From assembly GCA_016182045.1 (NCBI GenBank), contig JACOYE010000007.1:34121-98120 (forward strand): DNA of 64,000 nucleotides, in the 5' to 3' direction. This document shows, piece after piece, positions 1 through 64,000 of this stretch; positions within the stretch are counted from its first letter, which is position 1; every line of letters starts with the position of its first letter. The notes under the pieces were generated by a model. That model made no database searches and was not told where the DNA came from. It worked only from the letters and a program-made list of their open reading frames with translations. Source of the DNA: Candidatus Microgenomates bacterium. GTDB lineage: Bacteria > Patescibacteriota > Microgenomatia > Daviesbacterales > UBA10151. A program made the position numbers and the translations under genes.

Positions 1-72
1 ACAGAGCAGACAGTAAACTTAATCAGGCTAAAGGAAAAAGGAATCAAATAATTTTTGAAGAATATCCTTTAA

Positions 73-1149
73 CTATTTCAGAACATAAATAGCTTTTTTG
101 GTGCCGCCACTCTTTTTGACCAAACCTTTTTGTCTTAAGAATTTAAGCTCCCGCAACACGGTATCATCTGAATAATCCGGAAAAATCTTTCTAAAATCTT
201 TATTAGATAAACCTTTATGTCTGTGTATATACTCCATGATTATCATCTGACGCTCATTTAACATAACCTGTTCTCCCAACTTATCCTTGATTTTGGCATC
301 AACAGAAATTCTTTGCACTTTTTCCTTGACTCTGTTCAGTTCTATGGCCACGCCTTCAGTAAAATACTCCAACCAGGGAGTCAAATCACGCTCATGAGTA
401 TCCAAAACCAGCTGATTAGAAACAGCTTGCAAAGTTAAGTAATACTGCATGGGATTTTCATCAAAATATTCCTCAAATGAGAAAAATTTCCTAATATCAT
501 AGTTATCCAAAAACATCACCAAGGTGGCTACAGCTCTGGCCACTCTGCCGTTGCCGTCTGAAAAAGGATGAATTCGGGCTATTTCGTAGTGGATGATGCC
601 TGCTTTAATAATAGGATGAGTTGCTCTTGCCTCATCAGAGTTGATCCAATTAACCAAATCTTCTATCAAATACGGCACTTCTACTGCAGGTGGAGGTGTA
701 TAAGAAATTTGTCCAGTTTTGGTATTTTTGATAACCACCTGGCGGATTCTAAACTTGCCGGAGGATTCAGGAGGTAAAATTTGCTCAGTTGTAAGTTTGT
801 GAATTTCCAAAATGGTCTCAATGGTAAAATTATATGCTCCTGATGAACCAATTTGTATTGCAATCCCGTCTATAAATTTTAAGACATTTCTATAATTTAA
901 AATCTCCTGAATATCTCGATCACGAGCAATTACCTCCTCACCTTCCAAAACATCACGTACTTCTTCAGCATTTAAAGGATTACCTTCCAAATGAGTTCCA
1001 TGGTGAACAGTTCTCTCCATGGCCTCTTTTCTAAACTTGGCCTCCCATGCAGGCACTAAGGGAGCATTCATGATCACTTCTCTAGAAGCTTCCACAATCC
1101 CAATATCTCTTAAGATCCGGTTGGTGATGGAATATTTGGGAATAAACAT
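73..1149 (-). CDS. Fic/Doc family protein (AMPylase-type) with C-terminal winged-helix
   Basis: Fic core motif HPFSDGNGRVARA in translated ORF; 358 aa. Confidence 0.85.
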   Translation of the reverse strand: MFIPKYSITNRILRDIGIVEASREVIMNAPLVPAWEAKFRKEAMERTVHHGTHLEGNPLNAEEVRDVLEGEEVIARDRDIQEILNYRNVLKFIDGIAIQIGSSGAYNFTIETILEIHKLTTEQILPPESSGKFRIRQVVIKNTKTGQISYTPPPAVEVPYLIEDLVNWINSDEARATHPIIKAGIIHYEIARIHPFSDGNGRVARAVATLVMFLDNYDIRKFFSFEEYFDENPMQYYLTLQAVSNQLVLDTHERDLTPWLEYFTEGVAIELNRVKEKVQRISVDAKIKDKLGEQVMLNERQMIIMEYIHRHKGLSNKDFRKIFPDYSDDTVLRELKFLRQKGLVKKSGGTKKAIYVLK

Positions 1150-1167
1150 GTTTTTAGCTAACAGCTA

Positions 1168-1533
1168 TCAGCTAGCAGCTTTCAGCTTTTTAATAAGCCC
1201 TCCTATCATAGCACTTAATTCATCTACTTCTAGAAGAGCATTCTGTAAACTAGTCACAGAGGTCATTTTAAGACTAATTGCTATTTCTAGAGCAGCCAAT
1301 ACCTCATAAGCAGATCTCTGAGCCATCTTTAAAAATCTTATAAATTCTGCATCAGAACCTGCTCCTGATCCCTCGGCAATATTTAAAACAATACTTACAG
1401 TTGCTCTTCTTATTTGATCTACTAAACCAAATCGCTCAGTGTGGGGAAATTTTGAAGTTAATTCATATATAAAAGTTACAAACTTAATGGACCTTTGCCA
1501 AACAGTTAGTTTTCTAAATTTCTGAACATACAT
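1168..1533 (-). CDS. four-helix-bundle protein (23S rRNA intervening-sequence protein family)
   Basis: MYVQKFRKLTVWQ...LNIAEGSG pattern typical of TIGR02436-like proteins. Confidence 0.65.
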   Translation of the reverse strand: MYVQKFRKLTVWQRSIKFVTFIYELTSKFPHTERFGLVDQIRRATVSIVLNIAEGSGAGSDAEFIRFLKMAQRSAYEVLAALEIAISLKMTSVTSLQNALLEVDELSAMIGGLIKKLKAAS

Positions 1534-1669
1534 AGTCTGTCGACTGTAGACTGCAAGCTGTCAGCTATTTTAATTATTTCACATTTCCCGCAAAAAGGCT
1601 AATCTGATTTAAGAGGTTTATCTTGTAGATACCCAAGGCTAAAGCCTTTGAAACGAGTTTATATGCTTC

Positions 1670-2023
1670 CTATCCTGACAGGTTTGATGAAAGATATGAA
1701 TCTAGTTTATTCTTCTGGTCTTGAGATAAACTTGGAATAATTGCTTTTAGATAATCGGAAAAGACCGACTCGCTGGCGTTAGAGACTGCTTCTCCAAATT
1801 CCTTATCGCTCAAAAAATCGTTTAATATGTCTTTGGGATCTTTACCTACCTCTGATGCATCTTTTAATTCAGTCTGTTTTGCTTCTGGTAAAGTTTGAAT
1901 GTAGTTAATTAAAGCCTCTTTAGAACAAAGCTCTAAAAATTCCCTCGTGAACTTCTCTCTATCACCATCGTAATCGATAACATTTAATAAATCAGCAATA
2001 ATGATCTTAGGACTTTTATTCAT
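1670..2023 (-). CDS. hypothetical protein
   Basis: ORF 117 aa, acidic, no motif recognised. Confidence 0.4.
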   Translation of the reverse strand: MNKSPKIIIADLLNVIDYDGDREKFTREFLELCSKEALINYIQTLPEAKQTELKDASEVGKDPKDILNDFLSDKEFGEAVSNASESVFSDYLKAIIPSLSQDQKNKLDSYLSSNLSG

Positions 2024-2026
2024 AGC

Positions 2027-2425
2027 CTATTTTTTGTATGCTAAAATTGCTGCTCTTCCTGCACGGTAAGCTCCGTTCAGAAGAGCAGCTGCGATAGCAA
2101 CTTCGGCTCCTGCTGCTATGCCAGCTCCAACATTAATATTGATAACATTTTCCGATTTAGAGACAATCTCTGATACTGTATTTACTGCTACTAAACCAGC
2201 ACCTGTTCCAAGGAGTCCGCCTATTAAGGTAACTACCGGAGCCACCACTTTCCCCATTACAGTTTGCTCAACAGTTGATTGCCGACTCTGCCTGTCTTTT
2301 ACAAAGTTATCACTAACAGATGTAGGGGACTCTTCCGGAGTTGACGGTTGTACTTGTGGCTCTTCTCCTCCTGTTTCTGACATAAGTATAAGGAATAGAA
2401 TACTACATTTGTCGTAGATTGTCAA
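2027..2425 (-). CDS. hypothetical Gly/Ala-rich membrane protein
   Basis: ORF 132 aa, G/A-rich hydrophobic C-terminal half. Confidence 0.4.
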   Translation of the reverse strand: MTIYDKCSILFLILMSETGGEEPQVQPSTPEESPTSVSDNFVKDRQSRQSTVEQTVMGKVVAPVVTLIGGLLGTGAGLVAVNTVSEIVSKSENVININVGAGIAAGAEVAIAAALLNGAYRAGRAAILAYKK

Positions 2426-2473
2426 AGATAGTTTTACAATTTTTACAAGAGGCTACAAGATCTTAAATGTTAA

Positions 2474-2512
2474 TACCATTTTCTTGTACGATCGCACATC
2501 AAATTGTCAACT
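2474..2512. repeat. 37-bp repeat with 14-bp perfect palindrome TGTACGATCG(C/T)ACA, copy A
   Basis: ACCATTTTCTTGTACGATCGCACATCAAATTGTCAAC; near-identical copies at 3019 and 10471. Confidence 0.8.
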
Positions 2513-3016
2513 TCAGAAAGAAAGTTTTCCAGAAAGACGTTCAACCTCCATTACCATCACCCATTTATCTATTCCCACATCCTTTATATAGGAATCCAAT
2601 TTATCGAAGACGTCTTTTTTAGAAATCCAAACACTCTTCTGTAGATGTTTAAATCCCCACTTTTTTAAATTCCTTCTAAAAAGATTTCTGATAATTCTTC
2701 TCTGTTCCGGGATATCAAAAATGACAATTCGCCATTTTCCGTCCCATTTACTCTCATCAAATCCATCACTAATTAATCCTCTTCCCTCATCTGTCAACTT
2801 GATTACAATATCTTTTTTAAGTTTAACTTGCTCAATTAATCCACCTTCTCTTAATCTTTTAAGAGCTTGAGATAAAGAAGATTTTTTAAGTTCAGGAGCA
2901 CCATAGTGGTAACGATAGTGATGATAAGCGAAATCCTCCACTCTAACATACCCATCAATTGTTTTTTCCAAGATTAACAGTATTGCCCTAGTCAAACTAT
3001 TTTTGTAGACTTTCAT
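2513..3016 (-). CDS. PaaX-like transcriptional regulator domain protein
   Basis: WDGKWRIVIFDIPE...LQKSVW C-terminal PaaX-like pattern; 167 aa. Confidence 0.5.
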   Translation of the reverse strand: MKVYKNSLTRAILLILEKTIDGYVRVEDFAYHHYRYHYGAPELKKSSLSQALKRLREGGLIEQVKLKKDIVIKLTDEGRGLISDGFDESKWDGKWRIVIFDIPEQRRIIRNLFRRNLKKWGFKHLQKSVWISKKDVFDKLDSYIKDVGIDKWVMVMEVERLSGKLSF

Positions 3017-3018
3017 AC

Positions 3019-3057
3019 CAATTCATTGTACGATCGTACACCAAAATGTCAACTATA
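3019..3057. repeat. 37-bp palindrome-containing repeat, copy B
   Basis: ACCAATTCATTGTACGATCGTACACCAAAATGTCAAC, direct orientation relative to copy A. Confidence 0.8.
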
Positions 3058-3062
3058 AGGTC

Positions 3063-6000
3063 TTATTTATCTAAACCTAAATATTCATCCCAACTTTTGA
3101 TTTCTAAATCTTCCATTTTCTTAGAAACTAGGCTTGAAATTAACAGTTCTGCTGCTTGTAAGTTAGTCACTAAAGGTATACCTAAGTCTATACAATTTCT
3201 TCTGATAATATATCCATCAGTTTCTACTCTCTCAGATTTCGGCTCACTAATATTTATAGCCAGATCAATCTGACCTTTCTGTAAAAAGTCTAACACAGAA
3301 GGGTGTTTACCCTCAGATATTTTATACAGTCTGGTGTTGTTAACCTTCACATCTTTTAAGAATTTTGAGGTATGTTCTGTTGCATATATCTTAAAACCTA
3401 ATATTGCAAGCTGATTGGCAGACTCAAGTAAAGCTACTTTATTTATTTGCCCCCCAATTGACAAAAATACACTATTTTTAGGTATCTTAAATCCTGTGGC
3501 AAGCAAAGATTTAAGATAAGCTTCCCTTAGATCATCACCAAAACATGCCACTTCCCCAGTTGAGGACATCTCAACTCTAAGTCTTGGGTCAGCCCCTTTA
3601 ATTCTGTTAAAAGAAAACTGGGGAGCTTTCACTCCCACGTAATCTAAATCTATGGTCTTAAAATCACCAGTTATATTCTCTCCCAACATTACTCTTACTG
3701 CCATATCAACAAAATTATAACCTGTTACTTTTGACACAAACGGAAAGGAACGGGATGCACGAAGGTTTAACTCAATCACCAAAATCTTTAAATCTTTGGC
3801 TAAAAACTGAATATTAAATGGACCATTAATATTTAATTCGCGAAGTACTTTTTGGGTAGCATCCTTGATTTTTCTGACAGTTTTCAAATAGAGCTTTTGC
3901 GGAGGTAGGACAATGGTGGCATCACCAGAGTGGACTCCGGCATTTTCTATATGTTCCGTGATGGCATAAATGAGAAGCTGACCTTTTTTAGCGACTCCGT
4001 CAATTTCAATCTCTTTTGCGCCTTCTACAAACTTTGAGATTACCACTGGGTATTCTGAGGATACATTTGATGCTTGTTTCAGATATTTTTTTAGATCCGA
4101 TCCAGAATATGCTACATTCATGGCAGAACCTGACAAAACATAAGAGGGTCTTATTAAAACAGGATATCCTATTTTTTTGGCAAAAGTTAAAGCATCATCT
4201 ATTGTCTTTAAACTTTGCCATACAGGTTGTTCTATCCCCAACTTATCCAAAAGCTTGGAAAATTTGTTTCTATCTTCTGCCTTGTCAATACTTTCAGGTG
4301 AAGTACCTAATATCCGATATCTTGCTCTAAAACAATCCATGGCCAAATTATTTGAAACTTGGCCCCCAAAACCTAAAACCAGACTTGTATTTTGTTCCAT
4401 ATCATAGATATCACTTACTCGTTCAAATGTCAGTTCCTCAAAATACAACTTATCCGCAATATCATAATCTGTGGAGACTGTTTCCGGATTACAGTTAATC
4501 ATGATCGTCTGAAGACCCTTAGCCTTTAAAGTTTGAGCCGCAGTCACAGCACACCAGTCAAACTCCACAGATGATCCAATCCGATATGGCCCTGATCCTA
4601 AAACAATAGCTTTCTTACTATCCACTGTACCCTGTCCCCTGTCACCTATTTCAGATTCTTCTCCATGATATGTCAGATAAAGATAGTTAGTCTTGGCAGG
4701 AAACTCCCCTGCCAAAGTATCAATGTGTTTGACTTTGGGAACTATTCCATTCTTTTTTCTAAATTTTCTTAATTCCTCTTCAGTCATCTTGAATGTTTTA
4801 GCCAATAACTGATCTGAAAACCCCAATTTCTTAGCATCCATCACTAACTTGCTTGCCCCACGAAACTTTAGTGAAGTGGGGTTACTTGTTACTTGTCTCT
4901 TGTCACTTGGTAGATTTTTCTCAAAATCTACTATCTCTTTTATCTGATACAAAAACCAAGGATCAATTCCTGTTGCTTGATAGATACTATCTACAGATTC
5001 TCCTTTAACAAACCTTTGAGCAATGACAAAAAGCCGCTGGGTGGTGGGTAAAAGCTTGGTATCATCTATCCCATTTCCCAGTAACCCGTCTTGACCAGTC
5101 TCTAACATTCTGATTGCTTTTTGTAAACTTTCCGGAAAACTTCTACCAATTGCCATGACCTCCCCCACGCTTTTCATCTCAGAACCTATTTGCTCATAAG
5201 CTCCCACAAATTTTTGCAAGTCCCATCTGGGGATTTTAACCACAATATAGTCTAGGGAAGGTTCAAAAAAGGCAGAGGTAGATAAGGTGACACTATTTTT
5301 TAGATTTGGCAAACTATATCCTAAACCAATTTTGGCGGCAATATAGGCTAAGGGATAACCTGTGGCTTTGGAAGCTAAGGCTGATGAGCGAGAAAGTCTG
5401 GCATTAACCTCAATCACCCGGCAGTCGTTATTCTGGGGATTTAGGGCAAACTGGATATTACACTCCCCCACAATCCCCAAATGCTCAATAACTTTTAAAG
5501 ATAGCTTTCGCAAAAAATGATATTGATAATTGTTTAAGGTTTGAGATGGAGCAACCACAATACTTTCACCTGTATGTATACCAAGCGGATCCATATTTTC
5601 CATGTTACAAACAGTGATTTTGTTACCAGCTTTATCTCTGACCACTTCATATTCCACTTCTTTCCAATGTTTCAAATATTCCTCCACAGCAATTTGGGGG
5701 ACATGGGCTAATGCATTGGTAGCCATCCTGATCAATTCTTCTTTATTGTCAACCACCCCTGAACCCAAACCGCCCAGGGAAAAACCTGATCTAATTAGTA
5801 AGGGGTATCCTATTCTTTTTGAAATTTTTACAGATTCTTCGATAGTAGAAGCAAATCCCCCTTTCGGCACTTTAATATTAATCTTGGCAAGTTCTTTTGC
5901 AAAAAGCTCTCTGTCTTCTGTGATTTCGATTGATCTTACGGGGGTTCCTAAAACTTTTACACCATACTTCTTAAAGACTCCAGCTTTTTCGAGACTTAGC

Positions 6001-6278
6001 CCACAATTTAAGGCAGTTTGGCCCCCAAATGAAAGCATTACCCCATCCGGTTTCTCTTTTTCGATGATTTTTTCCACAAAATATGGGGTGACTGGCAAAA
6101 AGTAAATTTTCCCTGCCAATTCTTTTGAGGTCTGAATAGTGGCTATATTGGGATTTATTAAAACTGTCTCTAAGCCTTCTTCTTTCAAAGCTTTTAAGGC
6201 TTGAGATCCGGAATAGTCAAATTCCCCAGCCTCGCCTATTTTTAAAGCTCCTGAACCAAGAACTAAAACTTTTTTCAT
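3063..6278 (-). CDS. carB: carbamoyl-phosphate synthase large subunit
   Basis: 1071 aa, duplicated ATP-grasp halves, N-term MKKVLVLGSGALKIGEAGEFDYSGSQA. Confidence 0.95.
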   Translation of the reverse strand: MKKVLVLGSGALKIGEAGEFDYSGSQALKALKEEGLETVLINPNIATIQTSKELAGKIYFLPVTPYFVEKIIEKEKPDGVMLSFGGQTALNCGLSLEKAGVFKKYGVKVLGTPVRSIEITEDRELFAKELAKINIKVPKGGFASTIEESVKISKRIGYPLLIRSGFSLGGLGSGVVDNKEELIRMATNALAHVPQIAVEEYLKHWKEVEYEVVRDKAGNKITVCNMENMDPLGIHTGESIVVAPSQTLNNYQYHFLRKLSLKVIEHLGIVGECNIQFALNPQNNDCRVIEVNARLSRSSALASKATGYPLAYIAAKIGLGYSLPNLKNSVTLSTSAFFEPSLDYIVVKIPRWDLQKFVGAYEQIGSEMKSVGEVMAIGRSFPESLQKAIRMLETGQDGLLGNGIDDTKLLPTTQRLFVIAQRFVKGESVDSIYQATGIDPWFLYQIKEIVDFEKNLPSDKRQVTSNPTSLKFRGASKLVMDAKKLGFSDQLLAKTFKMTEEELRKFRKKNGIVPKVKHIDTLAGEFPAKTNYLYLTYHGEESEIGDRGQGTVDSKKAIVLGSGPYRIGSSVEFDWCAVTAAQTLKAKGLQTIMINCNPETVSTDYDIADKLYFEELTFERVSDIYDMEQNTSLVLGFGGQVSNNLAMDCFRARYRILGTSPESIDKAEDRNKFSKLLDKLGIEQPVWQSLKTIDDALTFAKKIGYPVLIRPSYVLSGSAMNVAYSGSDLKKYLKQASNVSSEYPVVISKFVEGAKEIEIDGVAKKGQLLIYAITEHIENAGVHSGDATIVLPPQKLYLKTVRKIKDATQKVLRELNINGPFNIQFLAKDLKILVIELNLRASRSFPFVSKVTGYNFVDMAVRVMLGENITGDFKTIDLDYVGVKAPQFSFNRIKGADPRLRVEMSSTGEVACFGDDLREAYLKSLLATGFKIPKNSVFLSIGGQINKVALLESANQLAILGFKIYATEHTSKFLKDVKVNNTRLYKISEGKHPSVLDFLQKGQIDLAINISEPKSERVETDGYIIRRNCIDLGIPLVTNLQAAELLISSLVSKKMEDLEIKSWDEYLGLDK

Positions 6279-6289
6279 AACCCTCCTTT

Positions 6290-6366
6290 GTCATTGCGAG
6301 GAGCGAAGCGACGTGGCAATCTTTACTAATCAAGATCCTTCGGTCACTTCGTTCCCTCAGGATGAC
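6290..6366. repeat. ~77-bp palindromic hairpin element (GTCATT...GATGAC) in carA-carB intergenic spacer
   Basis: gtcattgcgaggagcgaagcgacg...cggtcacttcgttccctcaggatgac inverted arms. Confidence 0.7.
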
Positions 6367-6400
6367 AAAATGCGTTTAGAAATTTTACGCATTTTGTCAA

Positions 6401-7468
6401 CTACAAATATGAGACAAATTCATCAAACAAATATCCTGCATCAACTGGACCTGGATTTGCTTCAGGATGAAACTGAACTGCCAAGAATGGCTTTTTTTTG
6501 TGTCTTATTCCTTCATTAGTGCCGTCATTTAAGTTGACAAACCACTCCACCCATTCTGATTCCAAAGATTTCATATCCACTGCAAAACCATGATTTTGAG
6601 AAGTGATTATGGCTTTTTTATTGGTCACATCTTGAACCGGCTGATTTTGACCTCGGTGGCCAAATTTTAATTTATAGGTGTTGCCTCCTACTGCCAAAGC
6701 CAATATTTGACTTCCTAAACAAATACCAAAAGTTGGAACGCCTTCCCTGAGTAGTTGTTCCACAACCTTAATGGTTTTTTTGGCCTGTTTTGGATCTCCC
6801 GGACCATTGGAAACTACCACTCCATCAAATTTAAGTTTTAAAGTTTTCGGATTGAAGTCCCAAGGCACACGAGTAACCCTAACATCTCTTTTTAAGAGTG
6901 AACGAACTATATTTTCTTTGGCTCCACAATCAATTAGCACAATATTTCTCTTTCCAGATCCATAGGTTTCTACCTCATCCACACTCACATATGGCAAAAC
7001 ATTCTCAGCATTGGGATCATACTGTCTGATAGCTGAAGACTGTTGACTGACGATTATCCTACCCAGCATCACCCCATGCTCCCTTAATTTGATAGTCAAA
7101 GCCCTAGTGTCTATCCCCTGTAGCGCTGGTATCCCTTCATCTTTTAACCACTCAGCCAAAGTTTTCTGGCTTTCAAAATGTGACGGGTGATCAATGTAAT
7201 TTTGAACAATTAATCCTTTAACTTGAATTTTTCCAGATTCCCAAAAATCTTTTTTTGGCACTCCATAATTTCCCACCAAAGGGTAAGTTAGAACCAAAAT
7301 CTGGCCAAAATATGATGGGTCTGTTAAAGATTCCGGATATCCCACCATGCCAGTATTAAAAACCACCTCTCCTGACCCCGATTCAATCGGGGCTGAGGTG
7401 GAATGTTGGAAGCCAAAGGACTCTCCGATAAATTCTGTCCCATCTGATAAAATCAGCTTGCCTGTCAT
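6401..7468 (-). CDS. carA: carbamoyl-phosphate synthase small subunit (glutamine amidotransferase)
   Basis: 355 aa, GICLGSQ amidotransferase Cys motif, CarA N-domain. Confidence 0.95.
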   Translation of the reverse strand: MTGKLILSDGTEFIGESFGFQHSTSAPIESGSGEVVFNTGMVGYPESLTDPSYFGQILVLTYPLVGNYGVPKKDFWESGKIQVKGLIVQNYIDHPSHFESQKTLAEWLKDEGIPALQGIDTRALTIKLREHGVMLGRIIVSQQSSAIRQYDPNAENVLPYVSVDEVETYGSGKRNIVLIDCGAKENIVRSLLKRDVRVTRVPWDFNPKTLKLKFDGVVVSNGPGDPKQAKKTIKVVEQLLREGVPTFGICLGSQILALAVGGNTYKLKFGHRGQNQPVQDVTNKKAIITSQNHGFAVDMKSLESEWVEWFVNLNDGTNEGIRHKKKPFLAVQFHPEANPGPVDAGYLFDEFVSYL

Positions 7469-8400
7469 GTCAGTCTACCTAGGATTAATCCTAATAATGC
7501 TTCTCTTACATATAACCCGTTTCGCGCCTGAGCAAAGTAAATCGCATTCGGATGTGTATCTAATTGTGGGGTAATTTCATTAACTCTGGGCAGTGGATGC
7601 ATAAGTTTTATTCCCCTATCCAAAAATTTTTTAAAAGTTGCATCTAAAATAAATTTATCCTTTACTTTTTTATACTCATTTAAATCCTGAAATCTTTCCT
7701 TTTGCACTCTGGTTTGATATAGAAAATCAGCTTGCAGATTATCAGGTAATTTATCAAACTGTTCATATTCCACCCCTCTTTGAACTAAGATTTTTAAAAA
7801 TTCCTCAGGCATAGCAAGAGTTGGATGGGCGATAAAGATTTGTTTAATTTTAAAAAGAGAAAGTGCCAAAGATAAAGCATGCACTGTTCTGCCATATTTT
7901 AAGTCCCCCATCAAAGCTACAGTTATCCCATCCAGTTTACCTGCTTCCTTAAGCATGGTATAAAGATCCAGCATGGTTTGAGTTGGATGCTGGTTGGGGC
8001 CATCTCCTGCATTAATCACTGGTATTAAAGCTATCTCTGCTGCCTCTTTGGCAGCCCCAGCTTTGGGGTGTCTAATGATTAAACAATCAGCATAAGAATC
8101 CATAATCCTGATGGTGTCTGAGAAACTTTCGCCTTTATGGATAGAGGTTGACTGAGGGTCATTAAAACCAATGATACCCATGCCTATTTTTTGAGCTGCT
8201 GATCTAAATGATTGCTCTGTACGGGTGGATTGTTCAAAAAATAGTAATCCTGCAATTTTACCTTGAGCAATAGTGTAGTTAGATCTGTCACTTTTTACAA
8301 ATTGAGGATCAAATTTTTTGGCAGTTTTTAAAATAAAAAGTAACTCCTCTTTGGAGAAATCATTTATATCTATAATATCTCGTCCCTTAAAATTTTGCAT
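7465..8400 (-). CDS. pyrB: aspartate carbamoyltransferase catalytic subunit
   Basis: 311 aa, STRT..SF and HPLPR motifs; 4-bp overlap with carA. Confidence 0.9.
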   Translation of the reverse strand: MQNFKGRDIIDINDFSKEELLFILKTAKKFDPQFVKSDRSNYTIAQGKIAGLLFFEQSTRTEQSFRSAAQKIGMGIIGFNDPQSTSIHKGESFSDTIRIMDSYADCLIIRHPKAGAAKEAAEIALIPVINAGDGPNQHPTQTMLDLYTMLKEAGKLDGITVALMGDLKYGRTVHALSLALSLFKIKQIFIAHPTLAMPEEFLKILVQRGVEYEQFDKLPDNLQADFLYQTRVQKERFQDLNEYKKVKDKFILDATFKKFLDRGIKLMHPLPRVNEITPQLDTHPNAIYFAQARNGLYVREALLGLILGRLT

Positions 8401-8408
8401 TTTTTTTC

Positions 8409-8433
8409 AAAAAAAATCCGCCCCTAGGCGGAT
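8409..8433 (-). terminator. Rho-independent terminator between pyrC and pyrB
   Basis: perfect palindrome ATCCGCCCCTAGGCGGAT followed on minus strand by T8. Confidence 0.7.
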
Positions 8434-8522
8434 AAAACTACCTTTTACAACTAACTTAAAAATGTATTTTTTAAGCATAAACCTTGGGATAGTTTAATGT
8501 TAAAAAAACCTTTTGTCAACCT

Positions 8523-9590
8523 TCAATTTGCGGGGAACATGATTTTTCCAAAAAGTCCGGAAATTTTTCCATTCTCAAAAACCACTTTTCCTCTTAAAGC
8601 TACCTTTTTAATTTTCCCTTTTACCTCTACTCCCTCAAATGGAGTCCAGCCGCATTTGGTGTATAAATTATTAGAATCGATGCGATATTTTTCTTCCATA
8701 TCAATTTCTACAAAGGTATCTTCCTGTTGAGGAATATTAAAAATTTTTCTGGGATTTGTATTTGTTAATTCAATTAATTTTTCTATTGTTAATCTGTCTT
8801 CTTTCACAGCTGTCAAAAGTAAAGGTAGGGCAGTTTCAAGTCCCGGTACCCCATGTGGGGGTTTTTCAGATTTCTTTTCTGCGATTGTATGTGGAGCATG
8901 ATCTTGAGCAATAATATCCATTGTGCCATCTGAAATTGCCTTCCATAAGGCATTCTGGTCTTGCTTCATACCAAGATCTGGTTTCATCTGACCGAATGGC
9001 CCTAATCTTTTGGTATCTGCATTTGTTAAAAAGAGATGGTGGCAAGTAACTTCACAAGTTATCGGTAAACCTTCTGTCTTAGCCTTTCTGATACGATTAA
9101 TGTCTTCTGCCAAAGCCACATGAGCCACATGTAGTCTGTTTCCGTTACGTTTAGCAAGCTTTATGGCCAGAGCCAATTTGTCTTTCTCTGCATGAACTAT
9201 TAAAACTCTCTGCTTTGGCCACCTTTCAAAAATGGTCTGCAGGGCATGCGGATCTTCTTGAAGTAATGTCCCTGTGGTATGATTCATATAAACTTTAAGT
9301 GCCATAACCTTAGTTTTAATTTGGTCAAAATATTTGGAAGATTCTAAAGTCCCTCCAAAATTAAATCCTACATCACAATAAATTCTACCATTAGCAAGTG
9401 AGATCTTTTTATCCACAGCCTCTGGAGTAATAGTGGGCTCAGGATTATTGGGCATATCTAAAATAGCTGTATATCCTCCAGCAATAGCAGCCTTAGTTCC
9501 AGTCTCAAAATCCTCTTTTTGGGTGGCTCCAGGTTCTCTAAGATGTGTATGTACGTCAATTAAGCCCGGTAAGCTAATTATTTTTGACAT
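8523..9590 (-). CDS. pyrC: dihydroorotase
   Basis: 355 aa, N-term GLIDVHTHLREPG metal-binding HxH motif. Confidence 0.85.
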   Translation of the reverse strand: MSKIISLPGLIDVHTHLREPGATQKEDFETGTKAAIAGGYTAILDMPNNPEPTITPEAVDKKISLANGRIYCDVGFNFGGTLESSKYFDQIKTKVMALKVYMNHTTGTLLQEDPHALQTIFERWPKQRVLIVHAEKDKLALAIKLAKRNGNRLHVAHVALAEDINRIRKAKTEGLPITCEVTCHHLFLTNADTKRLGPFGQMKPDLGMKQDQNALWKAISDGTMDIIAQDHAPHTIAEKKSEKPPHGVPGLETALPLLLTAVKEDRLTIEKLIELTNTNPRKIFNIPQQEDTFVEIDMEEKYRIDSNNLYTKCGWTPFEGVEVKGKIKKVALRGKVVFENGKISGLFGKIMFPAN

Positions 9591-9630
9591 TAGATCTATA
9601 TATTATACATTGTATGCTAATATAAATATT

Positions 9631-9900
9631 GTGGCCAAAAAAGGACTCAATAAGTTTATATTTCATAAAGAGCTTATACGACAACTTGTGACCCTTTCCA
9701 CCTCAGCTTTTGGTTTGGCAGCAGCTTTAGCCTGGAATGAAGCCATTCAAACTTTTGTCAAACAGTATATTGAAAGATATTTTCCAGAACAATCCGGAGT
9801 CATATCAAAATTTATTTATGCAATAATAATTACTGTTTTAGGAGTCTTTATTACATATCAGCTCTCCCGTTTAGCTTCCAGATGGGGAGTTAAAAAATGA
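9631..9900 (+). CDS. small membrane protein (start uncertain, possibly GTG)
   Basis: C-terminal part of ORF 9433..9900 lying outside pyrC; two predicted TM helices. Confidence 0.3.
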   Translation: MAKKGLNKFIFHKELIRQLVTLSTSAFGLAAALAWNEAIQTFVKQYIERYFPEQSGVISKFIYAIIITVLGVFITYQLSRLASRWGVKK

Positions 9901-10208
9901 TGATATTCCAATCAATAATTGGAGAGGTTGAGCTTACAAATGAAAGAAAATCCCACATAATCCTTAAGCACCCAGAATTAAAAACCCACATCAAAAAAAT
10001 TTCTCAAGTTTTATCTTCTCCAGATACCATTAGGCGAAGTAAACTAGATGAGGAATCATTGTTATTCTACAAGTATTTTGATACAATCAAGAAGGGTAAA
10101 TACATCAGTGTAACGGTCAAAAAGGGCAAGAGAAATTTCATTTTGACTGCTTATATTACTGATAAAATAAGAGCAGGGGAAATATATGAAAGCGAAAAAG
10201 AAGCTTAA
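9897..10208 (+). CDS. DUF4258-like small protein, putative toxin
   Basis: 103 aa; overlaps start of downstream DUF2283 gene; family assignment tentative. Confidence 0.4.
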   Translation: MMIFQSIIGEVELTNERKSHIILKHPELKTHIKKISQVLSSPDTIRRSKLDEESLLFYKYFDTIKKGKYISVTVKKGKRNFILTAYITDKIRAGEIYESEKEA

Positions 10209-10419
10209 TTTTTATTATGATAAAGGTGCGGATGTGCTTTATGTTTCTAATGGTAAACCATCTGCCAAAGATGAAACATTTGAAACAGAGGATGAGGTTG
10301 TAGTGAGAAAAAATCCCAAGACTGGAGAGGTTAAAGGCTTTACTATCTTACATTTCTTAAAGCGTGGAGCTAAAGGGCCAACCGTTACACTTCCTTTTCA
10401 GTTTTCTTTCCAGCAATGA
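10186..10419 (+). CDS. DUF2283 domain protein, putative antitoxin
   Basis: YYDKGADVLYVSNGKP motif characteristic of DUF2283. Confidence 0.6.
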   Translation: MKAKKKLNFYYDKGADVLYVSNGKPSAKDETFETEDEVVVRKNPKTGEVKGFTILHFLKRGAKGPTVTLPFQFSFQQ

Positions 10420-10470
10420 CCCAAAAAGGCTTAGCTCCAATATTAATAGTCTTAATCATTGCTGCCTTAA

Positions 10471-10509
10471 ATACCATTTCCTTGTACGATCGCACACCAA
10501 AATGGTATA
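10471..10509. repeat. 37-bp palindrome-containing repeat, copy C
   Basis: ACCATTTCCTTGTACGATCGCACACCAAAATGGTATAAA in convergent intergenic spacer. Confidence 0.8.
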
Positions 10510-10549
10510 AATTTTGGAAGCTACAAACGCAAGGTGTCACCTTGTGAGG

Positions 10550-11623
10550 CTAAGTAATCTTCCCATTCTCTACCCTTAAAATCCTGGCTGAATCTAAAAA
10601 GGATTTGGGGATATTTTCTAATTCCACTGTGGCTATTATGGTTTGCTGTTTTCCTACTATTTCCACCACATGAGCACGATGTTTACTATCCAGTTCTGAG
10701 AAAATATCATCCAGTAAAAGTATTGGCCTTTTACCCAAAATTTTGGCCATATATTCCAACTGAGAGAGTTTAAAAGCCAAAGTGGCTGTTCTTTGCTCAC
10801 CCCTAGAACCATAATGGGCCAAGTTTCTACCATCCAGCAAAATTGCGAAATCATCCCGATGAGGTCCAATTAATGTTTGAGCTGCAGCCACCTCCCTACC
10901 ATTTGTTTCCATAAGTTTCTCCATACTAACTATGCTTGGTTTATACTCAAATGTAAACTCCCCCAAAGGTTTTTCCAATCCATCAATGAACTCAAAAAAT
11001 ACTTGTCTCTTATCACTAATCACTTTTCCCTTATCCACCAACTCTTTTGTCCAGTAATCCAGTTCATCCACCCTACTTTTTCCTTCCCTGATTCTTTTTA
11101 AAACCCTATTTCTGGCTACTAAAAACTGTTCATATGCTGTCAGAGCTTTCTTATAATCACTATCCACCTGGGCCAAGGCCAAATCCAGATGCCATCTTCT
11201 TAAAGATGGCGGTCCTGTCACCATATTTATATCCGAGGGATAAAAAATTACCGCCGGCAAATTACCTATAAAATCCAAAACCCTTCTTGAGATACCATTA
11301 ACTAAAACCTTCTTTCTAAAATTAACTTCCCCACTTCTGTTAAGAATAACTAAAAGTTCTGTGTCTCCGCCAGCTGGCGGATCAGTTAAGAATGCTTCTG
11401 CTCTACAAAACTTCTCTCCCTCCTTAATTAACTCATCCTCATTCTCAACTCTTAATGATTTAGTAATTGATAAAAGGTAGATTGCCTCCAAAAGATTGGA
11501 TTTGCCGGCAGCATTATTACCAACTAAAATGGTGGGGCGTTGGTCAAAATCCAAAGACAGGTTAGGATAATTACGAAAGTTTGTTAAATTAAGGCTCTTC
11601 AGAAACATAACCAAAATTTTCAA
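10550..11623 (-). CDS. recF: DNA replication and repair protein RecF
   Basis: Walker A GNNAAGKSNLLEA, LLLDDIFSELD signature. Confidence 0.9.
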   Translation of the reverse strand: MKILVMFLKSLNLTNFRNYPNLSLDFDQRPTILVGNNAAGKSNLLEAIYLLSITKSLRVENEDELIKEGEKFCRAEAFLTDPPAGGDTELLVILNRSGEVNFRKKVLVNGISRRVLDFIGNLPAVIFYPSDINMVTGPPSLRRWHLDLALAQVDSDYKKALTAYEQFLVARNRVLKRIREGKSRVDELDYWTKELVDKGKVISDKRQVFFEFIDGLEKPLGEFTFEYKPSIVSMEKLMETNGREVAAAQTLIGPHRDDFAILLDGRNLAHYGSRGEQRTATLAFKLSQLEYMAKILGKRPILLLDDIFSELDSKHRAHVVEIVGKQQTIIATVELENIPKSFLDSARILRVENGKIT

Positions 11624-11720
11624 TTACCAATAACCAATTTTCAATGAATTTACAATGTTTAAATGTTTGAAAATTTTAAAATTGGAATTTGATTGTAAAT
11701 TGAAAATTGTAAATTGTAAA

Positions 11721-13094
11721 TTACTTCCCTTCCCAGTGTCCCAACCCCAAAAATTCTCTGACATGGTACGGCAATTGTTCTTCCCTAAAAAATAGGCTTG
11801 GTTTAAGTCCAAATAACCCAATCAACATGATGATCGCCCCCAGTGCCATCAAAATCGGTGTGGTACCAAAAATATCTGCCAGCAGTCCCGCAAGAAGAAT
11901 CGGTAAAAGAGACAGTCCCGACATGGCTACTCCAAGAGTGGCAAAAACTTTGCCTCTGTCTTGCTGGGGAGTATTTTCCTGTAAGACTGTTTGAGATGGA
12001 ACCAAGATTGATACCATCACTATCCCCAACAAAAATGACACTACAACCAATACGGCAGATAGAGGGGGTTGATAAAAAAATGGTAATGGTTTGGGGCGAG
12101 GAAGATGCTGAATAGCTGGAACGATAATCGGGGCAATCCCCACCAAGAAAAACAGTAATCCCCCAAAAAGAATTGATCTTGCCACAACTATTCTTTTGAT
12201 TAATCTTTGACCGATTCTACCTAAAACTAATCCACCGATGACTATTCCTAAACCTAAAGGTATCACTAAAACGTATGAGGCATCTGTGGCAGTAATTTGT
12301 AAAGTTTTCTCAAAAAATGAGGGCATTAAAACTGCCAAAACCCCAATCAAAAGCTGAACCAAAGCCAAGATTACTACCGAGGTTAGTACCGACAACTTAC
12401 CTCGTATCAAGTGAATGGTCTCCAAAATTTCAAATAACCCTACCTCCTTTATGGTTGACAGATGTCTTTTTCTGATGGCCCAAATTAATTTTTTCCCCTG
12501 CATATCTGGTGCTGTCACAATGGAGGGAAAAATCAAGGAAAGTAAGAAGGCAAGGGATACAAGTGTCCCACCTAATCCAAAAACAAAATTAATGCCTAAA
12601 TGATTTATCAAAGGCCCTGCCAAAGCAAAACCTACCAAAAAACAGGAGAAAACTGTGCTGGAAAATATCGCATTGGCTGTTATTAGTTGATCCTTTTTGA
12701 CAATAATTGGAACTGCTGAGGCTTCAGCTGGAGTATAAAATTGCCCCAAAGCATTAACGAAAAAGGCAACAACAAGAATTGCCGGATAACTTTCTTTAAA
12801 AAATATCAGACTAAAGAAAGCCAAACTTAGCAAAAAATCAATCATCATGATAATTTTTTTTCGATCAGTGATATCAACTAAAACTCCTGAAAAAAGACCC
12901 AAAAGTAAGGCAGGAAGGTAGATGGCAAAAATAAGGGCTGAAACAGCGACTGATGAACCTGTTAATTGAAATACCCAGATAATTAAAGCAAAGTTTAATA
13001 AGTTATAGGAAAGCTGAACCAAAATTTGATTAATCCAAAGGTTTAAAAACCCCCGGTTTTTTATTACCGAGGTAAAACTGACTCTTGCGGTCAT
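11721..13094 (-). CDS. MFS transporter
   Basis: 457 aa, ~12 predicted TM segments. Confidence 0.7.
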   Translation of the reverse strand: MTARVSFTSVIKNRGFLNLWINQILVQLSYNLLNFALIIWVFQLTGSSVAVSALIFAIYLPALLLGLFSGVLVDITDRKKIIMMIDFLLSLAFFSLIFFKESYPAILVVAFFVNALGQFYTPAEASAVPIIVKKDQLITANAIFSSTVFSCFLVGFALAGPLINHLGINFVFGLGGTLVSLAFLLSLIFPSIVTAPDMQGKKLIWAIRKRHLSTIKEVGLFEILETIHLIRGKLSVLTSVVILALVQLLIGVLAVLMPSFFEKTLQITATDASYVLVIPLGLGIVIGGLVLGRIGQRLIKRIVVARSILFGGLLFFLVGIAPIIVPAIQHLPRPKPLPFFYQPPLSAVLVVVSFLLGIVMVSILVPSQTVLQENTPQQDRGKVFATLGVAMSGLSLLPILLAGLLADIFGTTPILMALGAIIMLIGLFGLKPSLFFREEQLPYHVREFLGLGHWEGK

Positions 13095-13099
13095 AACTG

Positions 13100-14032
13100 T
13101 CAGCTATTATACCCTTTTTGACAATTAGGGCAAAGGTATGTGCCTCGACCTCCTAATTGAATCTTCTTAATTTTCGTGCCACAAATTTTGCATGGATGTT
13201 TATCACGTCCATAGACATAAGCATAATCTAGAAAATAACCTTTATGGCCTTCAGCATCTACAAAATGAGCTCTGGTGGAACCTCCATATTTAATCCCATC
13301 TTTTAAAGATTTAATAATCCCTTTGTAAAGTTTTTTAAATTGTTCATCATTCAAATCTCTTACTCTTACTCGTGGGTCTAAACCTGCACTAAAACAAGCC
13401 TCATTAGAGTAAATATTCCCCACTCCAGAGACTACTGTTTGATCCATAGTAGCCACTTTTACAGGCATGGATTTATGTCTTAATAGGTTTTGTTTAAGAA
13501 TTTGCCAAGTAAATCCTCTTTCTAATGGCTCTGGTCCCAGATTTTTCAATGAACTGTCCACTGTAACCTGTCCCCTGTCCACTGCTTTAACCCATCCGAA
13601 CTTTCTTTGGTCATTAAAATACAAATGCGAACCATCTGAAAAACTGAATATAATCCTAGTATGCGCATTTGGCATTTTCCCCACCATATCTGGAGTAGGA
13701 TGCCCACCTACTAACCTTTGACCATCCTCATAAATTAATTGTCCAGTCATTTTTAAATGGAATAGTAGGGTAACAAAATTGTCATTCCCGCGTAGGCGGG
13801 AATCCAATTCCGAACGAGACTTTTTTAATTGGATCCCTGCATTCGCAGGGACGACGTCCACACCTAAATACTTAGCTTTTCTCCATATATTGAGTACTTT
13901 TTTACCCTCCACCAAATTTGGATTTCCAATGAAAGATTTAGCAGAATTTATTTGGATTTTGGTAATTTTTAACCCAACAATTTTCTTTTGTAACCCCAGT
14001 TTAATTGTTTCAACTTCAGGTAACTCCGGCAC
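13100..14032 (-). CDS. mutM: formamidopyrimidine-DNA glycosylase with in-frame palindromic-element insertion
   Basis: MPELPEVE N-terminus, C-terminal zinc finger CKICG...CPNCQ; ~30-aa insert between RKAKYL and LLFHLKMTG. Confidence 0.85.
   Translation of the reverse strand: MPELPEVETIKLGLQKKIVGLKITKIQINSAKSFIGNPNLVEGKKVLNIWRKAKYLGVDVVPANAGIQLKKSRSELDSRLRGNDNFVTLLFHLKMTGQLIYEDGQRLVGGHPTPDMVGKMPNAHTRIIFSFSDGSHLYFNDQRKFGWVKAVDRGQVTVDSSLKNLGPEPLERGFTWQILKQNLLRHKSMPVKVATMDQTVVSGVGNIYSNEACFSAGLDPRVRVRDLNDEQFKKLYKGIIKSLKDGIKYGGSTRAHFVDAEGHKGYFLDYAYVYGRDKHPCKICGTKIKKIQLGGRGTYLCPNCQKGYNS
13781..13855. repeat. ~75-bp palindromic element (family GTCATTCCCGC...GCGGGAATGAC), in-frame within mutM
   Basis: gtcattcccgcgtaggcgggaatccaatt...aattggatccctgcattcgcagggacgac; encodes VVPANAGIQLKKSRSELDSRLRGNDN. 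Confidence 0.8.
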
Positions 14033-14128
14033 TTGAAATCACTGAATCACAGAATTGTCCACTGAAAACACAGAAACTTTCAGTGTTTCTGTGAACTTCT
14101 CAGTGCTCTCTGTGATTGCAAGCCTCCT

Positions 14129-14506
14129 TTATACAATTACTCTTTTTATTTCTAATTTGCTTTTTCCAAAATTTAAAATCAGTCCTAGCTGTAACTTAGC
14201 AGCCTTTAGATAACCTACTAATTGTTTAGCATGTAAATCCATTATCTCTCGGACTGCTTTTAACTCTACCACTATCTTCTTATATACTCGAAAATCCATT
14301 ACCTCATATCCAATATCTTTACCTTCATAAATTACCCTAAAAGTTTCTTCTCTGGTAAACGGAATGCTCCTTCTTCTGAATTCTTCTGCTAGTGCTCGTT
14401 GATAAATCTTTTCAGGATAACCAGGACCGAGCTTTTTATGCACTTCAATAGCAGAACCAATTATTTTATCTGTTAAATCGCTATCTGGATAATATCCCTG
14501 AACCAC
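14129..14506 (-). CDS. GxxExxY family protein (PD-(D/E)XK-like)
   Basis: IGSAIEVHKKLGPGYPEKIY pattern. Confidence 0.65.
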   Translation of the reverse strand: MVQGYYPDSDLTDKIIGSAIEVHKKLGPGYPEKIYQRALAEEFRRRSIPFTREETFRVIYEGKDIGYEVMDFRVYKKIVVELKAVREIMDLHAKQLVGYLKAAKLQLGLILNFGKSKLEIKRVIV

Positions 14507-14549
14507 TCTTACTGTTATACACTAAACACAGAAAGCAGCACAATACCTG

Positions 14550-15134
14550 TTAAAAGTGCAGTTTCTTCCCCAGTTTGAATTTAATAAGTAAAACAAATAT
14601 AGAACAAATAGAAAATATATATATAGGAAATGCAATATTAGCAAAATTATAATCTTTGAGCGTAAGAATAGTTATTATTGCAGCTATTCCAGCAAATAAA
14701 AAAGCCTGATAATTTTCAGTCTCAGGAAATTTATAAGATTTTATTAAAGTAGGAACTGCTGCTAATCCGTCAGCCAAAATGGCAAATAAAATTGCTATAT
14801 TCCCTATTTGTGTAATAGCCCAAAGCATAAGAGCCAGTAAAGATAATACCCCACAACCCAAATCAAAGTTTGTTATTTTCCACTCGGACTTTTTGTTTAA
14901 AAAGGAAGCACCAAAAATAACCAAAGGACTAAGACCAACTGTCAGAGTCATCAGAGAAGAAAGACCTACCCCCTGGGTAATTTGAGCAGCAAAAGCAATG
15001 ATTGGTGCCAATCCCCACAAAAACCAGGTAACTTTATTTGGTTTCGTCTTACCTTTTAACGTATCTATCAAATAACTTAAACTACCAAATAAATTCAGTG
15101 CAACTGCTAAAAATACAAACTTTTCATCTATCAT
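14550..15134 (-). CDS. hypothetical membrane protein
   Basis: 194 aa, multiple TM helices. Confidence 0.4.
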   Translation of the reverse strand: MIDEKFVFLAVALNLFGSLSYLIDTLKGKTKPNKVTWFLWGLAPIIAFAAQITQGVGLSSLMTLTVGLSPLVIFGASFLNKKSEWKITNFDLGCGVLSLLALMLWAITQIGNIAILFAILADGLAAVPTLIKSYKFPETENYQAFLFAGIAAIITILTLKDYNFANIAFPIYIFSICSIFVLLIKFKLGKKLHF

Positions 15135-15137
15135 AAT

Positions 15138-15950
15138 TTAGATTACCTTAACAAGTTTTCCACTATTTAGGATACTTTTTAGGATAAAGGCAAAAAAGAG
15201 GACCGAAGCGGTAAAGTAGAAAATATTTAAAATAAAGGCTAGCCAGAAAGATTGAATATCAAATTGCCCCCCTTTTATGATCTGTCTCATCCCTTCAAAT
15301 ACATGAGAAATTGGAATAAAGTAGGCAATCTTTTGAAAAACTTCCGGTAAAATATTGATGGGATAAAATACCGCTGCAAAAGGCTGCAGTAAAAAAGGCA
15401 TGATCCAGGTTAGCGGCCCGATTGAATGGCCGTATCTTAATACCAGTGAGATATTAAAAATGCCAAAAGAGGTGGCGAAAATAAACAAATTCAGAGCAAA
15501 AAGGGACAGTCCCAAGCCTAAAGAAGTAATCTGAAAGTTATAAAAAATTGCAGCCATAATCCACATAGACAAAAAAGTAATGGTAATTTTTATTAAACTG
15601 ACTAAAATAAGTCCGCTGATATATTCCAAGAAGGTAATGGGAGTGGATAAAACATTAATTAGATTTCTGTCCCAAATATCAAACATAAAATTGACCCCGA
15701 TATCAGTTGAGACTTTCTCAAAAATCACCCAAAGCATGATCCCACCCAGTAAAAAAGCTGCCAAAGTTGGGGTATTAAGTCCTTGAATATATGATGATAA
15801 AAATCCCCAAAGCACTATCATTAAAACCGGTGAGATTAACACATCAAAAAACCGCTCCAGCTGGTGAATGGCTGTGAAATAATGTCTTATTACTATGGCA
15901 AAAACCCGGTTAAAATTCATCTTGATGTCTTGATAAGTGTATAAACACAT
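15138..15950 (-). CDS. ABC-2 type transporter permease
   Basis: 270 aa, 6 TM; overlaps upstream ABC ATPase gene. Confidence 0.6.
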   Translation of the reverse strand: MCLYTYQDIKMNFNRVFAIVIRHYFTAIHQLERFFDVLISPVLMIVLWGFLSSYIQGLNTPTLAAFLLGGIMLWVIFEKVSTDIGVNFMFDIWDRNLINVLSTPITFLEYISGLILVSLIKITITFLSMWIMAAIFYNFQITSLGLGLSLFALNLFIFATSFGIFNISLVLRYGHSIGPLTWIMPFLLQPFAAVFYPINILPEVFQKIAYFIPISHVFEGMRQIIKGGQFDIQSFWLAFILNIFYFTASVLFFAFILKSILNSGKLVKVI

Positions 15951-16665
15951 CTCTTAAATTAGGTTCATCTGCTCCCCCCTTTAACACTTTCTGTGTTAGC
16001 TCCAAAGGTGAACCCTGGGCAATAATCTTTCCATGATTTAAAAAAATCACATTTGAGGCAACCTCCTCTATTTCCCACATATTGTGGGAGGTATAAAGTA
16101 TGGTAATCTTTTCCTCCTTCTGAATTTGTTTTATCATGGTAATCCCTTTATCCACAATATCCGGATCCATGGAAGCCATGGGTTCATCAAGTAGCAGTAG
16201 TTTTGGATTATTAAGGAATGCTTTACACAAATTCCCCCTGGCTCTTTGACCAAAAGAAAGCTCCCTGATATGTTTATTCTTTAAGTGAGATATTTCAAAA
16301 ATCTCCAGTAGCTCATCAATTCTTTTGTTAATATTTTTTAACTCATAAATCTTTCCGAAAACTACTAAACACTCCCAAAGTTTTAAGTTCCAAGGCAGTG
16401 AGAATTCTGCTGAAGCATAACTTACCTGCTTTAAAATCTCACTTCTTGCCTTTTTAATATCTTTGCCGAAAATCTTAATTTGTCCAAAATCAGGATCAAT
16501 CAAACCTAATAAACAATAAATAGTGGTGGATTTTCCGGCTCCATTTGGGCCTAAAAATCCCAAAATCTGACTTTCTTCCAAAGAAAAAGAGATATCATCA
16601 ATTGCTACAAATCCGCCAAAGGACTTCCTTAAATTTTTAACCTCTAAAATAATATTTTTACTCAT
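15910..16665 (-). CDS. ABC transporter ATP-binding protein
   Basis: Walker A GPNGAGKST, LSFGQ signature, LLLDEP Walker B. Confidence 0.9.
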   Translation of the reverse strand: MSKNIILEVKNLRKSFGGFVAIDDISFSLEESQILGFLGPNGAGKSTTIYCLLGLIDPDFGQIKIFGKDIKKARSEILKQVSYASAEFSLPWNLKLWECLVVFGKIYELKNINKRIDELLEIFEISHLKNKHIRELSFGQRARGNLCKAFLNNPKLLLLDEPMASMDPDIVDKGITMIKQIQKEEKITILYTSHNMWEIEEVASNVIFLNHGKIIAQGSPLELTQKVLKGGADEPNLRDVFIHLSRHQDEF

Positions 16666-16677
16666 ATCTTCCTTCTG

Positions 16678-16757
16678 TGATCCCGACGAATGTCGGGATC
16701 CAATTAAAAACCTACCTCAAATGGTTAATTGGATTCCCGCCTATGCGGGAATGACGA
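16678..16757. repeat. palindromic element (same family as 13781 and 29044), intergenic copy
   Basis: gatcccgacgaatgtcgggatccaatt...aattggattcccgcctatgcgggaatgac. Confidence 0.8.
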
Positions 16758-16810
16758 TGTTATTTATTGTAGATCAATTGAAGCTGAATTCCAATCAGGA
16801 GAGTTCATAT

Positions 16811-17770
16811 TTACTGTCTTTTCATTGTCTTTACACTAAATTTACCAAACTTTACTTCTGAACCTTTTCCTTTAAATCTATAATCATTAATTCCAATTCT
16901 AAACTTTTGAGCTTGGTTGAAGCTGTCCTCTAAATTAATAGCTAACGGTTTAAATAAAATATCTTTATATTCTACCCATCTATAATTTACTTCTCCTTCA
17001 GGCAAATAATTCATTTTAAATACCAAATATATAAACCCTGCTTTATAAGTCGCTTCTAGCGTTACAGTTATCTGTTTATCAAGAGTTACGTTCGCATCAC
17101 CCAACTTTCTTCTAGTAACTTCTGCCCACTTCTCCTTTCTTCCTGAATCATTTTTTTCTACCTTCCATGTTAATCTATCACCATCACCTATTAGAATTCT
17201 AAAAACTTCCTCAAATTCTAAAAAAATTCCAATTGATTGATTCTTCCTAGGAATTGCTGAAAAGGTAGCAATCCAAGGTAATGAACAGTCAAATTGATAT
17301 CTTTTTGCTGCCTGAAAAGTATCTGATTCAGGAGCAGCTACAACCGAAAGGTCATGCGGATCTGGATAAACGAACTTCTCTTTCCCTTCAACATCATTAA
17401 ACTCCAGTATTATCTCAACTGGAATACCTTCACATGGACGAGCTACAATACCTTTCACTCTTTCTTCATCAAGGGGAGTTTGTGAAGCCATAGAACTTGG
17501 AGAAATTTCGGGCTCATTTATAGGCAAAGGCGTTTGATTGCTTATTCCCATGCTTACCAAACTCTTTACACTATTTACCCCATCAATGAGATCTCCTGCT
17601 TTAATAAAAAAGATGATTAAACAGGCTATAAGTATTATTAGGAAAACAAAAATGAATGCTACTTTCCTTCCAGTCTTTCTTTCAATCCATGTAGAAATTG
17701 TCCTAGGAAAATTACCAATAAAATCCCATGACTTTGACCACACATCATCATGTTGTTGTTTAATGCTCAT
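16811..17770 (-). CDS. hypothetical membrane-anchored protein
   Basis: 319 aa, one N-terminal TM then soluble domain. Confidence 0.4.
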   Translation of the reverse strand: MSIKQQHDDVWSKSWDFIGNFPRTISTWIERKTGRKVAFIFVFLIILIACLIIFFIKAGDLIDGVNSVKSLVSMGISNQTPLPINEPEISPSSMASQTPLDEERVKGIVARPCEGIPVEIILEFNDVEGKEKFVYPDPHDLSVVAAPESDTFQAAKRYQFDCSLPWIATFSAIPRKNQSIGIFLEFEEVFRILIGDGDRLTWKVEKNDSGRKEKWAEVTRRKLGDANVTLDKQITVTLEATYKAGFIYLVFKMNYLPEGEVNYRWVEYKDILFKPLAINLEDSFNQAQKFRIGINDYRFKGKGSEVKFGKFSVKTMKRQ

Positions 17771-17772
17771 AC

Positions 17773-17800
17773 AAAAAAAGCAAGCCGTACGGCTTGCTTT
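17773..17800 (-). terminator. Rho-independent terminator downstream of DUF3467 gene
   Basis: perfect palindrome AGCAAGCCGTACGGCTTGCT followed on minus strand by T7. Confidence 0.7.
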
Positions 17801-17904
17801 TACAAGACCGCTGCCCTTATACCCTGCACAGAGGCAGGATCGGTCATATTTCCATATTAGGCACCTTTAATAGAGAAAAGCAAGTTAACAGGCGAAAAGC
17901 TTCT

Positions 17905-18189
17905 TTAACTTACAATTTTCTTTTTAGATGGACTAAATGTAACTTGCTTTTGGTTAAGCTCATCTTTCTCAAGCAACTCTTTAAGAGCAGCAATAAGCAC
18001 CTTAGCATGTTCCTTACTCATACCTAGGCGCGAAACAACAGTCTGCTGATTAGTAGTACCTACCCTTTGGGCAAAGTCCAAAACTACACCATATTGATTA
18101 ATTGTAAGAAAAGTTGAATCGGAATATAGTATTGTTACATTATTGGGTAAATTGACTTGAATTCCCTGACCGCTTCTATCACTTTCCAT
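17905..18189 (-). CDS. DUF3467 domain protein
   Basis: IQVNLPNNV...FLTINQYGVVLDF...EHAKVLIAALKELL matches DUF3467 pattern. Confidence 0.55.
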   Translation of the reverse strand: MESDRSGQGIQVNLPNNVTILYSDSTFLTINQYGVVLDFAQRVGTTNQQTVVSRLGMSKEHAKVLIAALKELLEKDELNQKQVTFSPSKKKIVS

Positions 18190-18446
18190 TGAATGTCACC
18201 ACCTCCTTTCCTATTTACACTGGATGAACTTTCACTTTTATTTCTTATTTGAATCAATTCTTGAAATTCTCTGTCATTCATATCCAAAACGCCTTGTATT
18301 TTTTGTAAGATAACGAGCGTGGGGATCCTGCTCCCCTTTTCAAATTTGCTTACGAGAGAATAAGATATCCCTGCTTCTTTACCTACTTGTCTCACGGTCA
18401 TACCCAATGATTCTCTTTTATGTTTTAAAAGACTTCCTAAACTCAT
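18135..18446 (-). CDS. XRE-family helix-turn-helix transcriptional regulator
   Basis: LGMTVRQVGKEAGISYSLVSKFEKG HTH; start moved to internal Met of ORF 18135..18515. Confidence 0.7.
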   Translation of the reverse strand: MSLGSLLKHKRESLGMTVRQVGKEAGISYSLVSKFEKGSRIPTLVILQKIQGVLDMNDREFQELIQIRNKSESSSSVNRKGGGDIQWKVIEAVREFKSIYPIM

Positions 18447-18528
18447 CTCAATAACTTTGTACCATATTTGTGTACATACTGTCAACAGGGAATAAAATAC
18501 CCCTTTCACGATCATTATTTGCTAATTA

Positions 18529-19521
18529 TCAGGAGAGTTTGCCTGAGCGGGCCAAAGATGCAGCTTTGCATCTTTTATAAAACTCTTCTTGAGCAGCTTT
18601 AATATTTTCTGCTTTCCCTGCCCAAATCTTCATGGGAGCATTTTGTAATCCTCTGGAATAGGAAAAAGTCAATGGCCAGGGGCCGCCTATTTTGTTAATC
18701 TCTAAAAGATTAGCAACAGCAGATTCATCGGATTGTCCACCTGATAAAAATGCAATTCCACCAACCTCTGGCGGAACAGATTGCTTTAAAGCATCCACGC
18801 TCATTTGTGCAACCTTTTTAGAATCAGCCTGAGTAGGACAATCTTTTCCGGACAAAACCATGCTGGGTTTTAAAACCATCCCTTCTAAAGCTACCTTATG
18901 AGCTTTTATCCTTTCAAAAACCATTTTTAAAGTTCTAACTTGAGCTTCAAAACACTGCTCTATGGTGTGATCCCCATCCAATAAAACTTCCGGTTCCACC
19001 ACCGGCACTATATCCTGTTCCTGACATAAAGCTGCATAGCGGGCCAAAACCTCGCTGTTTGCCTCAATGCAGGTATCTGTGGGAATCCCTTCTCCTATTT
19101 GAATAGTGGCCCTGAATTTGGCAAATTTGGCCCCCATCCCTTTATACTCTGTCAATCTGTCTCTTAGTCCATCCAGACCTTCTGCCACCTTTTCATTGGG
19201 AAAGTTTGCTAAATCATGCACCCCCTTATCCACTTTTATCCCCGGGATAATTCCTTTGCTTTCCAAGTATTGGCAGACAGATTTTCCATCAATAGATTGT
19301 CTGATTGTCTCATCAAATAAAATTATTCCCGATAAAAATTCTTCAACTCCAGGGGTAGTAAAAAGCATCTGTCTGTAGGCAAGTATTGACTCCGCTGTAC
19401 ATTCAATCCCTAAAGCATCAAATCTTTTTGTAATGGTTTTAGTTGACTCATCTGCAGCCAAAAGCCCTTTGGGGGGGACCATCATTGCTTGAGCTGTCTG
19501 TTTAAGTGTAGTTATATCCAT
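18529..19521 (-). CDS. fructose-bisphosphate aldolase, class I
   Basis: LLAADES motif and Schiff-base region LEGMVLKPSMV. Confidence 0.85.
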   Translation of the reverse strand: MDITTLKQTAQAMMVPPKGLLAADESTKTITKRFDALGIECTAESILAYRQMLFTTPGVEEFLSGIILFDETIRQSIDGKSVCQYLESKGIIPGIKVDKGVHDLANFPNEKVAEGLDGLRDRLTEYKGMGAKFAKFRATIQIGEGIPTDTCIEANSEVLARYAALCQEQDIVPVVEPEVLLDGDHTIEQCFEAQVRTLKMVFERIKAHKVALEGMVLKPSMVLSGKDCPTQADSKKVAQMSVDALKQSVPPEVGGIAFLSGGQSDESAVANLLEINKIGGPWPLTFSYSRGLQNAPMKIWAGKAENIKAAQEEFYKRCKAASLARSGKLS

Positions 19522-20513
19522 CAGTGATGAACCCGTTTCTCTATCTTCACACCATCATTATCAACTGTCAAGGTTGTTACTTCACTTCCCCCTTCACCCT
19601 TTACCCTTACACCATCCAAATCAAACCACTTATCATCTCCTGTGATAGAAGAGACAGACACCAAACAATTCTCCAATTTACCAGTCACCAAATCATCAAC
19701 ACTCCATATTTTGGTATACCTTTTTTGAATTTGAGCATCTCCTGACCAACCCCTTGCTTCACAAAACCCTCCTATTGCTTTTGCTGCCACCGCTGCTAAA
19801 ATCCCTTCCTCAAATCCCCCACTGCCTATAATAAGATATACACCCTTTTTGTGGGTTGTAGGATCCATGAAAGATAAAATAGATGGCAAAAAATCTCCGG
19901 CTTTAATTAAAATTAAATTCACTCCAAATTTCTCACAAGCATTAATGTAGTGTGCATTTCTATCCCTGTCCATTACTACTACATTAATCTGGTGAGATTG
20001 AATCTTAAATGTGTCCACAACTTCAGCCAAATTTTCCTCAGGAGTTTTACTCATAGACAACTTTCCTTTAAGTTGGGGCGGGCCAAATAATTTATCCATA
20101 TAATCTGTATCATCAGGTGTTCTCATCAAACCTTTATGGGAAGAAACAGCTACAACAGATACAGCTCCGGGAGTGTTTAACTTAGCAGCTTTTGATCCTT
20201 CCACTACATCATTAACCATGTCCAGTTTTTTACTTCCTGATCCAAATGTACCCATCAAGGTAGGTAAAGCTTCACCATATTGGTGAACATGTTTTCTGCC
20301 CTCAGAACCCACTATTTCCAGGGTGAATGGGATATCAGTCAGAGAGGCTGCCATAGCATCTACACCAGCCTGATCTATTAATTTTTCTCTTTTAATAGAT
20401 TCTTCTTCAGTTAAAAGATCATCTGCAGTAAATCCTTGCTGCTGAATTAATCTCCAAACAGATAAAGCAGTCAACTCTGTGGCGCGGGTAATATGGTGTT
20501 TAACAGAATCCAT
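19521..20513 (-). CDS. glpX: fructose-1,6-bisphosphatase class II
   Basis: C-terminal LIKAGD...IIGSGGFEEGILAAVAAKAIGGFCEAR matches GlpX family. Confidence 0.75.
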   Translation of the reverse strand: MDSVKHHITRATELTALSVWRLIQQQGFTADDLLTEEESIKREKLIDQAGVDAMAASLTDIPFTLEIVGSEGRKHVHQYGEALPTLMGTFGSGSKKLDMVNDVVEGSKAAKLNTPGAVSVVAVSSHKGLMRTPDDTDYMDKLFGPPQLKGKLSMSKTPEENLAEVVDTFKIQSHQINVVVMDRDRNAHYINACEKFGVNLILIKAGDFLPSILSFMDPTTHKKGVYLIIGSGGFEEGILAAVAAKAIGGFCEARGWSGDAQIQKRYTKIWSVDDLVTGKLENCLVSVSSITGDDKWFDLDGVRVKGEGGSEVTTLTVDNDGVKIEKRVHH

Positions 20514-20528
20514 GAAGCGAAAATTACA

Positions 20529-21674
20529 CTACCCTACTGGTAAATTTTTGTCAACTAACTCCAAGATCTCTTTTTTAAATCTTTCTTTAGAAAAATTTTG
20601 GGCATTTTTTCGCAAAATTTCTGGATCAAATTTAGATGGATCAAATTTCTGTAAAGCATCCATTAAACTTTCCACAGTCACCATTCCTGAACCACCATAT
20701 AGAATGCCGGTCCTACCATCCACCACTGTTTCCAAAAATCCACCAGCTTTTGGGGCAATCACCAGGGTACCAGCGGCCATTGATTCCACAGGCACAATGC
20801 CAAAGTCTTCATCTTCTGAAGCCACAACGGTAGCTATAGCACCCGAATACAGCTTTGGTAATTCCTCATCACTTACCTGTCCTAAGAGTTCTATATGATT
20901 AAATTTGATATTTGATATTTGATGTTTGATATTGCTAAACTCTGGTCCTGCTCCCACCACTTTAAGTGGCAATCCCAACTTCCCACAGGCCTCAACTATC
21001 ACGCCTATCCCCTTTCCCCTAACTAATCTTCCTACTGAAAGATAGTAACCATCCTTTTTAGTCTTGAGATTTCTCTCCGCCTGACGGCGGATCGGAATGA
21101 CAGGGAGATTAACTGGAGGATAAATTACCACAGAATCTCTTCTATAAAACTTTTTAATTCTTGCCTGCACTTCTTTGGAATTTGCCACCAAAATATCGGG
21201 CCGCTGTGATGTTTCAAAATCATAAACTCGCAAAATTTGATTAGCTATTTCTCCTAAAATTTTGGTAATAGGATTTTTCTTATAACTAAAGGAGGTGGTG
21301 TAACCATATAAATATCTGGGAGGAGTATGTATATAGCTTATATGCAAGCTTTCAGGCTTGGTAATGACAGCTTTGGCAAAATAAATGCTACACGATGAGA
21401 TAACTAAGTCATATTCAGAAAGATCAAAACTTTCAAAGATTAAAGGAGCAAAAATTCTGAATGGGGAGATAAGTTTTGAAGCCAGTGGAATCTTTTGTAG
21501 CCAAGATGTTCTAATATCCCATTGTTTGATTCTTTCTGCATTGGGACCCAACTGATCGGGGTTGTAATAGGCAGTATACAAAGGAGCATTAGGAAAAATC
21601 TCATGGAGCACTTCTAATACACGTTCTGCCCCACCATATTCCCTTAAATAATCATGGACTAAAGCTACTCTCAC
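20529..21674 (-). CDS. glycosyltransferase family 4, carrying in-frame heptamer tandem repeat
   Basis: EDEDFGIVPVESMAAG GT4 motif; ISNIKHQISNIKFNHI encoded by repeat. Confidence 0.8.
   Translation of the reverse strand: MRVALVHDYLREYGGAERVLEVLHEIFPNAPLYTAYYNPDQLGPNAERIKQWDIRTSWLQKIPLASKLISPFRIFAPLIFESFDLSEYDLVISSCSIYFAKAVITKPESLHISYIHTPPRYLYGYTTSFSYKKNPITKILGEIANQILRVYDFETSQRPDILVANSKEVQARIKKFYRRDSVVIYPPVNLPVIPIRRQAERNLKTKKDGYYLSVGRLVRGKGIGVIVEACGKLGLPLKVVGAGPEFSNIKHQISNIKFNHIELLGQVSDEELPKLYSGAIATVVASEDEDFGIVPVESMAAGTLVIAPKAGGFLETVVDGRTGILYGGSGMVTVESLMDALQKFDPSKFDPEILRKNAQNFSKERFKKEILELVDKNLPVG
20893..20925. repeat. tandem heptanucleotide repeat (ATTTGAT)n inside glycosyltransferase gene
   Basis: atttgatatttgatatttgatgtttgatatt. 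Confidence 0.8.
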
Positions 21675-21692
21675 TAGCCCATTGTAGCAGAA

Positions 21693-21896
21693 TTAATCAC
21701 TCTTTTTCCCCATTTGTTTTTGAAGCATCTCCAGAGCGTTTTTCTTGGCATCCTCCTCAGTCATACCTTGAGATTCAGCCGCAGCTTTAAAGGTCTTATT
21801 GGTAATGGATTTGCCGTTTGGATCAACTCCGGCATTTCCTTGTCCCATATCATCATCCGGCATACCACAACCACAGTTATAACACATCGCTGTCAC
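21693..21896 (-). CDS. small Cys-rich hypothetical protein
   Basis: 67 aa, N-terminal CYNCGCGMPDDDMG cluster. Confidence 0.35.
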   Translation of the reverse strand: MTAMCYNCGCGMPDDDMGQGNAGVDPNGKSITNKTFKAAAESQGMTEEDAKKNALEMLQKQMGKKSD

Positions 21897-21919
21897 CTCC
21901 TTACTTTAATATAACAGAT

Positions 21920-22900
21920 TTAGGGGGATAAAAGATCTATTATTCTTGCAAGAAGCGATTGGGTCTCTTCCAACAAGATCCCTGTTTCTGCTGAGACATA
22001 TCCTGTTAGATTGGTACTGACCGGGATAAAACCTAACAACTTAAGGTGTTTTTTGGCTGGGATTTTATAGACTATCTGATCATTTCTTTCTTCCAGACTA
22101 ATTTCACTTTCCAGAATAGTCAACTCAGCTGACTCAGTTGCCTCTGGTTCTTCAGTAGGTGAGGCAGAAGGAGAAGCAGAAGCTGTTCCTTCAGGTGTGG
22201 GTGAGGCTGAAGGGCTACTCTCAGGAGTGGCAGAAGGTGTAGCATCCTGGAAAAACTTAGGCCCCAAGCCTTTTTTAAGATGAGCTCTTAACATATTCTG
22301 CACAGCATGGGCAGGCAAAACTGTTAATACTCTCTCTACTCCACCCTTAGTCATGATCAACTGATTGGTGGAAAGATCAATTCTTAAGGGAAATTTGGAA
22401 ATAGCTCTCAGTTCCTGCACCAGTTCAGGTTCTTCTGCAGATTCCGTGGCCTCATCTTCTACTTCATCTTCTTCGACTTCATCCTCTTCCTCTATTTCAG
22501 TTTTAATGATAAACTCATTCCCTTTTTGCTCAAATCTGGTTTTGGTATTACCTTGATAAACATCTATTCTTGTTCTATCTTCCCTAATTTCAGTCTTGAT
22601 CCGCTCGTCGGAAGTCCTGACTTCATGCCTGATTCTGTTCTCCTGAGAGCTACCCCTATTGGAATTATCATCCCTTTTCTCTTCTCTGTCTTTAGAAGAT
22701 CCTGATTTACCTGAATTTTCTGAATCACCTTTGGAAATTAAAATACCTGCCACCGCTCCTTCATCATACCTGACGCTAGTCTGGACATTACCCACTACCA
22801 CCAACCCCACAGCCACTAAGACAACTATGATAATGGGGATATGAACAATTCCCTTCTGACCCATAACTTTATGATAGTGATATAAAATGAATTTTGTCAA
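21920..22900 (-). CDS. hypothetical secreted protein with acidic (E/D) and PT/S-rich repeats
   Basis: N-terminal TM/signal, EEEDEVEEDEVEDE and SPSASPTPEG low-complexity. Confidence 0.4.
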   Translation of the reverse strand: MTKFILYHYHKVMGQKGIVHIPIIIVVLVAVGLVVVGNVQTSVRYDEGAVAGILISKGDSENSGKSGSSKDREEKRDDNSNRGSSQENRIRHEVRTSDERIKTEIREDRTRIDVYQGNTKTRFEQKGNEFIIKTEIEEEDEVEEDEVEDEATESAEEPELVQELRAISKFPLRIDLSTNQLIMTKGGVERVLTVLPAHAVQNMLRAHLKKGLGPKFFQDATPSATPESSPSASPTPEGTASASPSASPTEEPEATESAELTILESEISLEERNDQIVYKIPAKKHLKLLGFIPVSTNLTGYVSAETGILLEETQSLLARIIDLLSP

Positions 22901-23956
22901 CTAGAGGAAATTGAGAGTCTTATATAAAAAACCATATAATTTAAAAAGCTCCTTAATGTTTTGCCAGCTCAAGGGTCTCTTTGGTTGAACATGTTCGAAA
23001 AGATTGGTTAGGATAAATGCTCCAATTTGTTGTTTTGGCAAGGCCTGAGATAATTTGACAGATTCAACATAAGGCACATAATTATCTGACATATCATGCA
23101 GGATAAATAATTTGCCTTTAAAATCTGGTAAATGCTTTTGGGGATTATATCTTTGCAAAGCCTCTTTTTCTATTGATGGTAGATTGCTAAAAATATCTTT
23201 TATTTTGTTTTCATCATCAATCTCAAATATTTGCGAAGCCTGAGTGGCATGTTTTACTTCCAATAGTGTCTTGGTATGATTTCTGGCATCATCTGCCACC
23301 TTCCACTCTATCCTCTTACCATCCCTCTGATAAGTTTTGGTAGTCAAAGATAGAAGATAATCAAAAATATTAAACTGTCCCCCAAAAAAGACCAGAGCAT
23401 GTACTTTATCAGAAATTTCAGGCTGTGATGCAGCTACCAAAGCTGTGGATGAACCTACAGAAAATCCCACAAACGTTATTCTTTCAGAATCCGTTTGTGG
23501 TAAACCGGCAACATACTTAAAGCTTTCTAAAAAAGTCTCAGGTTCTTCAGGGAGAGATTGTCCTTTATCTAAAACCTCAAGACGTGGCCATAAAACCACA
23601 TAGCCTAATCTGGCCATAGTCTCACCAAAATGCCAAATGAGTGGTTTGTCATCTTCAGAAGTTTTAACTCCCATGGCCAGGATTACTGCTGGTTGGGGTT
23701 GTTGGGGCTTTTGGGGAATATACAGATCAGCCACCACCTTACCTCCGCCAGCTGGCGGATCAAATTCCACCCACTCATGTTGCGGGGACTGAGTGATAAG
23801 CCCTAATGGTTTAACAGGAATCTGAGGGAACTCCTCTGTAATAAAAAGAATGATTTTAAGATGAGTTAAGAGTTGTTTTTGAAAAATTACCACCAAAGCA
23901 AGTATTACCAAAAAAATAATAAGCAGTTTTTTCCTATTAGTTAAACTTTTCGCCAT
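22901..23956 (-). CDS. alpha/beta hydrolase (dienelactone-hydrolase-like), membrane anchored
   Basis: GFSVGSS nucleophile elbow. Confidence 0.55.
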   Translation of the reverse strand: MAKSLTNRKKLLIIFLVILALVVIFQKQLLTHLKIILFITEEFPQIPVKPLGLITQSPQHEWVEFDPPAGGGKVVADLYIPQKPQQPQPAVILAMGVKTSEDDKPLIWHFGETMARLGYVVLWPRLEVLDKGQSLPEEPETFLESFKYVAGLPQTDSERITFVGFSVGSSTALVAASQPEISDKVHALVFFGGQFNIFDYLLSLTTKTYQRDGKRIEWKVADDARNHTKTLLEVKHATQASQIFEIDDENKIKDIFSNLPSIEKEALQRYNPQKHLPDFKGKLFILHDMSDNYVPYVESVKLSQALPKQQIGAFILTNLFEHVQPKRPLSWQNIKELFKLYGFLYKTLNFL

Positions 23957-24486
23957 CTTTTAAAGTAAAGATAAATTAGACCATAAATCACAGTTCCCAA
24001 AAGCCCCACCATTAAATCATTAACAGTATCAAAAAGCCCCCGGACATTATGAGTTCCCAAAAACACATCCGTATAATATTCCTGAGCTTCCAAAAGCATA
24101 TGGATGATGTTGGCAAGACCCACTCCACCCCAAAAGCTCATGCTAAAAGCTCCCAAAAATACTGAAGCTATGGCTGCTGTACCGTGAAAGTGAGGAATTA
24201 AATCAAAATAAAAATATGGATCATATAAATTAAAGGAGTTTCCTGCCATATCAAGCCAGAAAATGGAAAGGTAAAGATTATCCATCCAAAAGGGGTAATG
24301 TTTCCACTTCTTGCGGATAAAATAATAAAATGGAAAAAGCAAACTTAAGGAAATTACAATAACTATATTTCTGATGGGAATGGCTTTACCGGCAAATCTT
24401 GGATCATCCGGAAAAAGCAAGACCTCACCTAAAAAATAAAAGATAGAAAGCCTGATAAGAATATTTAAAATCAATCCCCAATTCAT
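23941..24486 (-). CDS. hypothetical membrane protein
   Basis: 181 aa, multi-TM. Confidence 0.4.
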   Translation of the reverse strand: MNWGLILNILIRLSIFYFLGEVLLFPDDPRFAGKAIPIRNIVIVISLSLLFPFYYFIRKKWKHYPFWMDNLYLSIFWLDMAGNSFNLYDPYFYFDLIPHFHGTAAIASVFLGAFSMSFWGGVGLANIIHMLLEAQEYYTDVFLGTHNVRGLFDTVNDLMVGLLGTVIYGLIYLYFKRWRKV

Positions 24487-24498
24487 GAATTAAGTATA

Positions 24499-24720
24499 CT
24501 ACTTCACTGCTTTGATGAAATCTTCTAAAGAAATACTGGCCTTTTTAATCTGAGATCTTAGTAGAAACGGAGCTACTTCTTTATGAAGTGGAATAGATAA
24601 GGAAGGAGAATTTGGTTTCTGTAAGATAGCATGGTCACCAGAGGTATGGACATGTTGGTAGCCAAATTTCAAAAATGCTTTAACAGCTTTTCTGCCGGAA
24701 ATATTAGTTAATTTAGGCAT
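24499..24720 (-). CDS. hicA: HicA family toxin
   Basis: 73 aa, KAVKAFLKFGYQHVHTSGDHAIL HicA pattern. Confidence 0.8.
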   Translation of the reverse strand: MPKLTNISGRKAVKAFLKFGYQHVHTSGDHAILQKPNSPSLSIPLHKEVAPFLLRSQIKKASISLEDFIKAVK

Positions 24721-24955
24721 TTAATACCGGGATTGGGGTATCAACAGACCTTCTGGTAAATTCAGCATTCTTGTCTTTGTTTATGTTTATAGCCTCCATA
24801 TAAGCCTTAATAGCTTTTTCAGCATTTTCTAAAGCCTCTTTCTTAGTCTTGCCTTGAGACATACAACCATATAAATTCACTACATCAGCCACATAGCCTT
24901 TGTAGGCTTTATCATAGGTTAATTTGATAATGTAATCTAATTTCTTTTGTATCAT
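24713..24955 (-). CDS. hicB: HicB family antitoxin
   Basis: 80 aa, overlaps hicA, UPF0150-like. Confidence 0.7.
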   Translation of the reverse strand: MIQKKLDYIIKLTYDKAYKGYVADVVNLYGCMSQGKTKKEALENAEKAIKAYMEAININKDKNAEFTRRSVDTPIPVLNA

Positions 24956-25000
24956 ACAAAAATTTTATCATTACCTGGTTAAAAATGCTATACTTTATTA

Positions 25001-25612
25001 ATGAATCAAAGAGGTCAAACACAGGTTTTAATTTTAGCTGGAATAGTTATACTAGTTGCAATAGCTGGTGGGATATTTTGGCTGGGTAGAGAAACCCTTC
25101 CTCGTCAAGACTCGTCAGGGCAAGCTGTACCTGAGTCCCAAGCTCCAGTGACCACTCCCCAACCATCTCCTACAGATGAAACTGCCAACCCCGATTCAAT
25201 CGGGGCCAACTGGAAAACATATACAAATAATGAATTTAGCTTCGTTATTAAACATCCTTCAGTTTTAGTGATGGAAGAAAAGGATCAATCAAATATTTCT
25301 TTAGTGGATAAATCGAAAGACCTAGCAGCAGAGGGTGCAAGTCCAATCTACCCTTCTATTTTTATCAATATTGAGAGTAGTAGTTTAGCAGTTGATGAAT
25401 TTATAAAAAGTGAGTCTTTAATTGTGGGAGAAAAAAAGTTATTTGGTCAAAATGAATTTACTACAGCATATAGTGAAATAGGAGGTAGGCCACATGCTTA
25501 CTTCATAAAAAAAGATCCAACAATAATTTCTATTACTGATCAACTGGGCCATTTTGATACAGAACAATACCAATTTAACCAAATCCTTTCCACCTTTAAA
25601 TTCATTGATTAA
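25001..25612 (+). CDS. hypothetical secreted protein
   Basis: N-terminal TM then P/S/T-rich linker. Confidence 0.4.
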   Translation: MNQRGQTQVLILAGIVILVAIAGGIFWLGRETLPRQDSSGQAVPESQAPVTTPQPSPTDETANPDSIGANWKTYTNNEFSFVIKHPSVLVMEEKDQSNISLVDKSKDLAAEGASPIYPSIFINIESSSLAVDEFIKSESLIVGEKKLFGQNEFTTAYSEIGGRPHAYFIKKDPTIISITDQLGHFDTEQYQFNQILSTFKFID

Positions 25613-25676
25613 GTTTTCCAAGTACCAAATTACAAGTATTCCAAATAATAATCAATCACCAAATTCTAATTGGTAC

Positions 25677-26519
25677 TTATATACTCTTTGCGACTTCTAT
25701 TAACTGTTCAAATGTCAGTCTGGTGAGTTTTGCGTCCGGGGCAGAAGAGGATCCACATAACACCATATGATGGGACTGATGCAAAAACCAGTCAGCCTGA
25801 GGATCCAATTCCTTGACTTTGTCATAAATAGGACTCAAATCCAGAGTTTGGGAGGGGGTAAAGTATTGCACCCCATGATATTTTGGACTTACTAATATAA
25901 ACAGATCCCCACCCATTCTTTTGCAAAAAGGTCTATCAATGGTATTTGATTTTACAGCCACTGTTTTTCCAAACCCGGTTTCAAATTCCACTCTCCCCTG
26001 CCAGTCTAATAAAGATTGCTGTTTCCTTTTTAAAACTGCTAAAATCCTGTTTAAAATCCGATCTCCCAGCTCAAGACAGCTTTTGGAGCTTTCTTTGGAA
26101 CTGTCTTTACATCTGATAAAGGCCGGCACAGAAAACTCATCATAAGCCTCAATGGAAATAGTACCCATGTCAATTTTTTTATTCCAATCAACCATTTCTT
26201 CCAAAGCTTTGACAGATATTTCATCTTTTGGCAGCAACTTTTCTTTCTTCAAATAATCAAAAACCAAAGACCCTGCACAGGTTGCCAAACCCTCTTTATG
26301 CTCATCAAACTTTCCTCCCCCAGTGCCCACAAATACCCGTTCTTCACTCTCCTGATCAGCCATTTCATGATTGGCTGAGATAAAATCTATCTTTGCATCT
26401 TTGTATTTAGGGTCAAATTTTTTAAGTAACCAGATGGCAAAAATATCATCTAAATGTGGGTTAATGTGTGTAACCAATGTCTTTGTCGTATGGTTTACCA
26501 TAGGCAATAAGTATACCAT
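25677..26519 (-). CDS. MYG1/UPF0160-like metal-dependent hydrolase
   Basis: N-terminal H..D and GTGGGKFDEHK motif. Confidence 0.45.
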   Translation of the reverse strand: MVYLLPMVNHTTKTLVTHINPHLDDIFAIWLLKKFDPKYKDAKIDFISANHEMADQESEERVFVGTGGGKFDEHKEGLATCAGSLVFDYLKKEKLLPKDEISVKALEEMVDWNKKIDMGTISIEAYDEFSVPAFIRCKDSSKESSKSCLELGDRILNRILAVLKRKQQSLLDWQGRVEFETGFGKTVAVKSNTIDRPFCKRMGGDLFILVSPKYHGVQYFTPSQTLDLSPIYDKVKELDPQADWFLHQSHHMVLCGSSSAPDAKLTRLTFEQLIEVAKSI

Positions 26520-26617
26520 CGGTAGCTTGAATCCACAAATTTATTCCAAACATTGGACGATCGTTTAAGTTATGGCATGTTGGGTTTGGTTTGGGTGGGG
26601 TATGATAAGATGGTATC

Positions 26618-27559
26618 ATGACCGTTGTAAAAAAACTGATCTTTGCCCCCCTTTTTATTATTTCTTTTGCCATTCTAATCTGGCAATTGCCCAGTTTTCT
26701 CAACTCCTATGACTTACTCTTATCATTTTCACTAAATACCCTCTTACAGCTTCTCACCTTATCTTCTCTGATTTTATTAACAGCCATGTTATTTGTTCTT
26801 TTTGCCTCCTTGGCCTTTGACTGGAAATTTGTCATACCGGTGGGACTGATAACATCTCCCATCCCCATGCTTTTCCTACCACCAGATTTGGCTATTATTT
26901 TGGGAGTGGCAATGCTTGCCTCCCTACTGATTATTTATGTCTCATTGGAAAATACCCTAAATTCCTATGTTAATTTTGAACCAAGCGCCCTTTTTGGACC
27001 CTCCATCAGGCATTTATCTACCTTATTAATATTAATTCTCTGCCTTATCTACTTTTTATCAGTTAACCAGAAGGTCCAAAAAGAAGGTTTTCAGATCCCC
27101 GATGCCTTAATAGATGAGGCCTTAAAATTTGTCCCCCAGAAGGAGCTGCAGACTCCCCAAACCCAGCAAACTTCCACCACCGAAGCCTCCATTACACCAG
27201 AGCAACTGGAGCTTCTTAAGAAGAATCCAGATCTTTTAAGACAATACGGATTGGATCCTAAGATTTTAGATACCATTAACCTACCCCAATCTACTCAGGA
27301 AAATACCCAACCACAACCAGTTTTAAATGAAACCATTAAACAAGCGGTTAAAGATCAACTACAAACCATCATTGATCCCTATATAAACTTTATTCCGGCA
27401 GTCTTGGCCGTATTACTATTTTTTGTACTAATATCTATTACTTCCTTTTTAACCATTTTTATCTATCCACTGCTTTGGATATTATTTAAAATTCTGGAAA
27501 GAACAGGATTTATCAAGTTCACAACTGAAATGAGGTCGGTTAAAAAAATGGTATTTTAA
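26618..27559 (+). CDS. hypothetical membrane protein with T/Q-rich segment
   Basis: 313 aa, multiple TM helices. Confidence 0.45.
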   Translation: MTVVKKLIFAPLFIISFAILIWQLPSFLNSYDLLLSFSLNTLLQLLTLSSLILLTAMLFVLFASLAFDWKFVIPVGLITSPIPMLFLPPDLAIILGVAMLASLLIIYVSLENTLNSYVNFEPSALFGPSIRHLSTLLILILCLIYFLSVNQKVQKEGFQIPDALIDEALKFVPQKELQTPQTQQTSTTEASITPEQLELLKKNPDLLRQYGLDPKILDTINLPQSTQENTQPQPVLNETIKQAVKDQLQTIIDPYINFIPAVLAVLLFFVLISITSFLTIFIYPLLWILFKILERTGFIKFTTEMRSVKKMVF

Positions 27560-27936
27560 ATCAATTTTAAACCTTTTATTCCTTTAAAATCTTTTTTATT
27601 TAAGGTAAAAATAGAGGCTTTATTTAAAATAGCTGTGGCAGCAATAGCTGCATCTGGAAATCCTAATGATCGACCTAAATCTCTGATTATCTTTCCTGCC
27701 AATTGAGCTATCTCATAAGTATAAGGTAAAATCTCCATTCCGCTAATAAGCTCTAAGAATAATTGTTCTTTGGTAAGTTCTCTGCTACTTTTTCCTGAGT
27801 ATAATTCTTGAATTGTGAGTATTGAAATTGCTAATGTCTTCTGAGGATATAATTTGATAAATTCTGCCAATGGTGAGTTAGTCTGTTCTGGTCTTCTTAA
27901 GAAGTCAATTAATATACTCGTATCTAAAATTACCAT
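27556..27936 (-). CDS. vapC: PIN-domain toxin VapC
   Basis: MVILDTSILIDF N-terminus. Confidence 0.8.
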   Translation of the reverse strand: MVILDTSILIDFLRRPEQTNSPLAEFIKLYPQKTLAISILTIQELYSGKSSRELTKEQLFLELISGMEILPYTYEIAQLAGKIIRDLGRSLGFPDAAIAATAILNKASIFTLNKKDFKGIKGLKLI

Positions 27937-28193
27937 GCTTTTCTCATCTTTTTAGCAGCTGCAATCTCTAATTTTCTCCTTTTTTGATAATCCTCCCAAT
28001 CCGTACCGCCAGCCCAGGCACCTCTGGTTTCTTCTAAAATTTCAAGCAATGTTTTCTTTTTTTCTAATTTTAAAGTGGCACCATTTTTTGATTTTTTAAC
28101 CTCCAGTTTTTGTCCAGGTTTAAACCCCAGCTTTTTAGGCAGGGTTACTACAGTAGAAGAACCGAGTTGAAAGACAGAAACAATATTACTCAT
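27930..28193 (-). CDS. vapB: AbrB/MazE-type antitoxin VapB
   Basis: swapped-hairpin VSVFQLGSSTVVTLPKKLG. Confidence 0.7.
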   Translation of the reverse strand: MSNIVSVFQLGSSTVVTLPKKLGFKPGQKLEVKKSKNGATLKLEKKKTLLEILEETRGAWAGGTDWEDYQKRRKLEIAAAKKMRKAW

Positions 28194-28275
28194 ATATATA
28201 ATTTTCTCATTTCATATATATGATGTCAAGTGATTAGCTTGATTTCTCCCCAATTGGGGCCGACTTTTAGATCAA

Positions 28276-28506
28276 CTATTGCCAGTTAAAAACAGGCACT
28301 TCAAGGGTATTGAGAGGATTTTTGGCTTTATTTTTAACTAAATCATCAAGTTTTTTAGAAACTTCAGCTGAATAATATCTTTCTCCACACTGAATACAAA
28401 TCTCTACAGGAACATCTTGGATCACAAAAAGCTTGTTGCCCCACCTGAAGTCAACATCCACATTTTTTATTTCAGTTTTACCTTGACAAAAATAGCATTT
28501 AAACAC
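28276..28506 (-). CDS. YgiT-type zinc-finger protein (putative antitoxin)
   Basis: CxxC...CxxCGERYY pattern. Confidence 0.6.
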   Translation of the reverse strand: MFKCYFCQGKTEIKNVDVDFRWGNKLFVIQDVPVEICIQCGERYYSAEVSKKLDDLVKNKAKNPLNTLEVPVFNWQ

Positions 28507-28807
28507 GGCTTTTTATCTCCTTTGCTCTTGTTTTCCAATTTATCCAAGTTGGCTTCTTTGGTCTATAATTGGTGACAATTAATAACCTTTTATTTCTAAA
28601 TCCACAGACCACATGCAATTTTTTGCTTCCTACTAGACAACTTCCACCTCTTAGATCTTCCGGATACTTTTCAATTATAGCACCTTTTAAAAGTGTTTTC
28701 TCTATCTCATCAGTTGTAGTTTGTTCTTCTTGTCTTTCCTTGTGAGTATGCTCAGAAAGGTCATATTCCCCGGCTCTAACTTTCTTTCTAATAGTTTTAA
28801 TATCCAT
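28499..28807 (-). CDS. DUF4258 domain protein (putative toxin)
   Basis: EKYPEDLRGGSCLVGSKKLHVVCGF pattern. Confidence 0.6.
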   Translation of the reverse strand: MDIKTIRKKVRAGEYDLSEHTHKERQEEQTTTDEIEKTLLKGAIIEKYPEDLRGGSCLVGSKKLHVVCGFRNKRLLIVTNYRPKKPTWINWKTRAKEIKSRV

Positions 28808-28856
28808 CTACCTTAGTTTAGCATGAACAAAATATTTCCGATTGGAAACTTTTTGT

Positions 28857-31115
28857 CTAAATTTTAAGTGGTTTCATTTCTCCCCAATTGGGGCCTACTT
28901 TTAAATCCACCACCACAGGACCAGATAATTTTAAGGCTTTTTCCATTTTATCTTTAACCATTTTAGCCGCTTCTTTTACCATCCTTGGGTCGCATTCAAA
29001 TAGCAGCTCATCATGAACCTGGAGAATCATTTGGCAAGAATCTGTCATCCCGTACTTGATACGGGATCCATGTGATTTATTTGTATAGATTCCCGCTTTC
29101 GCGGGAATGACGTTGGAAATCTCCACCATGGCTTTTTTGATCATGTCAGCTGCGCTGCCTTGGACCGGATGATTTATGGCAGCTCTTTCTCCTGCAGACC
29201 GAATCATTCTATTATCAGCCTTAAGCTCCGGAATATAACGTCTTCTACCCCATAAAGTTTCCACATATCCTTTTTCATACCCGAAAGCAAGAGTCTCCTG
29301 CATCCATTCCCTAACCAGAGGAAATTGCTCAAAATACTCCATAATATATTGCTGGGCTATTCCGTATTCCACTCCCAGCTGACGAGACAGCGCATGCGGC
29401 CCTTGACCATAAAGGGTGGCAAAATTCATGGTTTTGCCCACCATCCTTTGCTGCTTTGTCACTTTATCTTGAGGCACCTTAAATATTTTTGAGGCAGTCA
29501 AAGCATGAATATCCAAACCTTCTTCAAAAGCCCGTTTTAAACCCGGATCTTTGGAAAGATGAGCCATGATCCTAAGTTCTATCTGAGAATAGTCTGCACC
29601 CAGTAAAACCTTCCCTTTGGGAGAGATAAAAGCCTTTCTGATTTCCCCACCTATTTCCCCTTTTATGGGGATATTTTGAAGATTGGGATTTTGGGAACTG
29701 ATCCTACCAGTGGCAGCGCCTTCCACATTAAAAGTGGAGTGGATTCGTCCATCAGATCCTACTGATTTAGGCAAAGCATCAATATATGTTGAAACCAGCT
29801 TGAATGATTGGCGGTACTCTAAAAGCAACGGTACAACTGGATGAGCTGCAGATAATTCATGAAGTGTTGCCTCATCTGTTGATCTACCTGTTTTGGTTTT
29901 TCTGACAACCGGTAATTTTAATTCATCAAATAACACTTCTGATAGTTGCTTTGGGCTGTTTAGATTAAACTGATGTCCTACTATTGAGTAAATCTCATTC
30001 TCAATCTTTATTAATTTAGCTTTTAGATCTTTCCCAAGTCTATTTAAAAACTTAAGATCTATTAATATTCCCACCTCTGACATTTTCTGAAGAACAGGGA
30101 TAACCTGAGCATCCAGATCTGATGTTGTTTTTGATTGTCGGAATGACTCAGAAGGACTCGGAGTACCAGACAAATCAGATTTCCGGTTTGTCTGACTATC
30201 AGATTTACTGACACGCTGGTTATCTGAGTTTTCCGAGTGTTCTGAAACACCAGGAATTCTTCCCATCAAGCTCTTAAACTCCAACTCCTCAAATAATCCC
30301 ACCACTTTATCCTTATCAAAATCTTGTACCTGACACTTTTTCAGATCCAGCTTAATGGGAGCTTTAGTATCCAAGGTGGCCAGTTTTTTGCTCATCACAG
30401 CAGATTCAGCTCCCTCAGACAAAAGGGTCTGCATTCTCTCTGGTAAAGTTTTCAAGTTTTGAGGCTGATAGATGTTTTCTATTTCACCAAACTGGTGAAT
30501 CAGCTTGGTGGCTGTCACGTCCCCTATCCCAGCTACCCCTGGAATATTATCCGAGGCATCACCTGCCAAGGCTTTATAATCCACCAAAAGTTTTGGCTCA
30601 AATCCGTAACGGAGAACAAATTCTTCCTTCCCATAAAGCCCCACATCGGCAAGGGTTTTTTTGGGCATAAAAACTTTTACTTTTCCATTAATTAGCTGCA
30701 TGATATCCCGATCTCCTGTCACCACGATTAATTCCATACCATGATCCAGTTTTTGAGCTTGCAAAGCCAGTGTGCCGATTAAATCATCCGCCTCATATCC
30801 AGCCAGAGAAAATTCCGGGATATTAAATGCCTCTACCGTCTGATGGACTCTTTTGTATTGGTTATCCAAAGCCTGATCCATTTCAGCTCTGGTGGCTTTA
30901 TACTGAGTATAAGTCTGATGCCTAAAGGTGGGTCCCCTTTCGTCCCAACAAACAGCCAGATAATCGGGCTTAAGTTCAGAAATAACCTTCAGAACCATCG
31001 AGGAAAAACCATAGACAGCATTCACTAACTCCCCTTTGGAGGTGGTAAAAGGAGGGGTGGCATGATAGGCACGGTGAAGCAAAGCATTCCCATCTACAAG
31101 TACCAGTCGCTTCAT
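28857..31115 (-). CDS. polA: DNA polymerase I lacking 3'-5' exonuclease domain, with in-frame palindromic-element insertion
   Basis: 752 aa; 5' nuclease N-domain, S-rich low-complexity linker, polymerase motifs incl. QVHDELLFE. Confidence 0.9.
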   Translation of the reverse strand: MKRLVLVDGNALLHRAYHATPPFTTSKGELVNAVYGFSSMVLKVISELKPDYLAVCWDERGPTFRHQTYTQYKATRAEMDQALDNQYKRVHQTVEAFNIPEFSLAGYEADDLIGTLALQAQKLDHGMELIVVTGDRDIMQLINGKVKVFMPKKTLADVGLYGKEEFVLRYGFEPKLLVDYKALAGDASDNIPGVAGIGDVTATKLIHQFGEIENIYQPQNLKTLPERMQTLLSEGAESAVMSKKLATLDTKAPIKLDLKKCQVQDFDKDKVVGLFEELEFKSLMGRIPGVSEHSENSDNQRVSKSDSQTNRKSDLSGTPSPSESFRQSKTTSDLDAQVIPVLQKMSEVGILIDLKFLNRLGKDLKAKLIKIENEIYSIVGHQFNLNSPKQLSEVLFDELKLPVVRKTKTGRSTDEATLHELSAAHPVVPLLLEYRQSFKLVSTYIDALPKSVGSDGRIHSTFNVEGAATGRISSQNPNLQNIPIKGEIGGEIRKAFISPKGKVLLGADYSQIELRIMAHLSKDPGLKRAFEEGLDIHALTASKIFKVPQDKVTKQQRMVGKTMNFATLYGQGPHALSRQLGVEYGIAQQYIMEYFEQFPLVREWMQETLAFGYEKGYVETLWGRRRYIPELKADNRMIRSAGERAAINHPVQGSAADMIKKAMVEISNVIPAKAGIYTNKSHGSRIKYGMTDSCQMILQVHDELLFECDPRMVKEAAKMVKDKMEKALKLSGPVVVDLKVGPNWGEMKPLKI
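29044..29110. repeat. palindromic element (GTCATCCCG...GCGGGAATGAC) in-frame inside polA
   Basis: gtcatcccgtacttgatacgggatcc...gattcccgctttcgcgggaatgac; encodes VIPAKAGIYTNKSHGSRIKYGMTD between conserved Pol motifs. Confidence 0.8.
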
Positions 31116-31131
31116 GCCTCAAATTGTAGCA

Positions 31132-31581
31132 TTATTTAGTTTCTATTTCTCTTAGGAATTGGTCCGGAGTGACAATGGGTATGTCTTTGAATGCCTTAAG
31201 AGGCAAAAGGTGCTTTCTATCTCCTGTGATAACATAATCCACTTTACCTGCTAATCCAGCTTCTAGAATTTTATTATCTGGTAAATATTTAATTAACCTA
31301 ACCTTAAGCTTAGGAACAACAATTTTACTAATAGAAGTGACACTTCTTAATAGTTTTTTTGCCACATATTCCGGCTGTTTAAATTTGGTAGTCAAAACAC
31401 AATATATTTCTTCCGAAATAGCAGGCGTTAAAATAATTCGTATATCTCCTCTGGAGGCTGTAAAAAGAATTTGTTCTGGTTTACCATCAAAAAGTAAAGC
31501 TGAAACGACTACATTACTGTCTAATACAACTTTAGTCACCGTGGATATACTCGTATAAATCGTCTTCTGTCTTAAAGCCAA
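31132..31581 (-). CDS. PIN-family toxin
   Basis: VVLDSNVVVSALLF PIN N-terminus. Confidence 0.7.
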   Translation of the reverse strand: MALRQKTIYTSISTVTKVVLDSNVVVSALLFDGKPEQILFTASRGDIRIILTPAISEEIYCVLTTKFKQPEYVAKKLLRSVTSISKIVVPKLKVRLIKYLPDNKILEAGLAGKVDYVITGDRKHLLPLKAFKDIPIVTPDQFLREIETK

Positions 31582-31774
31582 ACTTCTTTCTGATCTTTTC
31601 TCCTTCTTTTCTAAGTTCAGCCCAATCCCTTCTGAATTTCCATTGACGATACCAACCTAAAGCTTCCCTCACCAGCTCGGTTTTACTTTTTCTCTCCAGT
31701 TTGGCCCACTGATTGAGTTGAGCTAGGACGTCTTGAGGTAAAGATATGGAAACAACAGCTGTATTTCTGGCCAT
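31532..31774 (-). CDS. ribbon-helix-helix (CopG-like) antitoxin
   Basis: VVSISLPQDVLAQLNQWAKLERKSKTELVREAL. Confidence 0.65.
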   Translation of the reverse strand: MARNTAVVSISLPQDVLAQLNQWAKLERKSKTELVREALGWYRQWKFRRDWAELRKEGEKIRKKFGFKTEDDLYEYIHGD

Positions 31775-31862
31775 AGTATTACCAGTATTACACTAATAAT
31801 CTATTTCGTCAAGTGGCATGATAATAAGGCGTTACCATCAACTAAAACTAGACGTTTCATGC

Positions 31863-32288
31863 TTACATTGTAACATGAAATAAATCAGATAAAAGTTTCA
31901 CAAATGGCAAATTGATTCTTTCCACCAATCTGGCATCTGCGGTAATTAAACTACACTGTTTCTCTTGTGCCAAAACTACATATGAGGCATCGTAAACTGA
32001 AATATGATAATTGCTTGCAAACTCAATCGCCTTTTCTGCTCTGGTAAAAGTAACATTCTCTAATTGGATGGCAGCTTTCTCTAGTTTCTTTAGATTTGCC
32101 TTGATATTTTTTAAAGTAATTTTAGTCTTTGTTACCCAGGCATTGGTCAACTCATAAATTAATAACTGGGGAGCTGAAATTAAAGACTTGTTCAGTCTAT
32201 GATCTTGAAGTATTTGCAAGGCCTCCTCAAAATTTGATTCATCTTCTGCAAACCATTTAAAAACTACAGAGGCGTCAATGACTACCAT
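31863..32288 (-). CDS. vapC: PIN-domain toxin VapC
   Basis: MVVIDASVVFKWF N-terminus. Confidence 0.8.
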   Translation of the reverse strand: MVVIDASVVFKWFAEDESNFEEALQILQDHRLNKSLISAPQLLIYELTNAWVTKTKITLKNIKANLKKLEKAAIQLENVTFTRAEKAIEFASNYHISVYDASYVVLAQEKQCSLITADARLVERINLPFVKLLSDLFHVTM

Positions 32289-32551
32289 TTGGCATTATCC
32301 CTCATATTTCTAATGATCTTCACTCCGTCAACGCCTTTTAAATATTTGGCATTTTCTCTGGCTAACTTTCTTATATCCTGCATGAATTTTTCTACATCGG
32401 CTTTAGAATGACCATTTTTTTTGGTACCAACTTTTTCCCTGATTACAGCAGACAGGCTTTTACGTCTTTTAGCAGCCTCTTCTTTAAGACGAAAGTAGTC
32501 TTCTTCAGATAATCTGATGTTGGTGGTAATGTAATTACTCATATAATACAA
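32282..32551 (-). CDS. ribbon-helix-helix antitoxin
   Basis: NIRLSEEDYFRLKEEAAKRRKSLSAVIRE. Confidence 0.6.
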   Translation of the reverse strand: MYYMSNYITTNIRLSEEDYFRLKEEAAKRRKSLSAVIREKVGTKKNGHSKADVEKFMQDIRKLARENAKYLKGVDGVKIIRNMRDNAKW

Positions 32552-32639
32552 TTATACCATTGTATTAATATCTGTCAAATTAGTATGAGTCACTATTTTC
32601 TGATTTGTAATTTGTAAGCTAATATCCTATAATAATATT

Positions 32640-33362
32640 ATGGAAAGAAAGGATGTGCCAATCCATCTAGTATTTCGGCGTAATACTACAGAAGGCTTGG
32701 CAAATTTAAACCTAATAGAAAGAATTGCTAGAGAAAGTCTGGAGTCAAATTCTACTGGCTCTGTAGGAATATTTATAGAGACTGCAAATATTACCACTAT
32801 AGAAGCTGATTTCTTTCAAAGCCAAATTCAAAAAGGTATCCCTCCGTCTGATTCACTTATATCAACAGTTGTCAGAAGGTACCCTAAATTACTTCATTGG
32901 ATGCTCTTTGGGATGTACAAATTGGACTACTTATTATATCCAGTTATATCCAGATTATATCCAGATAATTTCAGGTGGAAAGAACTCAAATTACTTGATA
33001 CTCTCTCTCAAGACTACCCAAAACGGGTTCATACAATATTGGAACATGGCACAAAAGAGGAAGTTAGAATGAATTGGTTCGCAGGATTGCTCCAAAAAGA
33101 TATACTTTTTCATCCAGATCGCTTTGACCCAGATAACCCGAATCTTTATCCAGCTGCTTCTAGTTTGGTGGACGATATTAGGAGAAAAAGACAAGATAGA
33201 ATAGCTGAAGTGATTCAAAAAACAATCTTTGAGACAAATATTGTCTGCTTGGTGGGTCATCTGTTTATAACAAACCAGAGAGTCGGTATTTCTCTTGAAA
33301 GCACAGGTTTCTCAGTAAACAGATATTTTCCTGAGCAATCAGACAGTCAATATTCAACCTGA
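32640..33362 (+). CDS. hypothetical protein
   Basis: 240 aa, no motif. Confidence 0.4.
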   Translation: MERKDVPIHLVFRRNTTEGLANLNLIERIARESLESNSTGSVGIFIETANITTIEADFFQSQIQKGIPPSDSLISTVVRRYPKLLHWMLFGMYKLDYLLYPVISRLYPDNFRWKELKLLDTLSQDYPKRVHTILEHGTKEEVRMNWFAGLLQKDILFHPDRFDPDNPNLYPAASSLVDDIRRKRQDRIAEVIQKTIFETNIVCLVGHLFITNQRVGISLESTGFSVNRYFPEQSDSQYST

Positions 33363-33410
33363 GATAAAGATTTGTAATACATATCTAGTATTATCTGATA
33401 CACTATCTCC

Positions 33411-34238
33411 ATGAGTGGGAAATACTTTACCAGTTTTGACGGGGCTAAAATCTATTATCATAAAACTGAGAAAGATAAAGATCGATGGTTAATATTTTTG
33501 CATGGCTTTGGAGGGGATTTGACAGCTTGGCAAAAGGAAAGAGCATATTTTACAAAACTTGGGATTTCCACTATTGCCATGGACCTAAGAGGACATGGCT
33601 TGTCAGAGCGAAGTAATAAAAAAGAATTCTATAACTTGGAAAATTTTGCCAGGGATGTAAAAGCTTTAATTGAGAAAGAGAGCATCAAAAATGCAGTGAT
33701 GATTGGTCATTGTTTTGGTGGGATGGTTACCATCTATTTCCAAGCACAATATCCTAATTATACTCACGGTCTGGTTTTGGTTGATACCAGTTTCAAGCCG
33801 CCATTTATTGGTGATAATAGAGTGGCCCAAGTCCTAGTGGATCATATCATTAGCCTGATGTTAAAAGTTGTGCCGAATATAAAAGTTGAAGGACATATAG
33901 ATTTTAATAAATTTATAGGCACATCTGATTTAGATTTTAAAAGAATATTATCTGATATTTTGCATACCTCTTTACAAAGCTATCTAGTGCTTAGTAAAAA
34001 TTTAGTTAATCTTGATGCAAAAGAGCTTCTTGATAAAATCTCTGTACCTACACTGGTGGTGGAGGGTAAAAATGATACTATTTTTCCACCTGAGGTAGCC
34101 AAATACCTACATTCCAGAATTAAAAATTCTGAGCTGGATTTAATTGAAGGAGCAAATCATATTCTGGTTTTAAATAATCCTAAAGATTTAGAAAAATCAA
34201 TATCAAATTTCTTGACAAAAATTAATTTTATCCCTTAA
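33411..34238 (+). CDS. alpha/beta hydrolase with Cys in nucleophile elbow (GHCFGG)
   Basis: LIFLHGFGG oxyanion region; GHCFGG in place of GxSxG. Confidence 0.65.
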   Translation: MSGKYFTSFDGAKIYYHKTEKDKDRWLIFLHGFGGDLTAWQKERAYFTKLGISTIAMDLRGHGLSERSNKKEFYNLENFARDVKALIEKESIKNAVMIGHCFGGMVTIYFQAQYPNYTHGLVLVDTSFKPPFIGDNRVAQVLVDHIISLMLKVVPNIKVEGHIDFNKFIGTSDLDFKRILSDILHTSLQSYLVLSKNLVNLDAKELLDKISVPTLVVEGKNDTIFPPEVAKYLHSRIKNSELDLIEGANHILVLNNPKDLEKSISNFLTKINFIP

Positions 34239-35379
34239 AAAATCTTGAAGCTACACGGGCAGTTGTTCCTGCCCTATCAGTCACAAGCCCTACATGACCT
34301 GCATGCTTTGAGGAAAGTAAGGTTCGGACTAGTATTGATTTCGGAGTTAATTGTTTTGCAAGATAACCTTGTCTAGCCTTATATCTGGCTATTTTTTCTT
34401 GGGTGATTTTATATTTTCTTAGATAATCCTCAATGAAAGCTTGTTTGCTTTCATAAAATATATCCCTTACCTCTTCTGGCATTTTTTCCCATTTGTGGGA
34501 ACTTACAATATATTCTATTATCTCATCATCACTTTGTTGTCTGGGCATATACTTTGCCAAATCAGATTCAGGAAAAATTTTGTTGGGATTTGATACCACA
34601 TCTTTTTCTGAGGTGATAAATAAAATAGGAACTTCTATTTTGGCAAAAGCAGGATTTACATCTGACATCCCCCAAAAAGGATCTGCCATCCTATCAAATT
34701 CTCCCTTAACAATATAGTAGCCGAGTTCTTTAGTAAGAGAAGTTAAAAATTGCAGTTGAATATACTCAACTTGGGGTCCTTTTGGATCTTTCTCTTTGGG
34801 AGTAACTTGGAAAGTATCTCTAATAAAGTTTCTGGCCACATCTCCCGCATCTTCTTTATAAACCCCTTTAGGATTTATCAATACTATGCCATTAACTTTT
34901 ATTTCTGGATTATTTGCTTTCAAGCTAACTGCTAAATTTGCTGCTCTGATGGCACCTTCTGAATCACCGGCAATAGTCACTTCCTTTATCCCCTGACTGA
35001 TTAAAAACTGCCTTATTGCATCTGCCTGCTTTTCATATAAGCTATTTGGATCTTCGCCTATTGCTCTGGCTGTGACATCAAAAGTTATCCAGCCAAATTT
35101 ATTGGCCAGTTGTCTTGGAAATAGCCTTGTCGCTTCATATGGTTCCCAGGGATAACCAGGTAGATAAAAAACTGCCTTATCAGCATTATTCCCCCCGGCC
35201 TCAGGTATTAATTTTACATAAGAAACTTCTACGTCTCCTGTTGTAAAAGTCTCAATTTGCTTGCCTCCAAAATTCTCCTTGGCTCTTTCTGCCCCAGCAT
35301 AAGTAATTACTCCTGCCACAATTCCTACTCCCATAGCCTTTAAAAATTTTCTTCTAGTGAATCTCGGTGCTTCAACCAT
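34228..35379 (-). CDS. predicted Tat-secreted alpha/beta hydrolase-like protein
   Basis: twin-arginine N-terminus TRRKFLKAMGVGIVAG...A; GDSEG elbow. Confidence 0.5.
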   Translation of the reverse strand: MVEAPRFTRRKFLKAMGVGIVAGVITYAGAERAKENFGGKQIETFTTGDVEVSYVKLIPEAGGNNADKAVFYLPGYPWEPYEATRLFPRQLANKFGWITFDVTARAIGEDPNSLYEKQADAIRQFLISQGIKEVTIAGDSEGAIRAANLAVSLKANNPEIKVNGIVLINPKGVYKEDAGDVARNFIRDTFQVTPKEKDPKGPQVEYIQLQFLTSLTKELGYYIVKGEFDRMADPFWGMSDVNPAFAKIEVPILFITSEKDVVSNPNKIFPESDLAKYMPRQQSDDEIIEYIVSSHKWEKMPEEVRDIFYESKQAFIEDYLRKYKITQEKIARYKARQGYLAKQLTPKSILVRTLLSSKHAGHVGLVTDRAGTTARVASRFFKG

Positions 35380-35428
35380 ATCCTCTATTGTGTAACAATA
35401 TCCTATATTATATCATATACGGCCGGAT

Positions 35429-36154
35429 TTATCTTGGATTATCCAAGTGGACATTTTTCTTTTTTAGAATAAAGGCTTCCGAAAAACTTCTAAAATAATC
35501 ATATAATCCTACCACCAATCCATCCTTGAACCTTCTTCCGGAAAAGATCACCGGTTTATTTATAAACCTAATCTTACCCAATCTGGCCACTCTAAATGAT
35601 AAATCCGTATCCTCTTGAGCCTGCATACTAGGATCAAAACCTCCTGATTTTTCATAAACAGACTTTAAGATGCCAAAACTAAAACCTGATAGCCAATAGT
35701 AGCCAAAAATCAATCTATAAAAAACCATCAACTTGGGCTGGATAAAATTGAAGACAGCATTAGTCAAAGCTGAGCAGTCAACTATCTTGCAGGAGGTTGT
35801 TACTGCCACCACCTGCCCACCTATTCCATTGACCAATATTTCTACCCAGTCCGGATAAAAAATTGTATCGCTATCTGCGGAAAGGATAATCTCCCCCCTG
35901 GCTTCCTTAAATCCTCTGGCTCTGGCTGCTCCCCTGCCCTGTTTTTTCTCATGTATTATTCTAAGATTGATTCCATCTTTAAACTTGAGGGCACGCTCTT
36001 GAGTCTTATCAGTGGAGTTGTTATCAACCAAAATCACCTCATAATTAATCTTTGTTCTCTGTTCAGACTTCAAAAGAGAAAAAAGACAATTCTCTATATA
36101 TTTTTCCTCATTAAAAGCAGGTATGACTACTGAGACTGTCGGGTCCTTACTCAT
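35429..36154 (-). CDS. glycosyltransferase family 2
   Basis: VSVVIPAFNEEKYIENCL, DxD-type motif. Confidence 0.8.
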   Translation of the reverse strand: MSKDPTVSVVIPAFNEEKYIENCLFSLLKSEQRTKINYEVILVDNNSTDKTQERALKFKDGINLRIIHEKKQGRGAARARGFKEARGEIILSADSDTIFYPDWVEILVNGIGGQVVAVTTSCKIVDCSALTNAVFNFIQPKLMVFYRLIFGYYWLSGFSFGILKSVYEKSGGFDPSMQAQEDTDLSFRVARLGKIRFINKPVIFSGRRFKDGLVVGLYDYFRSFSEAFILKKKNVHLDNPR

Positions 36155-36630
36155 TTACTTTTACTTGACTTAAGGTATGCAAAAACCAATATTACATATA
36201 TAAAAGCCAGCAGTGCTTCAAATAAAAGATACTGGTTATAGAAGGGAATCCAAACAGATAGGGAAGACAAAGACCAAAAACTCAGGGTAAAGTTTTGGCT
36301 GGAGGTTAAATATATCAGCAGGAATCCGTGCATTAAAGCCCAAATGCTGGAGGCAAAAAGTAAATTTGTATATTTTTTTAGATCTTTTTGAGCTGTAAAT
36401 ATCAGTACGGCCGCCAGAAAAACAAATGAGGCATATATGGTATCCAAAAGAGTGGCATAGGATAAAGCCGAGTTAGGCCAAATACCTGCCACCGACAATA
36501 ATCTGATATTAAATAAGTGGATTGCTCCGTCAAAAATTAAATAGCATCCCAAAATATTTAAAAAATACCGTAATATTTTTTCAATATTCTGACCCATCAG
36601 TATCATTTTAACAGACTTTTGACAAAGCAA
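36151..36630 (-). CDS. hypothetical membrane protein
   Basis: 159 aa, 4 TM. Confidence 0.4.
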   Translation of the reverse strand: MLCQKSVKMILMGQNIEKILRYFLNILGCYLIFDGAIHLFNIRLLSVAGIWPNSALSYATLLDTIYASFVFLAAVLIFTAQKDLKKYTNLLFASSIWALMHGFLLIYLTSSQNFTLSFWSLSSLSVWIPFYNQYLLFEALLAFIYVILVFAYLKSSKSK

Positions 36631-37401
36631 GGGCAGATCTTATATATTCTATGCATGTACGCCAAAAAGCTTACAATTGCTTCACTCATCATCACTTATA
36701 ATCGTACCAGTGAAGCCAAGGCCCAGATGGATATAATTCGGGAGCTTTGGCAACCTCTGTTTGATACTTTAGATATCTACCATGAATTTAATGGGGAAGC
36801 AGATTGGTATCCCAAAAAATATAGAGAAGATTTCTTACACAGACACAAATTTATGCCTCATTTCTTAGGAGCAGGCCATATGTTTAATATGGGAATGAAA
36901 CATATTTTTCAATCAGGCAAAAAATATGACTATATTATTGCTTCATCTTCCGATGCCTGGTTTTATGATCCGAAAAAATTAAAAAAAATAATTTTGACAA
37001 TTGCTAAAAAGAAATATCATCTAGCAACATCTCTTTTGGGAGTGATGGCTTTGGGAACTGAATTTTTTATCATCTCTTCTGATTTGGCAAAAAAGGTTTT
37101 CCCTATCAAATTTAACCATATAGTTGGTAAACATAAACTCTTAAGATGGACTCATACCAAAATCGCTATTTTTGAGAGTATATTCACATTCAAAATCATG
37201 AAGGTGTTAAAAAATCCCAACAGGATCTATTTAATACCGGGTAGAAGGACTGTTTGGCCTACCAATAGATTCCATTCACCAAATTTTTATGCCTCGCATC
37301 ATGACAGCAGACAGCGCAAAAAAGATCTTTTGCCAAAAATGCGTCTTAGTTTGGGACCAAGAATTGCAAATATGCCCAGCCTGAATAAGTTTCTATCTTA
37401 A
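36619..37401 (+). CDS. hypothetical protein
   Basis: 260 aa. Confidence 0.4.
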   Translation: MTKQGQILYILCMYAKKLTIASLIITYNRTSEAKAQMDIIRELWQPLFDTLDIYHEFNGEADWYPKKYREDFLHRHKFMPHFLGAGHMFNMGMKHIFQSGKKYDYIIASSSDAWFYDPKKLKKIILTIAKKKYHLATSLLGVMALGTEFFIISSDLAKKVFPIKFNHIVGKHKLLRWTHTKIAIFESIFTFKIMKVLKNPNRIYLIPGRRTVWPTNRFHSPNFYASHHDSRQRKKDLLPKMRLSLGPRIANMPSLNKFLS

Positions 37402-38064
37402 GGTGGCAGCACAATTTTGAGCCCGTTCCTTTAAAACCACCTTCTCCACATCATTTAAAGCTGACTCAGATGCCTGCCTGGTTAATAAATTACAAGTTAA
37501 AATTTGATTCAGATAAATTTTTTCAGCAACATAATATGAGGAAGGTTTGATGGTTTCTTTTATACCTTTGTTAATCTTGACAAAAAGTATCACATTCTCC
37601 GAAGAGACTCTGTTGATGGTCAATCTGATGGCCATTTTGGCTCTTTTGTCATCTGTTTGATCATAAATACTCTCCAGGGTTCTGATATGCTGGGTTATGC
37701 TATCGGTGATTTGTCTCATTGTTGATGGGTCGTTTATATTGACCAAACTATTCAACTTATTTAAATGCGCCCAATATTTTTCCAATGTTTGAGGTATTAA
37801 ATCTCCCCTTTTGTTTTTAAAAAGAGCATTAACTTCTCTGATCCGTCTGGTTGAGAACTCTAAATATCTTAATACCTTAATATTGTTGTTGGGGGAAGAT
37901 TTTAATTCCAAAATCTCCCTGATGGTTTTTAGAAAATAAAAAGGGTGAGCGGGATGAATTTGAGAATAACCAATATCATCTGATTGTGCTAAAGCCAACC
38001 CACAAGAACTAAGGAGAATTCCCATCAGTAAAAAAGCTGTCACCAAAATAACACAAATGCGCAT
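37393..38064 (-). CDS. hypothetical secreted protein
   Basis: N-terminal signal peptide. Confidence 0.4.
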   Translation of the reverse strand: MRICVILVTAFLLMGILLSSCGLALAQSDDIGYSQIHPAHPFYFLKTIREILELKSSPNNNIKVLRYLEFSTRRIREVNALFKNKRGDLIPQTLEKYWAHLNKLNSLVNINDPSTMRQITDSITQHIRTLESIYDQTDDKRAKMAIRLTINRVSSENVILFVKINKGIKETIKPSSYYVAEKIYLNQILTCNLLTRQASESALNDVEKVVLKERAQNCAATLR

Positions 38065-38075
38065 GTAAGTAAAAG

Positions 38076-39944
38076 TTAACTTAATACTTTTTTCTTCCCC
38101 ACCAGTTTTTCAAATTCATCTGATTCCAGGGTTTCTTTTTCCAGTAAAGTATTGGCAACTTTGTCCAATTTGATTTTATTTTTCAAAAGAATTTGCTGGG
38201 ATTGTTTATAAGAACTGTCAATAATCTTTTTTACCTCAGTATCAATTTTGGCTTGCATAGCCTGAGACACCCCCCCACCTTCATCTGTCATCCTGGACCA
38301 CAGTCCAAACATCGGTCTGGGTTTAATATTAATAGGCCCCAAATCAGACATGCCATATTCTGTGACCATATCTCTGGCAATTGTAGATGCCACTTCCAAA
38401 TCATTGGCAGCCCCTGTTGAGATATCCTTAAATACCATCTCCTCGGCAGCTCTACCACCCAAGGCAGTAGTGATTTGCTCAACTAATCTGGACTTAGTCT
38501 CATTGGATCTGTCCTCAGTTGGCGGAAACATGGTGTGTCCTCCAGACAATCCTCTTGCCACAATTGAGATTCGATGAACCGGGTCTACATTTGATAAATT
38601 ATGACCCACTATGGCATGCCCTGCCTCATGATAGGCAGCCAGTTTTCTGTCTTTTTCTGTCTGCATTCTCTTTCTTTGTGGCCCAAGTTTGACTTTGGTG
38701 GCTGCCTCTTCCAAAACAATATGATCAATGGCTTTTTTACCTTCCCTGGCTGCTAAAATAGCTGCCTCATTTAACATATTGGCTAAATCTGCACCGGAAA
38801 ACCCCACAGTTCTTCTGGCCAGCTTTTCCACATCAACATCATCAGTAAATGGTTTACCCTTCATATGAAGTTTGATGATGGCTTTTCTCTCTTCCAAATC
38901 AGGCATATTTAAAATCACTCTTCTGTCAAAACGGCCGGGACGAATCAAGGCCGGATCCAATAAATCTGGGCGGTTGGACGCTCCCAAAACAATCACATGA
39001 TCATTGGGTGTAAATCCATCCATCTCCACCAAAATCTGATTTAAGGTCTGTTCTCTTTCATCATGACCTCCTGTAAACCCCATTCCTCTCATCCTGCCAA
39101 TTGATTCAATCTCATCAATAAAAATAATGCCCGGGGCATTTTTCTTGGCTTGGGCAAACATGTCTCTAACCCGAGCTGCTCCCACTCCCACCAGCATTTC
39201 CATAAATTCAGATCCGGCAATGGAGAAAAATGGCACATTAGCTTCTCCGGCTACGGCGCGTGAAATCAGGGTTTTGCCACATCCAGGTGGACCCACCAAA
39301 AGTACTCCTTTGGGGATTTTTGCTCCCATCTCTTTATATTTTTGCGGACTTTTTAAAAAATCCACCACTTCCTCGAGCTCTTTTTTGGCCTCATCTGCCC
39401 CAGCCACATCAGAAAATTTAATCTGTGGCTGATCTTTGGTAAAAAGCCTGGCACGAGATTGAGCAAAAGAAAAAATGCCCTGTGCCCCTTCTCTGGCGTT
39501 TCTAAAAAGCAAAAACATTAAACCCACTAAGATTATGACTGGCAAAATAGCAGAAATAAGCCCAATCCAAGCTTGTTGAATGGAAGTATCTTTAACTTCA
39601 ATAGTGATGAGTTTAGGATCAACACCAGAGGCCTCAAGAATTTTGTATAAAGATTCTCCTGCCTCTTTGTGAGAAGTAAGCTTTTGATCAGAATTTTTAA
39701 CATCTGCGGTAAGTTTATCTCCTTCCAAAAGAATCTTTTGGATTTTCCCCTCTTTTACATCAGTTATAATTTGAGAAATAGGTACTTCATTACCAGTTTG
39801 TGGAGGTCCAGAGACTTGGTAAAAAAAGATTAAGGCTGCTAAGGCAATTAAAATATAAACTGCCAATCCCTTTAGAATAGATAGCATTCTTTTGTCTAAT
39901 TTCAATTTTTTTCTTCCATTGGCCATAATGAAAAATTTTAGCAC
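38076..39944 (-). CDS. ftsH: ATP-dependent zinc metalloprotease FtsH
   Basis: Walker A GPPGCGKT, SRH region, HEAGH zinc motif. Confidence 0.95.
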   Translation of the reverse strand: MLKFFIMANGRKKLKLDKRMLSILKGLAVYILIALAALIFFYQVSGPPQTGNEVPISQIITDVKEGKIQKILLEGDKLTADVKNSDQKLTSHKEAGESLYKILEASGVDPKLITIEVKDTSIQQAWIGLISAILPVIILVGLMFLLFRNAREGAQGIFSFAQSRARLFTKDQPQIKFSDVAGADEAKKELEEVVDFLKSPQKYKEMGAKIPKGVLLVGPPGCGKTLISRAVAGEANVPFFSIAGSEFMEMLVGVGAARVRDMFAQAKKNAPGIIFIDEIESIGRMRGMGFTGGHDEREQTLNQILVEMDGFTPNDHVIVLGASNRPDLLDPALIRPGRFDRRVILNMPDLEERKAIIKLHMKGKPFTDDVDVEKLARRTVGFSGADLANMLNEAAILAAREGKKAIDHIVLEEAATKVKLGPQRKRMQTEKDRKLAAYHEAGHAIVGHNLSNVDPVHRISIVARGLSGGHTMFPPTEDRSNETKSRLVEQITTALGGRAAEEMVFKDISTGAANDLEVASTIARDMVTEYGMSDLGPINIKPRPMFGLWSRMTDEGGGVSQAMQAKIDTEVKKIIDSSYKQSQQILLKNKIKLDKVANTLLEKETLESDEFEKLVGKKKVLS

Positions 39945-39967
39945 AAATAGGTTGGGAATGCTAGAAT

Positions 39968-40291
39968 CTAGCGGATTTTCGTGCCTGGAGGAACTTTTTT
40001 GGGAACTGTCAAAAAGATCGGACCATCAGTTGTGTCTGCCGCTAGCATCATACCTTGGGATTCTAACCCCATCATCTTTCTAGATTCTAAATTAGCAACC
40101 ACTACCACTTGTTTACCTATAAAATCTTCAGGCTTATACCACTGTTTCACTCCAGCAAGAATCTGCCTAGGTTCTTCTTCACCTAGATCTACCTTCAACT
40201 CTATTAGTTTTTCACTTCCCTCCACCTCTTCTGCCTTCAAAACAGTCCCCACTTTTAGTTCTACTTTTGCAAAATCATCAAAATTTATCAT
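39968..40291 (-). CDS. tRNA-binding domain protein (CsaA/Trbp111-like)
   Basis: FAKVELKVGTVLKAE...QVVVVANL OB-fold pattern. Confidence 0.75.
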   Translation of the reverse strand: MINFDDFAKVELKVGTVLKAEEVEGSEKLIELKVDLGEEEPRQILAGVKQWYKPEDFIGKQVVVVANLESRKMMGLESQGMMLAADTTDGPIFLTVPKKVPPGTKIR

Positions 40292-41694
40292 GGTCTATTT
40301 GAATAATGTGCTCTTAGTTTAGAATAAGCAAGAAAAAGTTTAGAGTAAGGGATTGTTTTTCCAGTTTGTTCAGATACTTGTCTTATTGTATCGTGTATTG
40401 TTTTATTTTGTGCCATTAGCTCCAAAAACAATAATAACGATACACCATCAATATATTGAGGCAGACCTCTCAAATTATCACTTGAACTTTCAAGATCTCT
40501 TTTAAATCTTTGGTAAATATCAATTCTTTCTCTCAATTTTGCTTCGTAACCTTTTCTCACATCAGAATAACCTGCTAGTGTATCTGCAATCAGTCCCATG
40601 TAGACCTTGTTTACTTTAAATCCTGAAGCCAACATTCGATCTTGTGCACCATGGGCCATGGTCTCCAATATTCTTCTTTCTCGAACCGAAGCCCTTTTGG
40701 TTGTAGTTTCACCAGAAGACATAACTTCCTCCCCGATGCGCACTCTATATGCTCTATACGGTCCAATCAAAAATCGGGACACTTTGTTAACCGTATAAGG
40801 TCCCATCTTATCAAGCTGGGATCTGCTGATTCCTTCCTGCTCTAAAGCTTCCATAAATTCCTGCCAGCCTAAGCCATCTTCCTTAAGTTCTATAAAAACC
40901 TCATTAACCAATCCATTGTACAAATTTTTGCTTATACCGAGCTCTTCGAAAATTGCGTGTCTTGAATAACCCAAGTTTAAAAGATATAAAACACTCTCTG
41001 TCAATTGTGCTTTTCTATTAACCCAATGATTATTGTCAATCTCATCCAATGTTTGCTTCGCCTTCAAAGCCCTTTCTCTTAATCTACCCGGCTGTAAATA
41101 ATCAACTCTCTGGCTTGCTTTATCAAAAATCTTATTCACATTATAAACGTTTAGAGGAGGATCTACTTCAAGCTCCTGGCTAACCACCTTAGCAACTTTC
41201 TCTGTTTGCTCACCAGTTAAAAGTAATTCTAGAACTCTTTTCTCGATGCCATGCTTAGCTGTCTCCATGTAATGTCTAGCTCTTTGGGCACGCTCTGCTA
41301 TTTTTTGAATTCTCCTTGCTTCATAATCAGTCCCCTGACCTTTAGCAAAAGGTAAATTAATGGCTGTTTCCTGCGCAACTAATTTCACTGTTGCCTCTGT
41401 AAGTATATTTAACCCTCCAGAAGACAAACCCAGCTGTCTTGCTTCTGCAAAAGTGACTCTTGGAGGTGTTCTATGAACCATCTGATCAACAAGATCTATA
41501 AGTGTTACTTTTTTCCTCTCCTCTAAGGCTTCCTGATCATACTTCCTTTTTACAACAATAGCTAATGGGATAGAATACTTAACAATCACTTCAGGGAATT
41601 GCCTCCTCACTTCTTCCCATACTTGAGGCGGAATTACTTCAACACGGGCAAATCTGTTATCGATCCTAGGAGTACTACCTTCCCGTTCGGCCAT
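40288..41694 (-). CDS. hypothetical protein, 468 aa, no recognisable domain
   Basis: long ORF; 4-bp overlap with downstream gene. Confidence 0.45.
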   Translation of the reverse strand: MAEREGSTPRIDNRFARVEVIPPQVWEEVRRQFPEVIVKYSIPLAIVVKRKYDQEALEERKKVTLIDLVDQMVHRTPPRVTFAEARQLGLSSGGLNILTEATVKLVAQETAINLPFAKGQGTDYEARRIQKIAERAQRARHYMETAKHGIEKRVLELLLTGEQTEKVAKVVSQELEVDPPLNVYNVNKIFDKASQRVDYLQPGRLRERALKAKQTLDEIDNNHWVNRKAQLTESVLYLLNLGYSRHAIFEELGISKNLYNGLVNEVFIELKEDGLGWQEFMEALEQEGISRSQLDKMGPYTVNKVSRFLIGPYRAYRVRIGEEVMSSGETTTKRASVRERRILETMAHGAQDRMLASGFKVNKVYMGLIADTLAGYSDVRKGYEAKLRERIDIYQRFKRDLESSSDNLRGLPQYIDGVSLLLFLELMAQNKTIHDTIRQVSEQTGKTIPYSKLFLAYSKLRAHYSNRP

Positions 41695-41714
41695 ATTCTA
41701 AAAATAATCCATTT

Positions 41715-42077
41715 TCATGGCTTTTTTAACTTCTTCCAAAATTTTTTAGGCTTTTTCACTTGATGTAGTATTGCCTGGGATGAAGTTTCTGATTGTTTAG
41801 ATTTCCTTAACAGTAATTTTAGTTTTTCCATAATCCACATTCTGACCAAAGTTGATGGACCAATTCCCATTTCACTGCCTAATTTAGTCAGCTGAGTCAG
41901 GGTTTTGCCATCCATTCTCACTCCTAAAATATGCTCCAAGGGTTTTGCAAATTCAAGCTTAACTTCCTTCCAGGTTCCATAATCCAGCGGGCTATGTGTA
42001 TCCCAAAAATCAGCCTCCTCTTCATAGGATTTAAACTTTGGTATTTTCTTACCTTTTAAAGTTATCTTTTTATCCAT
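41715..42077 (-). CDS. brnA: BrnA-like antitoxin
   Basis: FKSYEEEADFWDTH...IGPSTLVRMWIMEKL. Confidence 0.6.
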   Translation of the reverse strand: MDKKITLKGKKIPKFKSYEEEADFWDTHSPLDYGTWKEVKLEFAKPLEHILGVRMDGKTLTQLTKLGSEMGIGPSTLVRMWIMEKLKLLLRKSKQSETSSQAILHQVKKPKKFWKKLKKP

Positions 42078-42334
42078 TTTCTAAAATTTCTTTTTTCTCT
42101 ATCATCCATCTCCCTAGCAGAAACAGGATAATAATCATAAAATCCTCTAACACCTACTATGACTAGTAAGTAACGACCGCCTTCAGTTCGTCCCCAGACT
42201 GCCATCTTAGTCTTCCCGCTTTTTATAGCAAAGTGCTTGGAAGAACAAACCTCCTCTACTTCATCTTGACTGACTCCATGCTTTCCAACATGCTCTATAT
42301 TCCACTCATCCCATATTAAATTTCTGATTTTCAT
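42062..42334 (-). CDS. brnT: BrnT-like (DUF497) toxin
   Basis: WDEWNIEHVGKHGVSQDEVEEV pattern. Confidence 0.65.
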   Translation of the reverse strand: MKIRNLIWDEWNIEHVGKHGVSQDEVEEVCSSKHFAIKSGKTKMAVWGRTEGGRYLLVIVGVRGFYDYYPVSAREMDDREKRNFRKWIKR

Positions 42335-42357
42335 TGTATAACATTGTTAAACAAAAA

Positions 42358-43422
42358 TCAATCCATAAAATAATCCAACTTCATAGCCTTTTTAACTTCT
42401 TCTAATGTTTTTTGGGCTTCTGATCGGGCTTTTTCAGTACCTTCTTTGAGGATCCGTTCGACAAGCTCAGGATCTCGCTCGAATCGAGCTCGACTTTTTC
42501 TTATTGGATCCAGGAAATTATTTAAAACTTTAACCAGAAACTTTTTTACCTCAATATCCCCCACCTGGCCTTTTGTATAGCGAGATTTGAGATTTGAGAT
42601 TTGAGATTTGAGATTTTCAGGACCAAAGGCATCTAAATAGATAAAAACGGGGTTGCCTTCAACTCTACCTGGATCAGTAGCATGTATTCTTTTAGGATCT
42701 GTATACATATTCATCACCTTTTTCTCCACTTCTCCAGCAGTATCTGAAAGATTAATCACATTCCCAGCAGACTTACTCATTTTGGCTTTGCCATCTGTTC
42801 CAGGTAAAATGCCTAAATCTTCTGGTACCAAAGCTTCCGGTACTGGAAAAACCTGACCAGACACCTCCGAGGTGGGCTTTGACTCCTCGGAGGTGGATTG
42901 AGAAGATTTACCATAAACTCTATTAAATTCCCTGGCAATTTCTCTGGTAATCTCGATATGCGAAACTTGATCCTTACCCACCGGTACTAAGTGGCTTCTC
43001 ACCATTAAAATATCTGCTGCCTGAAGCACCGGGTAACCTAAAAGCCCATAGGAGGGAATGGTGATATGTGCATCTCTCATCACATCTTTTAAGGTGGGCA
43101 TCCGTTCAAGTCTGGGGACGGTGGTTAAATTGCCAAAAATGATGGCCAGTTCTGCCACTTCAGCTATTTGAGATTGAACATAAATGGTGGCTTTCTCAGG
43201 ATCAATTCCGACGGAAAGATAATCCAATACCATCTGGTAAATATTTTCCTTAAGCTCTTGGGTATCTTTAAGCTCAGGTTTAGTAGTTAAGGTATGCAAA
43301 TCCGCAACAATAAAAAAGCACTCATATTCATCTTGCAACCTGACCCTATTTTTCAAAGACCCCACATAATGGCCTAAATGTAATTTTCCAGTTGGTCTGT
43401 CCCCTGTTAATATTCTTTTCAT
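42358..43422 (-). CDS. trpS: tryptophan--tRNA ligase with in-frame heptamer-repeat insertion
   Basis: GDRPTGKLHLGHYVG and KMSKS motifs; NLKSQISNLKSQISNLKS repeat. Confidence 0.9.
   Translation of the reverse strand: MKRILTGDRPTGKLHLGHYVGSLKNRVRLQDEYECFFIVADLHTLTTKPELKDTQELKENIYQMVLDYLSVGIDPEKATIYVQSQIAEVAELAIIFGNLTTVPRLERMPTLKDVMRDAHITIPSYGLLGYPVLQAADILMVRSHLVPVGKDQVSHIEITREIAREFNRVYGKSSQSTSEESKPTSEVSGQVFPVPEALVPEDLGILPGTDGKAKMSKSAGNVINLSDTAGEVEKKVMNMYTDPKRIHATDPGRVEGNPVFIYLDAFGPENLKSQISNLKSRYTKGQVGDIEVKKFLVKVLNNFLDPIRKSRARFERDPELVERILKEGTEKARSEAQKTLEEVKKAMKLDYFMD
42583..42617. repeat. tandem heptanucleotide repeat (GATTTGA)n inside trpS
   Basis: gatttgagatttgagatttgagatttga... Confidence 0.8.
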
Positions 43423-43676
43423 AAGTTTTTACTTTTATCAGTATCCTTTTTTAATTTCTCAATAATCCACATCCTTGCTAAAGTGGTGGGACCAATACCC
43501 AGATGATCTGCTTTCTGCCGCAGCTTTTGAATATCGTCAGATTCAAACCTAATGGTTAATGTATCAGTTTTATTTGCACGGTGTAAACCAACTTTTATAT
43601 CCTTACCGAAAACATCTATGGCATCATGTTTATCCCAAAAATCAGCCTCCTCTTCTAAGGTTTTAAACGGCTTCAT
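43419..43676 (-). CDS. brnA: BrnA-like antitoxin (second copy)
   Basis: LEEEADFWDKHD...IGPTTLARMWIIEKL, paralogous to 41715..42077. Confidence 0.6.
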   Translation of the reverse strand: MKPFKTLEEEADFWDKHDAIDVFGKDIKVGLHRANKTDTLTIRFESDDIQKLRQKADHLGIGPTTLARMWIIEKLKKDTDKSKNL

Positions 43677-43705
43677 TGGTTTGATAGATCCCTTTTTAAC
43701 AAATC

Positions 43706-44002
43706 TTATCTTAATTTTTCGCCTCCCTTAAAATTTTCCATATATAATAATTGTTCTTTTTTCTTGGTGTACCTTGCAGTCACAAGTCCGTATCTATTTT
43801 TCCCACTTCTTGGTCCAACTACCACAGTAATTAACCTGCCTTTATTCGTTTTTCCCACTAACAAACTTTTATCAGATCTCCCCTTTAAAATTAAATAATC
43901 CCCAGCTATAACCTCAAAAACTTCATCTATTGTTATGCTGTGCCTAGCTATATGCTCTGGTCTATCTTCCTCAATAATCAGCTCATCAACAGTAACATCC
44001 AT
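43706..44002 (-). CDS. brnT: BrnT-like (DUF497) toxin (second copy)
   Basis: EEDRPEHIARHSITIDEVFEV...RLITVV pattern. Confidence 0.55.
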   Translation of the reverse strand: MDVTVDELIIEEDRPEHIARHSITIDEVFEVIAGDYLILKGRSDKSLLVGKTNKGRLITVVVGPRSGKNRYGLVTARYTKKKEQLLYMENFKGGEKLR

Positions 44003-44065
44003 ATTGTACTACATTGTCTTACAAATATCAAGGGTTAAAATTCGTTTCGTAATTTTGATTATACT

Positions 44066-44389
44066 TTAAAATAATCCCTGATGTTTTAAAGAAATCCTTT
44101 CTCTACCCCTTCTTTCCTTTTCCAAGTTAAATAGTATCTCTGCTTGACGTACACTATATCTTGATCCATCAAAGATTGGTTCGCCTTCTTCTATCGCTGG
44201 AAGTAGAATAGGCTTTCCATAAAATTTATGTAACTCCATTCCCTCTGGGACTTCTGGAATATATGTTCCAGGAACAAACCGAGGTGCCGGCATTTTAGGC
44301 CGCGTTCTCCCTCTCTCCTGTCTTTCAAGCTTACGTTGTTCATGAATTTGCTGATTACGTTCAGATTTTTGAAATTCCATATTTATCAC
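44066..44389 (-). CDS. hypothetical protein
   Basis: 107 aa, basic. Confidence 0.35.
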   Translation of the reverse strand: MINMEFQKSERNQQIHEQRKLERQERGRTRPKMPAPRFVPGTYIPEVPEGMELHKFYGKPILLPAIEEGEPIFDGSRYSVRQAEILFNLEKERRGRERISLKHQGLF

Positions 44390-44691
44390 CTCCTCCTCAT
44401 TTTTTCTCTAATTAAAATCTCTGTTCCCATATTTTCTTCAAGCCTAATCGAAGCAAAAGCTTCAATTCTTCTTAGTAATCCGACATTGTGTTTTTCTAAA
44501 ATCCTCTTTACTCTACCTACTTCCCTAGAACTTAAAGATTCAGGATAAACAATACTGCCACTTCCTTTTCTGATTCTTTCCATCCCATCCATAATCGCTC
44601 TCACTACCCCACTAACTAAACTCTCATCCTCAAAAGGAAGATTATTACTTTCTCTTTTTGCTAATTCCTGTTGATATCTTTCTTTACTCAT
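44386..44691 (-). CDS. hypothetical protein
   Basis: 101 aa; ATGA overlap with downstream gene. Confidence 0.35.
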   Translation of the reverse strand: MSKERYQQELAKRESNNLPFEDESLVSGVVRAIMDGMERIRKGSGSIVYPESLSSREVGRVKRILEKHNVGLLRRIEAFASIRLEENMGTEILIREKMRRR

Positions 44692-44850
44692 AAGTTACAT
44701 CCTTTAAAATCTTTTAAGAAAATGCCTATGAGTAATTTATGAAGATCTAGAAGTTGTTTATAGCCAAACTAGCCCCTGTCCCGCCTCGGCGGAACCAGAG
44801 GTTCCTTTATTTATATTATTTCTATCTAGTCTTTCCATATTTTCCTTTAT

Positions 44851-45105
44851 TTAAACTACTTTAAACCTTCCTAGCTGTAACTCTTTTGATCCACGGGTTA
44901 CTGTGGCAATACCTACTTTTAATTCTTCAGCAATTTTGTGCTGAGGTATTCCAGCTTTCAATCTTTTTACTATCTGAAGCCTGGTAGGTATTTCTTGAAG
45001 TTCCTTTGGAGTTAAAATCCCCAAAAGAAAATCTTCCATCTCTTCCCTATTTTTAATGCTTAGTAACAAATCAATTAGTTCGTTTAATTGCTTATTCCTA
45101 ATCAT
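44851..45105 (-). CDS. TrpR-like YerC/YecD family DNA-binding protein
   Basis: IAEELKVGIATVTRGSKEL C-terminal HTH. Confidence 0.65.
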   Translation of the reverse strand: MIRNKQLNELIDLLLSIKNREEMEDFLLGILTPKELQEIPTRLQIVKRLKAGIPQHKIAEELKVGIATVTRGSKELQLGRFKVV

Positions 45106-45742
45106 TACGTATACTATTATACTAGTATGCTAGTAATTTGTCAAGTGTCGAATTTACCATTAAAAAATCCGCTTTCGCGGATCATGTCGCGGATCATGTC
45201 GTTGACCTCCTCCCCAGTTCCAACCATCTGGATCAAAGGATTTTCTCTACTCTAGGACTTGTCAACCTTACCTTTCTTCTCTACTTTTCCGAAGATTATC
45301 AAAAAAATTCCAAAAGCCATTATAATCAGTAATCCCGTCATCAAACCGATAAAGCGGTCATTAAAATCAATCATTTCTCCCCCTTATTTTGAAGTATAGC
45401 ACCAATCACCAGGATGATCAATCCGCTCAGTAACAAAGGAATATAACGTGTTAGTAGAATAGGTTCTCGAAGCTGAAATGTTTCAGGTAAGAAGAACGCT
45501 CCAGATGATCCTAAAATTACCCCCCTCAGCTATTGTTTTGAAAGCAGATGCGAAAAATAACCATTGACCTTTAGATAATTTTAGACTAGCTATCATATAC
45601 CGGCCTCTCCTCTCCTGCAACTTCCTTTCACTACTTCTAGTCTAACACAAATTCTTTCTCCCCAAAGAGGCTCACAACCATCAAAAAAGCCCCTGCTTAA
45701 ATAAGGGCTTAAGTCCCCCCAACCATACCAGGTCAAAGCTTT

Positions 45743-47113
45743 TTAATTAATATAATTATCAGAAAACCATCGCAATGCAGCTTGGAGGTTTTTCGTTTCT
45801 TTCGTGCCTAATCTCAAGGCATATTGAAAAGATGCCTCTCTTTTAGCCTCAGCAAGATCTATATCATAAATTTCAACAGGCCATAAGTACTCTGCTATAT
45901 TACCCACCACTTTTAGCTTATAAAGATCATAAGCAGGACCATTATGTATTCCTGACTCTGGATCAAATTCCCCCACTTCATACTGGGAAGCTATGTAATC
46001 CTCAAGTGCGAATATCATTACTTCTAAAGGACTCTCTAACCCTTCTACAGAGATTAATCTTCTTCTAAATTGCACTCTATCTGATCTGCCATGACTGGTC
46101 TTAACAGAATCTTTTTTCTTAATTTCACCATTACCAGTAAATTCACTAAATAAATTTTCCACTTCTTGGGTAACTTTATCTCGTAGTGGGCGTCCTCCCT
46201 CCATAATCACTAGTCTAAAGCCAACATGATCTTCAACATGATGTAGGGTTTCTATAACACCACCATTAGTTTCAGAGCCATTAAGTCCGGCTCCATTGGC
46301 CAACCAAGATCTCTCCTTTGCCTTAATAACTGCTGATGGAAGATCCTTTTCTCTTGGATCATACAATACTAGTACATCCCCTCCCTGTTCATCCTTAAGT
46401 CCTAATTTTCTAACAGGAAAATCTAAGGACTTCACCCATAAATCATCTCTAAATTTCGGATCAGGATACTTAGAACTTAATCCAACTAATCTGTTCGTAC
46501 CTGGTTCATGATATGAGAAAGTATGATATTTTTTGGGATCTCCACTTTTACCTGTAAATAACCGTCTCTCTAAAAAAGTATTAATTCCTGCTAGAACTTC
46601 TCTGGCCTGACCATTTTCATCTCTAGACATCAATTCAGCACAAAGCAAAGCTAAACCTAATTGACTACCTTGCTCATACCTATACTGCTGACCTATTAGT
46701 CCTGAAGGCATAGTCAGTACTCTCAAGGCATCTGAAGGTTTTCCCCGGGCCCATGCAATATTATTTGTTAAGGTTGCTTGTCTTTCTTGATCAGCAAAGA
46801 GTATGCCATGGGCGTAATTCACCGTATCGGTTGCTCGTCTCACTGCTGTTTTCCAAAATCTCTCTCTTTCATCCTGATTATCTTTGATGCCGAACATAGC
46901 TCCAACTTTATCGTATTGTGCCCTATCTACTCCTAAACAGAGTTCTTCAGAAATATCCTCGCCCCTTTTCCATGCCTGTCTAAATTTATCATAAGTTTCC
47001 TCACCAAAAAAGCTTTTTACTTCCCTCACCATTAACTTTCCACCCCTAATACCTTGTTTAAACATATCAAACACTAATCCTGGTCTTCCTTCAGCTAATT
47101 CTGTAATTGCCAT
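45743..47113 (-). CDS. hypothetical protein, 456 aa, unknown function, preceded by attenuator leader
   Basis: AAGGAGA RBS 8 nt upstream of ATG; no recognisable domain. Confidence 0.55.
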   Translation of the reverse strand: MAITELAEGRPGLVFDMFKQGIRGGKLMVREVKSFFGEETYDKFRQAWKRGEDISEELCLGVDRAQYDKVGAMFGIKDNQDERERFWKTAVRRATDTVNYAHGILFADQERQATLTNNIAWARGKPSDALRVLTMPSGLIGQQYRYEQGSQLGLALLCAELMSRDENGQAREVLAGINTFLERRLFTGKSGDPKKYHTFSYHEPGTNRLVGLSSKYPDPKFRDDLWVKSLDFPVRKLGLKDEQGGDVLVLYDPREKDLPSAVIKAKERSWLANGAGLNGSETNGGVIETLHHVEDHVGFRLVIMEGGRPLRDKVTQEVENLFSEFTGNGEIKKKDSVKTSHGRSDRVQFRRRLISVEGLESPLEVMIFALEDYIASQYEVGEFDPESGIHNGPAYDLYKLKVVGNIAEYLWPVEIYDIDLAEAKREASFQYALRLGTKETKNLQAALRWFSDNYIN

Positions 47114-47133
47114 AATTTTCTCCTTTCTAAACT

Positions 47134-47300
47134 AAAAACCGCTCCTTTTTTTGGGAGCGGTTCATTTAGGTTTTTATTCCCCTTTATTTGGGAATTACCC
47201 TTAGAACCGCTGCCCTGTAATAAGGGAGCGTTTCATAAAATTAAACATTCTGACCATATACATAATTTTCATATTCATAAATTTTCTAAAAAAGAAAAGA
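47134..47300 (-). promoter_or_regulatory. putative ribosome-mediated transcription attenuator (leader ORF + alternative hairpins + terminator)
   Basis: segments AACGCTCCC / GGGCAGCGGTT / AACCGCTCCC / GGAGCGGTTTTT allow 1:2 + 3:4(terminator) or 2:3 pairing. Confidence 0.55.
47201..47278 (-). CDS. leader peptide MNMKIMYMVRMFNFMKRSLITGQRF (6 in-frame AUG codons)
   Basis: all six ATG in one frame; stop codon lies inside hairpin segment 2. Confidence 0.4.
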   Translation of the reverse strand: MNMKIMYMVRMFNFMKRSLITGQRF

Positions 47301-47325
47301 ATCCTTCTGACAGGATTCTGCTCTT
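47296..47325 (-). terminator. Rho-independent terminator after citryl-CoA lyase-like gene
   Basis: AGAATCCT-tctgac-AGGATTCT stem followed on minus strand by TTTCTTTTTT. Confidence 0.55.
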
Positions 47326-47419
47326 ATTTTTAGAATAAACACAAATGAGCATTTTGTCAAGATCTATTTTACTATAAGTTAAGCAAAAAGTCAACCACAA
47401 TCAGTTTACATGATTGTGG

Positions 47420-48211
47420 TCAAGTTTTCTTAAGAGATCTTGGAGGAGCACCATCATATTCAATCTCCTCATCAGCAATTCTTCTGAATGGCTTTTCTCT
47501 GACCCATTCCTCAAAAATATGGGCCACCAGCCCTACCACCCTGCCTATTATGAAAAATCCTTTACCTAACCTATAATCAAAACCCATATCAGAAATAACC
47601 GCTGCTATTGCCCCATCCACATTAATGGGGATCTTTTTACCCTTTTTCTCCTGTAGCACACCCTCTACATTTTGAGCCAGTTCACAATGTTCCCCATAAA
47701 AACCTAACTTTTTGGCTTTTTCAAAAATCTGGGTAGCTCTGGGATCTTCATCTTTATAGACTTTATGCCCGAAACCAGGGATTCTATCACCTGAACCCAA
47801 AACTTTTTCCACCAGCTTTTCTGCAGTTAATCCCATCTGAAGTAACCTGGCACACTCTTCAATTGCTCCTCCATGGGCATCCCCTATTCCCAAAACTCCG
47901 GCAGCCACTGCTGCTTGCATGGGATTACCAGCTGAGGCTGAATTCCTGGCATTAGTCACAGATGGTGGACCTAAACCATTATCTATTGTGGAAATAAGGA
48001 TAGCATCCAGCATAGCTCTTTCTTTATCAGAGGGAAGTTCACTTTTTAATTCCAGCCAGATAGCATCTGTAAAATTAACTTTATCTATCAATTCTGTGAC
48101 TTTATAACCATGAATATGAGCCTCCCCATCAATTATCCCTGAAATAGCTGTTTTCCACTTTTTATCCATATTTGAATAAGTTCTCCAAGTTACAAGATAC
48201 AAGTTTTCCAA
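47420..48211 (-). CDS. citryl-CoA lyase-like protein (citrate-synthase-fold, ACL C-terminal domain homolog)
   Basis: citrate synthase signature GFGHKVYK.EDPR. Confidence 0.7.
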   Translation of the reverse strand: MENLYLVTWRTYSNMDKKWKTAISGIIDGEAHIHGYKVTELIDKVNFTDAIWLELKSELPSDKERAMLDAILISTIDNGLGPPSVTNARNSASAGNPMQAAVAAGVLGIGDAHGGAIEECARLLQMGLTAEKLVEKVLGSGDRIPGFGHKVYKDEDPRATQIFEKAKKLGFYGEHCELAQNVEGVLQEKKGKKIPINVDGAIAAVISDMGFDYRLGKGFFIIGRVVGLVAHIFEEWVREKPFRRIADEEIEYDGAPPRSLKKT

Positions 48212-48275
48212 AAAATAATCAAATTCAAAAGTTTAAATTCTAAAATTTGGGTTTTTGAATTTGTTTGTAACTTGT

Positions 48276-49172
48276 TTACTTGGACACTTGATTGTTTAAT
48301 AAACCAGGTATTTCATCTGGAGTTTTGGCTATTTTGACACCGGCTTCCTCAAACGCCTTAATTTTTGATTTATAACTGCCTTTCTCTCCATAAATTATTG
48401 CTCCTGCATGGCCTAATTTTGTACCCTGAGGTAAAGTTTCTGCAAATAAACCAGATATAAAGGCAACTACTGGTTTTGTGAAACCACCAGATTTGATCAG
48501 TTCTGCAGCTTCTTCCTCATATGTTCCACCTATTTCCCCAAATAACACCACAGCCTCAGTTTGAGGGTCTTTTTCAAATTCTTCCATCAAATCTGCAAAA
48601 GTTGAGCCCACCAATATATCTCCACCAATACCCACCACAGTTGATTGCCCAATTCCATTTTTGGTAAGAATCCATGAAACTTCCGAGGCCATTCCTCCTG
48701 ATTTTGAGATTACACCTACTGATCCTTTGGAAAAAACTCCTCTGGGATCATCTCCTCCAATTGAACCAACCTTTCCTATTCCTGGTGAGATTATCCCAAT
48801 TGATGAAGGACCGACAATTCTGACAGTCTGTTTGGCTAAAGCTATTGCCTTGGCAGTATCTTGGATGGGAATATGTTCTGTTAAAACATTTATAAGAGGA
48901 ATTTTGGCCTTAATTGCTTCCTCTATTGCCCCAAATGCAGCAAAGTTAGGCACAGCGACAAATGAAGTATTTATCCCTGGATGATTCTCTAAAGCCTCAG
49001 CTATTGTATTATAAACCGGCACTCCATGAACTTCCTGACCGCCTTTACCAGGAGTTACTCCAGCCAAAACGCGAGTGCCATAATTTTTCATCTGCAAGGC
49101 CACTTTGGACCCTTCTTTACCGGTGATACCTTGAACTAAAACTTTGGTTTGTTGGGTTATTAGAATAGCCAT
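48276..49172 (-). CDS. succinyl-CoA synthetase alpha-like subunit (CcsB/AclA N-domain-like)
   Basis: CoA-binding VLVQGITGKEG; phosphohistidine loop GHAGAII. Confidence 0.85.
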   Translation of the reverse strand: MAILITQQTKVLVQGITGKEGSKVALQMKNYGTRVLAGVTPGKGGQEVHGVPVYNTIAEALENHPGINTSFVAVPNFAAFGAIEEAIKAKIPLINVLTEHIPIQDTAKAIALAKQTVRIVGPSSIGIISPGIGKVGSIGGDDPRGVFSKGSVGVISKSGGMASEVSWILTKNGIGQSTVVGIGGDILVGSTFADLMEEFEKDPQTEAVVLFGEIGGTYEEEAAELIKSGGFTKPVVAFISGLFAETLPQGTKLGHAGAIIYGEKGSYKSKIKAFEEAGVKIAKTPDEIPGLLNNQVSK

Positions 49173-49334
49173 TAAATTTCTCCTTTAAAAGCAGCGCAGT
49201 CATGAGCATAAAAGCAATTAGAAAGTTTTGTGTGTAGATACCCGTCACAAAACTTTCCCATAGCGAGACTAGAGATATATCTCAATGTTTCAGTATCCAC
49301 TAGTCGAGCGGTGCTTTTTGCCATGACAAGCTGA

Positions 49335-50549
49335 TTATTTTCCATAAGCCAGATCTACCATAATCTTTGCTGTACTTGTCATCGGTGTCTCCCTCCCATA
49401 TATATGAAAATCAAAACCCTCTTTCTTACCCACTTCTTTTAACATCTCAAAAGCTTCTTTATCCCTTGGTCCACCACGCCGGATCACAATTGGGTATATA
49501 GGCTTAGGCTTGATCTCTCGCAACCCTTCCACAAAGCCCATTAAAGTTTCATAAATATCAGTAAAATTGGCTGTTCCGCCCACAAACCAACAGCCTTTTA
49601 ACCCAGGTTTTGATAAAACTATCTTGGTTAGTTTTTTTAATTTCTCACGCGGAGGATTACCTGAGTGCTCAGTATAATTGGCAGGTCTTCCACCATATGC
49701 CAAAAGCGCATCCATATTGACAATAGACCCTCCACCTCCGGCTGCAATAACTGCAATATCTCCATCTAAATCCCAATAAACAGAACCTGCTGTACCTCTG
49801 TGATCCCCTTCATCAATTTTGCGGGCCTCAATTTCAGCCTCAGTTGGAGGCCTGCCAAAAAGATTTCTTTCCGGGAATTTTACCTCACGTCTAAAATCAG
49901 CATCATCATCCAAAATCACTTTGGCATCTAAGGCATATACTTTTGCATCACTTCGACTCGAAGACTCGCTCAGTGAATATTGGCTGAGCGAAGTCGAAGC
50001 CTTACCTATAACTAATGGATTTATTTCCGCTAACTCACAATCATATTTAGTAAATACTTGCCATAATTTATTAGCCACATCCACTAGCTCTTTTGGAAAA
50101 TCCTGTGGAGTTTCAAATCCTTTTAAAATATCAACAGGATAACTTTGTGCCCTCTTTTCCTCTACCCCAGTTCCTCCCTCCCCAAAAGTCATGATGGGGC
50201 CACGGGTTGAAGTATCATAGGAAAATGATAAATAATACTCTTTTTCATATTCCACTATCTCCTCTACCAAAACCTTTTCCACCTTTTCCCCATTAATCGT
50301 TTTTCCAAATAATTCTTTTAGGCTGGTGCTTACTGCCTGTTGACTGTCCACTTTTATGATTCCACCAGATTGCGCTCTTTTGCCAGATAAAGTTTGTGCT
50401 TTTAAAACCACCCCATCTGTCATTCTGACCCTGAGCGCAGTCGAAGGGGAAGAATCTAATTCCTCATGAGCTGTGATAAACTGTGACTCTGGCACATTTA
50501 TCCCACAATTTTTAAAAAGAATTTTGCCTTCAAATTCATAAAGAAGCAT
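49335..50549 (-). CDS. succinyl-CoA synthetase beta-like ATP-grasp subunit (CcsA/AclB-like) with two in-frame hairpin-element insertions
   Basis: ATP-grasp N-domain; low-complexity inserts SLSQYSLSESSSRSDAKV and SSPSTALRVRMTDG. Confidence 0.8.
   Translation of the reverse strand: MLLYEFEGKILFKNCGINVPESQFITAHEELDSSPSTALRVRMTDGVVLKAQTLSGKRAQSGGIIKVDSQQAVSTSLKELFGKTINGEKVEKVLVEEIVEYEKEYYLSFSYDTSTRGPIMTFGEGGTGVEEKRAQSYPVDILKGFETPQDFPKELVDVANKLWQVFTKYDCELAEINPLVIGKASTSLSQYSLSESSSRSDAKVYALDAKVILDDDADFRREVKFPERNLFGRPPTEAEIEARKIDEGDHRGTAGSVYWDLDGDIAVIAAGGGGSIVNMDALLAYGGRPANYTEHSGNPPREKLKKLTKIVLSKPGLKGCWFVGGTANFTDIYETLMGFVEGLREIKPKPIYPIVIRRGGPRDKEAFEMLKEVGKKEGFDFHIYGRETPMTSTAKIMVDLAYGK
49949..50001. 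repeat. hairpin element (CTGAGCGAAGTCGAAG family) inside SCS-beta-like gene
   Basis: cacttcgactcgaagactcgctcag...ctgagcgaagtcgaag inverted arms. Confidence 0.7.
50419..50456. repeat. hairpin element (GTCATTCTGACCCTGAGCGCAGTCGAAGG) inside SCS-beta-like gene
   Basis: shares CCTGAGCG(A/C)AGTCGAAGG core with 51417 copy. Confidence 0.7.
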
Positions 50550-50550
50550 A

Positions 50551-51864
50551 TTACTTTAATTTATCTCTAAAATGATCATAACTGGTTAAAGCAGGAGTAT
50601 GTTCAGTTACTTCTAATTCTTGTTTTACAAGTACTTTTTTATTTTCTTTTACATCTCCATATAAAACCACCCCTGGCCCAACCAAAGAGTTAGATCCCAC
50701 CCTTGCCCCAGGCATGGTGGAGGCATTTACCCCAACTCTTGATCCCTTTCCAGCTATCAACCCCAGCTTATGTCTTCCAGAGTCCACCTTTTCCTCCTCA
50801 CCCACCCTAATTGTATGGTCATCCAGCCTTAAATTTGCCAATACTGCCCCGGATCCCATTCCAAAATCTCCCTCTATTACACTATCCCCAACATAATTAG
50901 TATGGAACCAGGAATTTACTCCAATATATGATCTGGTGATATCTGAGTTAAATCCAGTCACACATCCCTCTTCTAAGTCAGATTCCCTTACCATTGTGTT
51001 GTTACCCACAATACAATTTTTTCCAATGTAAACCGGACCCTTAATAACTGCTCCTTCAAAAACTCTTACTCCTTCCTCAATCACCACTGGACCTGTAATA
51101 ATTGCCTTATCAGACACATTTGCTCCCGGGGAAATTTGTTGTTCAATCTTACATAAAAGGTGAGTTGTAATATCTAAAATCTGCCATGGGTATTTTAAGG
51201 GAATCCAATTGCCTTGATATTTTGAAAACCTTACATCCAATCCGTCAGCAATCATCTTATCCAAAGCTATCTCATATAGATCATCTTTATCGCTTTTTGC
51301 ATTCTGCAGATATTCCACCAGTTTTTTACCATCTTTAAAGTAATCAACCACAAGTTTTACCAAATCAGATGGCTCATTCCCTTCCCCTGGTTTTTCCACT
51401 ATACCCTGTACCCTACCTGTCCTGAGCGAAGTCGAAGGATTCCCTGTACCCTTTTTTATATACCCTCCTGGAAAATATTTCTCTACCTTTAATCCAGCTA
51501 CCACCACATCTGCTCCTCCCTGGGATACTTGTACATAGATTGATCCATCCACCACATCTTCAGCATTAACTACCAAAACTTCACCCTCTAAATATTCCTT
51601 GGCGGAAAGTAGGGCATCTGCCATACCTTTGGGTTGTTTTTGTACAACAACTTGGAACTTAAGATTTAAAGCTTGAGCAATTTTAGTCACCTCAGCTTTG
51701 CTTTGTGGAGTGGAAACAATCACAAATTCGCCATTCACATTCTCCTTAATTTTTTTGAGATTGTGATACAAAAGTGGCTTTCCCAAAAAAGGGATCAGAC
51801 ATTTATCGGTATTTATCGGCCACATTCTTTTGCCTTCCCCACCAGCTAAAACAATTATTTTCAT
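50551..51864 (-). CDS. sugar-1-phosphate nucleotidyltransferase with C-terminal hexapeptide-repeat domain (GlmU-like)
   Basis: N-terminal LAGGEGKRM nucleotidyltransferase motif, C-terminal LbH repeats; insert NPSTSLRTGRVQG. Confidence 0.8.
   Translation of the reverse strand: MKIIVLAGGEGKRMWPINTDKCLIPFLGKPLLYHNLKKIKENVNGEFVIVSTPQSKAEVTKIAQALNLKFQVVVQKQPKGMADALLSAKEYLEGEVLVVNAEDVVDGSIYVQVSQGGADVVVAGLKVEKYFPGGYIKKGTGNPSTSLRTGRVQGIVEKPGEGNEPSDLVKLVVDYFKDGKKLVEYLQNAKSDKDDLYEIALDKMIADGLDVRFSKYQGNWIPLKYPWQILDITTHLLCKIEQQISPGANVSDKAIITGPVVIEEGVRVFEGAVIKGPVYIGKNCIVGNNTMVRESDLEEGCVTGFNSDITRSYIGVNSWFHTNYVGDSVIEGDFGMGSGAVLANLRLDDHTIRVGEEEKVDSGRHKLGLIAGKGSRVGVNASTMPGARVGSNSLVGPGVVLYGDVKENKKVLVKQELEVTEHTPALTSYDHFRDKLK
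51417..51445. repeat. hairpin element copy inside GlmU-like gene
   Basis: cctgtcctgagcgaagtcgaaggattccc. Confidence 0.7.
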
Positions 51865-51873
51865 ATGATATAT

Positions 51874-51903
51874 CCTTCGAAGTCGAAATTTCGACCGAGA
51901 AGT
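51874..51903. repeat. palindromic CGAAGTCGAAATTTCGAC element in intergenic spacer
   Basis: ccttcgaagtcgaaatttcgaccgagaag. Confidence 0.55.
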
Positions 51904-51964
51904 TACCTTAAAAACTATTATAGTTTATCAGGACTGTTCTCGCTAATCGCTCGAACAATAATAA

Positions 51965-52037
51965 GTACCAGGGGTGGGGATCGAACCCACAACCGCCACG
52001 TTATGAATGTGGTGCTCCGCCATTGAGCTACCCTGGC
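51965..52037 (-). tRNA. tRNA with CAT anticodon (elongator Met or lysidine-type Ile)
   Basis: cloverleaf readable: acceptor GCCAGGG, D arm GCTC/GAGC, anticodon loop TTCATAA, T arm GTGGG-TTCGATC-CCCAC. Confidence 0.75.
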
Positions 52038-52069
52038 TTGAGATAAAAATTGTACCAAAAAGGAGTTAA

Positions 52070-53437
52070 TTAAACAAAAAAGAAGTAGATTGTGGTAACT
52101 GCTGCCAGCCCCATAATCAGTGCAATCATCCATCCTAAAATAGTGGTGATTGGACCATTTGTCTTATCCCCCATCACTTTTTTGCTGCCACTAAGTAAAA
52201 TAATCAAAACCAAAATTACAGGTGCAATTAAACCATTAAATAAAGCTGTATAAATAAGTACTTTAATGGTATCTAAGTTTAAAAAATTGATAGATAAACC
52301 AATCAAAGTGGAAATAATAATCACCCCATAAAAGGCGTTTGCCTCCTTAAGTTTTCTGTAAAGTCCATATTTCCAGCCAAAACTTTCTGAGATTGCATAA
52401 GAGGCAGAACCTGCTAAAACCGGTATTGCCAAAAGTCCTGTTCCAATAATGCCTGCCGTAAATAAAAGATATGTAAACTCACCGGCTATTGGCCTTAGGG
52501 CCTCTGCAGCATCAGCTGCTGTTTGTATATTTGTTACTCCATTGGCATATAAAGTGGCAGCTGAGGCTGCGATAATAAAAAACATCACCAAATTGGAAAG
52601 AAACATACCTGACCAAACATCCATTCTCATATCTTTGATATCCTTATCTGTAGTACCTTTTCTTAAAGCTATAGTGGTTTTCCCTTGCATAATTTCCTCT
52701 TCAATCTCTTGTGAAGTTTGCCAGAAGAAAAGGTAGGGAGAGATGGTGGTGCCTAAAACTGCTGTTACTAAAAATATCCACTCTTTAGACACATCAAATA
52801 CAGGAGTAATCGTATGGGTAAGAAGTTTCTCAAAATCTAAATTGGTACTTAGAGCAGAGAAAACATATGCCAAAAGAATCAAAGCCAGCCATTTTAAGTA
52901 CTTAGCATATCTGTCATAGGTGGTGAATATCTGCAAAGCCAAGGAGAAAATGGCAAAGCCTAAAATTAATGTATCAAAGCTAAGGTGGGGCGAAATAAGC
53001 TGAGTGGCTTTAGCCATAGCTCCTAAATCTGCACCAATATTTAAAGAATTGGCAGCAAAAAGTAAGCCTGCGCAAATATAAAGTACCCATTTGGGATAAT
53101 AGGCTCTAATGTTTGCAGCCAAGCCCTTACCTGTCACCAACCCTATTCTTGCACACATCTCTTGCACTACTGCCATCAAGGGAAAGGTAAATGGTGCCAG
53201 CCAAAGAAATTGAAAACCATATTGGGCACCTGCTTGAGAGTAAGTGGCAATGCCTGAGGGGTCATCATCGGCAGCACCTGTTGTTAAACCAGGGCCTAAA
53301 GTATGCCAATATTCCCTGGCTCTTTTCATATCTTTATGATTCGTAACGTCTTTTACAAGTTGTTTCGAGGTATCTAACGTCCTGCCTAAAGCCACAGCTG
53401 GAGCCTCAGCAACTTGCTTTAAGAATTTTTCATCCAT
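52070..53437 (-). CDS. mntH: Nramp-family divalent metal (Mn2+/Fe2+) transporter
   Basis: GPG..DDDPSGIATYSQAGAQYGF...LW consensus. Confidence 0.85.
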   Translation of the reverse strand: MDEKFLKQVAEAPAVALGRTLDTSKQLVKDVTNHKDMKRAREYWHTLGPGLTTGAADDDPSGIATYSQAGAQYGFQFLWLAPFTFPLMAVVQEMCARIGLVTGKGLAANIRAYYPKWVLYICAGLLFAANSLNIGADLGAMAKATQLISPHLSFDTLILGFAIFSLALQIFTTYDRYAKYLKWLALILLAYVFSALSTNLDFEKLLTHTITPVFDVSKEWIFLVTAVLGTTISPYLFFWQTSQEIEEEIMQGKTTIALRKGTTDKDIKDMRMDVWSGMFLSNLVMFFIIAASAATLYANGVTNIQTAADAAEALRPIAGEFTYLLFTAGIIGTGLLAIPVLAGSASYAISESFGWKYGLYRKLKEANAFYGVIIISTLIGLSINFLNLDTIKVLIYTALFNGLIAPVILVLIILLSGSKKVMGDKTNGPITTILGWMIALIMGLAAVTTIYFFFV

Positions 53438-53478
53438 AACTTAAGGGTAGAATAAACAAACAGATGCGTCAACCCCGA

Positions 53479-53733
53479 TTAAATCGGGGTTAATTTTAAT
53501 CCTAAAATTCTGATTTTTTGTTCTCTGCTCCAGCCTTTTATTTGTCTTTCTCTTTTTAAAGCTTCTGATTGATTTGGTAATTTCTCAGAATAAATCATCT
53601 TAAGAGGTTGATGGGATCTGGTGTAATGCCCGCCTTTGCCATTTTTATGATCAGAAAATCTTTTTTCTAAATTATTAGAAACCCCAGTATAAAGACTGCC
53701 ATCTTTACATAAAAGTACATAAACAAACCACAT
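53479..53733 (-). CDS. GIY-YIG nuclease family protein
   Basis: FVYVLLCKDGSLYTGVSNNLEKRFSDH pattern. Confidence 0.8.
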   Translation of the reverse strand: MWFVYVLLCKDGSLYTGVSNNLEKRFSDHKNGKGGHYTRSHQPLKMIYSEKLPNQSEALKRERQIKGWSREQKIRILGLKLTPI

Positions 53734-53760
53734 AATGTATATTTTATGCTACAATATGCA

Positions 53761-53832
53761 CGCGGGGAAGTGTAACGGCTGCACACAAGGCTCATAATCT
53801 TGAGGCAGTGGGTTCGACTCCCGCCCCCGCAA
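53761..53832 (+). tRNA. initiator-type tRNA-Met (CAT)
   Basis: 5' CGCGGGG and 3' CCCCCGCAA acceptor identical to E. coli tRNA-fMet (C1xA72 mismatch), anticodon loop CTCATAA. Confidence 0.8.
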
Positions 53833-53882
53833 CACTTCGACTCCACTTCGGTAAACTCAGTGTCGCTCAGTGCAGGCACAAA

Positions 53883-54242
53883 TTATCTAAAAAACAACCT
53901 CCACCAGCCTAGCCAATTGGGAAGCCTAATTTGGGCAGATTCAGAAGTGCCCAGAACCTCTTTTAGCTTTTCTTCAGGAATAATCACCACTGTCTCGCCT
54001 GCTTTGGCCAAACCCAGCTTATTTCTGGCTTGCTCTTCAATAAACTCCTCTGATTGTATCTGGGAAAGTTTCTCCTTTAGCTGCCTGTTTTGAGCCTGAA
54101 GCTGAGCTAAATTGTCTGCCTCTTGAGAAAGCCTCTCGGAAGATTTGAGGGCATCTGAGATTTGATTGATCAGATTATAGCCAATTAAAAACATTATCAA
54201 AATGGCAATTCCCAAACTGATCCTTTTAATCATACTTGACAA
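53883..54242 (-). CDS. ftsB: septum formation initiator FtsB/DivIC-like protein
   Basis: N-terminal TM followed by coiled coil. Confidence 0.6.
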   Translation of the reverse strand: MSSMIKRISLGIAILIMFLIGYNLINQISDALKSSERLSQEADNLAQLQAQNRQLKEKLSQIQSEEFIEEQARNKLGLAKAGETVVIIPEEKLKEVLGTSESAQIRLPNWLGWWRLFFR

Positions 54243-55135
54243 AATTATCCTATAAACTTAAAATATGTGCCATGGCATCTCTAAAAGACGCTCATCAGCA
54301 ATTTATAGATCATCTTAAGAGTAAATCCCGTGCTTCAGCTACTATTTTAGCTTATGGTAAAGATACAGAGCAACTGGTGCAATATCTTAATACTTTAGGC
54401 AAAACTGAGACAGCTGATGTGAAGTTGGAGGATCTCCAGGCCTTTATGGCCAATTTGGCCAAAGAAAATTATACCCCCAAATCAATTTCCAGAAAAACCA
54501 ATTCCACCAAAACTTTCTTTAAATTCTTAAAATCAACTGGAGCAATTTCTGATGATCCTGCATCTGCTCTTGAACATCCCAAATTTGAGAATAAACCACC
54601 CAGGATTTTGACTAAGCTGGAATACAGGGCCTTAAGAGATGCAGCCAGATTAGATATCAGAATTTATGCCATCATCGAACTTCTGCTGCAAACAGGCATT
54701 AGAATTGGTGAACTGGCTAAAGTTAGGGTGGAGGATGTCGATGTTGGAAATTTAACACTTCATGTTCCCCCTTTTGAAGGAGCCAATGAAAGAATTATCC
54801 CTTTAAATAAACCAGCTGCAGAGGCTGTGGAAAATTATCTTAAAATCAGGCCTAAAACCCCTTCTCATGCCCTGTTTGTAACCAAAACAGGCAGGCCCCT
54901 GCTTATTAGAAATATTAGAACAGCCATAGATAGATATTTTAGAATTGCGGGTATTAAAGGGGCCAAGGTCAATGATTTACGCCACACCTGGGTGGCTCAC
55001 CAGCTCCAATCAGGAGTACCATTAACCATGATTTCCAAGTTAGCAGGTCACAAGAGACTTTCCACCACAGAAAGATATCTGCAATTTATTACTGGCCAAA
55101 ATGCCGAAGGAAAAGTTAAGCTGGAAGAGCTCTAA
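54236..55135 (+). CDS. tyrosine site-specific recombinase (XerC/XerD or integrase)
   Basis: C-terminal R...HxxR...Y catalytic region LRHTWVAHQL...GHKRLSTTERYL. Confidence 0.85.
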   Translation: MTKLSYKLKICAMASLKDAHQQFIDHLKSKSRASATILAYGKDTEQLVQYLNTLGKTETADVKLEDLQAFMANLAKENYTPKSISRKTNSTKTFFKFLKSTGAISDDPASALEHPKFENKPPRILTKLEYRALRDAARLDIRIYAIIELLLQTGIRIGELAKVRVEDVDVGNLTLHVPPFEGANERIIPLNKPAAEAVENYLKIRPKTPSHALFVTKTGRPLLIRNIRTAIDRYFRIAGIKGAKVNDLRHTWVAHQLQSGVPLTMISKLAGHKRLSTTERYLQFITGQNAEGKVKLEEL

Positions 55136-55158
55136 ATGTGGGCGGACCAGGATTCGGG

Positions 55159-55183
55159 TAGGCCCGGAAGGAATCGAACCTCC
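55159..55183 (-). other. orphan tRNA 3'-end-like fragment (T arm + acceptor 3' strand), possible att remnant
   Basis: GGAGGTTCGATTCCTTC-CGGGCCT-A on minus strand; no matching 5' half found. Confidence 0.3.
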
Positions 55184-55275
55184 ATCAGGTTTGTATAATT
55201 AAAGCTTTCCTTTTGACTTCGTCAAAACGTAAGACACCCGCTATACTAGTGGGCATGCTTGGATGAGTATTTAAT

Positions 55276-55554
55276 TCATTTCCTTTTGTAAACTTTTCTA
55301 TGACCACCTATGCCTAAAAACCTAACTGTGGTTTTACCCAACCACTCATATACAATCCTTATATCATCGGTTATTGAAAAAGCCCACTTACCTTTCATTC
55401 TGCCAGTTAAAGGATGATTATCCAAACGGGTATCTTGAGAATTTTTCCGAAACCAGCGGATTCTTTTATCAATTTCTGCTTTTAATGCCGAATCTTCATA
55501 ATGTATCTCATCCAGCAGCTGATTGAATTTGCCAGTCCGTTCGATCTTTACCAT
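55276..55554 (-). CDS. relE: RelE/StbE-family toxin
   Basis: 92 aa, DIRIVYEW...GHRKVY C-terminus. Confidence 0.7.
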   Translation of the reverse strand: MVKIERTGKFNQLLDEIHYEDSALKAEIDKRIRWFRKNSQDTRLDNHPLTGRMKGKWAFSITDDIRIVYEWLGKTTVRFLGIGGHRKVYKRK

Positions 55555-55846
55555 GTTCCTTTTGTTTTCTCTTCTCTATTCTTTTATGAAGTTTTTTGAA
55601 ATACTTGTCAATATCTTCTTCGGTTTTCCATACGGGAGATTTTTTTATAGGTTCATCCGCTGCTTCTAAAACCTGGTCTTCAAACCATCCTGGAAAACCA
55701 TTCTCTGTAATTTTATCTGCATCATAAAAAACCCTACGCAAACCGGCTCTCATTACTTCACTGATAGAGCTATATTTTCCTTCAGCTACTAGTTTTTTTG
55801 CGGTTTTGTACAATTGTTCTGGTAAAGAAATATTAACTGTTGTCAT
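55508..55846 (-). CDS. ribbon-helix-helix (ParD-like) antitoxin
   Basis: NISLPEQLYKTAKKLVAEGKYSSISEVMRAGLRRV. Confidence 0.6.
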   Translation of the reverse strand: MTTVNISLPEQLYKTAKKLVAEGKYSSISEVMRAGLRRVFYDADKITENGFPGWFEDQVLEAADEPIKKSPVWKTEEDIDKYFKKLHKRIEKRKQKEHGKDRTDWQIQSAAG

Positions 55847-55899
55847 ATAACAAAAATTGTATGATATTCATACATAAATGTCAATTAGCAAAATGCCGG

Positions 55900-55972
55900 T
55901 GGGCGGACCAGGACTTGAACCTGGAACCAATTCTGTATAAGAGAACCGCTCTACCAATTGAGCTATCCGCCC
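55900..55972 (-). tRNA. tRNA-Ile with TAT (UAU) anticodon
   Basis: acceptor GGGCGGA/TCCGCCC, D arm GCTC-AATTGGTA-GAGC, anticodon loop CTTATAC, T arm CCAGG-TTCAAGT-CCTGG. Confidence 0.65.
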
Positions 55973-55987
55973 GTGGAGAGAATTATA

Positions 55988-58330
55988 CTACAGCCTGGCC
56001 CTCTGGACAATCTCAGCTTCCACCTGAGCCGCATCACGGCCAAACTTCAGCCTGGACAGCTCCCTGATCGCCTGACCGATTTGAGGATTGAGCATGGTTC
56101 TCCATTTCTTCATATCTTTGGTGGTATCCAAAGAAAACGGTACCACCGGTTCACCATTAACAATGGTTTTGATGTAGGCGTGAGGAGACTCAATATTGAC
56201 CAGATCATTTTCAGTGAAAGTGGGAGAAAATTCATGCTGCAGGTAATTGGCATCAGTTACCCCAACCCTAAAAGCTATCACTGTACCCACGTTGCCAAAA
56301 ACCGCATTTTTCAAATCCTCCCCAATTTGTCCAATAAACTGATTGGCCACAATCAAGTTTAGTCTGTATTTTCTGGCCTCGGACAAAATATCGGCAAAGG
56401 TGTCGGTGGCAAAATTTTGGAACTCATCCACATAAAGGTAAAAATCTTTCCTCGCCTCCATGGGCATATCAGCCCGGGACATGGCAGCAGCCAAAATCTT
56501 GGGTACTAAAATAAGCCCCAAAAAGTTGGAGTTTTCCTCCCCTATCCTTCCTTTGGACACATTCATGATTAAGATTTTACCCTCATCCATCACCTGTCTG
56601 AGATTAAATGAAGATTGAGTCTGACCAATGATATTTCTCATCATCTTATTGGTGACAAAGCGGCCGAATTTGGACACTGTATAATCCAACACCTCTGATT
56701 TGTGAAAGTCAGAGGTCTGGGCAATCTGATCTGTCCAATAACGTCTCACCACCGGGTCTGTTACCGACGGCAACAGTTCTCTGACAAAGGCGGGGTCCTG
56801 CAGAACCCTCATCACCTCCACAAAGGTGGAACCGGGTTTACTCATCACAGTTAACATGGCATTTCTCACTCCATGCTCAAATCTGGGTCCGATAATACCG
56901 GTTTTATTGGGATCAAACAGCTTATACATCAGACCTATGATTGAGGAGACCACAAAATGTTTCTGTTCCTCGGTATAGGCCTCAAGCATGTTTAAACCAA
57001 AAGGCCTGGTCACATCTGAAGGATCAAAATAGATCACCTCTTCTGCCCTTTCAGGAGGAATCAGCTGAAGCATCTCCTCAGCCGCATCACCGTGAGGATC
57101 AATAAAACATAAACCCTTGCCAGACATAATATCTTGGATCATTAAAGATTTTAAGAACTCAGTTTTACCAGTGCCGGTTCTGCCAATCACATACATGTGT
57201 CTTCTTCTGTCATCCTCCGATAAATAAACAGGCCGGGTAATGCCTCTAAAAACAGACCTGCCTAAATAAAGTCCGGAAACCGGGATCTTCTCAGGAGCAG
57301 GAGCTCTTTTGGCGCTCATCCAGGAAATATAGGGGGTTTCCACTGATTTGGACGGGAAATGATAAATGGAGGCCAACTCATCCGGTGTTAAAACAGAAAC
57401 TTTGGTATACATGGGCAGATAACGGTAAATGAAATCAGTCATAAAACCTTTTTCTGAGTAGACCTTGGCCCCGGATAATCCATTATATGGACCTGAGAAT
57501 TGTTCAAAAGCAGCTTTGATATTAGTTAGATGAGCCTTAGCCCCTTCCGGGGAAGTTGACGAGGTGACAATTCTTATGGCTGTATAAAAACCCGGCTTGG
57601 ATATTTTTCCTTCCGCTGCCTCCAGTTGTTTGGCATCGGGTGGAGGTTTTGGTTCCTCGGCTTTGCCAGGATCCTTTTCTTTTTTTAGCCATTTTTTGCC
57701 CAAATCTTTCCATTTATCATCTGAGGGAGAAATAACAAGCTGTACTGCCGCTCCCTCCCCCGGTTGCATCTTGGCCAGGGCGGAAGTAAGAGCGGAGAGT
57801 GGATCTGTGGGTAAATCCTTAAAAGTTTTAAAGAGGAAGTAATCTGCATTCTTAAGCTTTAAGGCAGAATAGGCAGTGTGTCCCTTTTCGGAAAAGATAT
57901 TATATTCAGACACTTCCTTAATCTCCGCATCCGAATAGGCCCCATGAATTTGTTTTTCCACCAGATCCTGGTGAGTCTTATGGCAAGATATATAAAAGTT
58001 AATTGATTCATGCAAAGCCACAATTTCAAAAGACAGCTTTGATTGTGATTGAAAAGCTGACAACATCCCGCCGGATTTTCTTAAAGAGGCAAAGGTGGAA
58101 AAAAGCTGCTCTGTGGCATCAATTTTAACCTCATTTCCCCTGGCAACCTTTATTTGTAAAAGGACAAACTGTAACGATTCTTTCTCTCTGTCTTTATACT
58201 TAATCCAACCCACAAAAAATTTTCTAAAATAAAAAATTATACCCACCAAAACCATCAGCGCCGATAAAGCGCCGATGACCAAAATTACTAAACCAACAAA
58301 ATCTATTCCCCCAGTTTGCGTGACTTCCAT
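55988..58330 (-). CDS. membrane-anchored TraD/VirD4-like coupling ATPase (FtsK/HerA superfamily)
   Basis: N-terminal TM; Walker A VIGRTGTGKT, Walker B YLYVDEFQNF. Confidence 0.6.
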   Translation of the reverse strand: MEVTQTGGIDFVGLVILVIGALSALMVLVGIIFYFRKFFVGWIKYKDREKESLQFVLLQIKVARGNEVKIDATEQLFSTFASLRKSGGMLSAFQSQSKLSFEIVALHESINFYISCHKTHQDLVEKQIHGAYSDAEIKEVSEYNIFSEKGHTAYSALKLKNADYFLFKTFKDLPTDPLSALTSALAKMQPGEGAAVQLVISPSDDKWKDLGKKWLKKEKDPGKAEEPKPPPDAKQLEAAEGKISKPGFYTAIRIVTSSTSPEGAKAHLTNIKAAFEQFSGPYNGLSGAKVYSEKGFMTDFIYRYLPMYTKVSVLTPDELASIYHFPSKSVETPYISWMSAKRAPAPEKIPVSGLYLGRSVFRGITRPVYLSEDDRRRHMYVIGRTGTGKTEFLKSLMIQDIMSGKGLCFIDPHGDAAEEMLQLIPPERAEEVIYFDPSDVTRPFGLNMLEAYTEEQKHFVVSSIIGLMYKLFDPNKTGIIGPRFEHGVRNAMLTVMSKPGSTFVEVMRVLQDPAFVRELLPSVTDPVVRRYWTDQIAQTSDFHKSEVLDYTVSKFGRFVTNKMMRNIIGQTQSSFNLRQVMDEGKILIMNVSKGRIGEENSNFLGLILVPKILAAAMSRADMPMEARKDFYLYVDEFQNFATDTFADILSEARKYRLNLIVANQFIGQIGEDLKNAVFGNVGTVIAFRVGVTDANYLQHEFSPTFTENDLVNIESPHAYIKTIVNGEPVVPFSLDTTKDMKKWRTMLNPQIGQAIRELSRLKFGRDAAQVEAEIVQRARL

Positions 58331-58334
58331 AATT

Positions 58335-58715
58335 TTAGGCTGCTTTTTTCAACTTTAATCTGTTCACAGCTCTACCTATTACTAACCTCAATGGATTTGA
58401 GCTTTTACCTTGACCCGCTCTATGCATTGCTTCAGTGCTACCACCCAATTCCTCTCCAATTGATCTGATTACATCCCCCACTGAAATTTCCGAACCGGCC
58501 GGCTTAAGTCCCAGGCTTTCCATTTCAGGAGTGATTGTTAAAACTTTACCGCCTTTAACCGCCTCTGTACTAGTAGGATGACCAGCTTCAGTTAAATGAT
58601 GAGCTACATTTTGAGCAGCCTGATCATGAATTTCCTCCTCAGAGGTTGGCTCAGTAATTCCTGATTCTTTAATAGCAGATCCTCTAACCTGCTCTTTTTC
58701 TTGGGCAGCATCCAT
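58335..58715 (-). CDS. hypothetical protein
   Basis: 126 aa, 4-bp spacing from upstream ATPase gene. Confidence 0.35.
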   Translation of the reverse strand: MDAAQEKEQVRGSAIKESGITEPTSEEEIHDQAAQNVAHHLTEAGHPTSTEAVKGGKVLTITPEMESLGLKPAGSEISVGDVIRSIGEELGGSTEAMHRAGQGKSSNPLRLVIGRAVNRLKLKKAA

Positions 58716-58750
58716 GAATGTATTATCTCACAAGAGCGTTTGGATGACTA

Positions 58751-59119
58751 CTAATACCAGATGACCTTGCCTATTATTTGTTCCTTGTTAATCGATCCAA
58801 ATTTTCTGCTATCTAGGCTATCTGTTTTATTATCTCCTCGGACATAAATTGTACGATCGTCCAAACTATGGATACGTTTAACTACCTCTTTGCCGTCAAC
58901 CTTAATCACCACAATATCACCCGCTTTTAAACCGACCAGTTTCCACCAATTAAGCACTAATACATCCTGATCTGGTTTTAATGTGGGCAGCATACTATTT
59001 CCGGAAACAGTAAATCTAAGAATGGGAAACAATTTCACCTTCAGTTGGGTAACCTGACGGAATCCTGGCTGGTTCCATGCCTTTTGTTTTCCAGAAAATC
59101 TCGGCAATTTCCTGGACAT
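58751..59119 (-). CDS. sodX: nickel-SOD maturation peptidase (signal peptidase I-like S26), true start probably internal
   Basis: S26 serine motif GNSMLPTL; directly downstream of sodN. Confidence 0.65.
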   Translation of the reverse strand: MSRKLPRFSGKQKAWNQPGFRQVTQLKVKLFPILRFTVSGNSMLPTLKPDQDVLVLNWWKLVGLKAGDIVVIKVDGKEVVKRIHSLDDRTIYVRGDNKTDSLDSRKFGSINKEQIIGKVIWY

Positions 59120-59516
59120 TTTTTAGAAGTTCCTGAGCTGCTTCCAAATTTACTTCCTGTCTGACTTTTCCAGTCAGTTTAAGTGTTTTCCAAACTAAAT
59201 CATGCAAATTTGGGTAATCTTTTAAATGCTCTTCCTTAAAATAATCTGCCCATAAAGTAACTACCTCATGCTCCACTTTCTGTGCATGTTCCTCTTTAAC
59301 TTTTATACATCTTGTAACCTTATGTGGATCATCTTTTGCTTCATTTATTAAATTAACCATCCTTAAAATAGTATGAGCAGCCATCTGCATCTCATGTGGA
59401 TCATATATCCCACAAGGAATATCACAATGGGCAAAAATAGGTTTTGTAGGAAGAATTTTGATGAGTCTATCAATCAACATCAAGTTTATATTATACCCAC
59501 TACTATAAAAATTCAA
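59016..59516 (-). CDS. sodN: nickel-containing superoxide dismutase precursor
   Basis: Ni-hook HCDIPCGIYDP after propeptide, LWADYF and IFWKTK conserved blocks. Confidence 0.85.
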   Translation of the reverse strand: MNFYSSGYNINLMLIDRLIKILPTKPIFAHCDIPCGIYDPHEMQMAAHTILRMVNLINEAKDDPHKVTRCIKVKEEHAQKVEHEVVTLWADYFKEEHLKDYPNLHDLVWKTLKLTGKVRQEVNLEAAQELLKNVQEIAEIFWKTKGMEPARIPSGYPTEGEIVSHS

Positions 59517-59563
59517 TCAGGAAAAAGTAAGTCCTATTTAAGATCTTTAAGTTAGAAGGGGGC

Positions 59564-59854
59564 TTGAAAAATATTATTGGCCTAGGTGCCCTTTATATTG
59601 TCGGCCTTTTAGCTGCCCCGTATATGCAGCCTGTAAATGTGAATATTCGAGAGCAATTACCTGGAGTAGCGATTGGTATACTGATTATGACATTCTTCAA
59701 AATACCAAATTGGTATTCAAGATTTTCTGAATTCGAATTGCCAGATAAAGCGATTAATGCTATTTTAGATTCAGAAGAAAAATCTTTTAAACAAAAATAT
59801 CCCCATGAACCATTTCTGCCAAAGTTAGTAGAAAATATACTAAGAATTAGATAA
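59564..59854 (+). CDS. hypothetical small membrane protein
   Basis: 96 aa, 2 TM. Confidence 0.35.
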   Translation: MKNIIGLGALYIVGLLAAPYMQPVNVNIREQLPGVAIGILIMTFFKIPNWYSRFSEFELPDKAINAILDSEEKSFKQKYPHEPFLPKLVENILRIR

Positions 59855-59917
59855 ATTTTCCAAATACTCTTCTGCTCGCCTCGCTTGTGCTTGGCGGAGC
59901 AGGCATCAAAGGTGGCT

Positions 59918-60313
59918 TTATACTGCTTCTATTGGATAAAATTTAATATCTGACATTGGATAATCCTTTTTATTTCTTGTTACTAACTGGCATTTTTCTA
60001 AAATAGCAGTTGACGCAATTAAAGTATCTACTACAGGAAGTAAAATTCCTTTTGTTTTTTTATATTCCTGTCTATATTGGCCAGCTAATTCTACGGTTTT
60101 CTTGTTTAAATTCAATACTTTTACAAGGTCGTACAACTGAGGCAAAAGCTGTTCTGCCTGCTCGCTTGTCCAGCCGGACCTTAACTCTGTTACAGAAAGA
60201 GTTGAGATTACAAGGGTGCCTTGAATCAAAAGTTTATCCAAACAATCAACCGCATACTCCTTTTTCTTAAAAAAATCCATCAAAATATCGCTATCAAGAA
60301 GATATTTTGTCAT
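59918..60313 (-). CDS. vapC: PIN-domain toxin VapC
   Basis: YLLDSDILMDFF N-terminus. Confidence 0.8.
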   Translation of the reverse strand: MTKYLLDSDILMDFFKKKEYAVDCLDKLLIQGTLVISTLSVTELRSGWTSEQAEQLLPQLYDLVKVLNLNKKTVELAGQYRQEYKKTKGILLPVVDTLIASTAILEKCQLVTRNKKDYPMSDIKFYPIEAV

Positions 60314-60567
60314 ATTCCCAGCCGCTTAAATCTTTTTTCATCAAGCCGCCTGCTCTTTCTAACCCAAGCCACAGAATCTTTAATATCAGAAAATGCCGGA
60401 GGACCTGCTAAAATTTCTTCAAAAGCTTTTCTGGCACGAATAGATCTGGCTTTTTCTTCTGCAGCTTCAGCCAAAAACCTACTTACACCTCTTTTAGGAG
60501 CTAGCTTTTTAATCATTCTGTAAGTTTCTTCGGGAAGCGAGATATTAACTCTAGTAATCATACACAA
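60310..60567 (-). CDS. ribbon-helix-helix antitoxin
   Basis: ITRVNISLPEETYRMIKKLA. Confidence 0.6.
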   Translation of the reverse strand: MCMITRVNISLPEETYRMIKKLAPKRGVSRFLAEAAEEKARSIRARKAFEEILAGPPAFSDIKDSVAWVRKSRRLDEKRFKRLGI

Positions 60568-60655
60568 TTATTATACACAATATAGGTGTGTAATACAAGT
60601 CTCAAGACTTCAAGTTTTCTAAATACTCTTCTGCATCAAAGGCTGCTTTGGAGTT

Positions 60656-61081
60656 TCAATAATCTTTAAGATCTTTTATCCATTTACTTTGTGCTTTTTT
60701 GATTAATTTCTCATCTGCTGTATACAAGGGAACCTCAAGATATTCAGCCAAAACGATATAACTGGCATCATATGAAGAAATATCCAACTCAAGAGCCTTC
60801 TCTAAAGTGGTTTTTAATAAATCTTTTGATGAATAAACTTTAAAATCTAAATTTAAGAATCCTTCATATGCCTCTATAGACTTCTTGGGATTAATTCTCC
60901 GCCCTTTGGTAGCAGATTTTAGTAAATTATTAATTTCGTAAAAGATAAAGACGGGAACTGCTACTCCTAAAGTTTTGCTTATAAATTCTTCTTTTATTCT
61001 GCTTGCAGCTGGATGATCTTTTTCATCAGGAAGTAACCATTTAGCAACAACCGATGCATCAATAACAATAGATTTAATCAC
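60656..61081 (-). CDS. vapC: PIN-domain toxin VapC
   Basis: SIVIDASVVAKWLL N-terminus. Confidence 0.8.
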   Translation of the reverse strand: MIKSIVIDASVVAKWLLPDEKDHPAASRIKEEFISKTLGVAVPVFIFYEINNLLKSATKGRRINPKKSIEAYEGFLNLDFKVYSSKDLLKTTLEKALELDISSYDASYIVLAEYLEVPLYTADEKLIKKAQSKWIKDLKDY

Positions 61082-61365
61082 TTAAAATTCTTTAATAACT
61101 TATTGGTACGCTCTTCAAGCTCCCTTTTATTTTCTTCCACCAATCTTTTGGTATTAATCTTTGCACCATGTAAGCTTTTCCTGAAATTATCTATTTTAGC
61201 CATGGCTTCCCGTTGTATATCCAGGTCTGAGATATGACCAAATCCCAATGACAAAGCTTCATTGATCACATCCTGCAAAGATACACCCCGTTGAAAAGCC
61301 AATAATCTGGATTGATCAAATAAATCTTTCCTAATTCTTACAGTAGTTCTAATTGTTGTTTGCAT
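61078..61365 (-). CDS. antitoxin (RHH/VapB-like)
   Basis: TTVRIRKDLFDQSRLLAFQRGVSLQDVINEAL. Confidence 0.55.
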   Translation of the reverse strand: MQTTIRTTVRIRKDLFDQSRLLAFQRGVSLQDVINEALSLGFGHISDLDIQREAMAKIDNFRKSLHGAKINTKRLVEENKRELEERTNKLLKNFK

Positions 61366-61389
61366 ATTGACTATAATAGCTTCTTGTCA

Positions 61390-62322
61390 TCAAGATGTCA
61401 AATTTCCCAAATATTCCTCTGCATCCATGGTGGCTTTACAGCCCATCCCTGCTGCTGTAACAGCTTGTCTGTAATGAAAATCTGCCACATCTCCTGCCAC
61501 AAACACTCCTTCTACCTCAGTATGGGTTTCATTTACAACCTTCACATACCCTTTCTCATCTAATGGCAATTGTCCCTTTAAAAAGTCAGTATTGGGTTTA
61601 TGGCCTATGGCAATGAATACTCCATCCACATCCATAGTGTTAATCTTCCCAGTTTGAGTATTTTTTATTCTCACTCCTGTCACTTTATCTTGTCCTAAAA
61701 CTTCATCTACCACGCAGTTAAAGATAAATTTCACATTGGGTTTGGATTTTACCAACTCTATTAGTGCAGATTGGGCCCTAAGTTGATCTCTCCTGTGAAT
61801 AACAGTGACACTCTTACATAACCTGGAAAGAAACTGTGCCTCCCTCATGGCAGTATCCCCTCCCCCAACCACAATTACATTTTTATCTTTAAAAAAGAAT
61901 CCATCACAAACAGCACAGGCAGATACTCCCCGACCACGTAAGCGTTGTTCAGACTCCAAGCCTAACCACATAGCTGAGGCTCCTGTTGCCAGAATCAAGG
62001 TTATAGTTTGTAGGTTGTAGGTTTCAGTTTGAATCACAAAAGGGCGTTTTTTTAAATCTACAGATAAAACATCTTCATTAATAAATCTGGTATTAAATCT
62101 TTCAGCTTGCTTTCGCATCTTGTCCATAAGATCTGGACCTTGGATTCCTTCAGGAAAACCGGGAAAATCATCAACATCTGTTGTCAAAATCAGCTGCCCA
62201 CCCGCTTCTCTACCTGCTACTACCAAAGGATTTAAATTTCCTCTAGCAGCATAAATGGCTGCAGTTAAGCCTGCAGGACCTGAACCAATGATGATTAGTT
62301 TCTCAACTTGGGAATTTGTCAT
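61390..62322 (-). CDS. trxB: thioredoxin-disulfide reductase
   Basis: FAD GSGPAG, redox-active CAVCDG. Confidence 0.9.
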   Translation of the reverse strand: MTNSQVEKLIIIGSGPAGLTAAIYAARGNLNPLVVAGREAGGQLILTTDVDDFPGFPEGIQGPDLMDKMRKQAERFNTRFINEDVLSVDLKKRPFVIQTETYNLQTITLILATGASAMWLGLESEQRLRGRGVSACAVCDGFFFKDKNVIVVGGGDTAMREAQFLSRLCKSVTVIHRRDQLRAQSALIELVKSKPNVKFIFNCVVDEVLGQDKVTGVRIKNTQTGKINTMDVDGVFIAIGHKPNTDFLKGQLPLDEKGYVKVVNETHTEVEGVFVAGDVADFHYRQAVTAAGMGCKATMDAEEYLGNLTS

Positions 62323-62442
62323 ACATTGTATTTTAACAAGAAAGTAGCGAAGTCAGTAGCTACCAAAAAATGTGGTGCAGCTTTAAGCGCACTGGAGACG
62401 CGAGCGTTTTTTTGTGCACTGACGAGCTATACCATCTACATC

Positions 62443-62697
62443 CTACCTTCCAGTTGATGAAGATGTTGAGGTTTTTTGTCTTACCGAACCAGTAGCTTCT
62501 TTTCCTCCCGGGGTAGCAGATGGACTGGCTATCTGAGTGGGAGTACTTATTGGTGTAGGTGTAACTTCCTGAACTTGTTCCACTTGAGGTGAAACAGGAC
62601 CTTGATAGCGACTCCTTAACCACACCAAATACCCTGCTATCACAACTAGCACCAAAATAATTACCACTATGGTAACGTTTCTGTTCAAAAGATTCAC
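62443..62697 (-). CDS. small membrane-anchored P/T/S-rich protein (alternative overlapping frame 62360..62812 not excluded)
   Basis: 84 aa, N-terminal TM. Confidence 0.3.
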   Translation of the reverse strand: MNLLNRNVTIVVIILVLVVIAGYLVWLRSRYQGPVSPQVEQVQEVTPTPISTPTQIASPSATPGGKEATGSVRQKTSTSSSTGR

Positions 62698-62715
62698 CTC
62701 CCCCGGGCAAGACCT

Positions 62716-63366
62716 TTATGTTATAACTTTTTTGGTGGGTAAAATCAATCCCGATGCAAAAAACCCCATTGCCATCCCCAACAAACTCCCTCCCAAAACA
62801 TCGGATAACCAATGTTCACCCAAAGACACTCTCGTTAACCCCATCAAAAATATCAAACCCAAAATCCCCAACAATATGGTGTATTTAAGAAGGAGATTTA
62901 TTCTGGAAAAAAAGAATGATAAAAAAACAACGGTTGCTATAAAAACAATTCTGGTCATATGTCCTGATGGATAAGAAAATTCTGTGGTGATATAAAATGA
63001 TGGTAGATGGGTAGCCAGAGTGGTTCTATGAAAAAATAGCGGCGGTCCCGGATGATAAAGAATAAGCTTGCCAAAAACCTCCGCAGCCGATGCCGGAATA
63101 ATTATCAGCCACCCCACCACAGCCAACCACCTCAGCCGAATTAGCGCTAAAGCCACCATGATTAGACAAAAACCCACTGTCACCTCCACACTACCCAGTA
63201 AACTAAGCAGGGAAAAATTATCATCAAATTTTTTGGGAATGTGATCTTGTACCTTAACAGTTGTATCAAAATCTATTCTTTGCCAATTTTCTTTGGCAAC
63301 TGTATATGAAAAGTGGGTGAATAAAACAATAAAAAATGCGGACAGTAGAAATAATTTAAGCTTCAC
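62716..63366 (-). CDS. PAP2-family membrane phosphatase
   Basis: PSGH and SR-type ...GEHWLSDV motifs. Confidence 0.6.
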   Translation of the reverse strand: MKLKLFLLSAFFIVLFTHFSYTVAKENWQRIDFDTTVKVQDHIPKKFDDNFSLLSLLGSVEVTVGFCLIMVALALIRLRWLAVVGWLIIIPASAAEVFGKLILYHPGPPLFFHRTTLATHLPSFYITTEFSYPSGHMTRIVFIATVVFLSFFFSRINLLLKYTILLGILGLIFLMGLTRVSLGEHWLSDVLGGSLLGMAMGFFASGLILPTKKVIT

Positions 63367-63372
63367 AAAGAA

Positions 63373-63822
63373 TTATTCTACAGTAACCGTGCCAGTTAGT
63401 GAAGGATTGAGATGATCATGATATTTATAAGTACCAGCTTTGGGAAAGCTTAAAGATTTCTTCTCTCCTGATTTTAGAAGTCCTACAGTATTGAGAGGGG
63501 GATAAACTTGGTGAGTTGGATGAACTGCCGACTGTACTTGATGATCTTGAGTATCTTCATTTACCCATGTTACAGACTCACCTTTGGAAATTGTAATATT
63601 TTGAGGAGAAAAACCTGAAGCGGAAATTTTAACAACATTTTTTTCAACCTCTGGAGTAGAGGATGCTGTTTCGGTAGCAGAAGGAGTTTCTGGTTGTATA
63701 ACTTGTGGAGTAGGACTTGGGGCTGGGTATAAACCTCCACCTTTTTGAGATTGAATAAAATACCAGCCAGCAAGTATTACTAGAACTACAGCTACCAAAC
63801 CAATGGTTGTATTTCTTGACAT
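63373..63822 (-). CDS. membrane-anchored cupredoxin-like domain protein lacking the copper-ligand Cys
   Basis: plastocyanin-like C-terminus YKYHDHLNPSLTGTVTV, no Cys present. Confidence 0.4.
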   Translation of the reverse strand: MSRNTTIGLVAVVLVILAGWYFIQSQKGGGLYPAPSPTPQVIQPETPSATETASSTPEVEKNVVKISASGFSPQNITISKGESVTWVNEDTQDHQVQSAVHPTHQVYPPLNTVGLLKSGEKKSLSFPKAGTYKYHDHLNPSLTGTVTVE

Positions 63823-63825
63823 GTT

Positions 63826-64000
63826 AAATATTACTATACCTTGCTAAAATTCTCTGTGTCAAGTTACCAATTAAAAGTGAAGATACAAACGGGTCAAATT
63901 GGAAAAATCTGCCAATAATAAGATAGCCTACTGATACAACCAAGCCATAAACCAATCCAAGTTTGACTGTTGCAGGAGATGTTTTAGGTTCAATAAGCAT
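63826..64000 (-). CDS. partial CDS running off window end (membrane protein fragment)
   Basis: open frame ...LIEPKTSPATVKLGLVYGLVVSVGYLIIGRFFQFDP... ending TAA at ~63826. Confidence 0.3.

What the first reader, a model, noticed from the sequence alone, without database searches (positions are those of the whole stretch)
2474..3057. PaaX-like regulator gene bracketed by 37-bp direct repeats with a perfect 14-bp palindrome; third copy 7.4 kb away
ACCA(T/A)TT..TTGTACGATCG(C/T)ACA..CAAA(A)TTGTCAAC occurs immediately downstream (2474-2512) and immediately upstream (3019-3057) of the 167-aa PaaX-like gene, and again at 10471-10509 with extended dyad ACCATTT...AAATGGT. A partial core (TTGTACGATCGT) lies at ~58847 inside sodX. 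Either operator sites of this regulator (a small regulon) or a miniature cassette bounded by repeats.
Basis: seen in the sequence. Interest (0 to 1): 0.6.

Follow-up and report, generated by a model that had tools for sequence, protein, structure and literature searches.

The report
Repressor gene bracketed by own operators
The repeats on both sides of this small gene in an uncultivated groundwater bacterium are very probably the DNA sites that the gene's own protein binds to switch itself off, and in 67 related genes one amino acid always changes together with the two central bases of the site, which points to part of how the protein reads DNA.

Summary
Three copies of a ~38-bp imperfect palindrome, ATACCAWTT-N7-CGATCG-N7-AAWTGGTAT, lie at 2473-2510, 3015-3052 and 10471-10508. 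They score 46-49 bits against a matrix built only from other genomes; random sequence reaches 0.3 at most.

The flanked gene (2513-3016, minus strand) belongs to a Candidatus Daviesbacteria/Microgenomates genome. It encodes a 167-aa "mini-PaaX": a winged helix plus a Cas2-like PaaX_M domain, with no effector domain.

The upstream copy holds the best sigma-70-like promoter in the region, TTGACA-16-TACAAT, with the ATG 8 nt after the -10. That fits autorepression of a leaderless or nearly leaderless mRNA.

The bracket is not a one-off. All 67 homologous loci have an upstream site and 61 have a downstream site abutting the stop codon. Arm sequences co-vary within each locus.

The strongest evidence is residue 127, at a hairpin tip of the Cas2-like domain. 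It is K/R whenever the core is CGATCG and Q/N whenever the centre contains G or C: 67 of 67 loci, about 13 independent switches.

Extra orphan sites are rare, and copy 3 is not conserved in position. I found no evidence of mobility. The role of the downstream site (looping or roadblock) is inferred. This is a new variant of a known kind.

The parts
2513..3016 (-). [quoted passage not shown]
   Evidence: PF20803 PaaX_M 2e-22; Cas2 profiles marginal; TIGR02277 30.9 bits against a cut-off of 264.55. AF2 model pLDDT 76.7. Best PDB fold matches are E. coli PaaX 8a39 (E 4e-7), 3l09 and 3kfw. 100% identical to HYT18_00610 of a Candidatus Microgenomates bacterium.
3015..3052 (-). On the minus strand, -35 TTGACA is at 3052-3047, the CGATCG core at 3036-3031, -10 TACAAT at 3030-3025, and the ATG starts at 3016. 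The last two bases of the palindrome are the first two bases of the start codon.
   Evidence: It is the best promoter-like match (11/12) in 1500-11800. PWM score 49.2 bits. Homologous sites lie upstream of all 67 homologues.
2473..2510 (-). It reads TTGACA-16-TACAAG on the minus strand; core at 2489-2494.
   Evidence: PWM score 46.6 bits. 61 of 67 homologous loci have a D site abutting the stop codon. The closest relative, L099, has the same TTGACA-type D. As RNA it folds no better than shuffles (z -0.25).
10471..10508 (.). Orphan copy 3: the most symmetric copy (ATACCATTT...AAATGGTAT), core at 10487-10492. It lies between the 3' ends of a DUF2283 gene (plus strand, ends 10419) and recF (minus strand, ends 10550).
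   Evidence: PWM score 48.8 bits. ORF and Pfam context. No site at the orthologous position in L096-L098. As a transcript it would fold well (z -4.9).
58849..58863 (.). Partial core TTGTACGATCGTCCA inside the sodX-like S24/S26 peptidase CDS. Probably not a cognate site.
   Evidence: PWM score only 5.8 bits against a random maximum of 0.3. It lies inside ORF 58751-59119. It resembles the site at 26545-26574 (pair I7).

Best explanation
The three repeats are binding sites for the protein encoded between two of them.

The protein is a mini-PaaX repressor: a winged helix plus a Cas2-like dimerisation domain, without the effector-binding C-terminal domain of PaaX. I infer that it binds as a dimer to a ~38-bp palindrome. 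The winged helices would sit on the outer arms (ATACCA / TGGTAT). The beta2-beta3 hairpin tips of the Cas2-like domains (residue 127) would read the two central base pairs of the CGATCG core.

The upstream site spans the -35 to -10 region of the regulator's own promoter, and the start codon follows the -10 by 8 nt. Bound protein would therefore exclude RNA polymerase and hold expression of a leaderless or nearly leaderless mRNA at a set level.

The downstream site, placed directly after the stop codon, is a second cognate site that travels with the gene. It most likely works as an auxiliary operator. It could strengthen repression by looping the ~540-bp gene, or it could act as a protein roadblock that stops transcription entering or leaving the gene.

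Copy 3 is a lineage-specific orphan site of uncertain function.

Shown: the sites, the promoter match, conservation of the architecture, and the covariation. Inferred: dimer geometry, repression, the leaderless start, and looping or roadblock.
For: 1. The sites are far beyond chance.
2. The upstream site contains the best promoter-like match in the region, TTGACA-16-TACAAT, 8 nt before the ATG.
3. Across 67 homologous loci from Daviesbacteria and other Patescibacteria genomes, 67 have an upstream palindrome centred on CG[AG][TC]CG. 60% of these have both a good -35 and a good -10.
4. 61 of 67 have a downstream site whose core mostly starts 2-13 nt after the stop. This holds whether the next gene is co-directional (34) or convergent (25).
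5. Arm sequences are paralogue-specific and co-vary within a locus: 18.9 of 28 positions identical within a locus against 11.4 between loci, and a locus's own U is the best match to its D in 33 of 61. Common descent of duplicated units cannot produce that excess.
6. Residue 127 is K/R with a CGATCG core in 41 of 41 loci, and Q/N with a centre containing G or C in 26 of 26. That is 67 of 67, with about 13 independent switches on an NJ tree. Paralogues in the same genome differ. D sites agree in 58 of 61.
7. A distant 261-aa PaaX-like protein from a GC-rich organism has R at this position and a CGATCG palindrome upstream of its gene.
8. Wing residues 63-67 co-vary with outer-arm positions.
9. 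The fold matches E. coli PaaX. PaaX binds TGATTC-N27-GAATCA, a 39-bp span, and represses its own Px promoter by blocking RNA polymerase (review PMC9493321).
10. U and D do not fold better than shuffles as RNA, and there are no Rfam matches.
Against: - No binding, transcription-start or expression data exist; the organism is uncultivated.
- The function of the downstream site is not established. The oligomeric state needed for looping is unknown, and U-D spacings (523-570 bp) show no helical phasing.
- A regulator whose conserved sites are mostly its own flanks has no obvious output, and the protein lacks an effector domain.
- Copy 3 is not at a promoter.
- The Cas2-like domain keeps an invariant D-I-P-E motif at the position of Cas2's conserved Asp, plus many invariant charged residues. 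A pure dimerisation role does not explain these.
- In some sub-families the -10 is poor or the site lies 30-50 nt from the ATG.
- Domain orientation in the model is uncertain (pTM 0.48).
Confidence: 0.78

Rival explanations
1. Local regulon reading. The downstream and orphan sites exist mainly to control neighbouring genes: the SoFic-like Fic gene that follows the regulator in all orthologues, or the small secreted 'MxQKGLAP...ILSTFKF' proteins. The regulator would then be an ordinary local repressor with two or three target promoters, not a self-contained unit.
For: - Window copy 1 and its counterpart in L099 read TTGACA-16-TACAAG. In L099 an ATG follows at the leaderless position.
- The carB-regulator-Fic order is conserved in the orthologue group, and the Fic protein matches SoFic at 1e-49.
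- 'MxQKG' genes lie divergently next to U in L002, L003, L006, L013 and L095. One lies 49 nt downstream of an orphan site in L076.
- 34 of the 59 D sites that have a called downstream gene are followed by a co-directional gene 5-260 nt after the regulator's stop codon.
Against: - Only 9% of D sites with a co-directional neighbour have both promoter hexamers. This is fewer than at convergent neighbours (24%) and far fewer than at U sites (60%).
- 25 D sites face the 3' end of a convergent gene.
- Downstream neighbours are unrelated housekeeping genes across paralogue groups.
- In the window the next ORF has its own TTGACA-17-TATTCT promoter at 2425-2397.
- Copy 3 has no gene to control.
Confidence: 0.25
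2. Selfish or mobile-element reading. The unit is, or descends from, a tiny mobile cassette comparable to an insertion sequence or a RAYT gene with its flanking REP palindromes. The flanking palindromes would be the ends recognised, and possibly cut at the CGATCG core, by the Cas2-like domain. Orphan copies would be solo sites left by excision or recombination.
For: - The anatomy resembles an IS: one end overlaps the gene's promoter and the other overlaps or abuts the stop codon.
- There are several paralogues per genome, each with private ends.
- The invariant D101-I-P-E104 sits at the position of Cas2's conserved Asp.
- Copy 3 directly follows an 18-codon N-terminal gene fragment, where L097 has an intact 169-aa gene. 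It may therefore mark a deletion junction.
- Gene content next to U and D varies among orthologues.
- In a GC-rich organism the same kind of palindrome is perfectly conserved at 10 or more intergenic loci, one of them next to a PaaX-like gene.
Against: - Orthologues sit in the same carB...Fic slot across genomes at 75-90% protein identity.
- Paralogues within a genome are 45-65% identical, never near-identical.
- Orphans are rare, about 3 in 790 kb.
- No target-site duplications and no transposase or recombinase domains were seen.
- U and D match slightly better as direct repeats (18.9) than as inverted repeats (16.6).
Confidence: 0.08
3. RNA-level reading. The palindromes act as hairpins in transcripts, as intrinsic terminators, stabilisers or RNase III processing sites that cut the regulator mRNA out of read-through transcripts from carB.
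For: - Copy 3 folds into a -15.7 kcal/mol hairpin (z -4.9).
- D lies in the 3' untranslated region, and U would be transcribed by read-through from carB.
Against: - U and D in the window fold no better than shuffled sequence (-6.2 and -7.7 kcal/mol; z +0.61 and -0.25).
- No T-run follows them, and the terminator scan found none there.
- There are no Rfam matches.
- An RNA hairpin does not explain covariation of the two central bases with a protein residue.
Confidence: 0.03

Closest known systems
PaaX, the phenylacetyl-CoA-responsive repressor of the paa genes (E. coli, Pseudomonas; PDB 8a39, 3l09)
   Same: - Same two N-terminal domains: winged helix plus Cas2-like PaaX_M.
- A long palindromic operator of about the same span: TGATTC-N27-GAATCA against ATACCA-N26-TGGTAT.
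- Repression of its own promoter by occluding RNA polymerase (PMC9493321).
   Different: - No PaaX_C effector domain, and far below the TIGR02277 cut-off.
- No paa genes nearby.
- An invariant CGATCG/CGGCCG core read by a Cas2-like-domain residue.
- A second site fixed at the stop codon.
- Several paralogues per small genome, each with private sites.
Phage immunity repressors with flanking operators (lambda CI with OR and OL; 186 CI with FL/FR). This comparison rests on my own knowledge.
   Same: - The repressor gene lies between cognate operators.
- One operator overlaps the repressor's own promoter.
- Distant sites cooperate by DNA looping to sharpen autoregulation.
   Different: - A different fold.
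- No phage context.
- Looping is not shown here.
- The loop would be ~540 bp and contain only the regulator gene.
RAYT transposases with flanking REP palindromes, and IS elements whose terminal repeats overlap the transposase promoter and stop codon. This comparison rests on my own knowledge.
   Same: - The gene is bracketed by the palindromes its product recognises.
- Repeats are paralogue-specific.
- Occasional orphan copies lie in intergenic DNA.
   Different: - No HUH or DDE transposase domain.
- Very few dispersed copies in Daviesbacteria.
- Stable synteny, and no identical copies.
Cas2 (CRISPR adaptation protein)
   Same: The C-terminal domain keeps the Cas2 sequence signature (FDIPE...RR..L..GF..LQKSVW) and the ferredoxin-like fold. 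NCBI names some homologues Cas2.
   Different: - It is fused to a winged helix.
- Profile scores are marginal.
- No regularly spaced repeat family appeared in the repeat search, and none of the flanking genes I scanned is a cas gene.
- The covariation suggests it is used here for sequence-specific DNA recognition.

Membership tests
PaaX-family repressor | [quoted passage not shown] | tested here: met
   The AF2 model shows helix-strand-helix-helix-wing topology in residues 8-74. Fold hits include PaaX 8a39, 3l09 and many MarR/PadR proteins. Weak MarR_2 hit.
PaaX-family repressor | Central Cas2-like PaaX_M domain (PF20803) | tested here: met
   E 2.1e-22, 79.5 bits against a cut-off of 24, residues 89-161.
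PaaX-family repressor | C-terminal PaaX_C effector (phenylacetyl-CoA) domain, and full-length equivalog score | tested here: not met
   The protein ends at residue 167 with no PF08223 hit. TIGR02277 scores 30.9 bits against a cut-off of 264.55.
PaaX-family repressor | Association with paa catabolic genes | tested here: not met
   Neighbours are pyrC-pyrB-carA-carB upstream and small ORFs, a four-helix-bundle protein and a Fic protein downstream.
PaaX-family repressor | Long palindromic operator overlapping its own promoter (autorepression) | tested here: met
   Met in silico only. A 38-bp palindrome spans -35 to -10 of the best promoter-like match. Compare TGATTC-N27-GAATCA and Px autorepression in PMC9493321.
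PaaX-family repressor | Release from DNA by phenylacetyl-CoA | not testable with these tools
   Needs biochemistry. The lack of the effector domain makes it unlikely.
Cas2 (CRISPR-Cas adaptation) | Passes the Cas2 profile and lies next to cas1 or a CRISPR array | tested here: not met
   TIGR01573 scores 24.3 against a cut-off of 24.5. PF09827 scores 24.9 against 23.8, but over 39 residues only. No regularly spaced repeat family, and none of the flanking genes scanned is a cas gene.
REP/RAYT system | HUH-Y1 transposase flanked by REPs, with tens to hundreds of dispersed REP copies | tested here: not met
   There is no transposase domain. Only about 3 orphan sites were found in 790 kb of Daviesbacteria sequence. 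Flanking by cognate palindromes is met.
Insertion sequence | Transposase, terminal inverted repeats, target-site duplication, near-identical copies at different places | tested here: not met
   Orthologues are syntenic. Paralogues are 45-65% identical. U and D match better as direct repeats. No duplications were seen at the ends.
Intrinsic terminator / structured RNA | Stable GC-rich hairpin followed by a T-run, or a match to a known RNA family | tested here: not met
   U and D fold no better than shuffles. No terminator call at these positions. No Rfam match at E<=1.

The most novel reading that the evidence does not exclude
The Cas2-like domain is not just a dimerisation module. It docks on the CGATCG/CGGCCG dyad centre and, through its conserved Asp (D101 in the D-I-P-E motif), may nick or cut there. 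The bracketed genes would then be autonomous units whose product acts on both of its own ends. That would be a Cas2-based counterpart of an IS or RAYT/REP element, or a self-insulating or self-excising cassette. The orphan palindromes, such as copy 3 beside a truncated gene, would be scars of past excision or recombination.
Probability: 0.08. Interest if true: 0.9.

Novelty: new variant of a known kind. Interest (0 to 1): 0.58.

Why it matters
Gene regulation in the Candidate Phyla Radiation is almost unexplored, because these bacteria are uncultivated and have few recognisable transcription factors.

- **A family with readable sites.** These short PaaX-like proteins occur in two to five detected copies in most of the genomes represented, and each copy's binding sites can be read directly from the genome.
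- **A testable recognition rule.** K/R at position 127 goes with an A·T centre, and Q/N goes with a G/C-containing centre. The rule places a Cas2-fold domain in sequence-specific DNA recognition, which has not been described for PaaX or Cas2. It could be checked with a single EMSA swap experiment.
- **Possible tools.** The many naturally distinct repressor-operator pairs might also serve as parts for synthetic biology.
- **Annotation.** Many homologues are currently labelled 'CRISPR-associated endonuclease Cas2', which is misleading.

Tried and rejected
- **Cyanobacterial HIP1 repeat.** My first guess from the CGATCG core. GCGATCGC is absent from the window, and the organism is a Daviesbacterium.
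- **Intrinsic terminator or RNA hairpin for U and D.** Rejected on folding z-scores and on the lack of Rfam matches.
- **D as a general promoter for the downstream gene.** Promoter hexamers are rare at D, and they are no commoner when the neighbour is co-directional.
- **REP-like high-copy element in Daviesbacteria.** Only about 3 orphan sites in 790 kb.
- **Conservation of copy 3.** The orthologous recF-pyrC interval in L096-L098 carries other toxin-antitoxin genes and no site.
- **Exact look-up of the window protein's own contig.** Failed twice, so I could not scan the rest of the 184-kb source contig.
- **Sequence search of the PDB.** Gave only weak MarR hits; the fold search was needed to see the relation to PaaX.
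- **Literature searches.** I found nothing on short PaaX-like proteins in these bacteria.
- **Defence and phage libraries.** PADLOC and PHROGs gave only marginal Cas2 and regulator hits for the protein.

Full report

Yes. The 15-mer TTGTACGATCGYACA occurs exactly at 2484-2498, 3026-3040 and 10482-10496. It occurs with one mismatch at 58849-58863. Only 0.04 matches are expected by chance. The repeat finder returns these copies as its top two direct-repeat families.

Aligned, the copies read ATACCAWTTYMTTGTACGATCGYACAYCAAAWTG(G/T).... The element is a ~38-bp imperfect palindrome with conserved outer arms ATACCA/TGGTAT and an invariant CGATCG centre. The inner 14-bp palindrome is perfect only in the upstream copy.

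A weight matrix built solely from sites in other genomes scores the three copies at 46.6-49.2 bits. The next window hit scores 5.8 bits (58838, inside the sodX-like peptidase gene). The maximum over 30 random sequences is 0.3. So the window holds exactly three strong sites.

**2. The gene and the organism**

ORF 2513-3016 (minus strand, 167 aa) is 100% identical to HYT18_00610 of a Candidatus Microgenomates bacterium. Its closest relatives are all Candidatus Daviesbacteria. It hits PaaX_M, the Cas2-like central domain of PaaX, at 2e-22. It hits Cas2 profiles only marginally and is far below the PaaX equivalog cut-off.

An AlphaFold model (pLDDT 76.7) shows a winged helix (residues 8-74) followed by a beta-alpha-beta-beta-alpha-beta domain. 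Its best solved-structure matches are E. coli PaaX (8a39), the Jannaschia PaaX-like protein (3l09) and Rv0674. Many winged-helix regulators and VapD/Cas2 proteins follow. There is no third, effector-binding domain. I call it a mini-PaaX.

On the minus strand the local gene order is: recF, copy 3, a toxin-antitoxin-like insert on the other strand, pyrC, pyrB, carA, carB, copy 2, regulator, copy 1, two unknown ORFs, a four-helix-bundle protein, and a SoFic-like Fic protein.

**3. The upstream copy is a promoter with an operator inside it**

Read on the gene's strand, copy 2 is TTGACA-16 nt-TACAAT. This is 11 of 12 consensus positions and the best promoter-like match between 1500 and 11800. The CGATCG core fills the end of the spacer. 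The ATG begins 8 nt after the -10, and its first two bases are the last two bases of the palindrome.

There is no room for a ribosome-binding site, so the mRNA is probably leaderless or nearly so (inference). A protein bound here would exclude RNA polymerase.

**4. The bracket is a conserved architecture**

A scan of one genome per species returned 67 loci encoding homologues, with two to five paralogues detected in most of the genomes represented.
- All 67 have a palindrome centred on CG[AG][TC]CG just upstream of the start. 60% of these combine a -35 of at least 5/6 with a -10 of at least 4/6.
- 61 of 67 also have a second palindrome whose core usually starts 2-3 or 12-13 nt after the stop codon, so its left arm overlaps the end of the coding sequence.
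- The second site is present whether the next gene is co-directional (34 loci) or convergent (25 loci).

The arms differ between paralogues but match within a locus. On average 18.9 of 28 arm positions are identical between a locus's own U and D, against 11.4 between loci. A locus's own U is the best match to its D in 33 of 61 cases. If U and D had simply been duplicated together and then drifted, a locus's U would be no closer to its own D than to the D of a sister paralogue. The excess therefore needs either a common reader or concerted evolution.

**5. The encoded protein reads the sites**

I aligned the 67 proteins and compared each column with the consensus half-site. Residue 127, in the motif LQ-K-SVW, stands out. 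It lies in the turn between strands beta2 and beta3 of the Cas2-like domain.
- It is K or R in all 41 loci whose upstream core is CGATCG.
- It is Q or N in all 26 loci whose core centre contains G or C (CGGCCG, CGACCG, CGGTCG).
- On a neighbour-joining tree built without that column, both characters change about 13 times, always together.
- Paralogues in a single genome differ in core type. For example, CP066688.1 carries one K/CGATCG unit and two Q/CGGCCG units. A genome-wide cause such as restriction-site avoidance is therefore excluded.
- Downstream sites agree in 58 of 61 loci.
- A very distant 261-aa PaaX-like protein from a GC-rich organism has R at this position and a CGATCG-centred palindrome 26 nt upstream of its gene.

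The recognition helix is nearly invariant. Wing residues 63-67 and residues 81-85 co-vary with outer-arm positions 13-14, but this second signal is not corrected for phylogeny.

Together these results suggest a dimer with winged helices on the outer arms and the Cas2-like hairpin tips at the dyad. K/R with an A·T centre and Q/N with a G·C centre would fit minor-groove contacts (inference). The geometry agrees with E. coli PaaX, whose operator is TGATTC-N27-GAATCA (39 bp) and which represses its own promoter by blocking polymerase (PMC9493321).

**6. What the downstream site does**

It is generally not a promoter. Only 9% of D sites (co-directional neighbour) and 24% (convergent neighbour) have both hexamers. 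It is not a good RNA hairpin in the window (z -0.25). Downstream neighbours are unrelated housekeeping genes, including Fic, Fpg, DprA, aminopeptidase N, Mur ligases, sortase-like proteins, ZIP transporters and EF-P.

Its fixed position at the gene's end and its shared specificity point to a role tied to the regulator gene itself. I favour an auxiliary operator. One option is cooperative looping of the ~540-bp gene; D keeps the symmetric ACCA arms, whereas the left arm of U is compromised by the -35. The other option is a protein roadblock that insulates the gene from read-through and antisense transcription. Neither is shown.

In the window and its closest relative (L099, 90% identity) D has a TTGACA left arm and TACAAG. 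In L099 an ATG follows at the leaderless position. In this sub-lineage D may therefore also fire as a weak promoter.

**7. Copy 3 and other sites**

Copy 3 lies between the 3' ends of a DUF2283 gene and recF, so it has no promoter to control. In orthologous loci that extend 10 kb either side, only U and D are present. The recF-pyrC interval carries different toxin-antitoxin genes there.

Across 790 kb of homologous loci plus the window, I found only three convincing orphan sites. A metagenome scan for the symmetric pattern found a few more, all intergenic (L073, L076, L085, L094, L077). Some sit in front of small secreted-protein genes.

Copy 3 directly follows an 18-codon ORF start, MTQKGLAPILIVLIIAAL. 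This resembles the N-termini of that gene family. In L097 the same slot holds an intact 169-aa gene. Copy 3 may therefore mark a deletion junction. This is the main hint that the palindromes might be recombinogenic.

**8. Rivals**

- A mobile or selfish-cassette reading (IS-like or RAYT/REP-like) fits the anatomy and the conserved Cas2-type Asp. It is contradicted by stable synteny, divergent paralogues, rare orphans and the absence of any transposase.
- An RNA-structure reading is contradicted by the folding controls and by the protein-DNA covariation.
- A local-regulon reading may hold for some sites but does not explain D at convergent gene ends.

**9. Novelty and verdict**

I found no paper describing short PaaX-like proteins in the Candidate Phyla Radiation or their sites. 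The wider PaaX_M superfamily is large: 3921 clusters at E<=1e-3. The tight group around this protein is small: 14 clusters at E<=1e-30.

The finding is a real, conserved, self-bracketed autoregulatory unit. It is a new variant of the PaaX-type repressor, not a new kind of system. It comes with an unusually clean, experimentally testable recognition rule that implicates a Cas2-fold domain in reading DNA.

Noticed in passing
L068, L071, L072, L074, L075, L079, L081, L087, L089-L091, L093 (metagenome contigs Ga0194056-58 and others): A GC-rich (55-63% GC) unrelated organism carries the perfect 34-bp AT-rich palindrome ACCAATTATTGATGCGATCGCATCAATAATTGGT at 10 or more distinct intergenic loci, between convergent, divergent and tandem genes. 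One copy lies 26 nt upstream of a 261-aa PaaX-like gene. Perfect identity at so many loci looks more like a dispersed repeat than a typical regulon.
   Followed up: partly
window 10416-10547 (+), compared with L097:1279-1788 (-): A 43-codon ORF overlaps the DUF2283 stop (ATGA) and starts MTQKGLAPILIVLIIAAL, like the N-termini of secreted 'MxQKG...ILSTFKF' proteins. The similarity ends exactly where copy 3 begins. L097 has an intact 169-aa gene in the same slot, preceded by the mini-palindrome ATACCAttagTGGTAT. This may be a deletion junction marked by the palindrome.
   Followed up: partly
window 26545-26574 and 58843-58872: Two further CGATCG-centred sites are 80% complementary to each other and share TTGGACGATCGT. 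One lies in the divergent intergenic region between unknown genes 25677-26519 (-) and 26618-27559 (+). The other lies inside the sodX-like peptidase gene. They may be sites for another paralogue encoded elsewhere in the genome. All five CGATCG hexamers in the 64-kb window lie in such palindrome-like contexts.
   Followed up: partly
window 9897-10419 (+): A PBECR3-like nuclease ORF (103 aa, below the Pfam cut-off) and a DUF2283 ORF (77 aa) form a toxin-antitoxin-like pair inserted between recF and pyrC. Relatives carry HicAB modules at this position, so the interval is a variable hotspot.
   Followed up: no
window 73-1149 (-), and the same position in L002-L009, L080, L083, L088, L095-L098: A 358-aa Fic protein matching the SoFic defence model (1e-49) lies downstream of the regulator in most loci of the orthologue group, separated from it by variable small ORFs. 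A functional link between the regulator and Fic is possible but untested.
   Followed up: partly
window 13772-13851, 16681-16764, 29088-29115: Another repeat family, GATTCCCGC-N-GCGGGAATGAC hairpins, occurs in several copies. Two groups in inverted orientation lie about 2.9 kb apart (I1, I5, I16, D9). It is unrelated to the finding.
   Followed up: no
window 8523-9590 (-): The dihydroorotase ORF is 355 aa. Its match to the NCBIfam and Pfam dihydroorotase models starts well inside several of the profiles (for example profile position 46 of NF003271 at protein residue 3). Orthologues in L096-L098 are also 353-355 aa, so this looks like a naturally short form, not a truncation.
   Followed up: no
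NCBI annotations of homologues P0008, P0011, P0021: Several members of this family are named 'CRISPR-associated endonuclease Cas2' in public records, although they are winged-helix fusions. No cas gene appears among the genes called in the loci whose annotations I saw (L096-L099).
   Followed up: no

Follow-up and report, generated by a model that had tools for sequence, protein, structure and literature searches.

Why does the fpg/mutM gene of a Daviesbacteria-like bacterium, a member of the ultra-small CPR, carry a palindromic DNA segment inside its reading frame, where does this segment belong, and what keeps it in place? The gene lies on the minus strand at 13100..14032 of a 64-kb stretch of DNA (in the following called the window), starts with GTG and encodes 310 amino acids with the domains PF01149, PF06831 and PF06827; its product matches MutM in the PDB (E 8e-44). 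The initial annotation had placed an element of ~75 bp at 13781-13855, and the sequence that it quoted is present there. We consider it likely that these 75 nt represent a mobile element, REPIN-like and non-autonomous, which is a dimer of the CGTC-1 type and was inserted into fpg, inherited, and tolerated in frame.

The segment is a head-to-head pair of GC-rich hairpins with stems of 7-8 bp. Hairpin A (13781-13809) has a TGTC tag (13780-13783), followed by an 8-bp stem (13784-13791 / 13796-13803; ATTCCCGC/GCGGGAAT) around the loop GTAG and by the tail CCA (13804-13806). A 17-nt centre (13810-13826) leads to hairpin B (13827-13855), which lies in inverted orientation and reads TCCCTGC-ATTC-GCAGGGA, then CGAC. 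Its CGTC(G) tag is on the opposite strand (13852-13856), where hairpin B reads TCCCTGC-GAAT-GCAGGGA, a variant with a 7-bp stem, one additional base behind the tag and the tail TCC. The element had been described as a palindrome; the palindromic character stands, but instead of a single palindrome there are two REP hairpins, joined head to head. No inverted repeat within 120 nt is longer anywhere in the window; the arms measure 29 nt, are 76% complementary and lie 17 nt apart. Folding as RNA and as DNA gave two independent hairpins (z about -4). Scanning the window against Rfam at gathering thresholds returned three tRNAs only and no known RNA family for the element. An intrinsic terminator was rejected, as the element is absent from the terminator-like sites predicted in 13000-17000.

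Hairpin A of the fpg copy shows every published hallmark of CGTC-1 REPs. The characteristic tag (CGTC, with the variants TGTC and CCTC) is TGTC in hairpin A and CGTC in hairpin B and the other copies, the 8-bp stem has A/T in its first two positions and encloses a 4-nt loop, the 3-nt tail fits CCA, and the unit is repeated, with three head-to-head dimers in 64 kb and more in relatives. A 25-nt pattern of hairpin A with up to 3 mismatches matched three times in the window and not once in 100 shuffles. Beyond it, at least 120 loci of more than 20 phyla contain the hairpin with all 24 nt identical, in most cases as an inverted doublet.

Two further copies had been proposed near 16678 and 29044, and both are real. 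The dimer at 16676..16757 lies between genes: the ATG of an ABC ATPase gene (15910..16665) follows 11 nt downstream, and the stop of ORF 16811..17770 bounds the spacer on the other side; hairpin B of this dimer is the variant ATCCCGAC/GTCGGGAT, with CGTC at 16753-16756, and the tail of its hairpin A is CCA. The dimer at 29043..29113 lies in frame in polA (28857..31115, minus strand, 752 aa), where it is read as VIPAKAGIYTNKSHGSRIKYGMT in the loop that connects the QGxAAD-IKKAM helix to the QVHDE motif; CGTC is found at 29109-29112, and the tail of hairpin A is CTA. The A hairpins of both copies have the same ATTCCCGC-GTAG-GCGGGAAT as the fpg copy, while the hairpin B stems vary among the copies by paired, compensatory changes (CCCTGC/GCAGGG, CCCGAC/GTCGGG, CCCGTA/TACGGG). 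With these copies, more in relatives and a second whole dimer in another gene of locus L001, the element is indeed a repeated one. Two other CGTC/TGTC-tagged REP types (ATTGCGAG-type and ATCCTGAG-type) are combined head to head at 6289..6367 of the window, in the spacer of ORFs 6401..7468 and 3063..6278 and just upstream of the start of the latter.

Within fpg, the element lies wholly inside the ORF and in frame, adding 25 codons on the minus strand that are read as VVPANAGIQLKKSRSELDSRLRGND. Because its length is a multiple of three and it has no stop in phase, it should be transcribed and translated with the gene, so that the decorated Fpg would carry an excursion of 24-25 residues. The invariant residues P2, E3, K54, M95 and three zinc-finger cysteines are kept, as is the fourth cysteine, which is conserved in at least 90% of sequences; with the ORF intact, the annotated in-frame insertion holds. 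Its size was put too high at ~30 aa, as the actual insert is about 24-25 aa, and the net gain over “empty” orthologues amounts to ~24 residues (27 vs 3 between the flanking strands). An AlphaFold model matches MutM structures with TM scores of 0.84-0.88 and places the insert at residues about 63-86, between the strands 55-62 and 87-92, with a pLDDT of 53-68 compared to about 90 in the flanks. As modelled, the insert would be an excursion of low pLDDT from a beta-hairpin turn. The decorated fpg is probably still functional and the insert tolerated at this loop.

Comparison with orthologues places the insertion in a loop that is mostly short. The turn at the insert site has 2-6 residues in 76 of 120 close Fpg orthologues, and these, as well as all crystallised Fpg proteins (260-273 aa), are without the element, as an insertion predicts. 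In about 42 of the 120 (~35%), the same loop carries inserts of 10-37 aa belonging to at least 8 sequence families. The insert DNA of four of them (L147, L155, L163 and L202) consists of CGTC/TGTC-tagged dimers of differing stem families at the same or an adjacent codon. A neighbour-joining tree with Fitch parsimony gave 30-41 changes at this loop, a count from close sequences on a poorly resolved tree, and we therefore keep to the minimum of 8 families. Three or more further sites of Fpg are variable as well, and comparing the empty sites revealed no obvious common target motif. There was also no evident flanking direct duplication relative to the empty sites, so a MITE with target-site duplication was rejected despite the TIR-like arms.

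The same element occupies the same codon in L001 (NCBI), L002/L126 (ENA, Hainich) and L160 (JGI), with the frame kept in L001. Since the same codon is occupied in independent assemblies, the element is not an assembly artefact. L005 (ENA) has a derivative in which the centre is deleted and both hairpins are kept, again in frame. The fpg of L160 has a frameshifting deletion upstream of the element; either decorated copies can decay, or this short contig is misassembled. L001 holds a second copy of the whole dimer, including the centre, in frame in another gene; it is 90% identical to the window copy over 69 nt (BLAST) and matches it at 66/75 positions without gaps.

The two hairpins are far more conserved than the gene around them. 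Between the window and L001, the hairpin modules are identical at 57/58 positions compared to 609/846 in the gene (Fisher p 3e-7). At third positions the values are 23/25 in the element and 145/282 (51%) in the gene. The centre, identical at 14/17 positions, differs not significantly from the gene and is no more conserved, and the fpg flanks, even next to the element borders, have diverged as much as the rest of the gene. Near-invariant hairpins despite saturated synonymous sites argue for a constraint on the stems as nucleic acid. This constraint may come from the interlocking of hairpin structure with coding, possibly also from recognition by a hairpin-specific ssDNA enzyme. The paralogous copy of L001, with 88% identity less similar than the orthologous copies (94.7-96%), led us to reject concerted evolution or gene conversion as the cause.

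The polA loop appears to behave like the Fpg loop in receiving repeated insertions. In the polA orthologues of L001 and L003, a different, single REP (TGTC-ATTGCGAG, read VIASEAKQS) is found at the codon that holds the CGTC-1 dimer in the window. Both start with GTCATT and share codon, orientation and phase. The length of this loop is invariably 15 aa outside the clade, compared to 10-47 aa within it.

In CPR and DPANN loci the hairpin frequently lies within genes, and the preferred reading phase VIPAxAGI is that of 8 of 9 forward hairpins; one locus belongs to a Nanoarchaeota MAG. Among the host genes are fpg, polA and a DNA ligase, a repair-gene enrichment that is biased because the loci were gathered through fpg.

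A search for a mobilising enzyme that covered the window and ~0.5 Mb of related DNA turned up neither a transposase nor a RAYT or cd10448-type Ssn gene, a weak test with 64 kb of the genome visible. A tblastn search with RAYT and IS200 probes yielded nothing in the window or the Daviesbacteria-like loci and is uninformative. Clustering of the ORFs within 400 nt of the hairpin at 120 loci from many phyla showed no enriched transposase family; it did show two small GIY-YIG ORFs near hairpins. The window itself encodes a single-domain GIY-YIG nuclease of the UPF0213 type (53479..53733, minus strand, 84 aa, PF01541), which has UPF0213 proteins as its best solved relatives (PDB 1zg2, E 2e-16) and shares 31% identity in tblastn with the hairpin-adjacent GIY-YIG ORF in L045. 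Over its stop codon lies a CGTC-tagged 9-bp hairpin on the plus strand (53467..53491; CGTC AACCCCGAT TAA ATCGGGGTT), whose place in the same system is uncertain. No other candidate for a hairpin-specific nuclease was seen in the window, and this protein is a putative partner of the element.

According to the reading that we favour, the element would have been inserted into the codons of the tight beta-hairpin turn in the N-terminal beta-sandwich of Fpg in an ancestor of a small Daviesbacteria-like subclade; the copy would then have been inherited vertically and tolerated because this surface loop is permissive. For the spread of the family, the literature suggests a trans-acting ssDNA-hairpin enzyme, which could be a Group-2 RAYT tyrosine transposase or an Ssn-type GIY-YIG nuclease. 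A different history, which we find improbable, has the hairpins home to particular sites or to existing hairpins, so that the fpg and polA loops were re-colonised and the near-identity of copies reflects recent parallel insertion. It accommodates the inserts of at least 8 families in one loop of ~42/120 Fpg orthologues, the differing tagged dimers at the same or adjacent codon, the shared codon, orientation and phase of the two polA REPs, the 10-47 aa polA loop of the clade against the fixed 15 aa outside, and an element far better conserved than the flanking synonymous sites. However, borders diverged like the gene and a 14/17 centre are what an old inherited copy should show, similarity is lower for the paralogous copy in the same genome than among orthologous copies, the other variable Fpg sites (at least three) fit a filter of permissive loops, the empty sites lack an obvious common motif, and the 30-41 changes were counted on a poorly resolved tree. 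It is similarly unlikely, in our judgement, that the hairpins were domesticated and kept for a role in DNA or RNA, be it Ssn-like ssDNA cleavage limiting recombination or transformation or an mRNA structure tuning translation or decay. The 57/58 identity of the hairpin modules next to 51% at third positions, the compensatory changes in the hairpin B stems and the loss of the centre in L005 with both hairpins kept agree with such a role, as do the same hairpin (NTS) being an SsnA substrate in Neisseria (PMC11893778), the GIY-YIG gene of the window with its CGTC-tagged hairpin, and the concentration of intragenic REPs in replication and repair genes, described for other phyla (PMC3733652) and here seen as fpg, polA and DNA ligase. 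But interlocking can freeze stems without any function, as what is synonymous in one arm must be matched by a non-synonymous change in the other; the GIY-YIG protein, of UPF0213 type, does not demonstrably belong to the Ssn clade (cd10448) and comes with a hairpin whose stem is different; the Fpg copy falls outside the published NTS/SRM patterns, most orthologues are without any insert, and the repair-gene enrichment is biased by the fpg-based collection of loci.

Two simpler readings fare much worse. That fpg is a young pseudogene whose open frame is coincidental is very improbable, even though a 75-nt element open in two of three phases would keep the frame by chance in about one of four or five cases (an estimate) and the L160 fpg with the same element is frameshifted. 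The ORF is open over 310 codons with all invariant catalytic and zinc-finger residues present, the insert is common to lineages whose fpg genes share 72% nucleotide identity and are still open, the deletion in L005 is in frame, and outside the insert the model shows a confidently predicted MutM fold. Hardly credible at all is a native, lineage-specific Fpg loop or an assembly chimera without mobile DNA: Fpg loop lengths do vary naturally, but the 24-nt hairpin is also found at other places of the window and across more than 20 phyla, an unrelated gene contains the whole dimer as well, and the element is present in four independent assemblies.

The element extends the range of the CGTC-1/dRS3/NTS/RPE-6 hairpin family into the Candidate Phyla Radiation. 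In genomes short of intergenic space, such elements land inside essential-type genes and would be translated. The finding also matters for annotation, as odd segments of 20-40 residues in CPR proteins (VIPAKAGIQ, DSRLRGND, SSLR...PRND and the like) become recognisable as repeat-derived rather than as functional domains. A broader generalisation is rather unlikely, namely that in CPR, and perhaps DPANN, many REP-type families are a major, ongoing source of protein-length variation, with the same codons re-colonised or replaced in a preferred phase by near-invariant elements. If recolonisation by many families is true, it would point to hairpin- or site-directed intragenic insertion or replacement, possibly by a GIY-YIG or RAYT enzyme, as opposed to random insertion followed by selection. 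The beta-turn of Fpg and the PolA loop, both re-used by unrelated palindromes, offer a tractable natural system to study site preference and selection at the DNA or RNA level, and the data bear on the question of the mobilising enzyme for CGTC-tagged REPs. Among the papers listed by a literature search for REPs in CPR, none contained the REP term.

Among known systems, MITEs such as Correia and Nezha are likewise short and non-autonomous, have terminal inverted repeats and can be co-transcribed and occasionally translated. They differ in that here each terminal arm is itself a hairpin, and no related IS with matching ends was found. The Ssn system is resembled by the small single-domain GIY-YIG gene adjoining a CGTC-tagged hairpin in the window; however, this protein is UPF0213-like and not demonstrably cd10448 (GIY-YIG_unchar_3), and the hairpin stem is different. 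With RPEs, the element shares palindromes in frame in conserved genes, an extra peptide at permissive sites and the existence of empty orthologues; both the Fpg and the PolA copies are of this kind. The classical RPE-1 is longer, about 100-150 nt. RPEs also differ in their host, an intracellular alphaproteobacterium instead of a free-living or episymbiotic CPR bacterium, and it is the literature that equates the family with RPE-6.

The core hairpin ATTCCCGC-N4-GCGGGAAT with its CGTC 5′ flank is identical to that of the NTS repeats of Neisseria, where SsnA uses this hairpin as its substrate and transformation is modulated by it (PMC11893778). Hairpin A of the polA copy has 1 mismatch to the NTS sequence CGTCATTCCCGCGMAVGCGGGAATCYRG, and the SRM pattern matches at 29043-29071 and 29085-29112. 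The intergenic copy has 3 mismatches to it; the Fpg copy also has 3, above the single one allowed, and no SRM match. NTS repeats are described around genes, in contrast to the present copies in frame inside them (PMC11893778). REPINs are two inverted REPs less than 130 nt apart that replicate as one unit (bioRxiv 10.1101/2021.07.10.451892), and here the arms are 17 nt apart and the whole dimer including its centre recurs in L001. A REPIN population of Neisseria, linked to a Group 2 RAYT, is built on the same 21-mer ATTCCCGCGCAGGCGGGAATC (Bertels & Rainey; bioRxiv 10.1101/2021.07.10.451892). However, REPINs are described as extragenic and as large, near-identical populations, whereas the present copies are few and diverged (bioRxiv 10.1101/2021.07.10.451892).

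The closest match is to CGTC-1 REPs, with their tag, an AT-starting 8-bp stem, a 4-nt loop, a CCA tail, mostly head-to-head arrangement and some intragenic copies (PMC3733652). These REPs have been equated with dRS3/NTS of Neisseria and RPE-6 of R. conorii (Di Nocera, De Gregorio & Rocco 2013, PMC3733652), so the label “RPE-like” of the initial annotation is more than an analogy. No dedicated transposase was known for CGTC-tagged REPs in 2013 (PMC3733652); later work ties the same hairpin to Group 2 RAYTs and Ssn nucleases (bioRxiv 10.1101/2021.07.10.451892; PMC11893778). The same 2013 report describes REP dimers within ORFs that encode 20-30 aa, many of them in replication and repair genes including that for DNA polymerase I (PMC3733652). 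Novelty is lower than first assumed because such in-frame dimers in repair genes were already described. Differences are the Daviesbacteria-like CPR host, a group outside the sampling of 2013, fpg, which is not known to be among the targets named in 2013 (PMC3733652), the 7-bp hairpin B with its extra base, and the large intragenic share of the copies in the present genomes. What goes beyond the known phenomenon is the recurrent insertion of multiple families in one loop, the conservation of the hairpins and the preferred reading phase.

The element at 13781–13855 (gtcattcccgcgtaggcgggaatccaatt-ccgaacgagactttttt-aattggatccctgcattcgcagggacgac) is the longest short-range inverted repeat of the 64-kb window. 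On either strand it is predicted to fold into two independent GC-rich hairpins with an additional short AATTGG/CCAATT pairing (folding z-scores of −3.6 and −4.0), and none of 200 shuffled sequences folded equally well. It lies entirely within the uninterrupted 310-codon minus-strand ORF 13100..14032, of which it makes up exactly 25 codons, translated as VVPANAGIQLKKSRSELDSRLRGND; this bears out the initial annotation of a palindromic element in frame within the Fpg gene. The further copies suggested there, near 16678 and in polA at 29044, are both real: one (16676–16757) separates two genes on the minus strand and precedes the ATG of one of them, which encodes an ABC ATPase, by 11 nt, and the other (29043–29113) is in frame in polA with the translation VIPAKAGIYTNKSHGSRIKYGMT. 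The 25-nt pattern of the first hairpin (hairpin A, 13781–13809) matched three times in the window with up to three mismatches, versus no match in 100 shuffles.

Di Nocera et al. (2013) define CGTC-tagged REPs (PMC3733652). REPs of the class CGTC-1 carry an unpaired tag (CGTC or TGTC) and a CCA tail; their hairpin has a 4-nt loop and a stem of 8 bp whose first bases are AT. They occur mostly as head-to-head dimers and are equated with dRS3 of Neisseria and RPE-6 of R. conorii (PMC3733652). Each of these hairpin features was found in hairpin A of all three window copies, so that, within the limits of the equivalence drawn in the literature, “RPE-like” names the actual family of the element (PMC3733652). 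Hairpin B (13827–13855) is a variant, with stems that vary among the copies by paired changes (TCCCTGC/GCAGGGA, ATCCCGAC/GTCGGGAT and ATCCCGTAC/ATACGGGAT, the last with one mismatch). The same paper describes more than half of the REPs within ORFs as dimers encoding 20–30 amino acids, places many intragenic REPs in replication and repair genes, including that of DNA polymerase I, and presents CGTC REPs as lacking a dedicated transposase (PMC3733652).

A related hairpin is the 28-nt Neisseria Transformation Sequence (NTS; CGTCATTCCCGCGMAVGCGGGAATCYRG), which the small GIY-YIG nuclease SsnA cuts in single-stranded DNA; many bacteria carry NTS-related “SRM” hairpins on the flanks of their ssn genes (family cd10448) (PMC11893778). 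The same 21-mer in Neisseria has been tied to REPINs mobilised by Group 2 RAYT (bioRxiv 10.1101/2021.07.10.451892). Compared with the published patterns, the polA copy has a single mismatch to NTS and an SRM match in each of its two hairpins, whereas the Fpg and intergenic copies differ from NTS at three positions and do not match SRM. Scanning one genome per species for the exact pattern GTCATTCCCGC-N4-GCGGGAATC yielded at least 120 loci. The matches listed represent more than 20 phyla, including several CPR groups and one Nanoarchaeota MAG, and are usually inverted doublets 20–110 nt apart. Within the window, positions 6289–6367 hold two further tagged REP types (TGTC-ATTGCGAG… and …CCTCAGGATGACA) joined head to head. 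This dimer separates ORF 6401..7468 from ORF 3063..6278 (carA- and carB-like as judged by eye) and immediately precedes the ribosome-binding site of ORF 3063..6278. The GC content of the window is 34–44%, with a GC skew that is negative nearly throughout positions 1–64000 and a cumulative skew declining steadily to about −5 without a turning point.

The host ORF encodes Fpg/MutM (Pfam PF01149, PF06831 and PF06827; PDB MutM E-value 8e-44), and its AlphaFold model agrees with MutM crystal structures at a target-normalised TM of 0.84–0.88. We aligned the closest 120 Fpg proteins, 64–77% identical when the window's own entry is excluded, the named matches being Candidatus Daviesbacteria, i.e., CPR/Microgenomates. 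In 76 of these, the strands flanking the site (…LGxDL and TLLFHLKM…) are linked by at most six residues, mostly two to four (DK, GN, TGD), and the crystallised Fpg proteins, all of 260–273 amino acids, do not contain such a segment. The alignment thus confirms an insertion relative to Fpg orthologs. At the DNA level, the empty ortholog L003 reads GGT ATA GAA TTA GAT AAA AAT ACT TTG at the site and the window GGT GTG GAC GTC [GTC CCT … AAT GAC] AAT TTT GTT ACC CTA. All columns invariant in a 56-sequence alignment are kept in the decorated Fpg, including P2, E3, K54 and M95. Of the zinc-finger cysteines, three are invariant in this alignment and one is shared by at least 90% of the sequences. 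Judged by its sequence, the gene with the insert looks alive. The model shows residues ~63–86 as a lower-confidence excursion (pLDDT 53–68) with a short helix at 73–80, flanked by strands 55–62 and 87–92 (pLDDT ~90). In established MutM structures, the strand following the insert runs to the Met that wedges the DNA (M77 of the Geobacillus enzyme, M95 in this protein); from this topology, the insert-bearing turn should therefore lie at the opposite end of the strand from the DNA. Upstream of fpg, the spacer 14040–14128 carries CACTGA/CACAGA-rich repeats and a terminator-like hairpin (14069–14093); it follows the gene of a 125-aa PD-(D/E)XK protein (PF13366) with a GxxExxY motif (14129–14506, minus strand).

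The same element occurs at the same codon of fpg in three other independent assemblies (L001, L160 and L005), which excludes an assembly artefact. L001, of which L002/L126 are further assemblies, has an Fpg protein of 74% identity and an element identical at 71 of 75 nt; in L160 the element is identical at 72 of 75 nt. The derivative in L005 has lost the centre (13810–13826 in the window) and kept both hairpins in frame (VPANAGIYIDSRFRGND); a reading frame that survives such an internal loss points to selection acting on it. L160 (1984–2300) is an exception, with a deletion of ~46 nt upstream of the element shifting the fpg frame; it may be a real decaying pseudogene or an error or misassembly of this 2.7-kb contig.

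In the comparison of the window with L001, 57 of 58 positions are identical in the hairpin modules versus 609 of 846 in the rest of fpg (p = 3e-7), and 23 of 25 third codon positions in the element versus 145 of 282 in the gene. Conservation of the 17-nt centre (14 of 17) does not exceed that of the gene. Orthologous copies are closer to each other than to the paralogous copy within the same genome, which favours vertical inheritance under constraint over gene conversion. A non-functional cause of the conservation is plausible, since a base change that is synonymous in one arm requires one in the opposite arm that is not; a functional role in recognition by an enzyme or in RNA structure is possible.

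The Fpg β-turn is an insertion hot spot, and a PolA loop is a second one. Inserts of 10–37 amino acids occupy the same Fpg turn in ~42 of the 120 orthologs (~35%; P0001–P0120) and form at least eight palindromic sequence families. These include other CGTC/TGTC-tagged head-to-head dimers, with the stems ATTGCGAG (L163, L202), ATTCTGG (L147) and ATCCTGAG (L155), and long imperfect palindromes without a tag (L143, L146, L156). Fpg is also variable in the stretch from GQLIY to RFIG, before LGPEPL (L151 3552–3625, a REP dimer) and near residue 35 (L001, NQNGKPFDPSASLRAGFTQG). In polA, the CGTC-1 dimer of the window (29043–29113) and a single TGTC-ATTGCGAG REP (L001 5863–5888; L003 37–62) lie in the loop before the QVHDE motif; both begin with GTCATT and share their starting codon and phase. 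This loop could be delimited in 109 of the proteins matched and has 15 amino acids in 89 of them, the 15-residue loops shown all belonging to more distant matches whose few named members are non-CPR bacteria, versus 10–47 amino acids with several repeat-derived insert types in Daviesbacteria-like proteins (P0121–P0147). Directly downstream of polA, three small minus-strand genes (27930–28807) resemble toxin-antitoxin modules; their products are a DUF4258 protein, a MazE/AbrB-like protein and, below the Pfam cut-off, an MqsA-like zinc-finger antitoxin.

L001 contains a second full dimer, centre included, in frame in an unrelated gene (18817–20205; translation VIPANAGIQLNNSSSKLDPRLRGDD), which is 90% identical to the window copy over 69 nt by BLAST and at 66 of 75 positions ungapped. 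This recurrence is evidence that the dimer moves as a unit. In ~0.5 Mb of Daviesbacteria-like DNA, other in-frame CGTC-type hairpins were found in genes for an ATP-dependent DNA ligase and a glycosyltransferase and at a second Fpg site (L151), and intergenic ones are few; the share of repair genes is biased because these loci were gathered via fpg. Among the matches listed, 4 of 10 CPR/DPANN loci have the hairpin within a long ORF versus 1 of 25 loci from other genomes below 50% GC, the CPR/DPANN host ORFs resembling, by eye, GatB, a Tgt-like enzyme, a DNA methyltransferase and a P-type ATPase. The CGTC-1 hairpin is in frame in the DNA methyltransferase-like ORF of L093 (~1450–1540; a Nanoarchaeota MAG, archaeal DPANN as binned) and in the GatB-, Tgt- and P-type ATPase-like ORFs of the CPR MAGs L035, L046 and L110. 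Forward hairpins are read in the VIPAxAGI phase in eight of nine independent in-gene cases (binomial p ~1e-3 against one-third, in a small, heterogeneous sample) and reverse hairpins in the DSRxRGND phase in six of eight, which is not significant.

No transposase family was enriched beside the hairpins of the loci listed, and neither RAYT nor IS200 was detected in the window and the Daviesbacteria-like loci, a weak test. The window encodes a single-domain GIY-YIG protein of 84 amino acids (53479–53733, minus strand) that is UPF0213-like (PDB 1zg2, E-value 2e-16), its closest solved relatives being UPF0213 proteins. A CGTC-tagged 9-bp hairpin (53467–53491) overlaps the end of this gene, with the stop codon in the hairpin loop. 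Possibly the protein is a relative of the Ssn nucleases that acts specifically on hairpins. A tRNA gene (53761–53832, plus strand) adjoins the GIY-YIG gene.

The best-supported interpretation is a REP/REPIN-type selfish element tolerated within Fpg. A single insertion into a permissive β-turn would have occurred in the ancestor of a small Daviesbacteria-like subclade, and the inserted element would then have been translated and tolerated; by analogy with other organisms, an enzyme acting in trans on ssDNA hairpins (RAYT or Ssn-like) may move it. Two non-exclusive alternatives are site- or hairpin-directed insertion and replacement, to which the hot spots in Fpg and PolA may point, and a kept function at the nucleic-acid level, to which the hairpin conservation may point. 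Readings as a pseudogene, a native loop or an artefact are poorly supported.

In a literature search pairing REP and CPR terms, the REP term was absent from all the papers listed, which is no proof of novelty. The same kind of event was reportedly observed for Rickettsia RPEs in 2000. For the present hairpin family it is already described in the 2013 study, including Pol I and repair genes (PMC3733652). New here are the host group and the target gene, fpg; how densely single loops are colonised again and again, and how well the nucleotides are conserved, may be new as well.

Follow-up and report, generated by a model that had tools for sequence, protein, structure and literature searches.

The window analysed in this study, a stretch of 64,000 nucleotides, comes from a Daviesbacteria-like Candidatus Microgenomates genome and carries, on its minus strand, a gene (20529..21674) encoding a GT4-family glycosyltransferase of 381 aa, hereafter GT. 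The assignment is based on a Pfam match to the C-terminal domain Glycos_transf_1 (PF00534, 9e-28), whose score of 97.3 bits is well above the gathering cutoff of 26.4. NCBIfam models gave sub-threshold GT4 matches only, with no equivalog at its cutoff, and as regards function NCBIfam, a PDB sequence search and Foldseek all returned generic GT4 relatives only. The gene is conserved over the sampled orthologues (313 relatives were confirmed in reference genomes), with the EDEDFG motif unchanged throughout a 33-sequence alignment, and it is located outside any glycan gene cluster.

The gene hosts a heptanucleotide array at positions 20903..20933 (31 nt; array on the minus, coding strand). TRF describes it as 4.4 copies of ATTTGAT (plus strand, 91% matches), which corresponds to the coding-strand unit AAATATC; the coding strand reads AATATCA AACATCA AATATCA AATATCA AAT, i.e., three perfect units and one imperfect unit, the longest perfect tract being 21 nt (3.0 units). 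The array starts at nucleotide 742 of the 1146-nt CDS, 65% into the gene, and encodes residues 248-258 (NIKHQISNIKF) within FSNIKHQISNIKFNHIE. The preliminary description of this DNA had recognized a tandem heptamer repeat lying in frame in a GT4 gene, which the TRF call and the Pfam match of the host ORF bear out; its coordinates (20893..20925) were displaced by about 8-10 nt, and the residue that it gave first, I, is F in the translation. No RNA family was found by Rfam at or near the array.

Since 7 is not divisible by 3, slippage by one unit shifts the frame of the gene. In silico removal or addition of one unit truncates the product at 258 or 260 aa, respectively, with loss of the conserved EDEDFG C-terminal region, and addition of three units keeps the frame, in agreement with the frame arithmetic proposed at the outset.

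In the AF2 model of GT (pLDDT 80 overall and 87-90 over the array segment, pTM 0.82) two Rossmann-like domains are predicted, which is the arrangement of a GT-B fold; Foldseek linked the model, with a probability of 1.00, to the GT-B folds of MshA, BshA, PimA and tll1591, and also to SPS-like proteins. The array-encoded stretch is modeled as a surface helix (H246-256) and a loop, followed by strand E261-265 of the C-terminal Rossmann domain. In an ungapped alignment this region coincides with the canonical helix-loop-strand of PDB 2f9f, and according to the model the arrays in GT stand in place of the canonical surface helix and loop.

Heptamer arrays in the window and in related genomes

Further period-7 arrays were found in the window, most of them in genes with other predicted functions. 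The most regular one (42582..42616, minus strand) is a perfect array of GAGATTT (5.0 copies, 100%; coding AAATCTC) located in frame in the essential tryptophan-tRNA ligase gene trpS (42358..43422, minus strand; Pfam tRNA-synt_1b, 4.6e-75) and encoding ENLKSQISNLKSR, which confirms the observation, made in the preliminary description, of a similar unit and peptide in trpS. The other in-frame arrays, all on the minus strand and identified by TRF, frame and Pfam, are: (i) two arrays of carB, a TCCCCTG-type (4621..4647, 3.9 copies, encoding IGDRGQGTVD) and an ACTTGTC-type (4884..4909, 3.7 copies, PSDKRQVTS); (ii) an ACTGTCC-type array in the interdomain linker of fpg (13553..13584, 4.6 copies, 76% matches, AVDRGQVTVDS); (iii) a degenerate CTTCACC-type array in a glpX-type FBPase gene (19585..19613, 4.0 copies, GVRVKGEGGS), at whose orthologous site, a hairpin, locus L009 carries four perfect copies of AAGGGGA; and (iv) an AGGTTGT-type array in a thioredoxin-reductase-like gene, trxB (61998..62023, 3.7 copies, ETYNLQTITL). 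Three arrays without an assigned strand complete the set: AGCTATC (1156..1187, 4.6 copies), which extends over the stop codon and 3' end of a 23S-rRNA-IVP-family ORF (1168..1533); an intergenic cluster of period-7 to period-11 arrays (CAATTAC, ATTGTAA x4.4 and others; 11621..11722) between a recF-like and an MFS gene, detected by TRF and a strict count; and a short intergenic array of ATTTGTA (32603..32617, 2.1 copies; TRF). Several units of the window form pairs that are one base apart: those of GT (AAATATC) and trpS (AAATCTC, after rotation), those of fpg and carB, and ATTGTAA at 11692 and ATTTGTA at 32603.

Under the strict criterion, the window contains three period-7 arrays, compared with 0.0 in 20 order-2 Markov simulations, and none of period 4-6 or 8-15. 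When the window was combined with 80 related loci (1.42 Mb), 181 period-7 TRF rows were obtained vs. none in an order-3 Markov simulation, and among the 391 arrays of this set 167 were of period 7, 56 of period 14 and 20 of period 21. Period 7 is therefore over-represented relative both to other periods and to expectation. After masking of the arrays, no lag-7 excess was detected (0.2625); outside them sub-threshold quasi-repeats are in 2-3-fold excess, and the arrays are discrete sites. That the GT array, which is short (31 nt), arose by chance or in assembly has next to no probability: Markov nulls lack period-7 arrays, the region 20454..23492 is identical in an independent Logan assembly (contig L001), and orthologous arrays occur in dozens of MAGs that were produced in different studies and with different assemblers, which together refute this explanation.

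As many as 198 of 243 arrays (81%) lie inside long ORFs, a share mildly below the 91% of coding sequence (binomial p = 9e-7), and the mainly non-coding location expected of non-triplet repeats is not what these Microgenomates show. The 198 in-ORF arrays comprise 118 distinct units, usually several different ones per 20 kb, which shows that no single dispersed element is involved. The hotspots among related loci are the genes of GT (60 arrays in 47 ORFs, often two per gene), a Pol I-like protein (43 in 33) and fpg (39 in 26). One related locus, L040 (CP066688.1), has no arrays. In the loci sampled, arrays are not concentrated in surface, restriction-modification or dispensable genes; they are present in trpS, carB, fpg, glpX, trxB and Pol I-like genes as well. 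They occur in Curtissbacteria as well as in Daviesbacteria, and the GT array is one of hundreds of in-frame heptamer repeats in ordinary genes of Microgenomates, including essential ones. The literature searched yielded no account of such arrays from CPR, Patescibacteria or Microgenomates.

Orthologous sites, segment length and unit sharing

An array is present at the site in about half of the Daviesbacteria GT orthologues, and its unit is particular to the lineage. The preliminary description had named presence of the repeat in distant orthologues as a finding that would count against its proposal; arrays do recur at the site, but the units differ. Among 66 GT orthologues captured by an anchor pattern, period 7 was the best period in 38, with at least 13 different unit families; the 13 more distant orthologues examined are without exception of a short form here, 13 aa long and aperiodic. 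In a neighbor-joining tree of GT proteins (segment masked) the short form is basal and at least two array registers are distinguished; at 55-77% identity the tree is too poorly resolved to discriminate one origin followed by concerted evolution from recurrent births of arrays. The density of other arrays is 1.64 per 10 kb at loci with a GT-site array and 1.42 at loci without it (p = 0.35), which gives no sign that the state of the GT site follows lineage-specific activity.

The encoded peptides differ completely by lineage (NIKYQISN, TNYQLPTT, KFKVQSAK, LESRIKN). An alternative is that selection acts on the protein, favoring a repeating peptide of 7 residues that plays a structural or functional part in GT, and that the DNA repeat is a secondary effect. 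This would fit the fact that three units equal one heptad, the modeling of the segment as a helix and the increase of enzyme activity by the heptads of NeuO (PMC3046976). Such selection cannot make successive 7-nt units identical across three reading frames, the peptides are wholly different between lineages, and the same DNA pattern is also intergenic. We therefore regard this explanation as very improbable, the nucleotide identity of the units and the intergenic arrays effectively refuting it.

The array-bearing GT segments are mostly 15-18 aa long, and the longer ones owe their length to GC-rich inserts, not to extra units. GC-rich palindromic mini-inserts are present at the same hotspots in some orthologues. 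Constancy of length was also found in other genes. The fpg linker has 33 aa in most of 61 orthologues, with or without an array, and arrays at the orthologous fpg site consist of other units at constant length. The trpS segment that holds the array has 35 aa in 86 of 120 orthologues, which makes the trpS array length-neutral; in nucleotide terms, one and the same stretch of 18 trpS codons exists in perfect, quasi-periodic and degenerate array forms. An identical (AAATCTC)x5 array (35 nt) with nearly identical flanks is present in two TrpRS genes whose products share 77% identity, and the seed of an array is readable in an aperiodic orthologue (AAATCTCAAAT in the trpS gene of L095).

Units are moreover shared within a genome by genes unrelated to one another: of 201 different-ORF pairs, 38 are within one mismatch, compared with a null mean of 14.3 and maximum of 30 (5000 permutations; compositional and codon bias partly controlled). 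For example, AAAGTGC occurs at four loci in L070, and AAATTCG in the Pol I-like, GT and fpg genes of L050. These observations bring into consideration a unit-specific writing or spreading process instead of local slippage, namely ectopic conversion between arrays, expansion of particular heptamers promoted by a DNA-binding or modification factor peculiar to the genome, or templated addition in the course of repair, which would make the arrays the coding counterpart of the STRR, Beggiatoaceae TAACTGA and Xanthomonas GGGAATC families. Such a process would be consistent with unit sharing far above the permutation expectation (L070, L050 and the pairs of the window), with the overwriting of existing codons at unchanged length, and with the identical 35-nt array and flanks of the two TrpRS genes; for the dispersed families of other phyla, too, a mechanism is not evident (PMC4679880). 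We nevertheless consider it unlikely: 118 units in 198 arrays, several per 20 kb, make a single template insufficient, seeds are legible in aperiodic orthologues (L095 trpS) as local misalignment predicts, and the unit-sharing test controls compositional and codon bias in part only.

A broader proposal, possible though doubtful, is that Microgenomates have a period-7-specific, largely length-preserving homogenization that rewrites surface loops and linkers, including those of essential enzymes, each genome favoring a few units across unlinked genes. If true, it would imply inter-array conversion or a trans-acting unit-selective factor, and would be a mutational mechanism not described so far, which both diversifies the loops of proteins and, in dispensable genes like that of GT, gives rise to frameshift switches.

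One-unit deletion alleles and their interpretation

The check for copy-number variation suggested in the preliminary description had a positive outcome in a related population, and not in the strain of the window. For the window GT one other contig (L001, from run SRR12113384) was available, and it is identical; P0001 is alone in its 90% cluster. The polymorphic population is that of RIFCSPLOWO2_01_FULL_39_12-type Daviesbacteria, whose GT is 71% identical to the window GT and carries the AAATATC unit at the same site. In contig L082 exactly one AAATATC unit is missing from the orthologous gene, and in L084 exactly one unit is missing from a second, GGTACAG-type array of the same gene; in both cases the gene is split. 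The two contigs come from ENA assemblies in the series ERZ272547xx to ERZ272548xx. These sequences and the intact alleles (L083, L085-L090) are otherwise nearly identical (9 substitution columns in 1161 nt). A GT array can therefore inactivate its gene via a one-unit slip, and this happens in nature in the orthologue of a related population.

In total, two OFF alleles were found vs. about 19 intact contigs. Two array-bearing control genes of the same population had no alleles broken at the array (0 of 13 contigs for the Pol I-like gene and 0 of 15 for a gene of 214 aa); the difference between 2/21 and 0/28 is not statistically significant. The copy-number changes in the population were deletions only, without gains, and the AAATATC array had 4 or 5 units only, the GGTACAG-type array 3 or 4. 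A scan of JGI metagenomes with a two-gap pattern covering both arrays of the L003-type GT yielded one contig of wild-type lengths and no new variants, four Curtissbacteria strains showed no copy-number differences at 4 arrays, and none of 80 species-representative GT orthologues was frameshifted. Two GT fragments, P0250 (221 aa) and P0252 (214 aa), were also suspected of being OFF alleles. The former was rejected as such, being truncated at a contig edge with an open upstream frame.

The phase-variation-like switch suggested in the preliminary description thus holds in one respect, as exact 7-nt deletions split the orthologous GT. A genuine contingency locus would go further: selection would maintain the heptamer tracts, and slippage would reversibly toggle a surface-glycan modification (phage escape, host attachment), as for NeuO and the LOS glycosyltransferases. 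The GT array lies in an ORF, its unit length is not divisible by 3, and a one-unit change gives a null allele; two independent one-unit deletions affected two different arrays in one population, with none in the Pol I-like and 214-aa genes; GT is the family richest in arrays of the sampled neighborhood (60/47 ORFs), with arrays persisting at the site in about half of its orthologues; and glycosyltransferases are classic phase-variable genes (PMC6321876; PMC8437040). We nonetheless judge a dedicated locus of this kind improbable. The window tract (4.4 copies, 3.0 perfect) falls short of the minimum of 5 copies that phasome analysis requires of long units (PhasomeIt; PMC6321876), although the orthologous L003 array, with 5 or more copies, reaches it. 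The tract is mid-gene, at 65% of its length and far from the 5' end, and equally persistent arrays reside in genes for which being turned ON and OFF cannot be of advantage (trpS, carB, fpg, Pol I-like). Furthermore, 0 of the 80 species representatives is OFF, deletions were seen but never gains, the excess over the controls is not significant, and GT is conserved and outside a glycan gene cluster.

We favor, with a probability of roughly 55%, the reading that the GT array is one ordinary case among the short in-frame heptamer microsatellites that form a clade-wide class, and that switching is its by-product, not the function of a dedicated contingency device. The arrays, most of which lie within genes, would occupy permissive codons of solvent-exposed loops, linkers or helix ends. 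Period-7-specific misalignment (slipped-strand or transient template misalignment, in replication or repair) would form and re-homogenize them, a step that follows the polymerase-slippage proposal for the general heptamer excess of bacteria. Purifying selection would retain in-frame states only, which would explain the S/Q/N/K-rich peptides, the near-constant segment length and the tolerance of arrays in trpS, carB and Pol I-like genes. One-unit slips yield null GT alleles, which have reached assembly-level frequency in the related population, and switching would be visible only where loss of the gene is tolerated. As such slips shift the frame, the GT array would be a local mutational hotspot that can turn GT off and, in principle, back on. 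The mechanism of formation, the rate and reversibility of slippage and the fitness effect of GT loss are what we infer from the arrays and alleles described above.

Several observations count against this by-product reading. Simple slippage should alter length by 7-nt units, and most arrays are length-neutral; local slippage predicts neither the sharing of units by unrelated genes (38/201 vs. 14.3) nor the identical (AAATCTC)x5 of the two TrpRS genes. The length neutrality of most arrays and the unit sharing across unrelated genes of one genome are left unexplained by it. Two independent OFF alleles among about 21 contigs also exceed a naive expectation for a neutral by-product, and selection for GT loss is conceivable.

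Significance and comparison with known systems

To our knowledge, no other long simple repeats are as strongly over-represented in many bacteria as heptanucleotides, no explanation of their origin has been given, and work on them has dealt almost exclusively with intergenic DNA. The ultra-compact genomes of CPR bacteria may push the heptamer process into coding sequence, where sites of array birth, added length, unit turnover and frameshift-tolerant genes become legible against conserved protein alignments. If length-neutral overwriting and genome-specific unit preference hold genome-wide, they would point to a mechanism beyond simple slippage, and would also identify a way in which protein loops diversify and genes are stochastically inactivated in uncultured episymbiotic bacteria, from which we know of no documented phase variation. 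For the annotation of CPR MAGs, genuine 7-nt frameshift alleles are to be expected at heptamer arrays.

Frameshifting simple sequence repeats are well known from the phase-variable LOS/CPS glycosyltransferases of Campylobacter, Haemophilus and Neisseria, which carry homopolymers or tetranucleotides above validated lengths, at surface-structure loci and with rates above 1e-5. The likeness is that such a repeat in a glycosyltransferase ORF can give ON/OFF heterogeneity; the difference is that the GT tract is a heptamer, while validated length, surface locus and rate are features of the LOS/CPS genes. Rickettsia palindromic elements, in turn, are mobile palindromic sequences of about 100-150 bp that act as selfish in-frame insertions adding length. 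They share with the heptamer arrays the tolerance of repetitive DNA in frame at surface positions of housekeeping proteins, but the Microgenomates arrays are tandem, about 30 nt long and mostly length-neutral; the GC-rich palindromic mini-inserts at array hotspots are the closer analogue.

The nearest coding precedent is NeuO, the O-acetyltransferase of the Escherichia coli K1 prophage CUS-3, whose poly-psi tract is a heptanucleotide VNTR in which three units encode a 7-residue peptide and copy numbers that are not a multiple of 3 shift the frame and turn the gene OFF (PMC3046976). This tract begins 2 nt after the start codon, is hypervariable among isolates (2-93 copies) and gives the protein a disordered extension at its N terminus, the length of which tunes activity; the heptads raise this activity (PMC3046976). 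NeuO, which modifies a surface glycan, and GT thus have in common an in-frame heptanucleotide repeat in a glycan enzyme gene and the same three-unit frame rule. The GT array, by contrast, is mid-gene (CDS nt 742/1146, not at the start codon), has about 4 copies (3 perfect) with no wide 2-93 copy range, replaces a helix and loop according to the model, and is one of many, some in essential genes.

Over-representation of long heptanucleotide SSRs in many bacteria, for which polymerase slippage of about 7 nt was proposed (Mrazek, Guo and Shah, 2007, as cited in PMC4679880 and PMC4692102), resembles the present case in being period-7-specific with many different units. As far as those citing accounts describe them, the repeats of Xanthomonas, Nostoc, Burkholderia and others occur chiefly between genes, ORFs having fewer than expected; in the Microgenomates, whose CPR genomes are very compact, 81% are located in ORFs, and these arrays keep the frame, recur at conserved hotspots, differ in unit from lineage to lineage and are largely length-neutral. 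Dispersed heptamer families, such as the cyanobacterial STRR, TAACTGA of Beggiatoaceae and cyanobacteria, and GGGAATC/GGGGA(C/T)T of Xanthomonas and Nostoc, spread by a mechanism that is not evident (PMC4679880). They likewise form arrays of about 2-6 (or more) heptamers, usually of about 4 units, at many loci per genome, and the unit sharing of Microgenomates is reminiscent of them. In those families the heptamers are fixed, with one or a few in each genome; their arrays are almost all intergenic, and a regulatory or G-quadruplex role has been proposed for them, whereas the Microgenomates have many units per genome in coding arrays that are not G-rich, and yet show raised unit sharing within genomes.

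The heptamer array of the glycosyltransferase gene

On the forward strand the array reads ATTTGAT ATTTGAT ATTTGAT GTTTGAT ATT at positions 20903..20933 (TRF: period 7, 4.4 copies, 91% matches); the longest perfect tract comprises exactly three units (21 nt), with one imperfect unit behind it. A tandem heptamer in a GT4-family glycosyltransferase (GT) gene had been noted from the sequence alone in the preliminary description. That observation is confirmed, except that the interval proposed there (20893..20925) has to be moved about 10 nt to the right. The host ORF (20529..21674, minus strand; 381 aa; Glycos_transf_1 match, 9e-28) carries the array on its coding strand, where it encodes NIKHQISNIKF (residues 248-258). 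The trpS gene, as also claimed there, contains a heptamer array of its own, a perfect GAGATTT x5.0 at 42582..42616 (minus strand) encoding ENLKSQISNLKSR, and the coding-strand units of the two genes are one base apart (AAATCTC in trpS versus AAATATC in GT).

In the AF2 model the array segment forms a helix (246-256), a loop and a strand (261-265) with pLDDT of 87-90, located after the first strand of the C-terminal Rossmann domain. The segment aligns ungapped to a 23-residue stretch of PDB 2f9f, and this, together with its placement, indicates that the array replaces a canonical surface element and adds no new one. Family and fold comparison identified the protein as a generic GT-B/GT4 enzyme (fold relatives MshA, BshA, PimA and SPS-like enzymes), with no specific function assignable from these relatives. 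The protein of the ORF upstream (21920-22900, minus strand; 326 aa) has a hydrophobic segment at its N terminus and long stretches of low complexity, acidic or rich in S/P/T/A; the ORF contains repeats of period 12 and 15 (22153-22183 and 22455-22489) and has no NCBIfam family match.

The corresponding site of the orthologues was delimited by the conserved KVxGxGPE and FLG anchors. All 13 of the most distant orthologues examined in detail have a short aperiodic form (LxxLKKxAGKNVE), and about half of the GT orthologues have a 15-18-aa segment with plainly heptameric DNA. The units are lineage-dependent (AAATATC, AAATCTC, GAATCTA, CTACCAA, GCTACCA, CTACAAC, GTAACCT, GCTGCAA, TGCAAAG, GCTAAAA, CAGCTTT, CCATAAA and TAATCGT), and the arrays begin at different points, some immediately behind N-L-K and others behind L-K-K-L-A. 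These registers, at least two in number, imply that arrays arose here more than once; the NJ tree of the orthologues is too weak to say more on this point.

Distribution of heptamer arrays in the window and among relatives

Under a strict criterion, 7 was the sole tandem period in the window (three arrays versus 0.0 in Markov simulations), with no arrays of periods 4-6 and 8-15. TRF at a lower threshold yielded about 11 period-7 arrays, seven of them in frame within conserved genes: carB (two arrays), fpg, a glpX-type FBPase gene, GT, trpS and a thioredoxin-reductase-like gene. A gene of the 23S-rRNA-intervening-sequence family (bAvd-like four-helix bundle; 1168-1533, minus strand), adjoined by a Fic/DOC-family gene (73-1149), ends inside an AGCTATC x4.6 array (1156-1187) that spans the stop codon. 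The gene-strand bias of the 64-kb window is unusually strong (about 54 of 62 ORFs of at least 120 aa on the minus strand). No long ORF is present in region 43419-45742 (2.3 kb), which has a series of small ones (84-107 aa); on visual inspection some of these resemble toxin-antitoxin or TrpR genes. The region also contains a 12-nt sequence repeated directly and without mismatch (TCGCGGATCATG x2.2; 45175-45201), and an Rfam search of it gave no match at E <= 0.1.

The GT protein matches an NCBI entry of a Candidatus Microgenomates bacterium at full identity, and its relatives belong overwhelmingly to Candidatus Daviesbacteria. In 80 GT-orthologous loci from species-representative genomes, amounting with the window to 1.42 Mb, TRF found 391 arrays, including 167 of period 7, 56 of period 14 and 20 of period 21; period-7 rows numbered 181, versus 0 in an order-3 Markov simulation of the same sequences. 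The arrays (median length 31 nt) are mildly but significantly depleted in genes, as 198 of 243 lie wholly within long ORFs and about 91% of the sequence is coding. The 198 in-ORF arrays comprise 118 distinct units, and the encoded peptides are enriched in S, Q, N and K. Four arrays in 21 kb of a Curtissbacteria locus (L097) and two to three in a contig found through a TrpRS homologue (L100) indicate that the phenomenon reaches beyond Daviesbacteria. Once arrays were masked, no genome-wide lag-7 signal remained, only a 2-3-fold excess of sub-threshold quasi-repeats, and the arrays are thus discrete hotspots. Array density may vary between lineages; it showed no correlation with GT-site state across loci. 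Fourteen of the 80 loci (including L040, L041, L047, L058 and L060) have no period-7 array; some are only a few kb long, and L040 comes from the complete 820-kb Daviesbacteria chromosome CP066688.1.

Counted by ORF family, there are 60 arrays in 47 GT ORFs, 43 in 33 Pol I-like ORFs and 39 in 26 fpg ORFs; GT is one hotspot among others, and arrays affect housekeeping genes to the same degree. The fpg interdomain linker, constant at 33 aa in most of 61 orthologues, carries arrays of many different units (TTCGAAA, AATTGGA, ATTGACA, AATCGTT, AGTGCAA, AGTTCAA, CAACAGG and AGCTAAT). A perfect AAGGGGA x4 in the glpX hairpin of locus L009 equals the aperiodic forms in length, and the trpS segment is 35 aa in 86 of 120 orthologues. 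Among the strongest hotspots is the gene of a Pol I-like protein or stand-alone 5'-3' exonuclease (L003, 3418-5646, and orthologues in 33 loci; L097, 14861-14893; L100, 14045-14076 and 14499-14530), where arrays recur at two sites, near aa 125 and near aa 700; this may matter should the period-7 bias stem from a property of a polymerase.

Some orthologues carry additional GC-rich, partly palindromic in-frame inserts at hotspots that also host heptamer arrays: at the GT site (L005, L018, L019, L023, L039 and L048, about 10700-10860 in each locus; CCCGCTTCGCGAGGCGAGCC lies within the CTACCAA array of L018), in the fpg linker (L013, L014 and L040; recurrent peptide VILSEAKDL) and in the glpX hairpin (L020, L035 and L039; PACRQGRREGE or longer). 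They resemble small dispersed repeats accommodated without loss of frame, and would be a second repeat class in these permissive loops.

Slippage and frameshifted alleles

A Logan contig matching the window (L001) shows no difference from it, the 90% cluster of the window's GT protein has a single member, and none of the 80 representative orthologues has a frameshifted GT. Broken alleles were found in the 90% cluster of P0009, an orthologue (71% identity) with AAATATC x5 or more at the same site. In contig L082 (ENA ERZ27254763, 13.8 kb) exactly one AAATATC unit is absent, and in L084 (ERZ27254864) exactly one unit of a second array of this GT (GGTACAG AGTACAG GGTACAG GGTACAG); the GT is split in both. 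Nine gene copies are nearly identical besides the deletions (9 substitution columns in 1161 nt), and intact alleles occur on about 19 other contigs. The second array has three perfect units and one imperfect unit, like the window's tract, so a tract of such size can slip.

In the same population (RIFCSPLOWO2_01_FULL_39_12-type Daviesbacteria), no allele of an array-bearing Pol I-like gene was broken at the array on 13 contigs, and none of an array-bearing 214-aa gene on 15. A JGI scan added one more contig, wild-type, and four Curtissbacteria strains showed no differences in array length. Counts of frameshifted alleles (2 of about 21 for GT versus 0 of 28 for the controls) are too small for significance. 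Single-unit slippage is real, yet too infrequent for the arrays to be generally polymorphic, and the frameshifted alleles were seen in the one gene whose loss may be tolerated. The FtsH calls of the Curtissbacteria loci differ (two ORFs of 316 and 348 aa in L096, 595 aa in L097, 674 aa in L098 and L099), and two segments, of 125 nt and 105 nt, are missing from L097 (L096-L099, about 11060-13084, 12832 and 17597); no heptamer array is involved in these differences.

The phase-variation-like switch suggested in the preliminary description is partly supported by the frameshifted alleles of the GT orthologue; the array is nevertheless no device peculiar to this gene. We consider a dedicated contingency locus in GT unlikely: the window's tract is short, under the minimum of 5 copies applied in PMC6321876, it lies in mid-gene, and essential genes equally carry arrays.

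Origin of the arrays and comparison with known systems

The best-supported reading is that the GT array is a member of a clade-wide class of coding heptanucleotide microsatellites. Arrays would be generated by a period-7-specific misalignment and filtered by purifying selection to in-frame, loop-compatible states, and frameshift switching of GT would be a by-product. The inferred misalignment step is consistent with the polymerase slippage proposed for the general bacterial heptamer excess, as cited in PMC4679880 and PMC4692102.

Three observations are not explained by simple slippage. Array length is mostly equal to that of aperiodic orthologous segments, which suggests in-place homogenisation (templated substitutions at a 7-nt offset) more than net insertion. 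Units are shared within genomes: for arrays of different ORFs, allowing at most one mismatch and ignoring rotation and strand, 38 of 201 pairs matched, versus a permutation mean of 14.3 (maximum 30 in 5000), and recurrence is far commoner within one genome than between genomes. The GT/trpS likeness is one instance; same or near-identical units occur in unrelated genes of L070 (5990, 10573, 12460 and 20270), L050 (4450, 10610 and 13077), L044 (5689 and 10578) and the window (pairs 20903/42582, 13553/4621 and 11692/32603). Lastly, the window (42582-42616) and L092 (ENA ERZ978390 contig) have one and the same 35-nt trpS array, with the same flanks (CCTGAAAATCTC...CGCTATACAAAA), and their TrpRS proteins are only 77% identical. 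The same 18 codons are a perfect (AAATCTC)x5 in these two, a different, CAACTAC/AAACTAC quasi-array in L094, the closest relative (85%), and a degenerate AAATCTC AAATCAC AAATTAC in L095, which suggests that the trpS array itself is conserved, convergent or exchanged. Length neutrality, unit sharing and conservation of the trpS array across divergent genes make the finding more than routine, and a unit-specific or conversion-like mechanism is a possible alternative. Taken singly, the array is moderately interesting; the unexplained properties make the clade-wide pattern more so.

No report of heptamer arrays in CPR bacteria was found in the literature searched, the coverage of which excluded most subscription journals. 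The closest mechanistic analogue of the proposed switch is NeuO, whose heptanucleotide VNTR leaves the gene ON solely when the copy number is a multiple of three, each heptad being encoded by three units (PMC3046976). The hallmarks of NeuO, a tract at the 5' end, copy numbers that range widely and an N-terminal extension, have no counterpart in the GT tract. The closest phenomenon is the excess of heptanucleotide long SSRs together with the STRR, TAACTGA and GGGAATC families, from which the arrays described here differ in being coding, in frame, many-unit and length-neutral.
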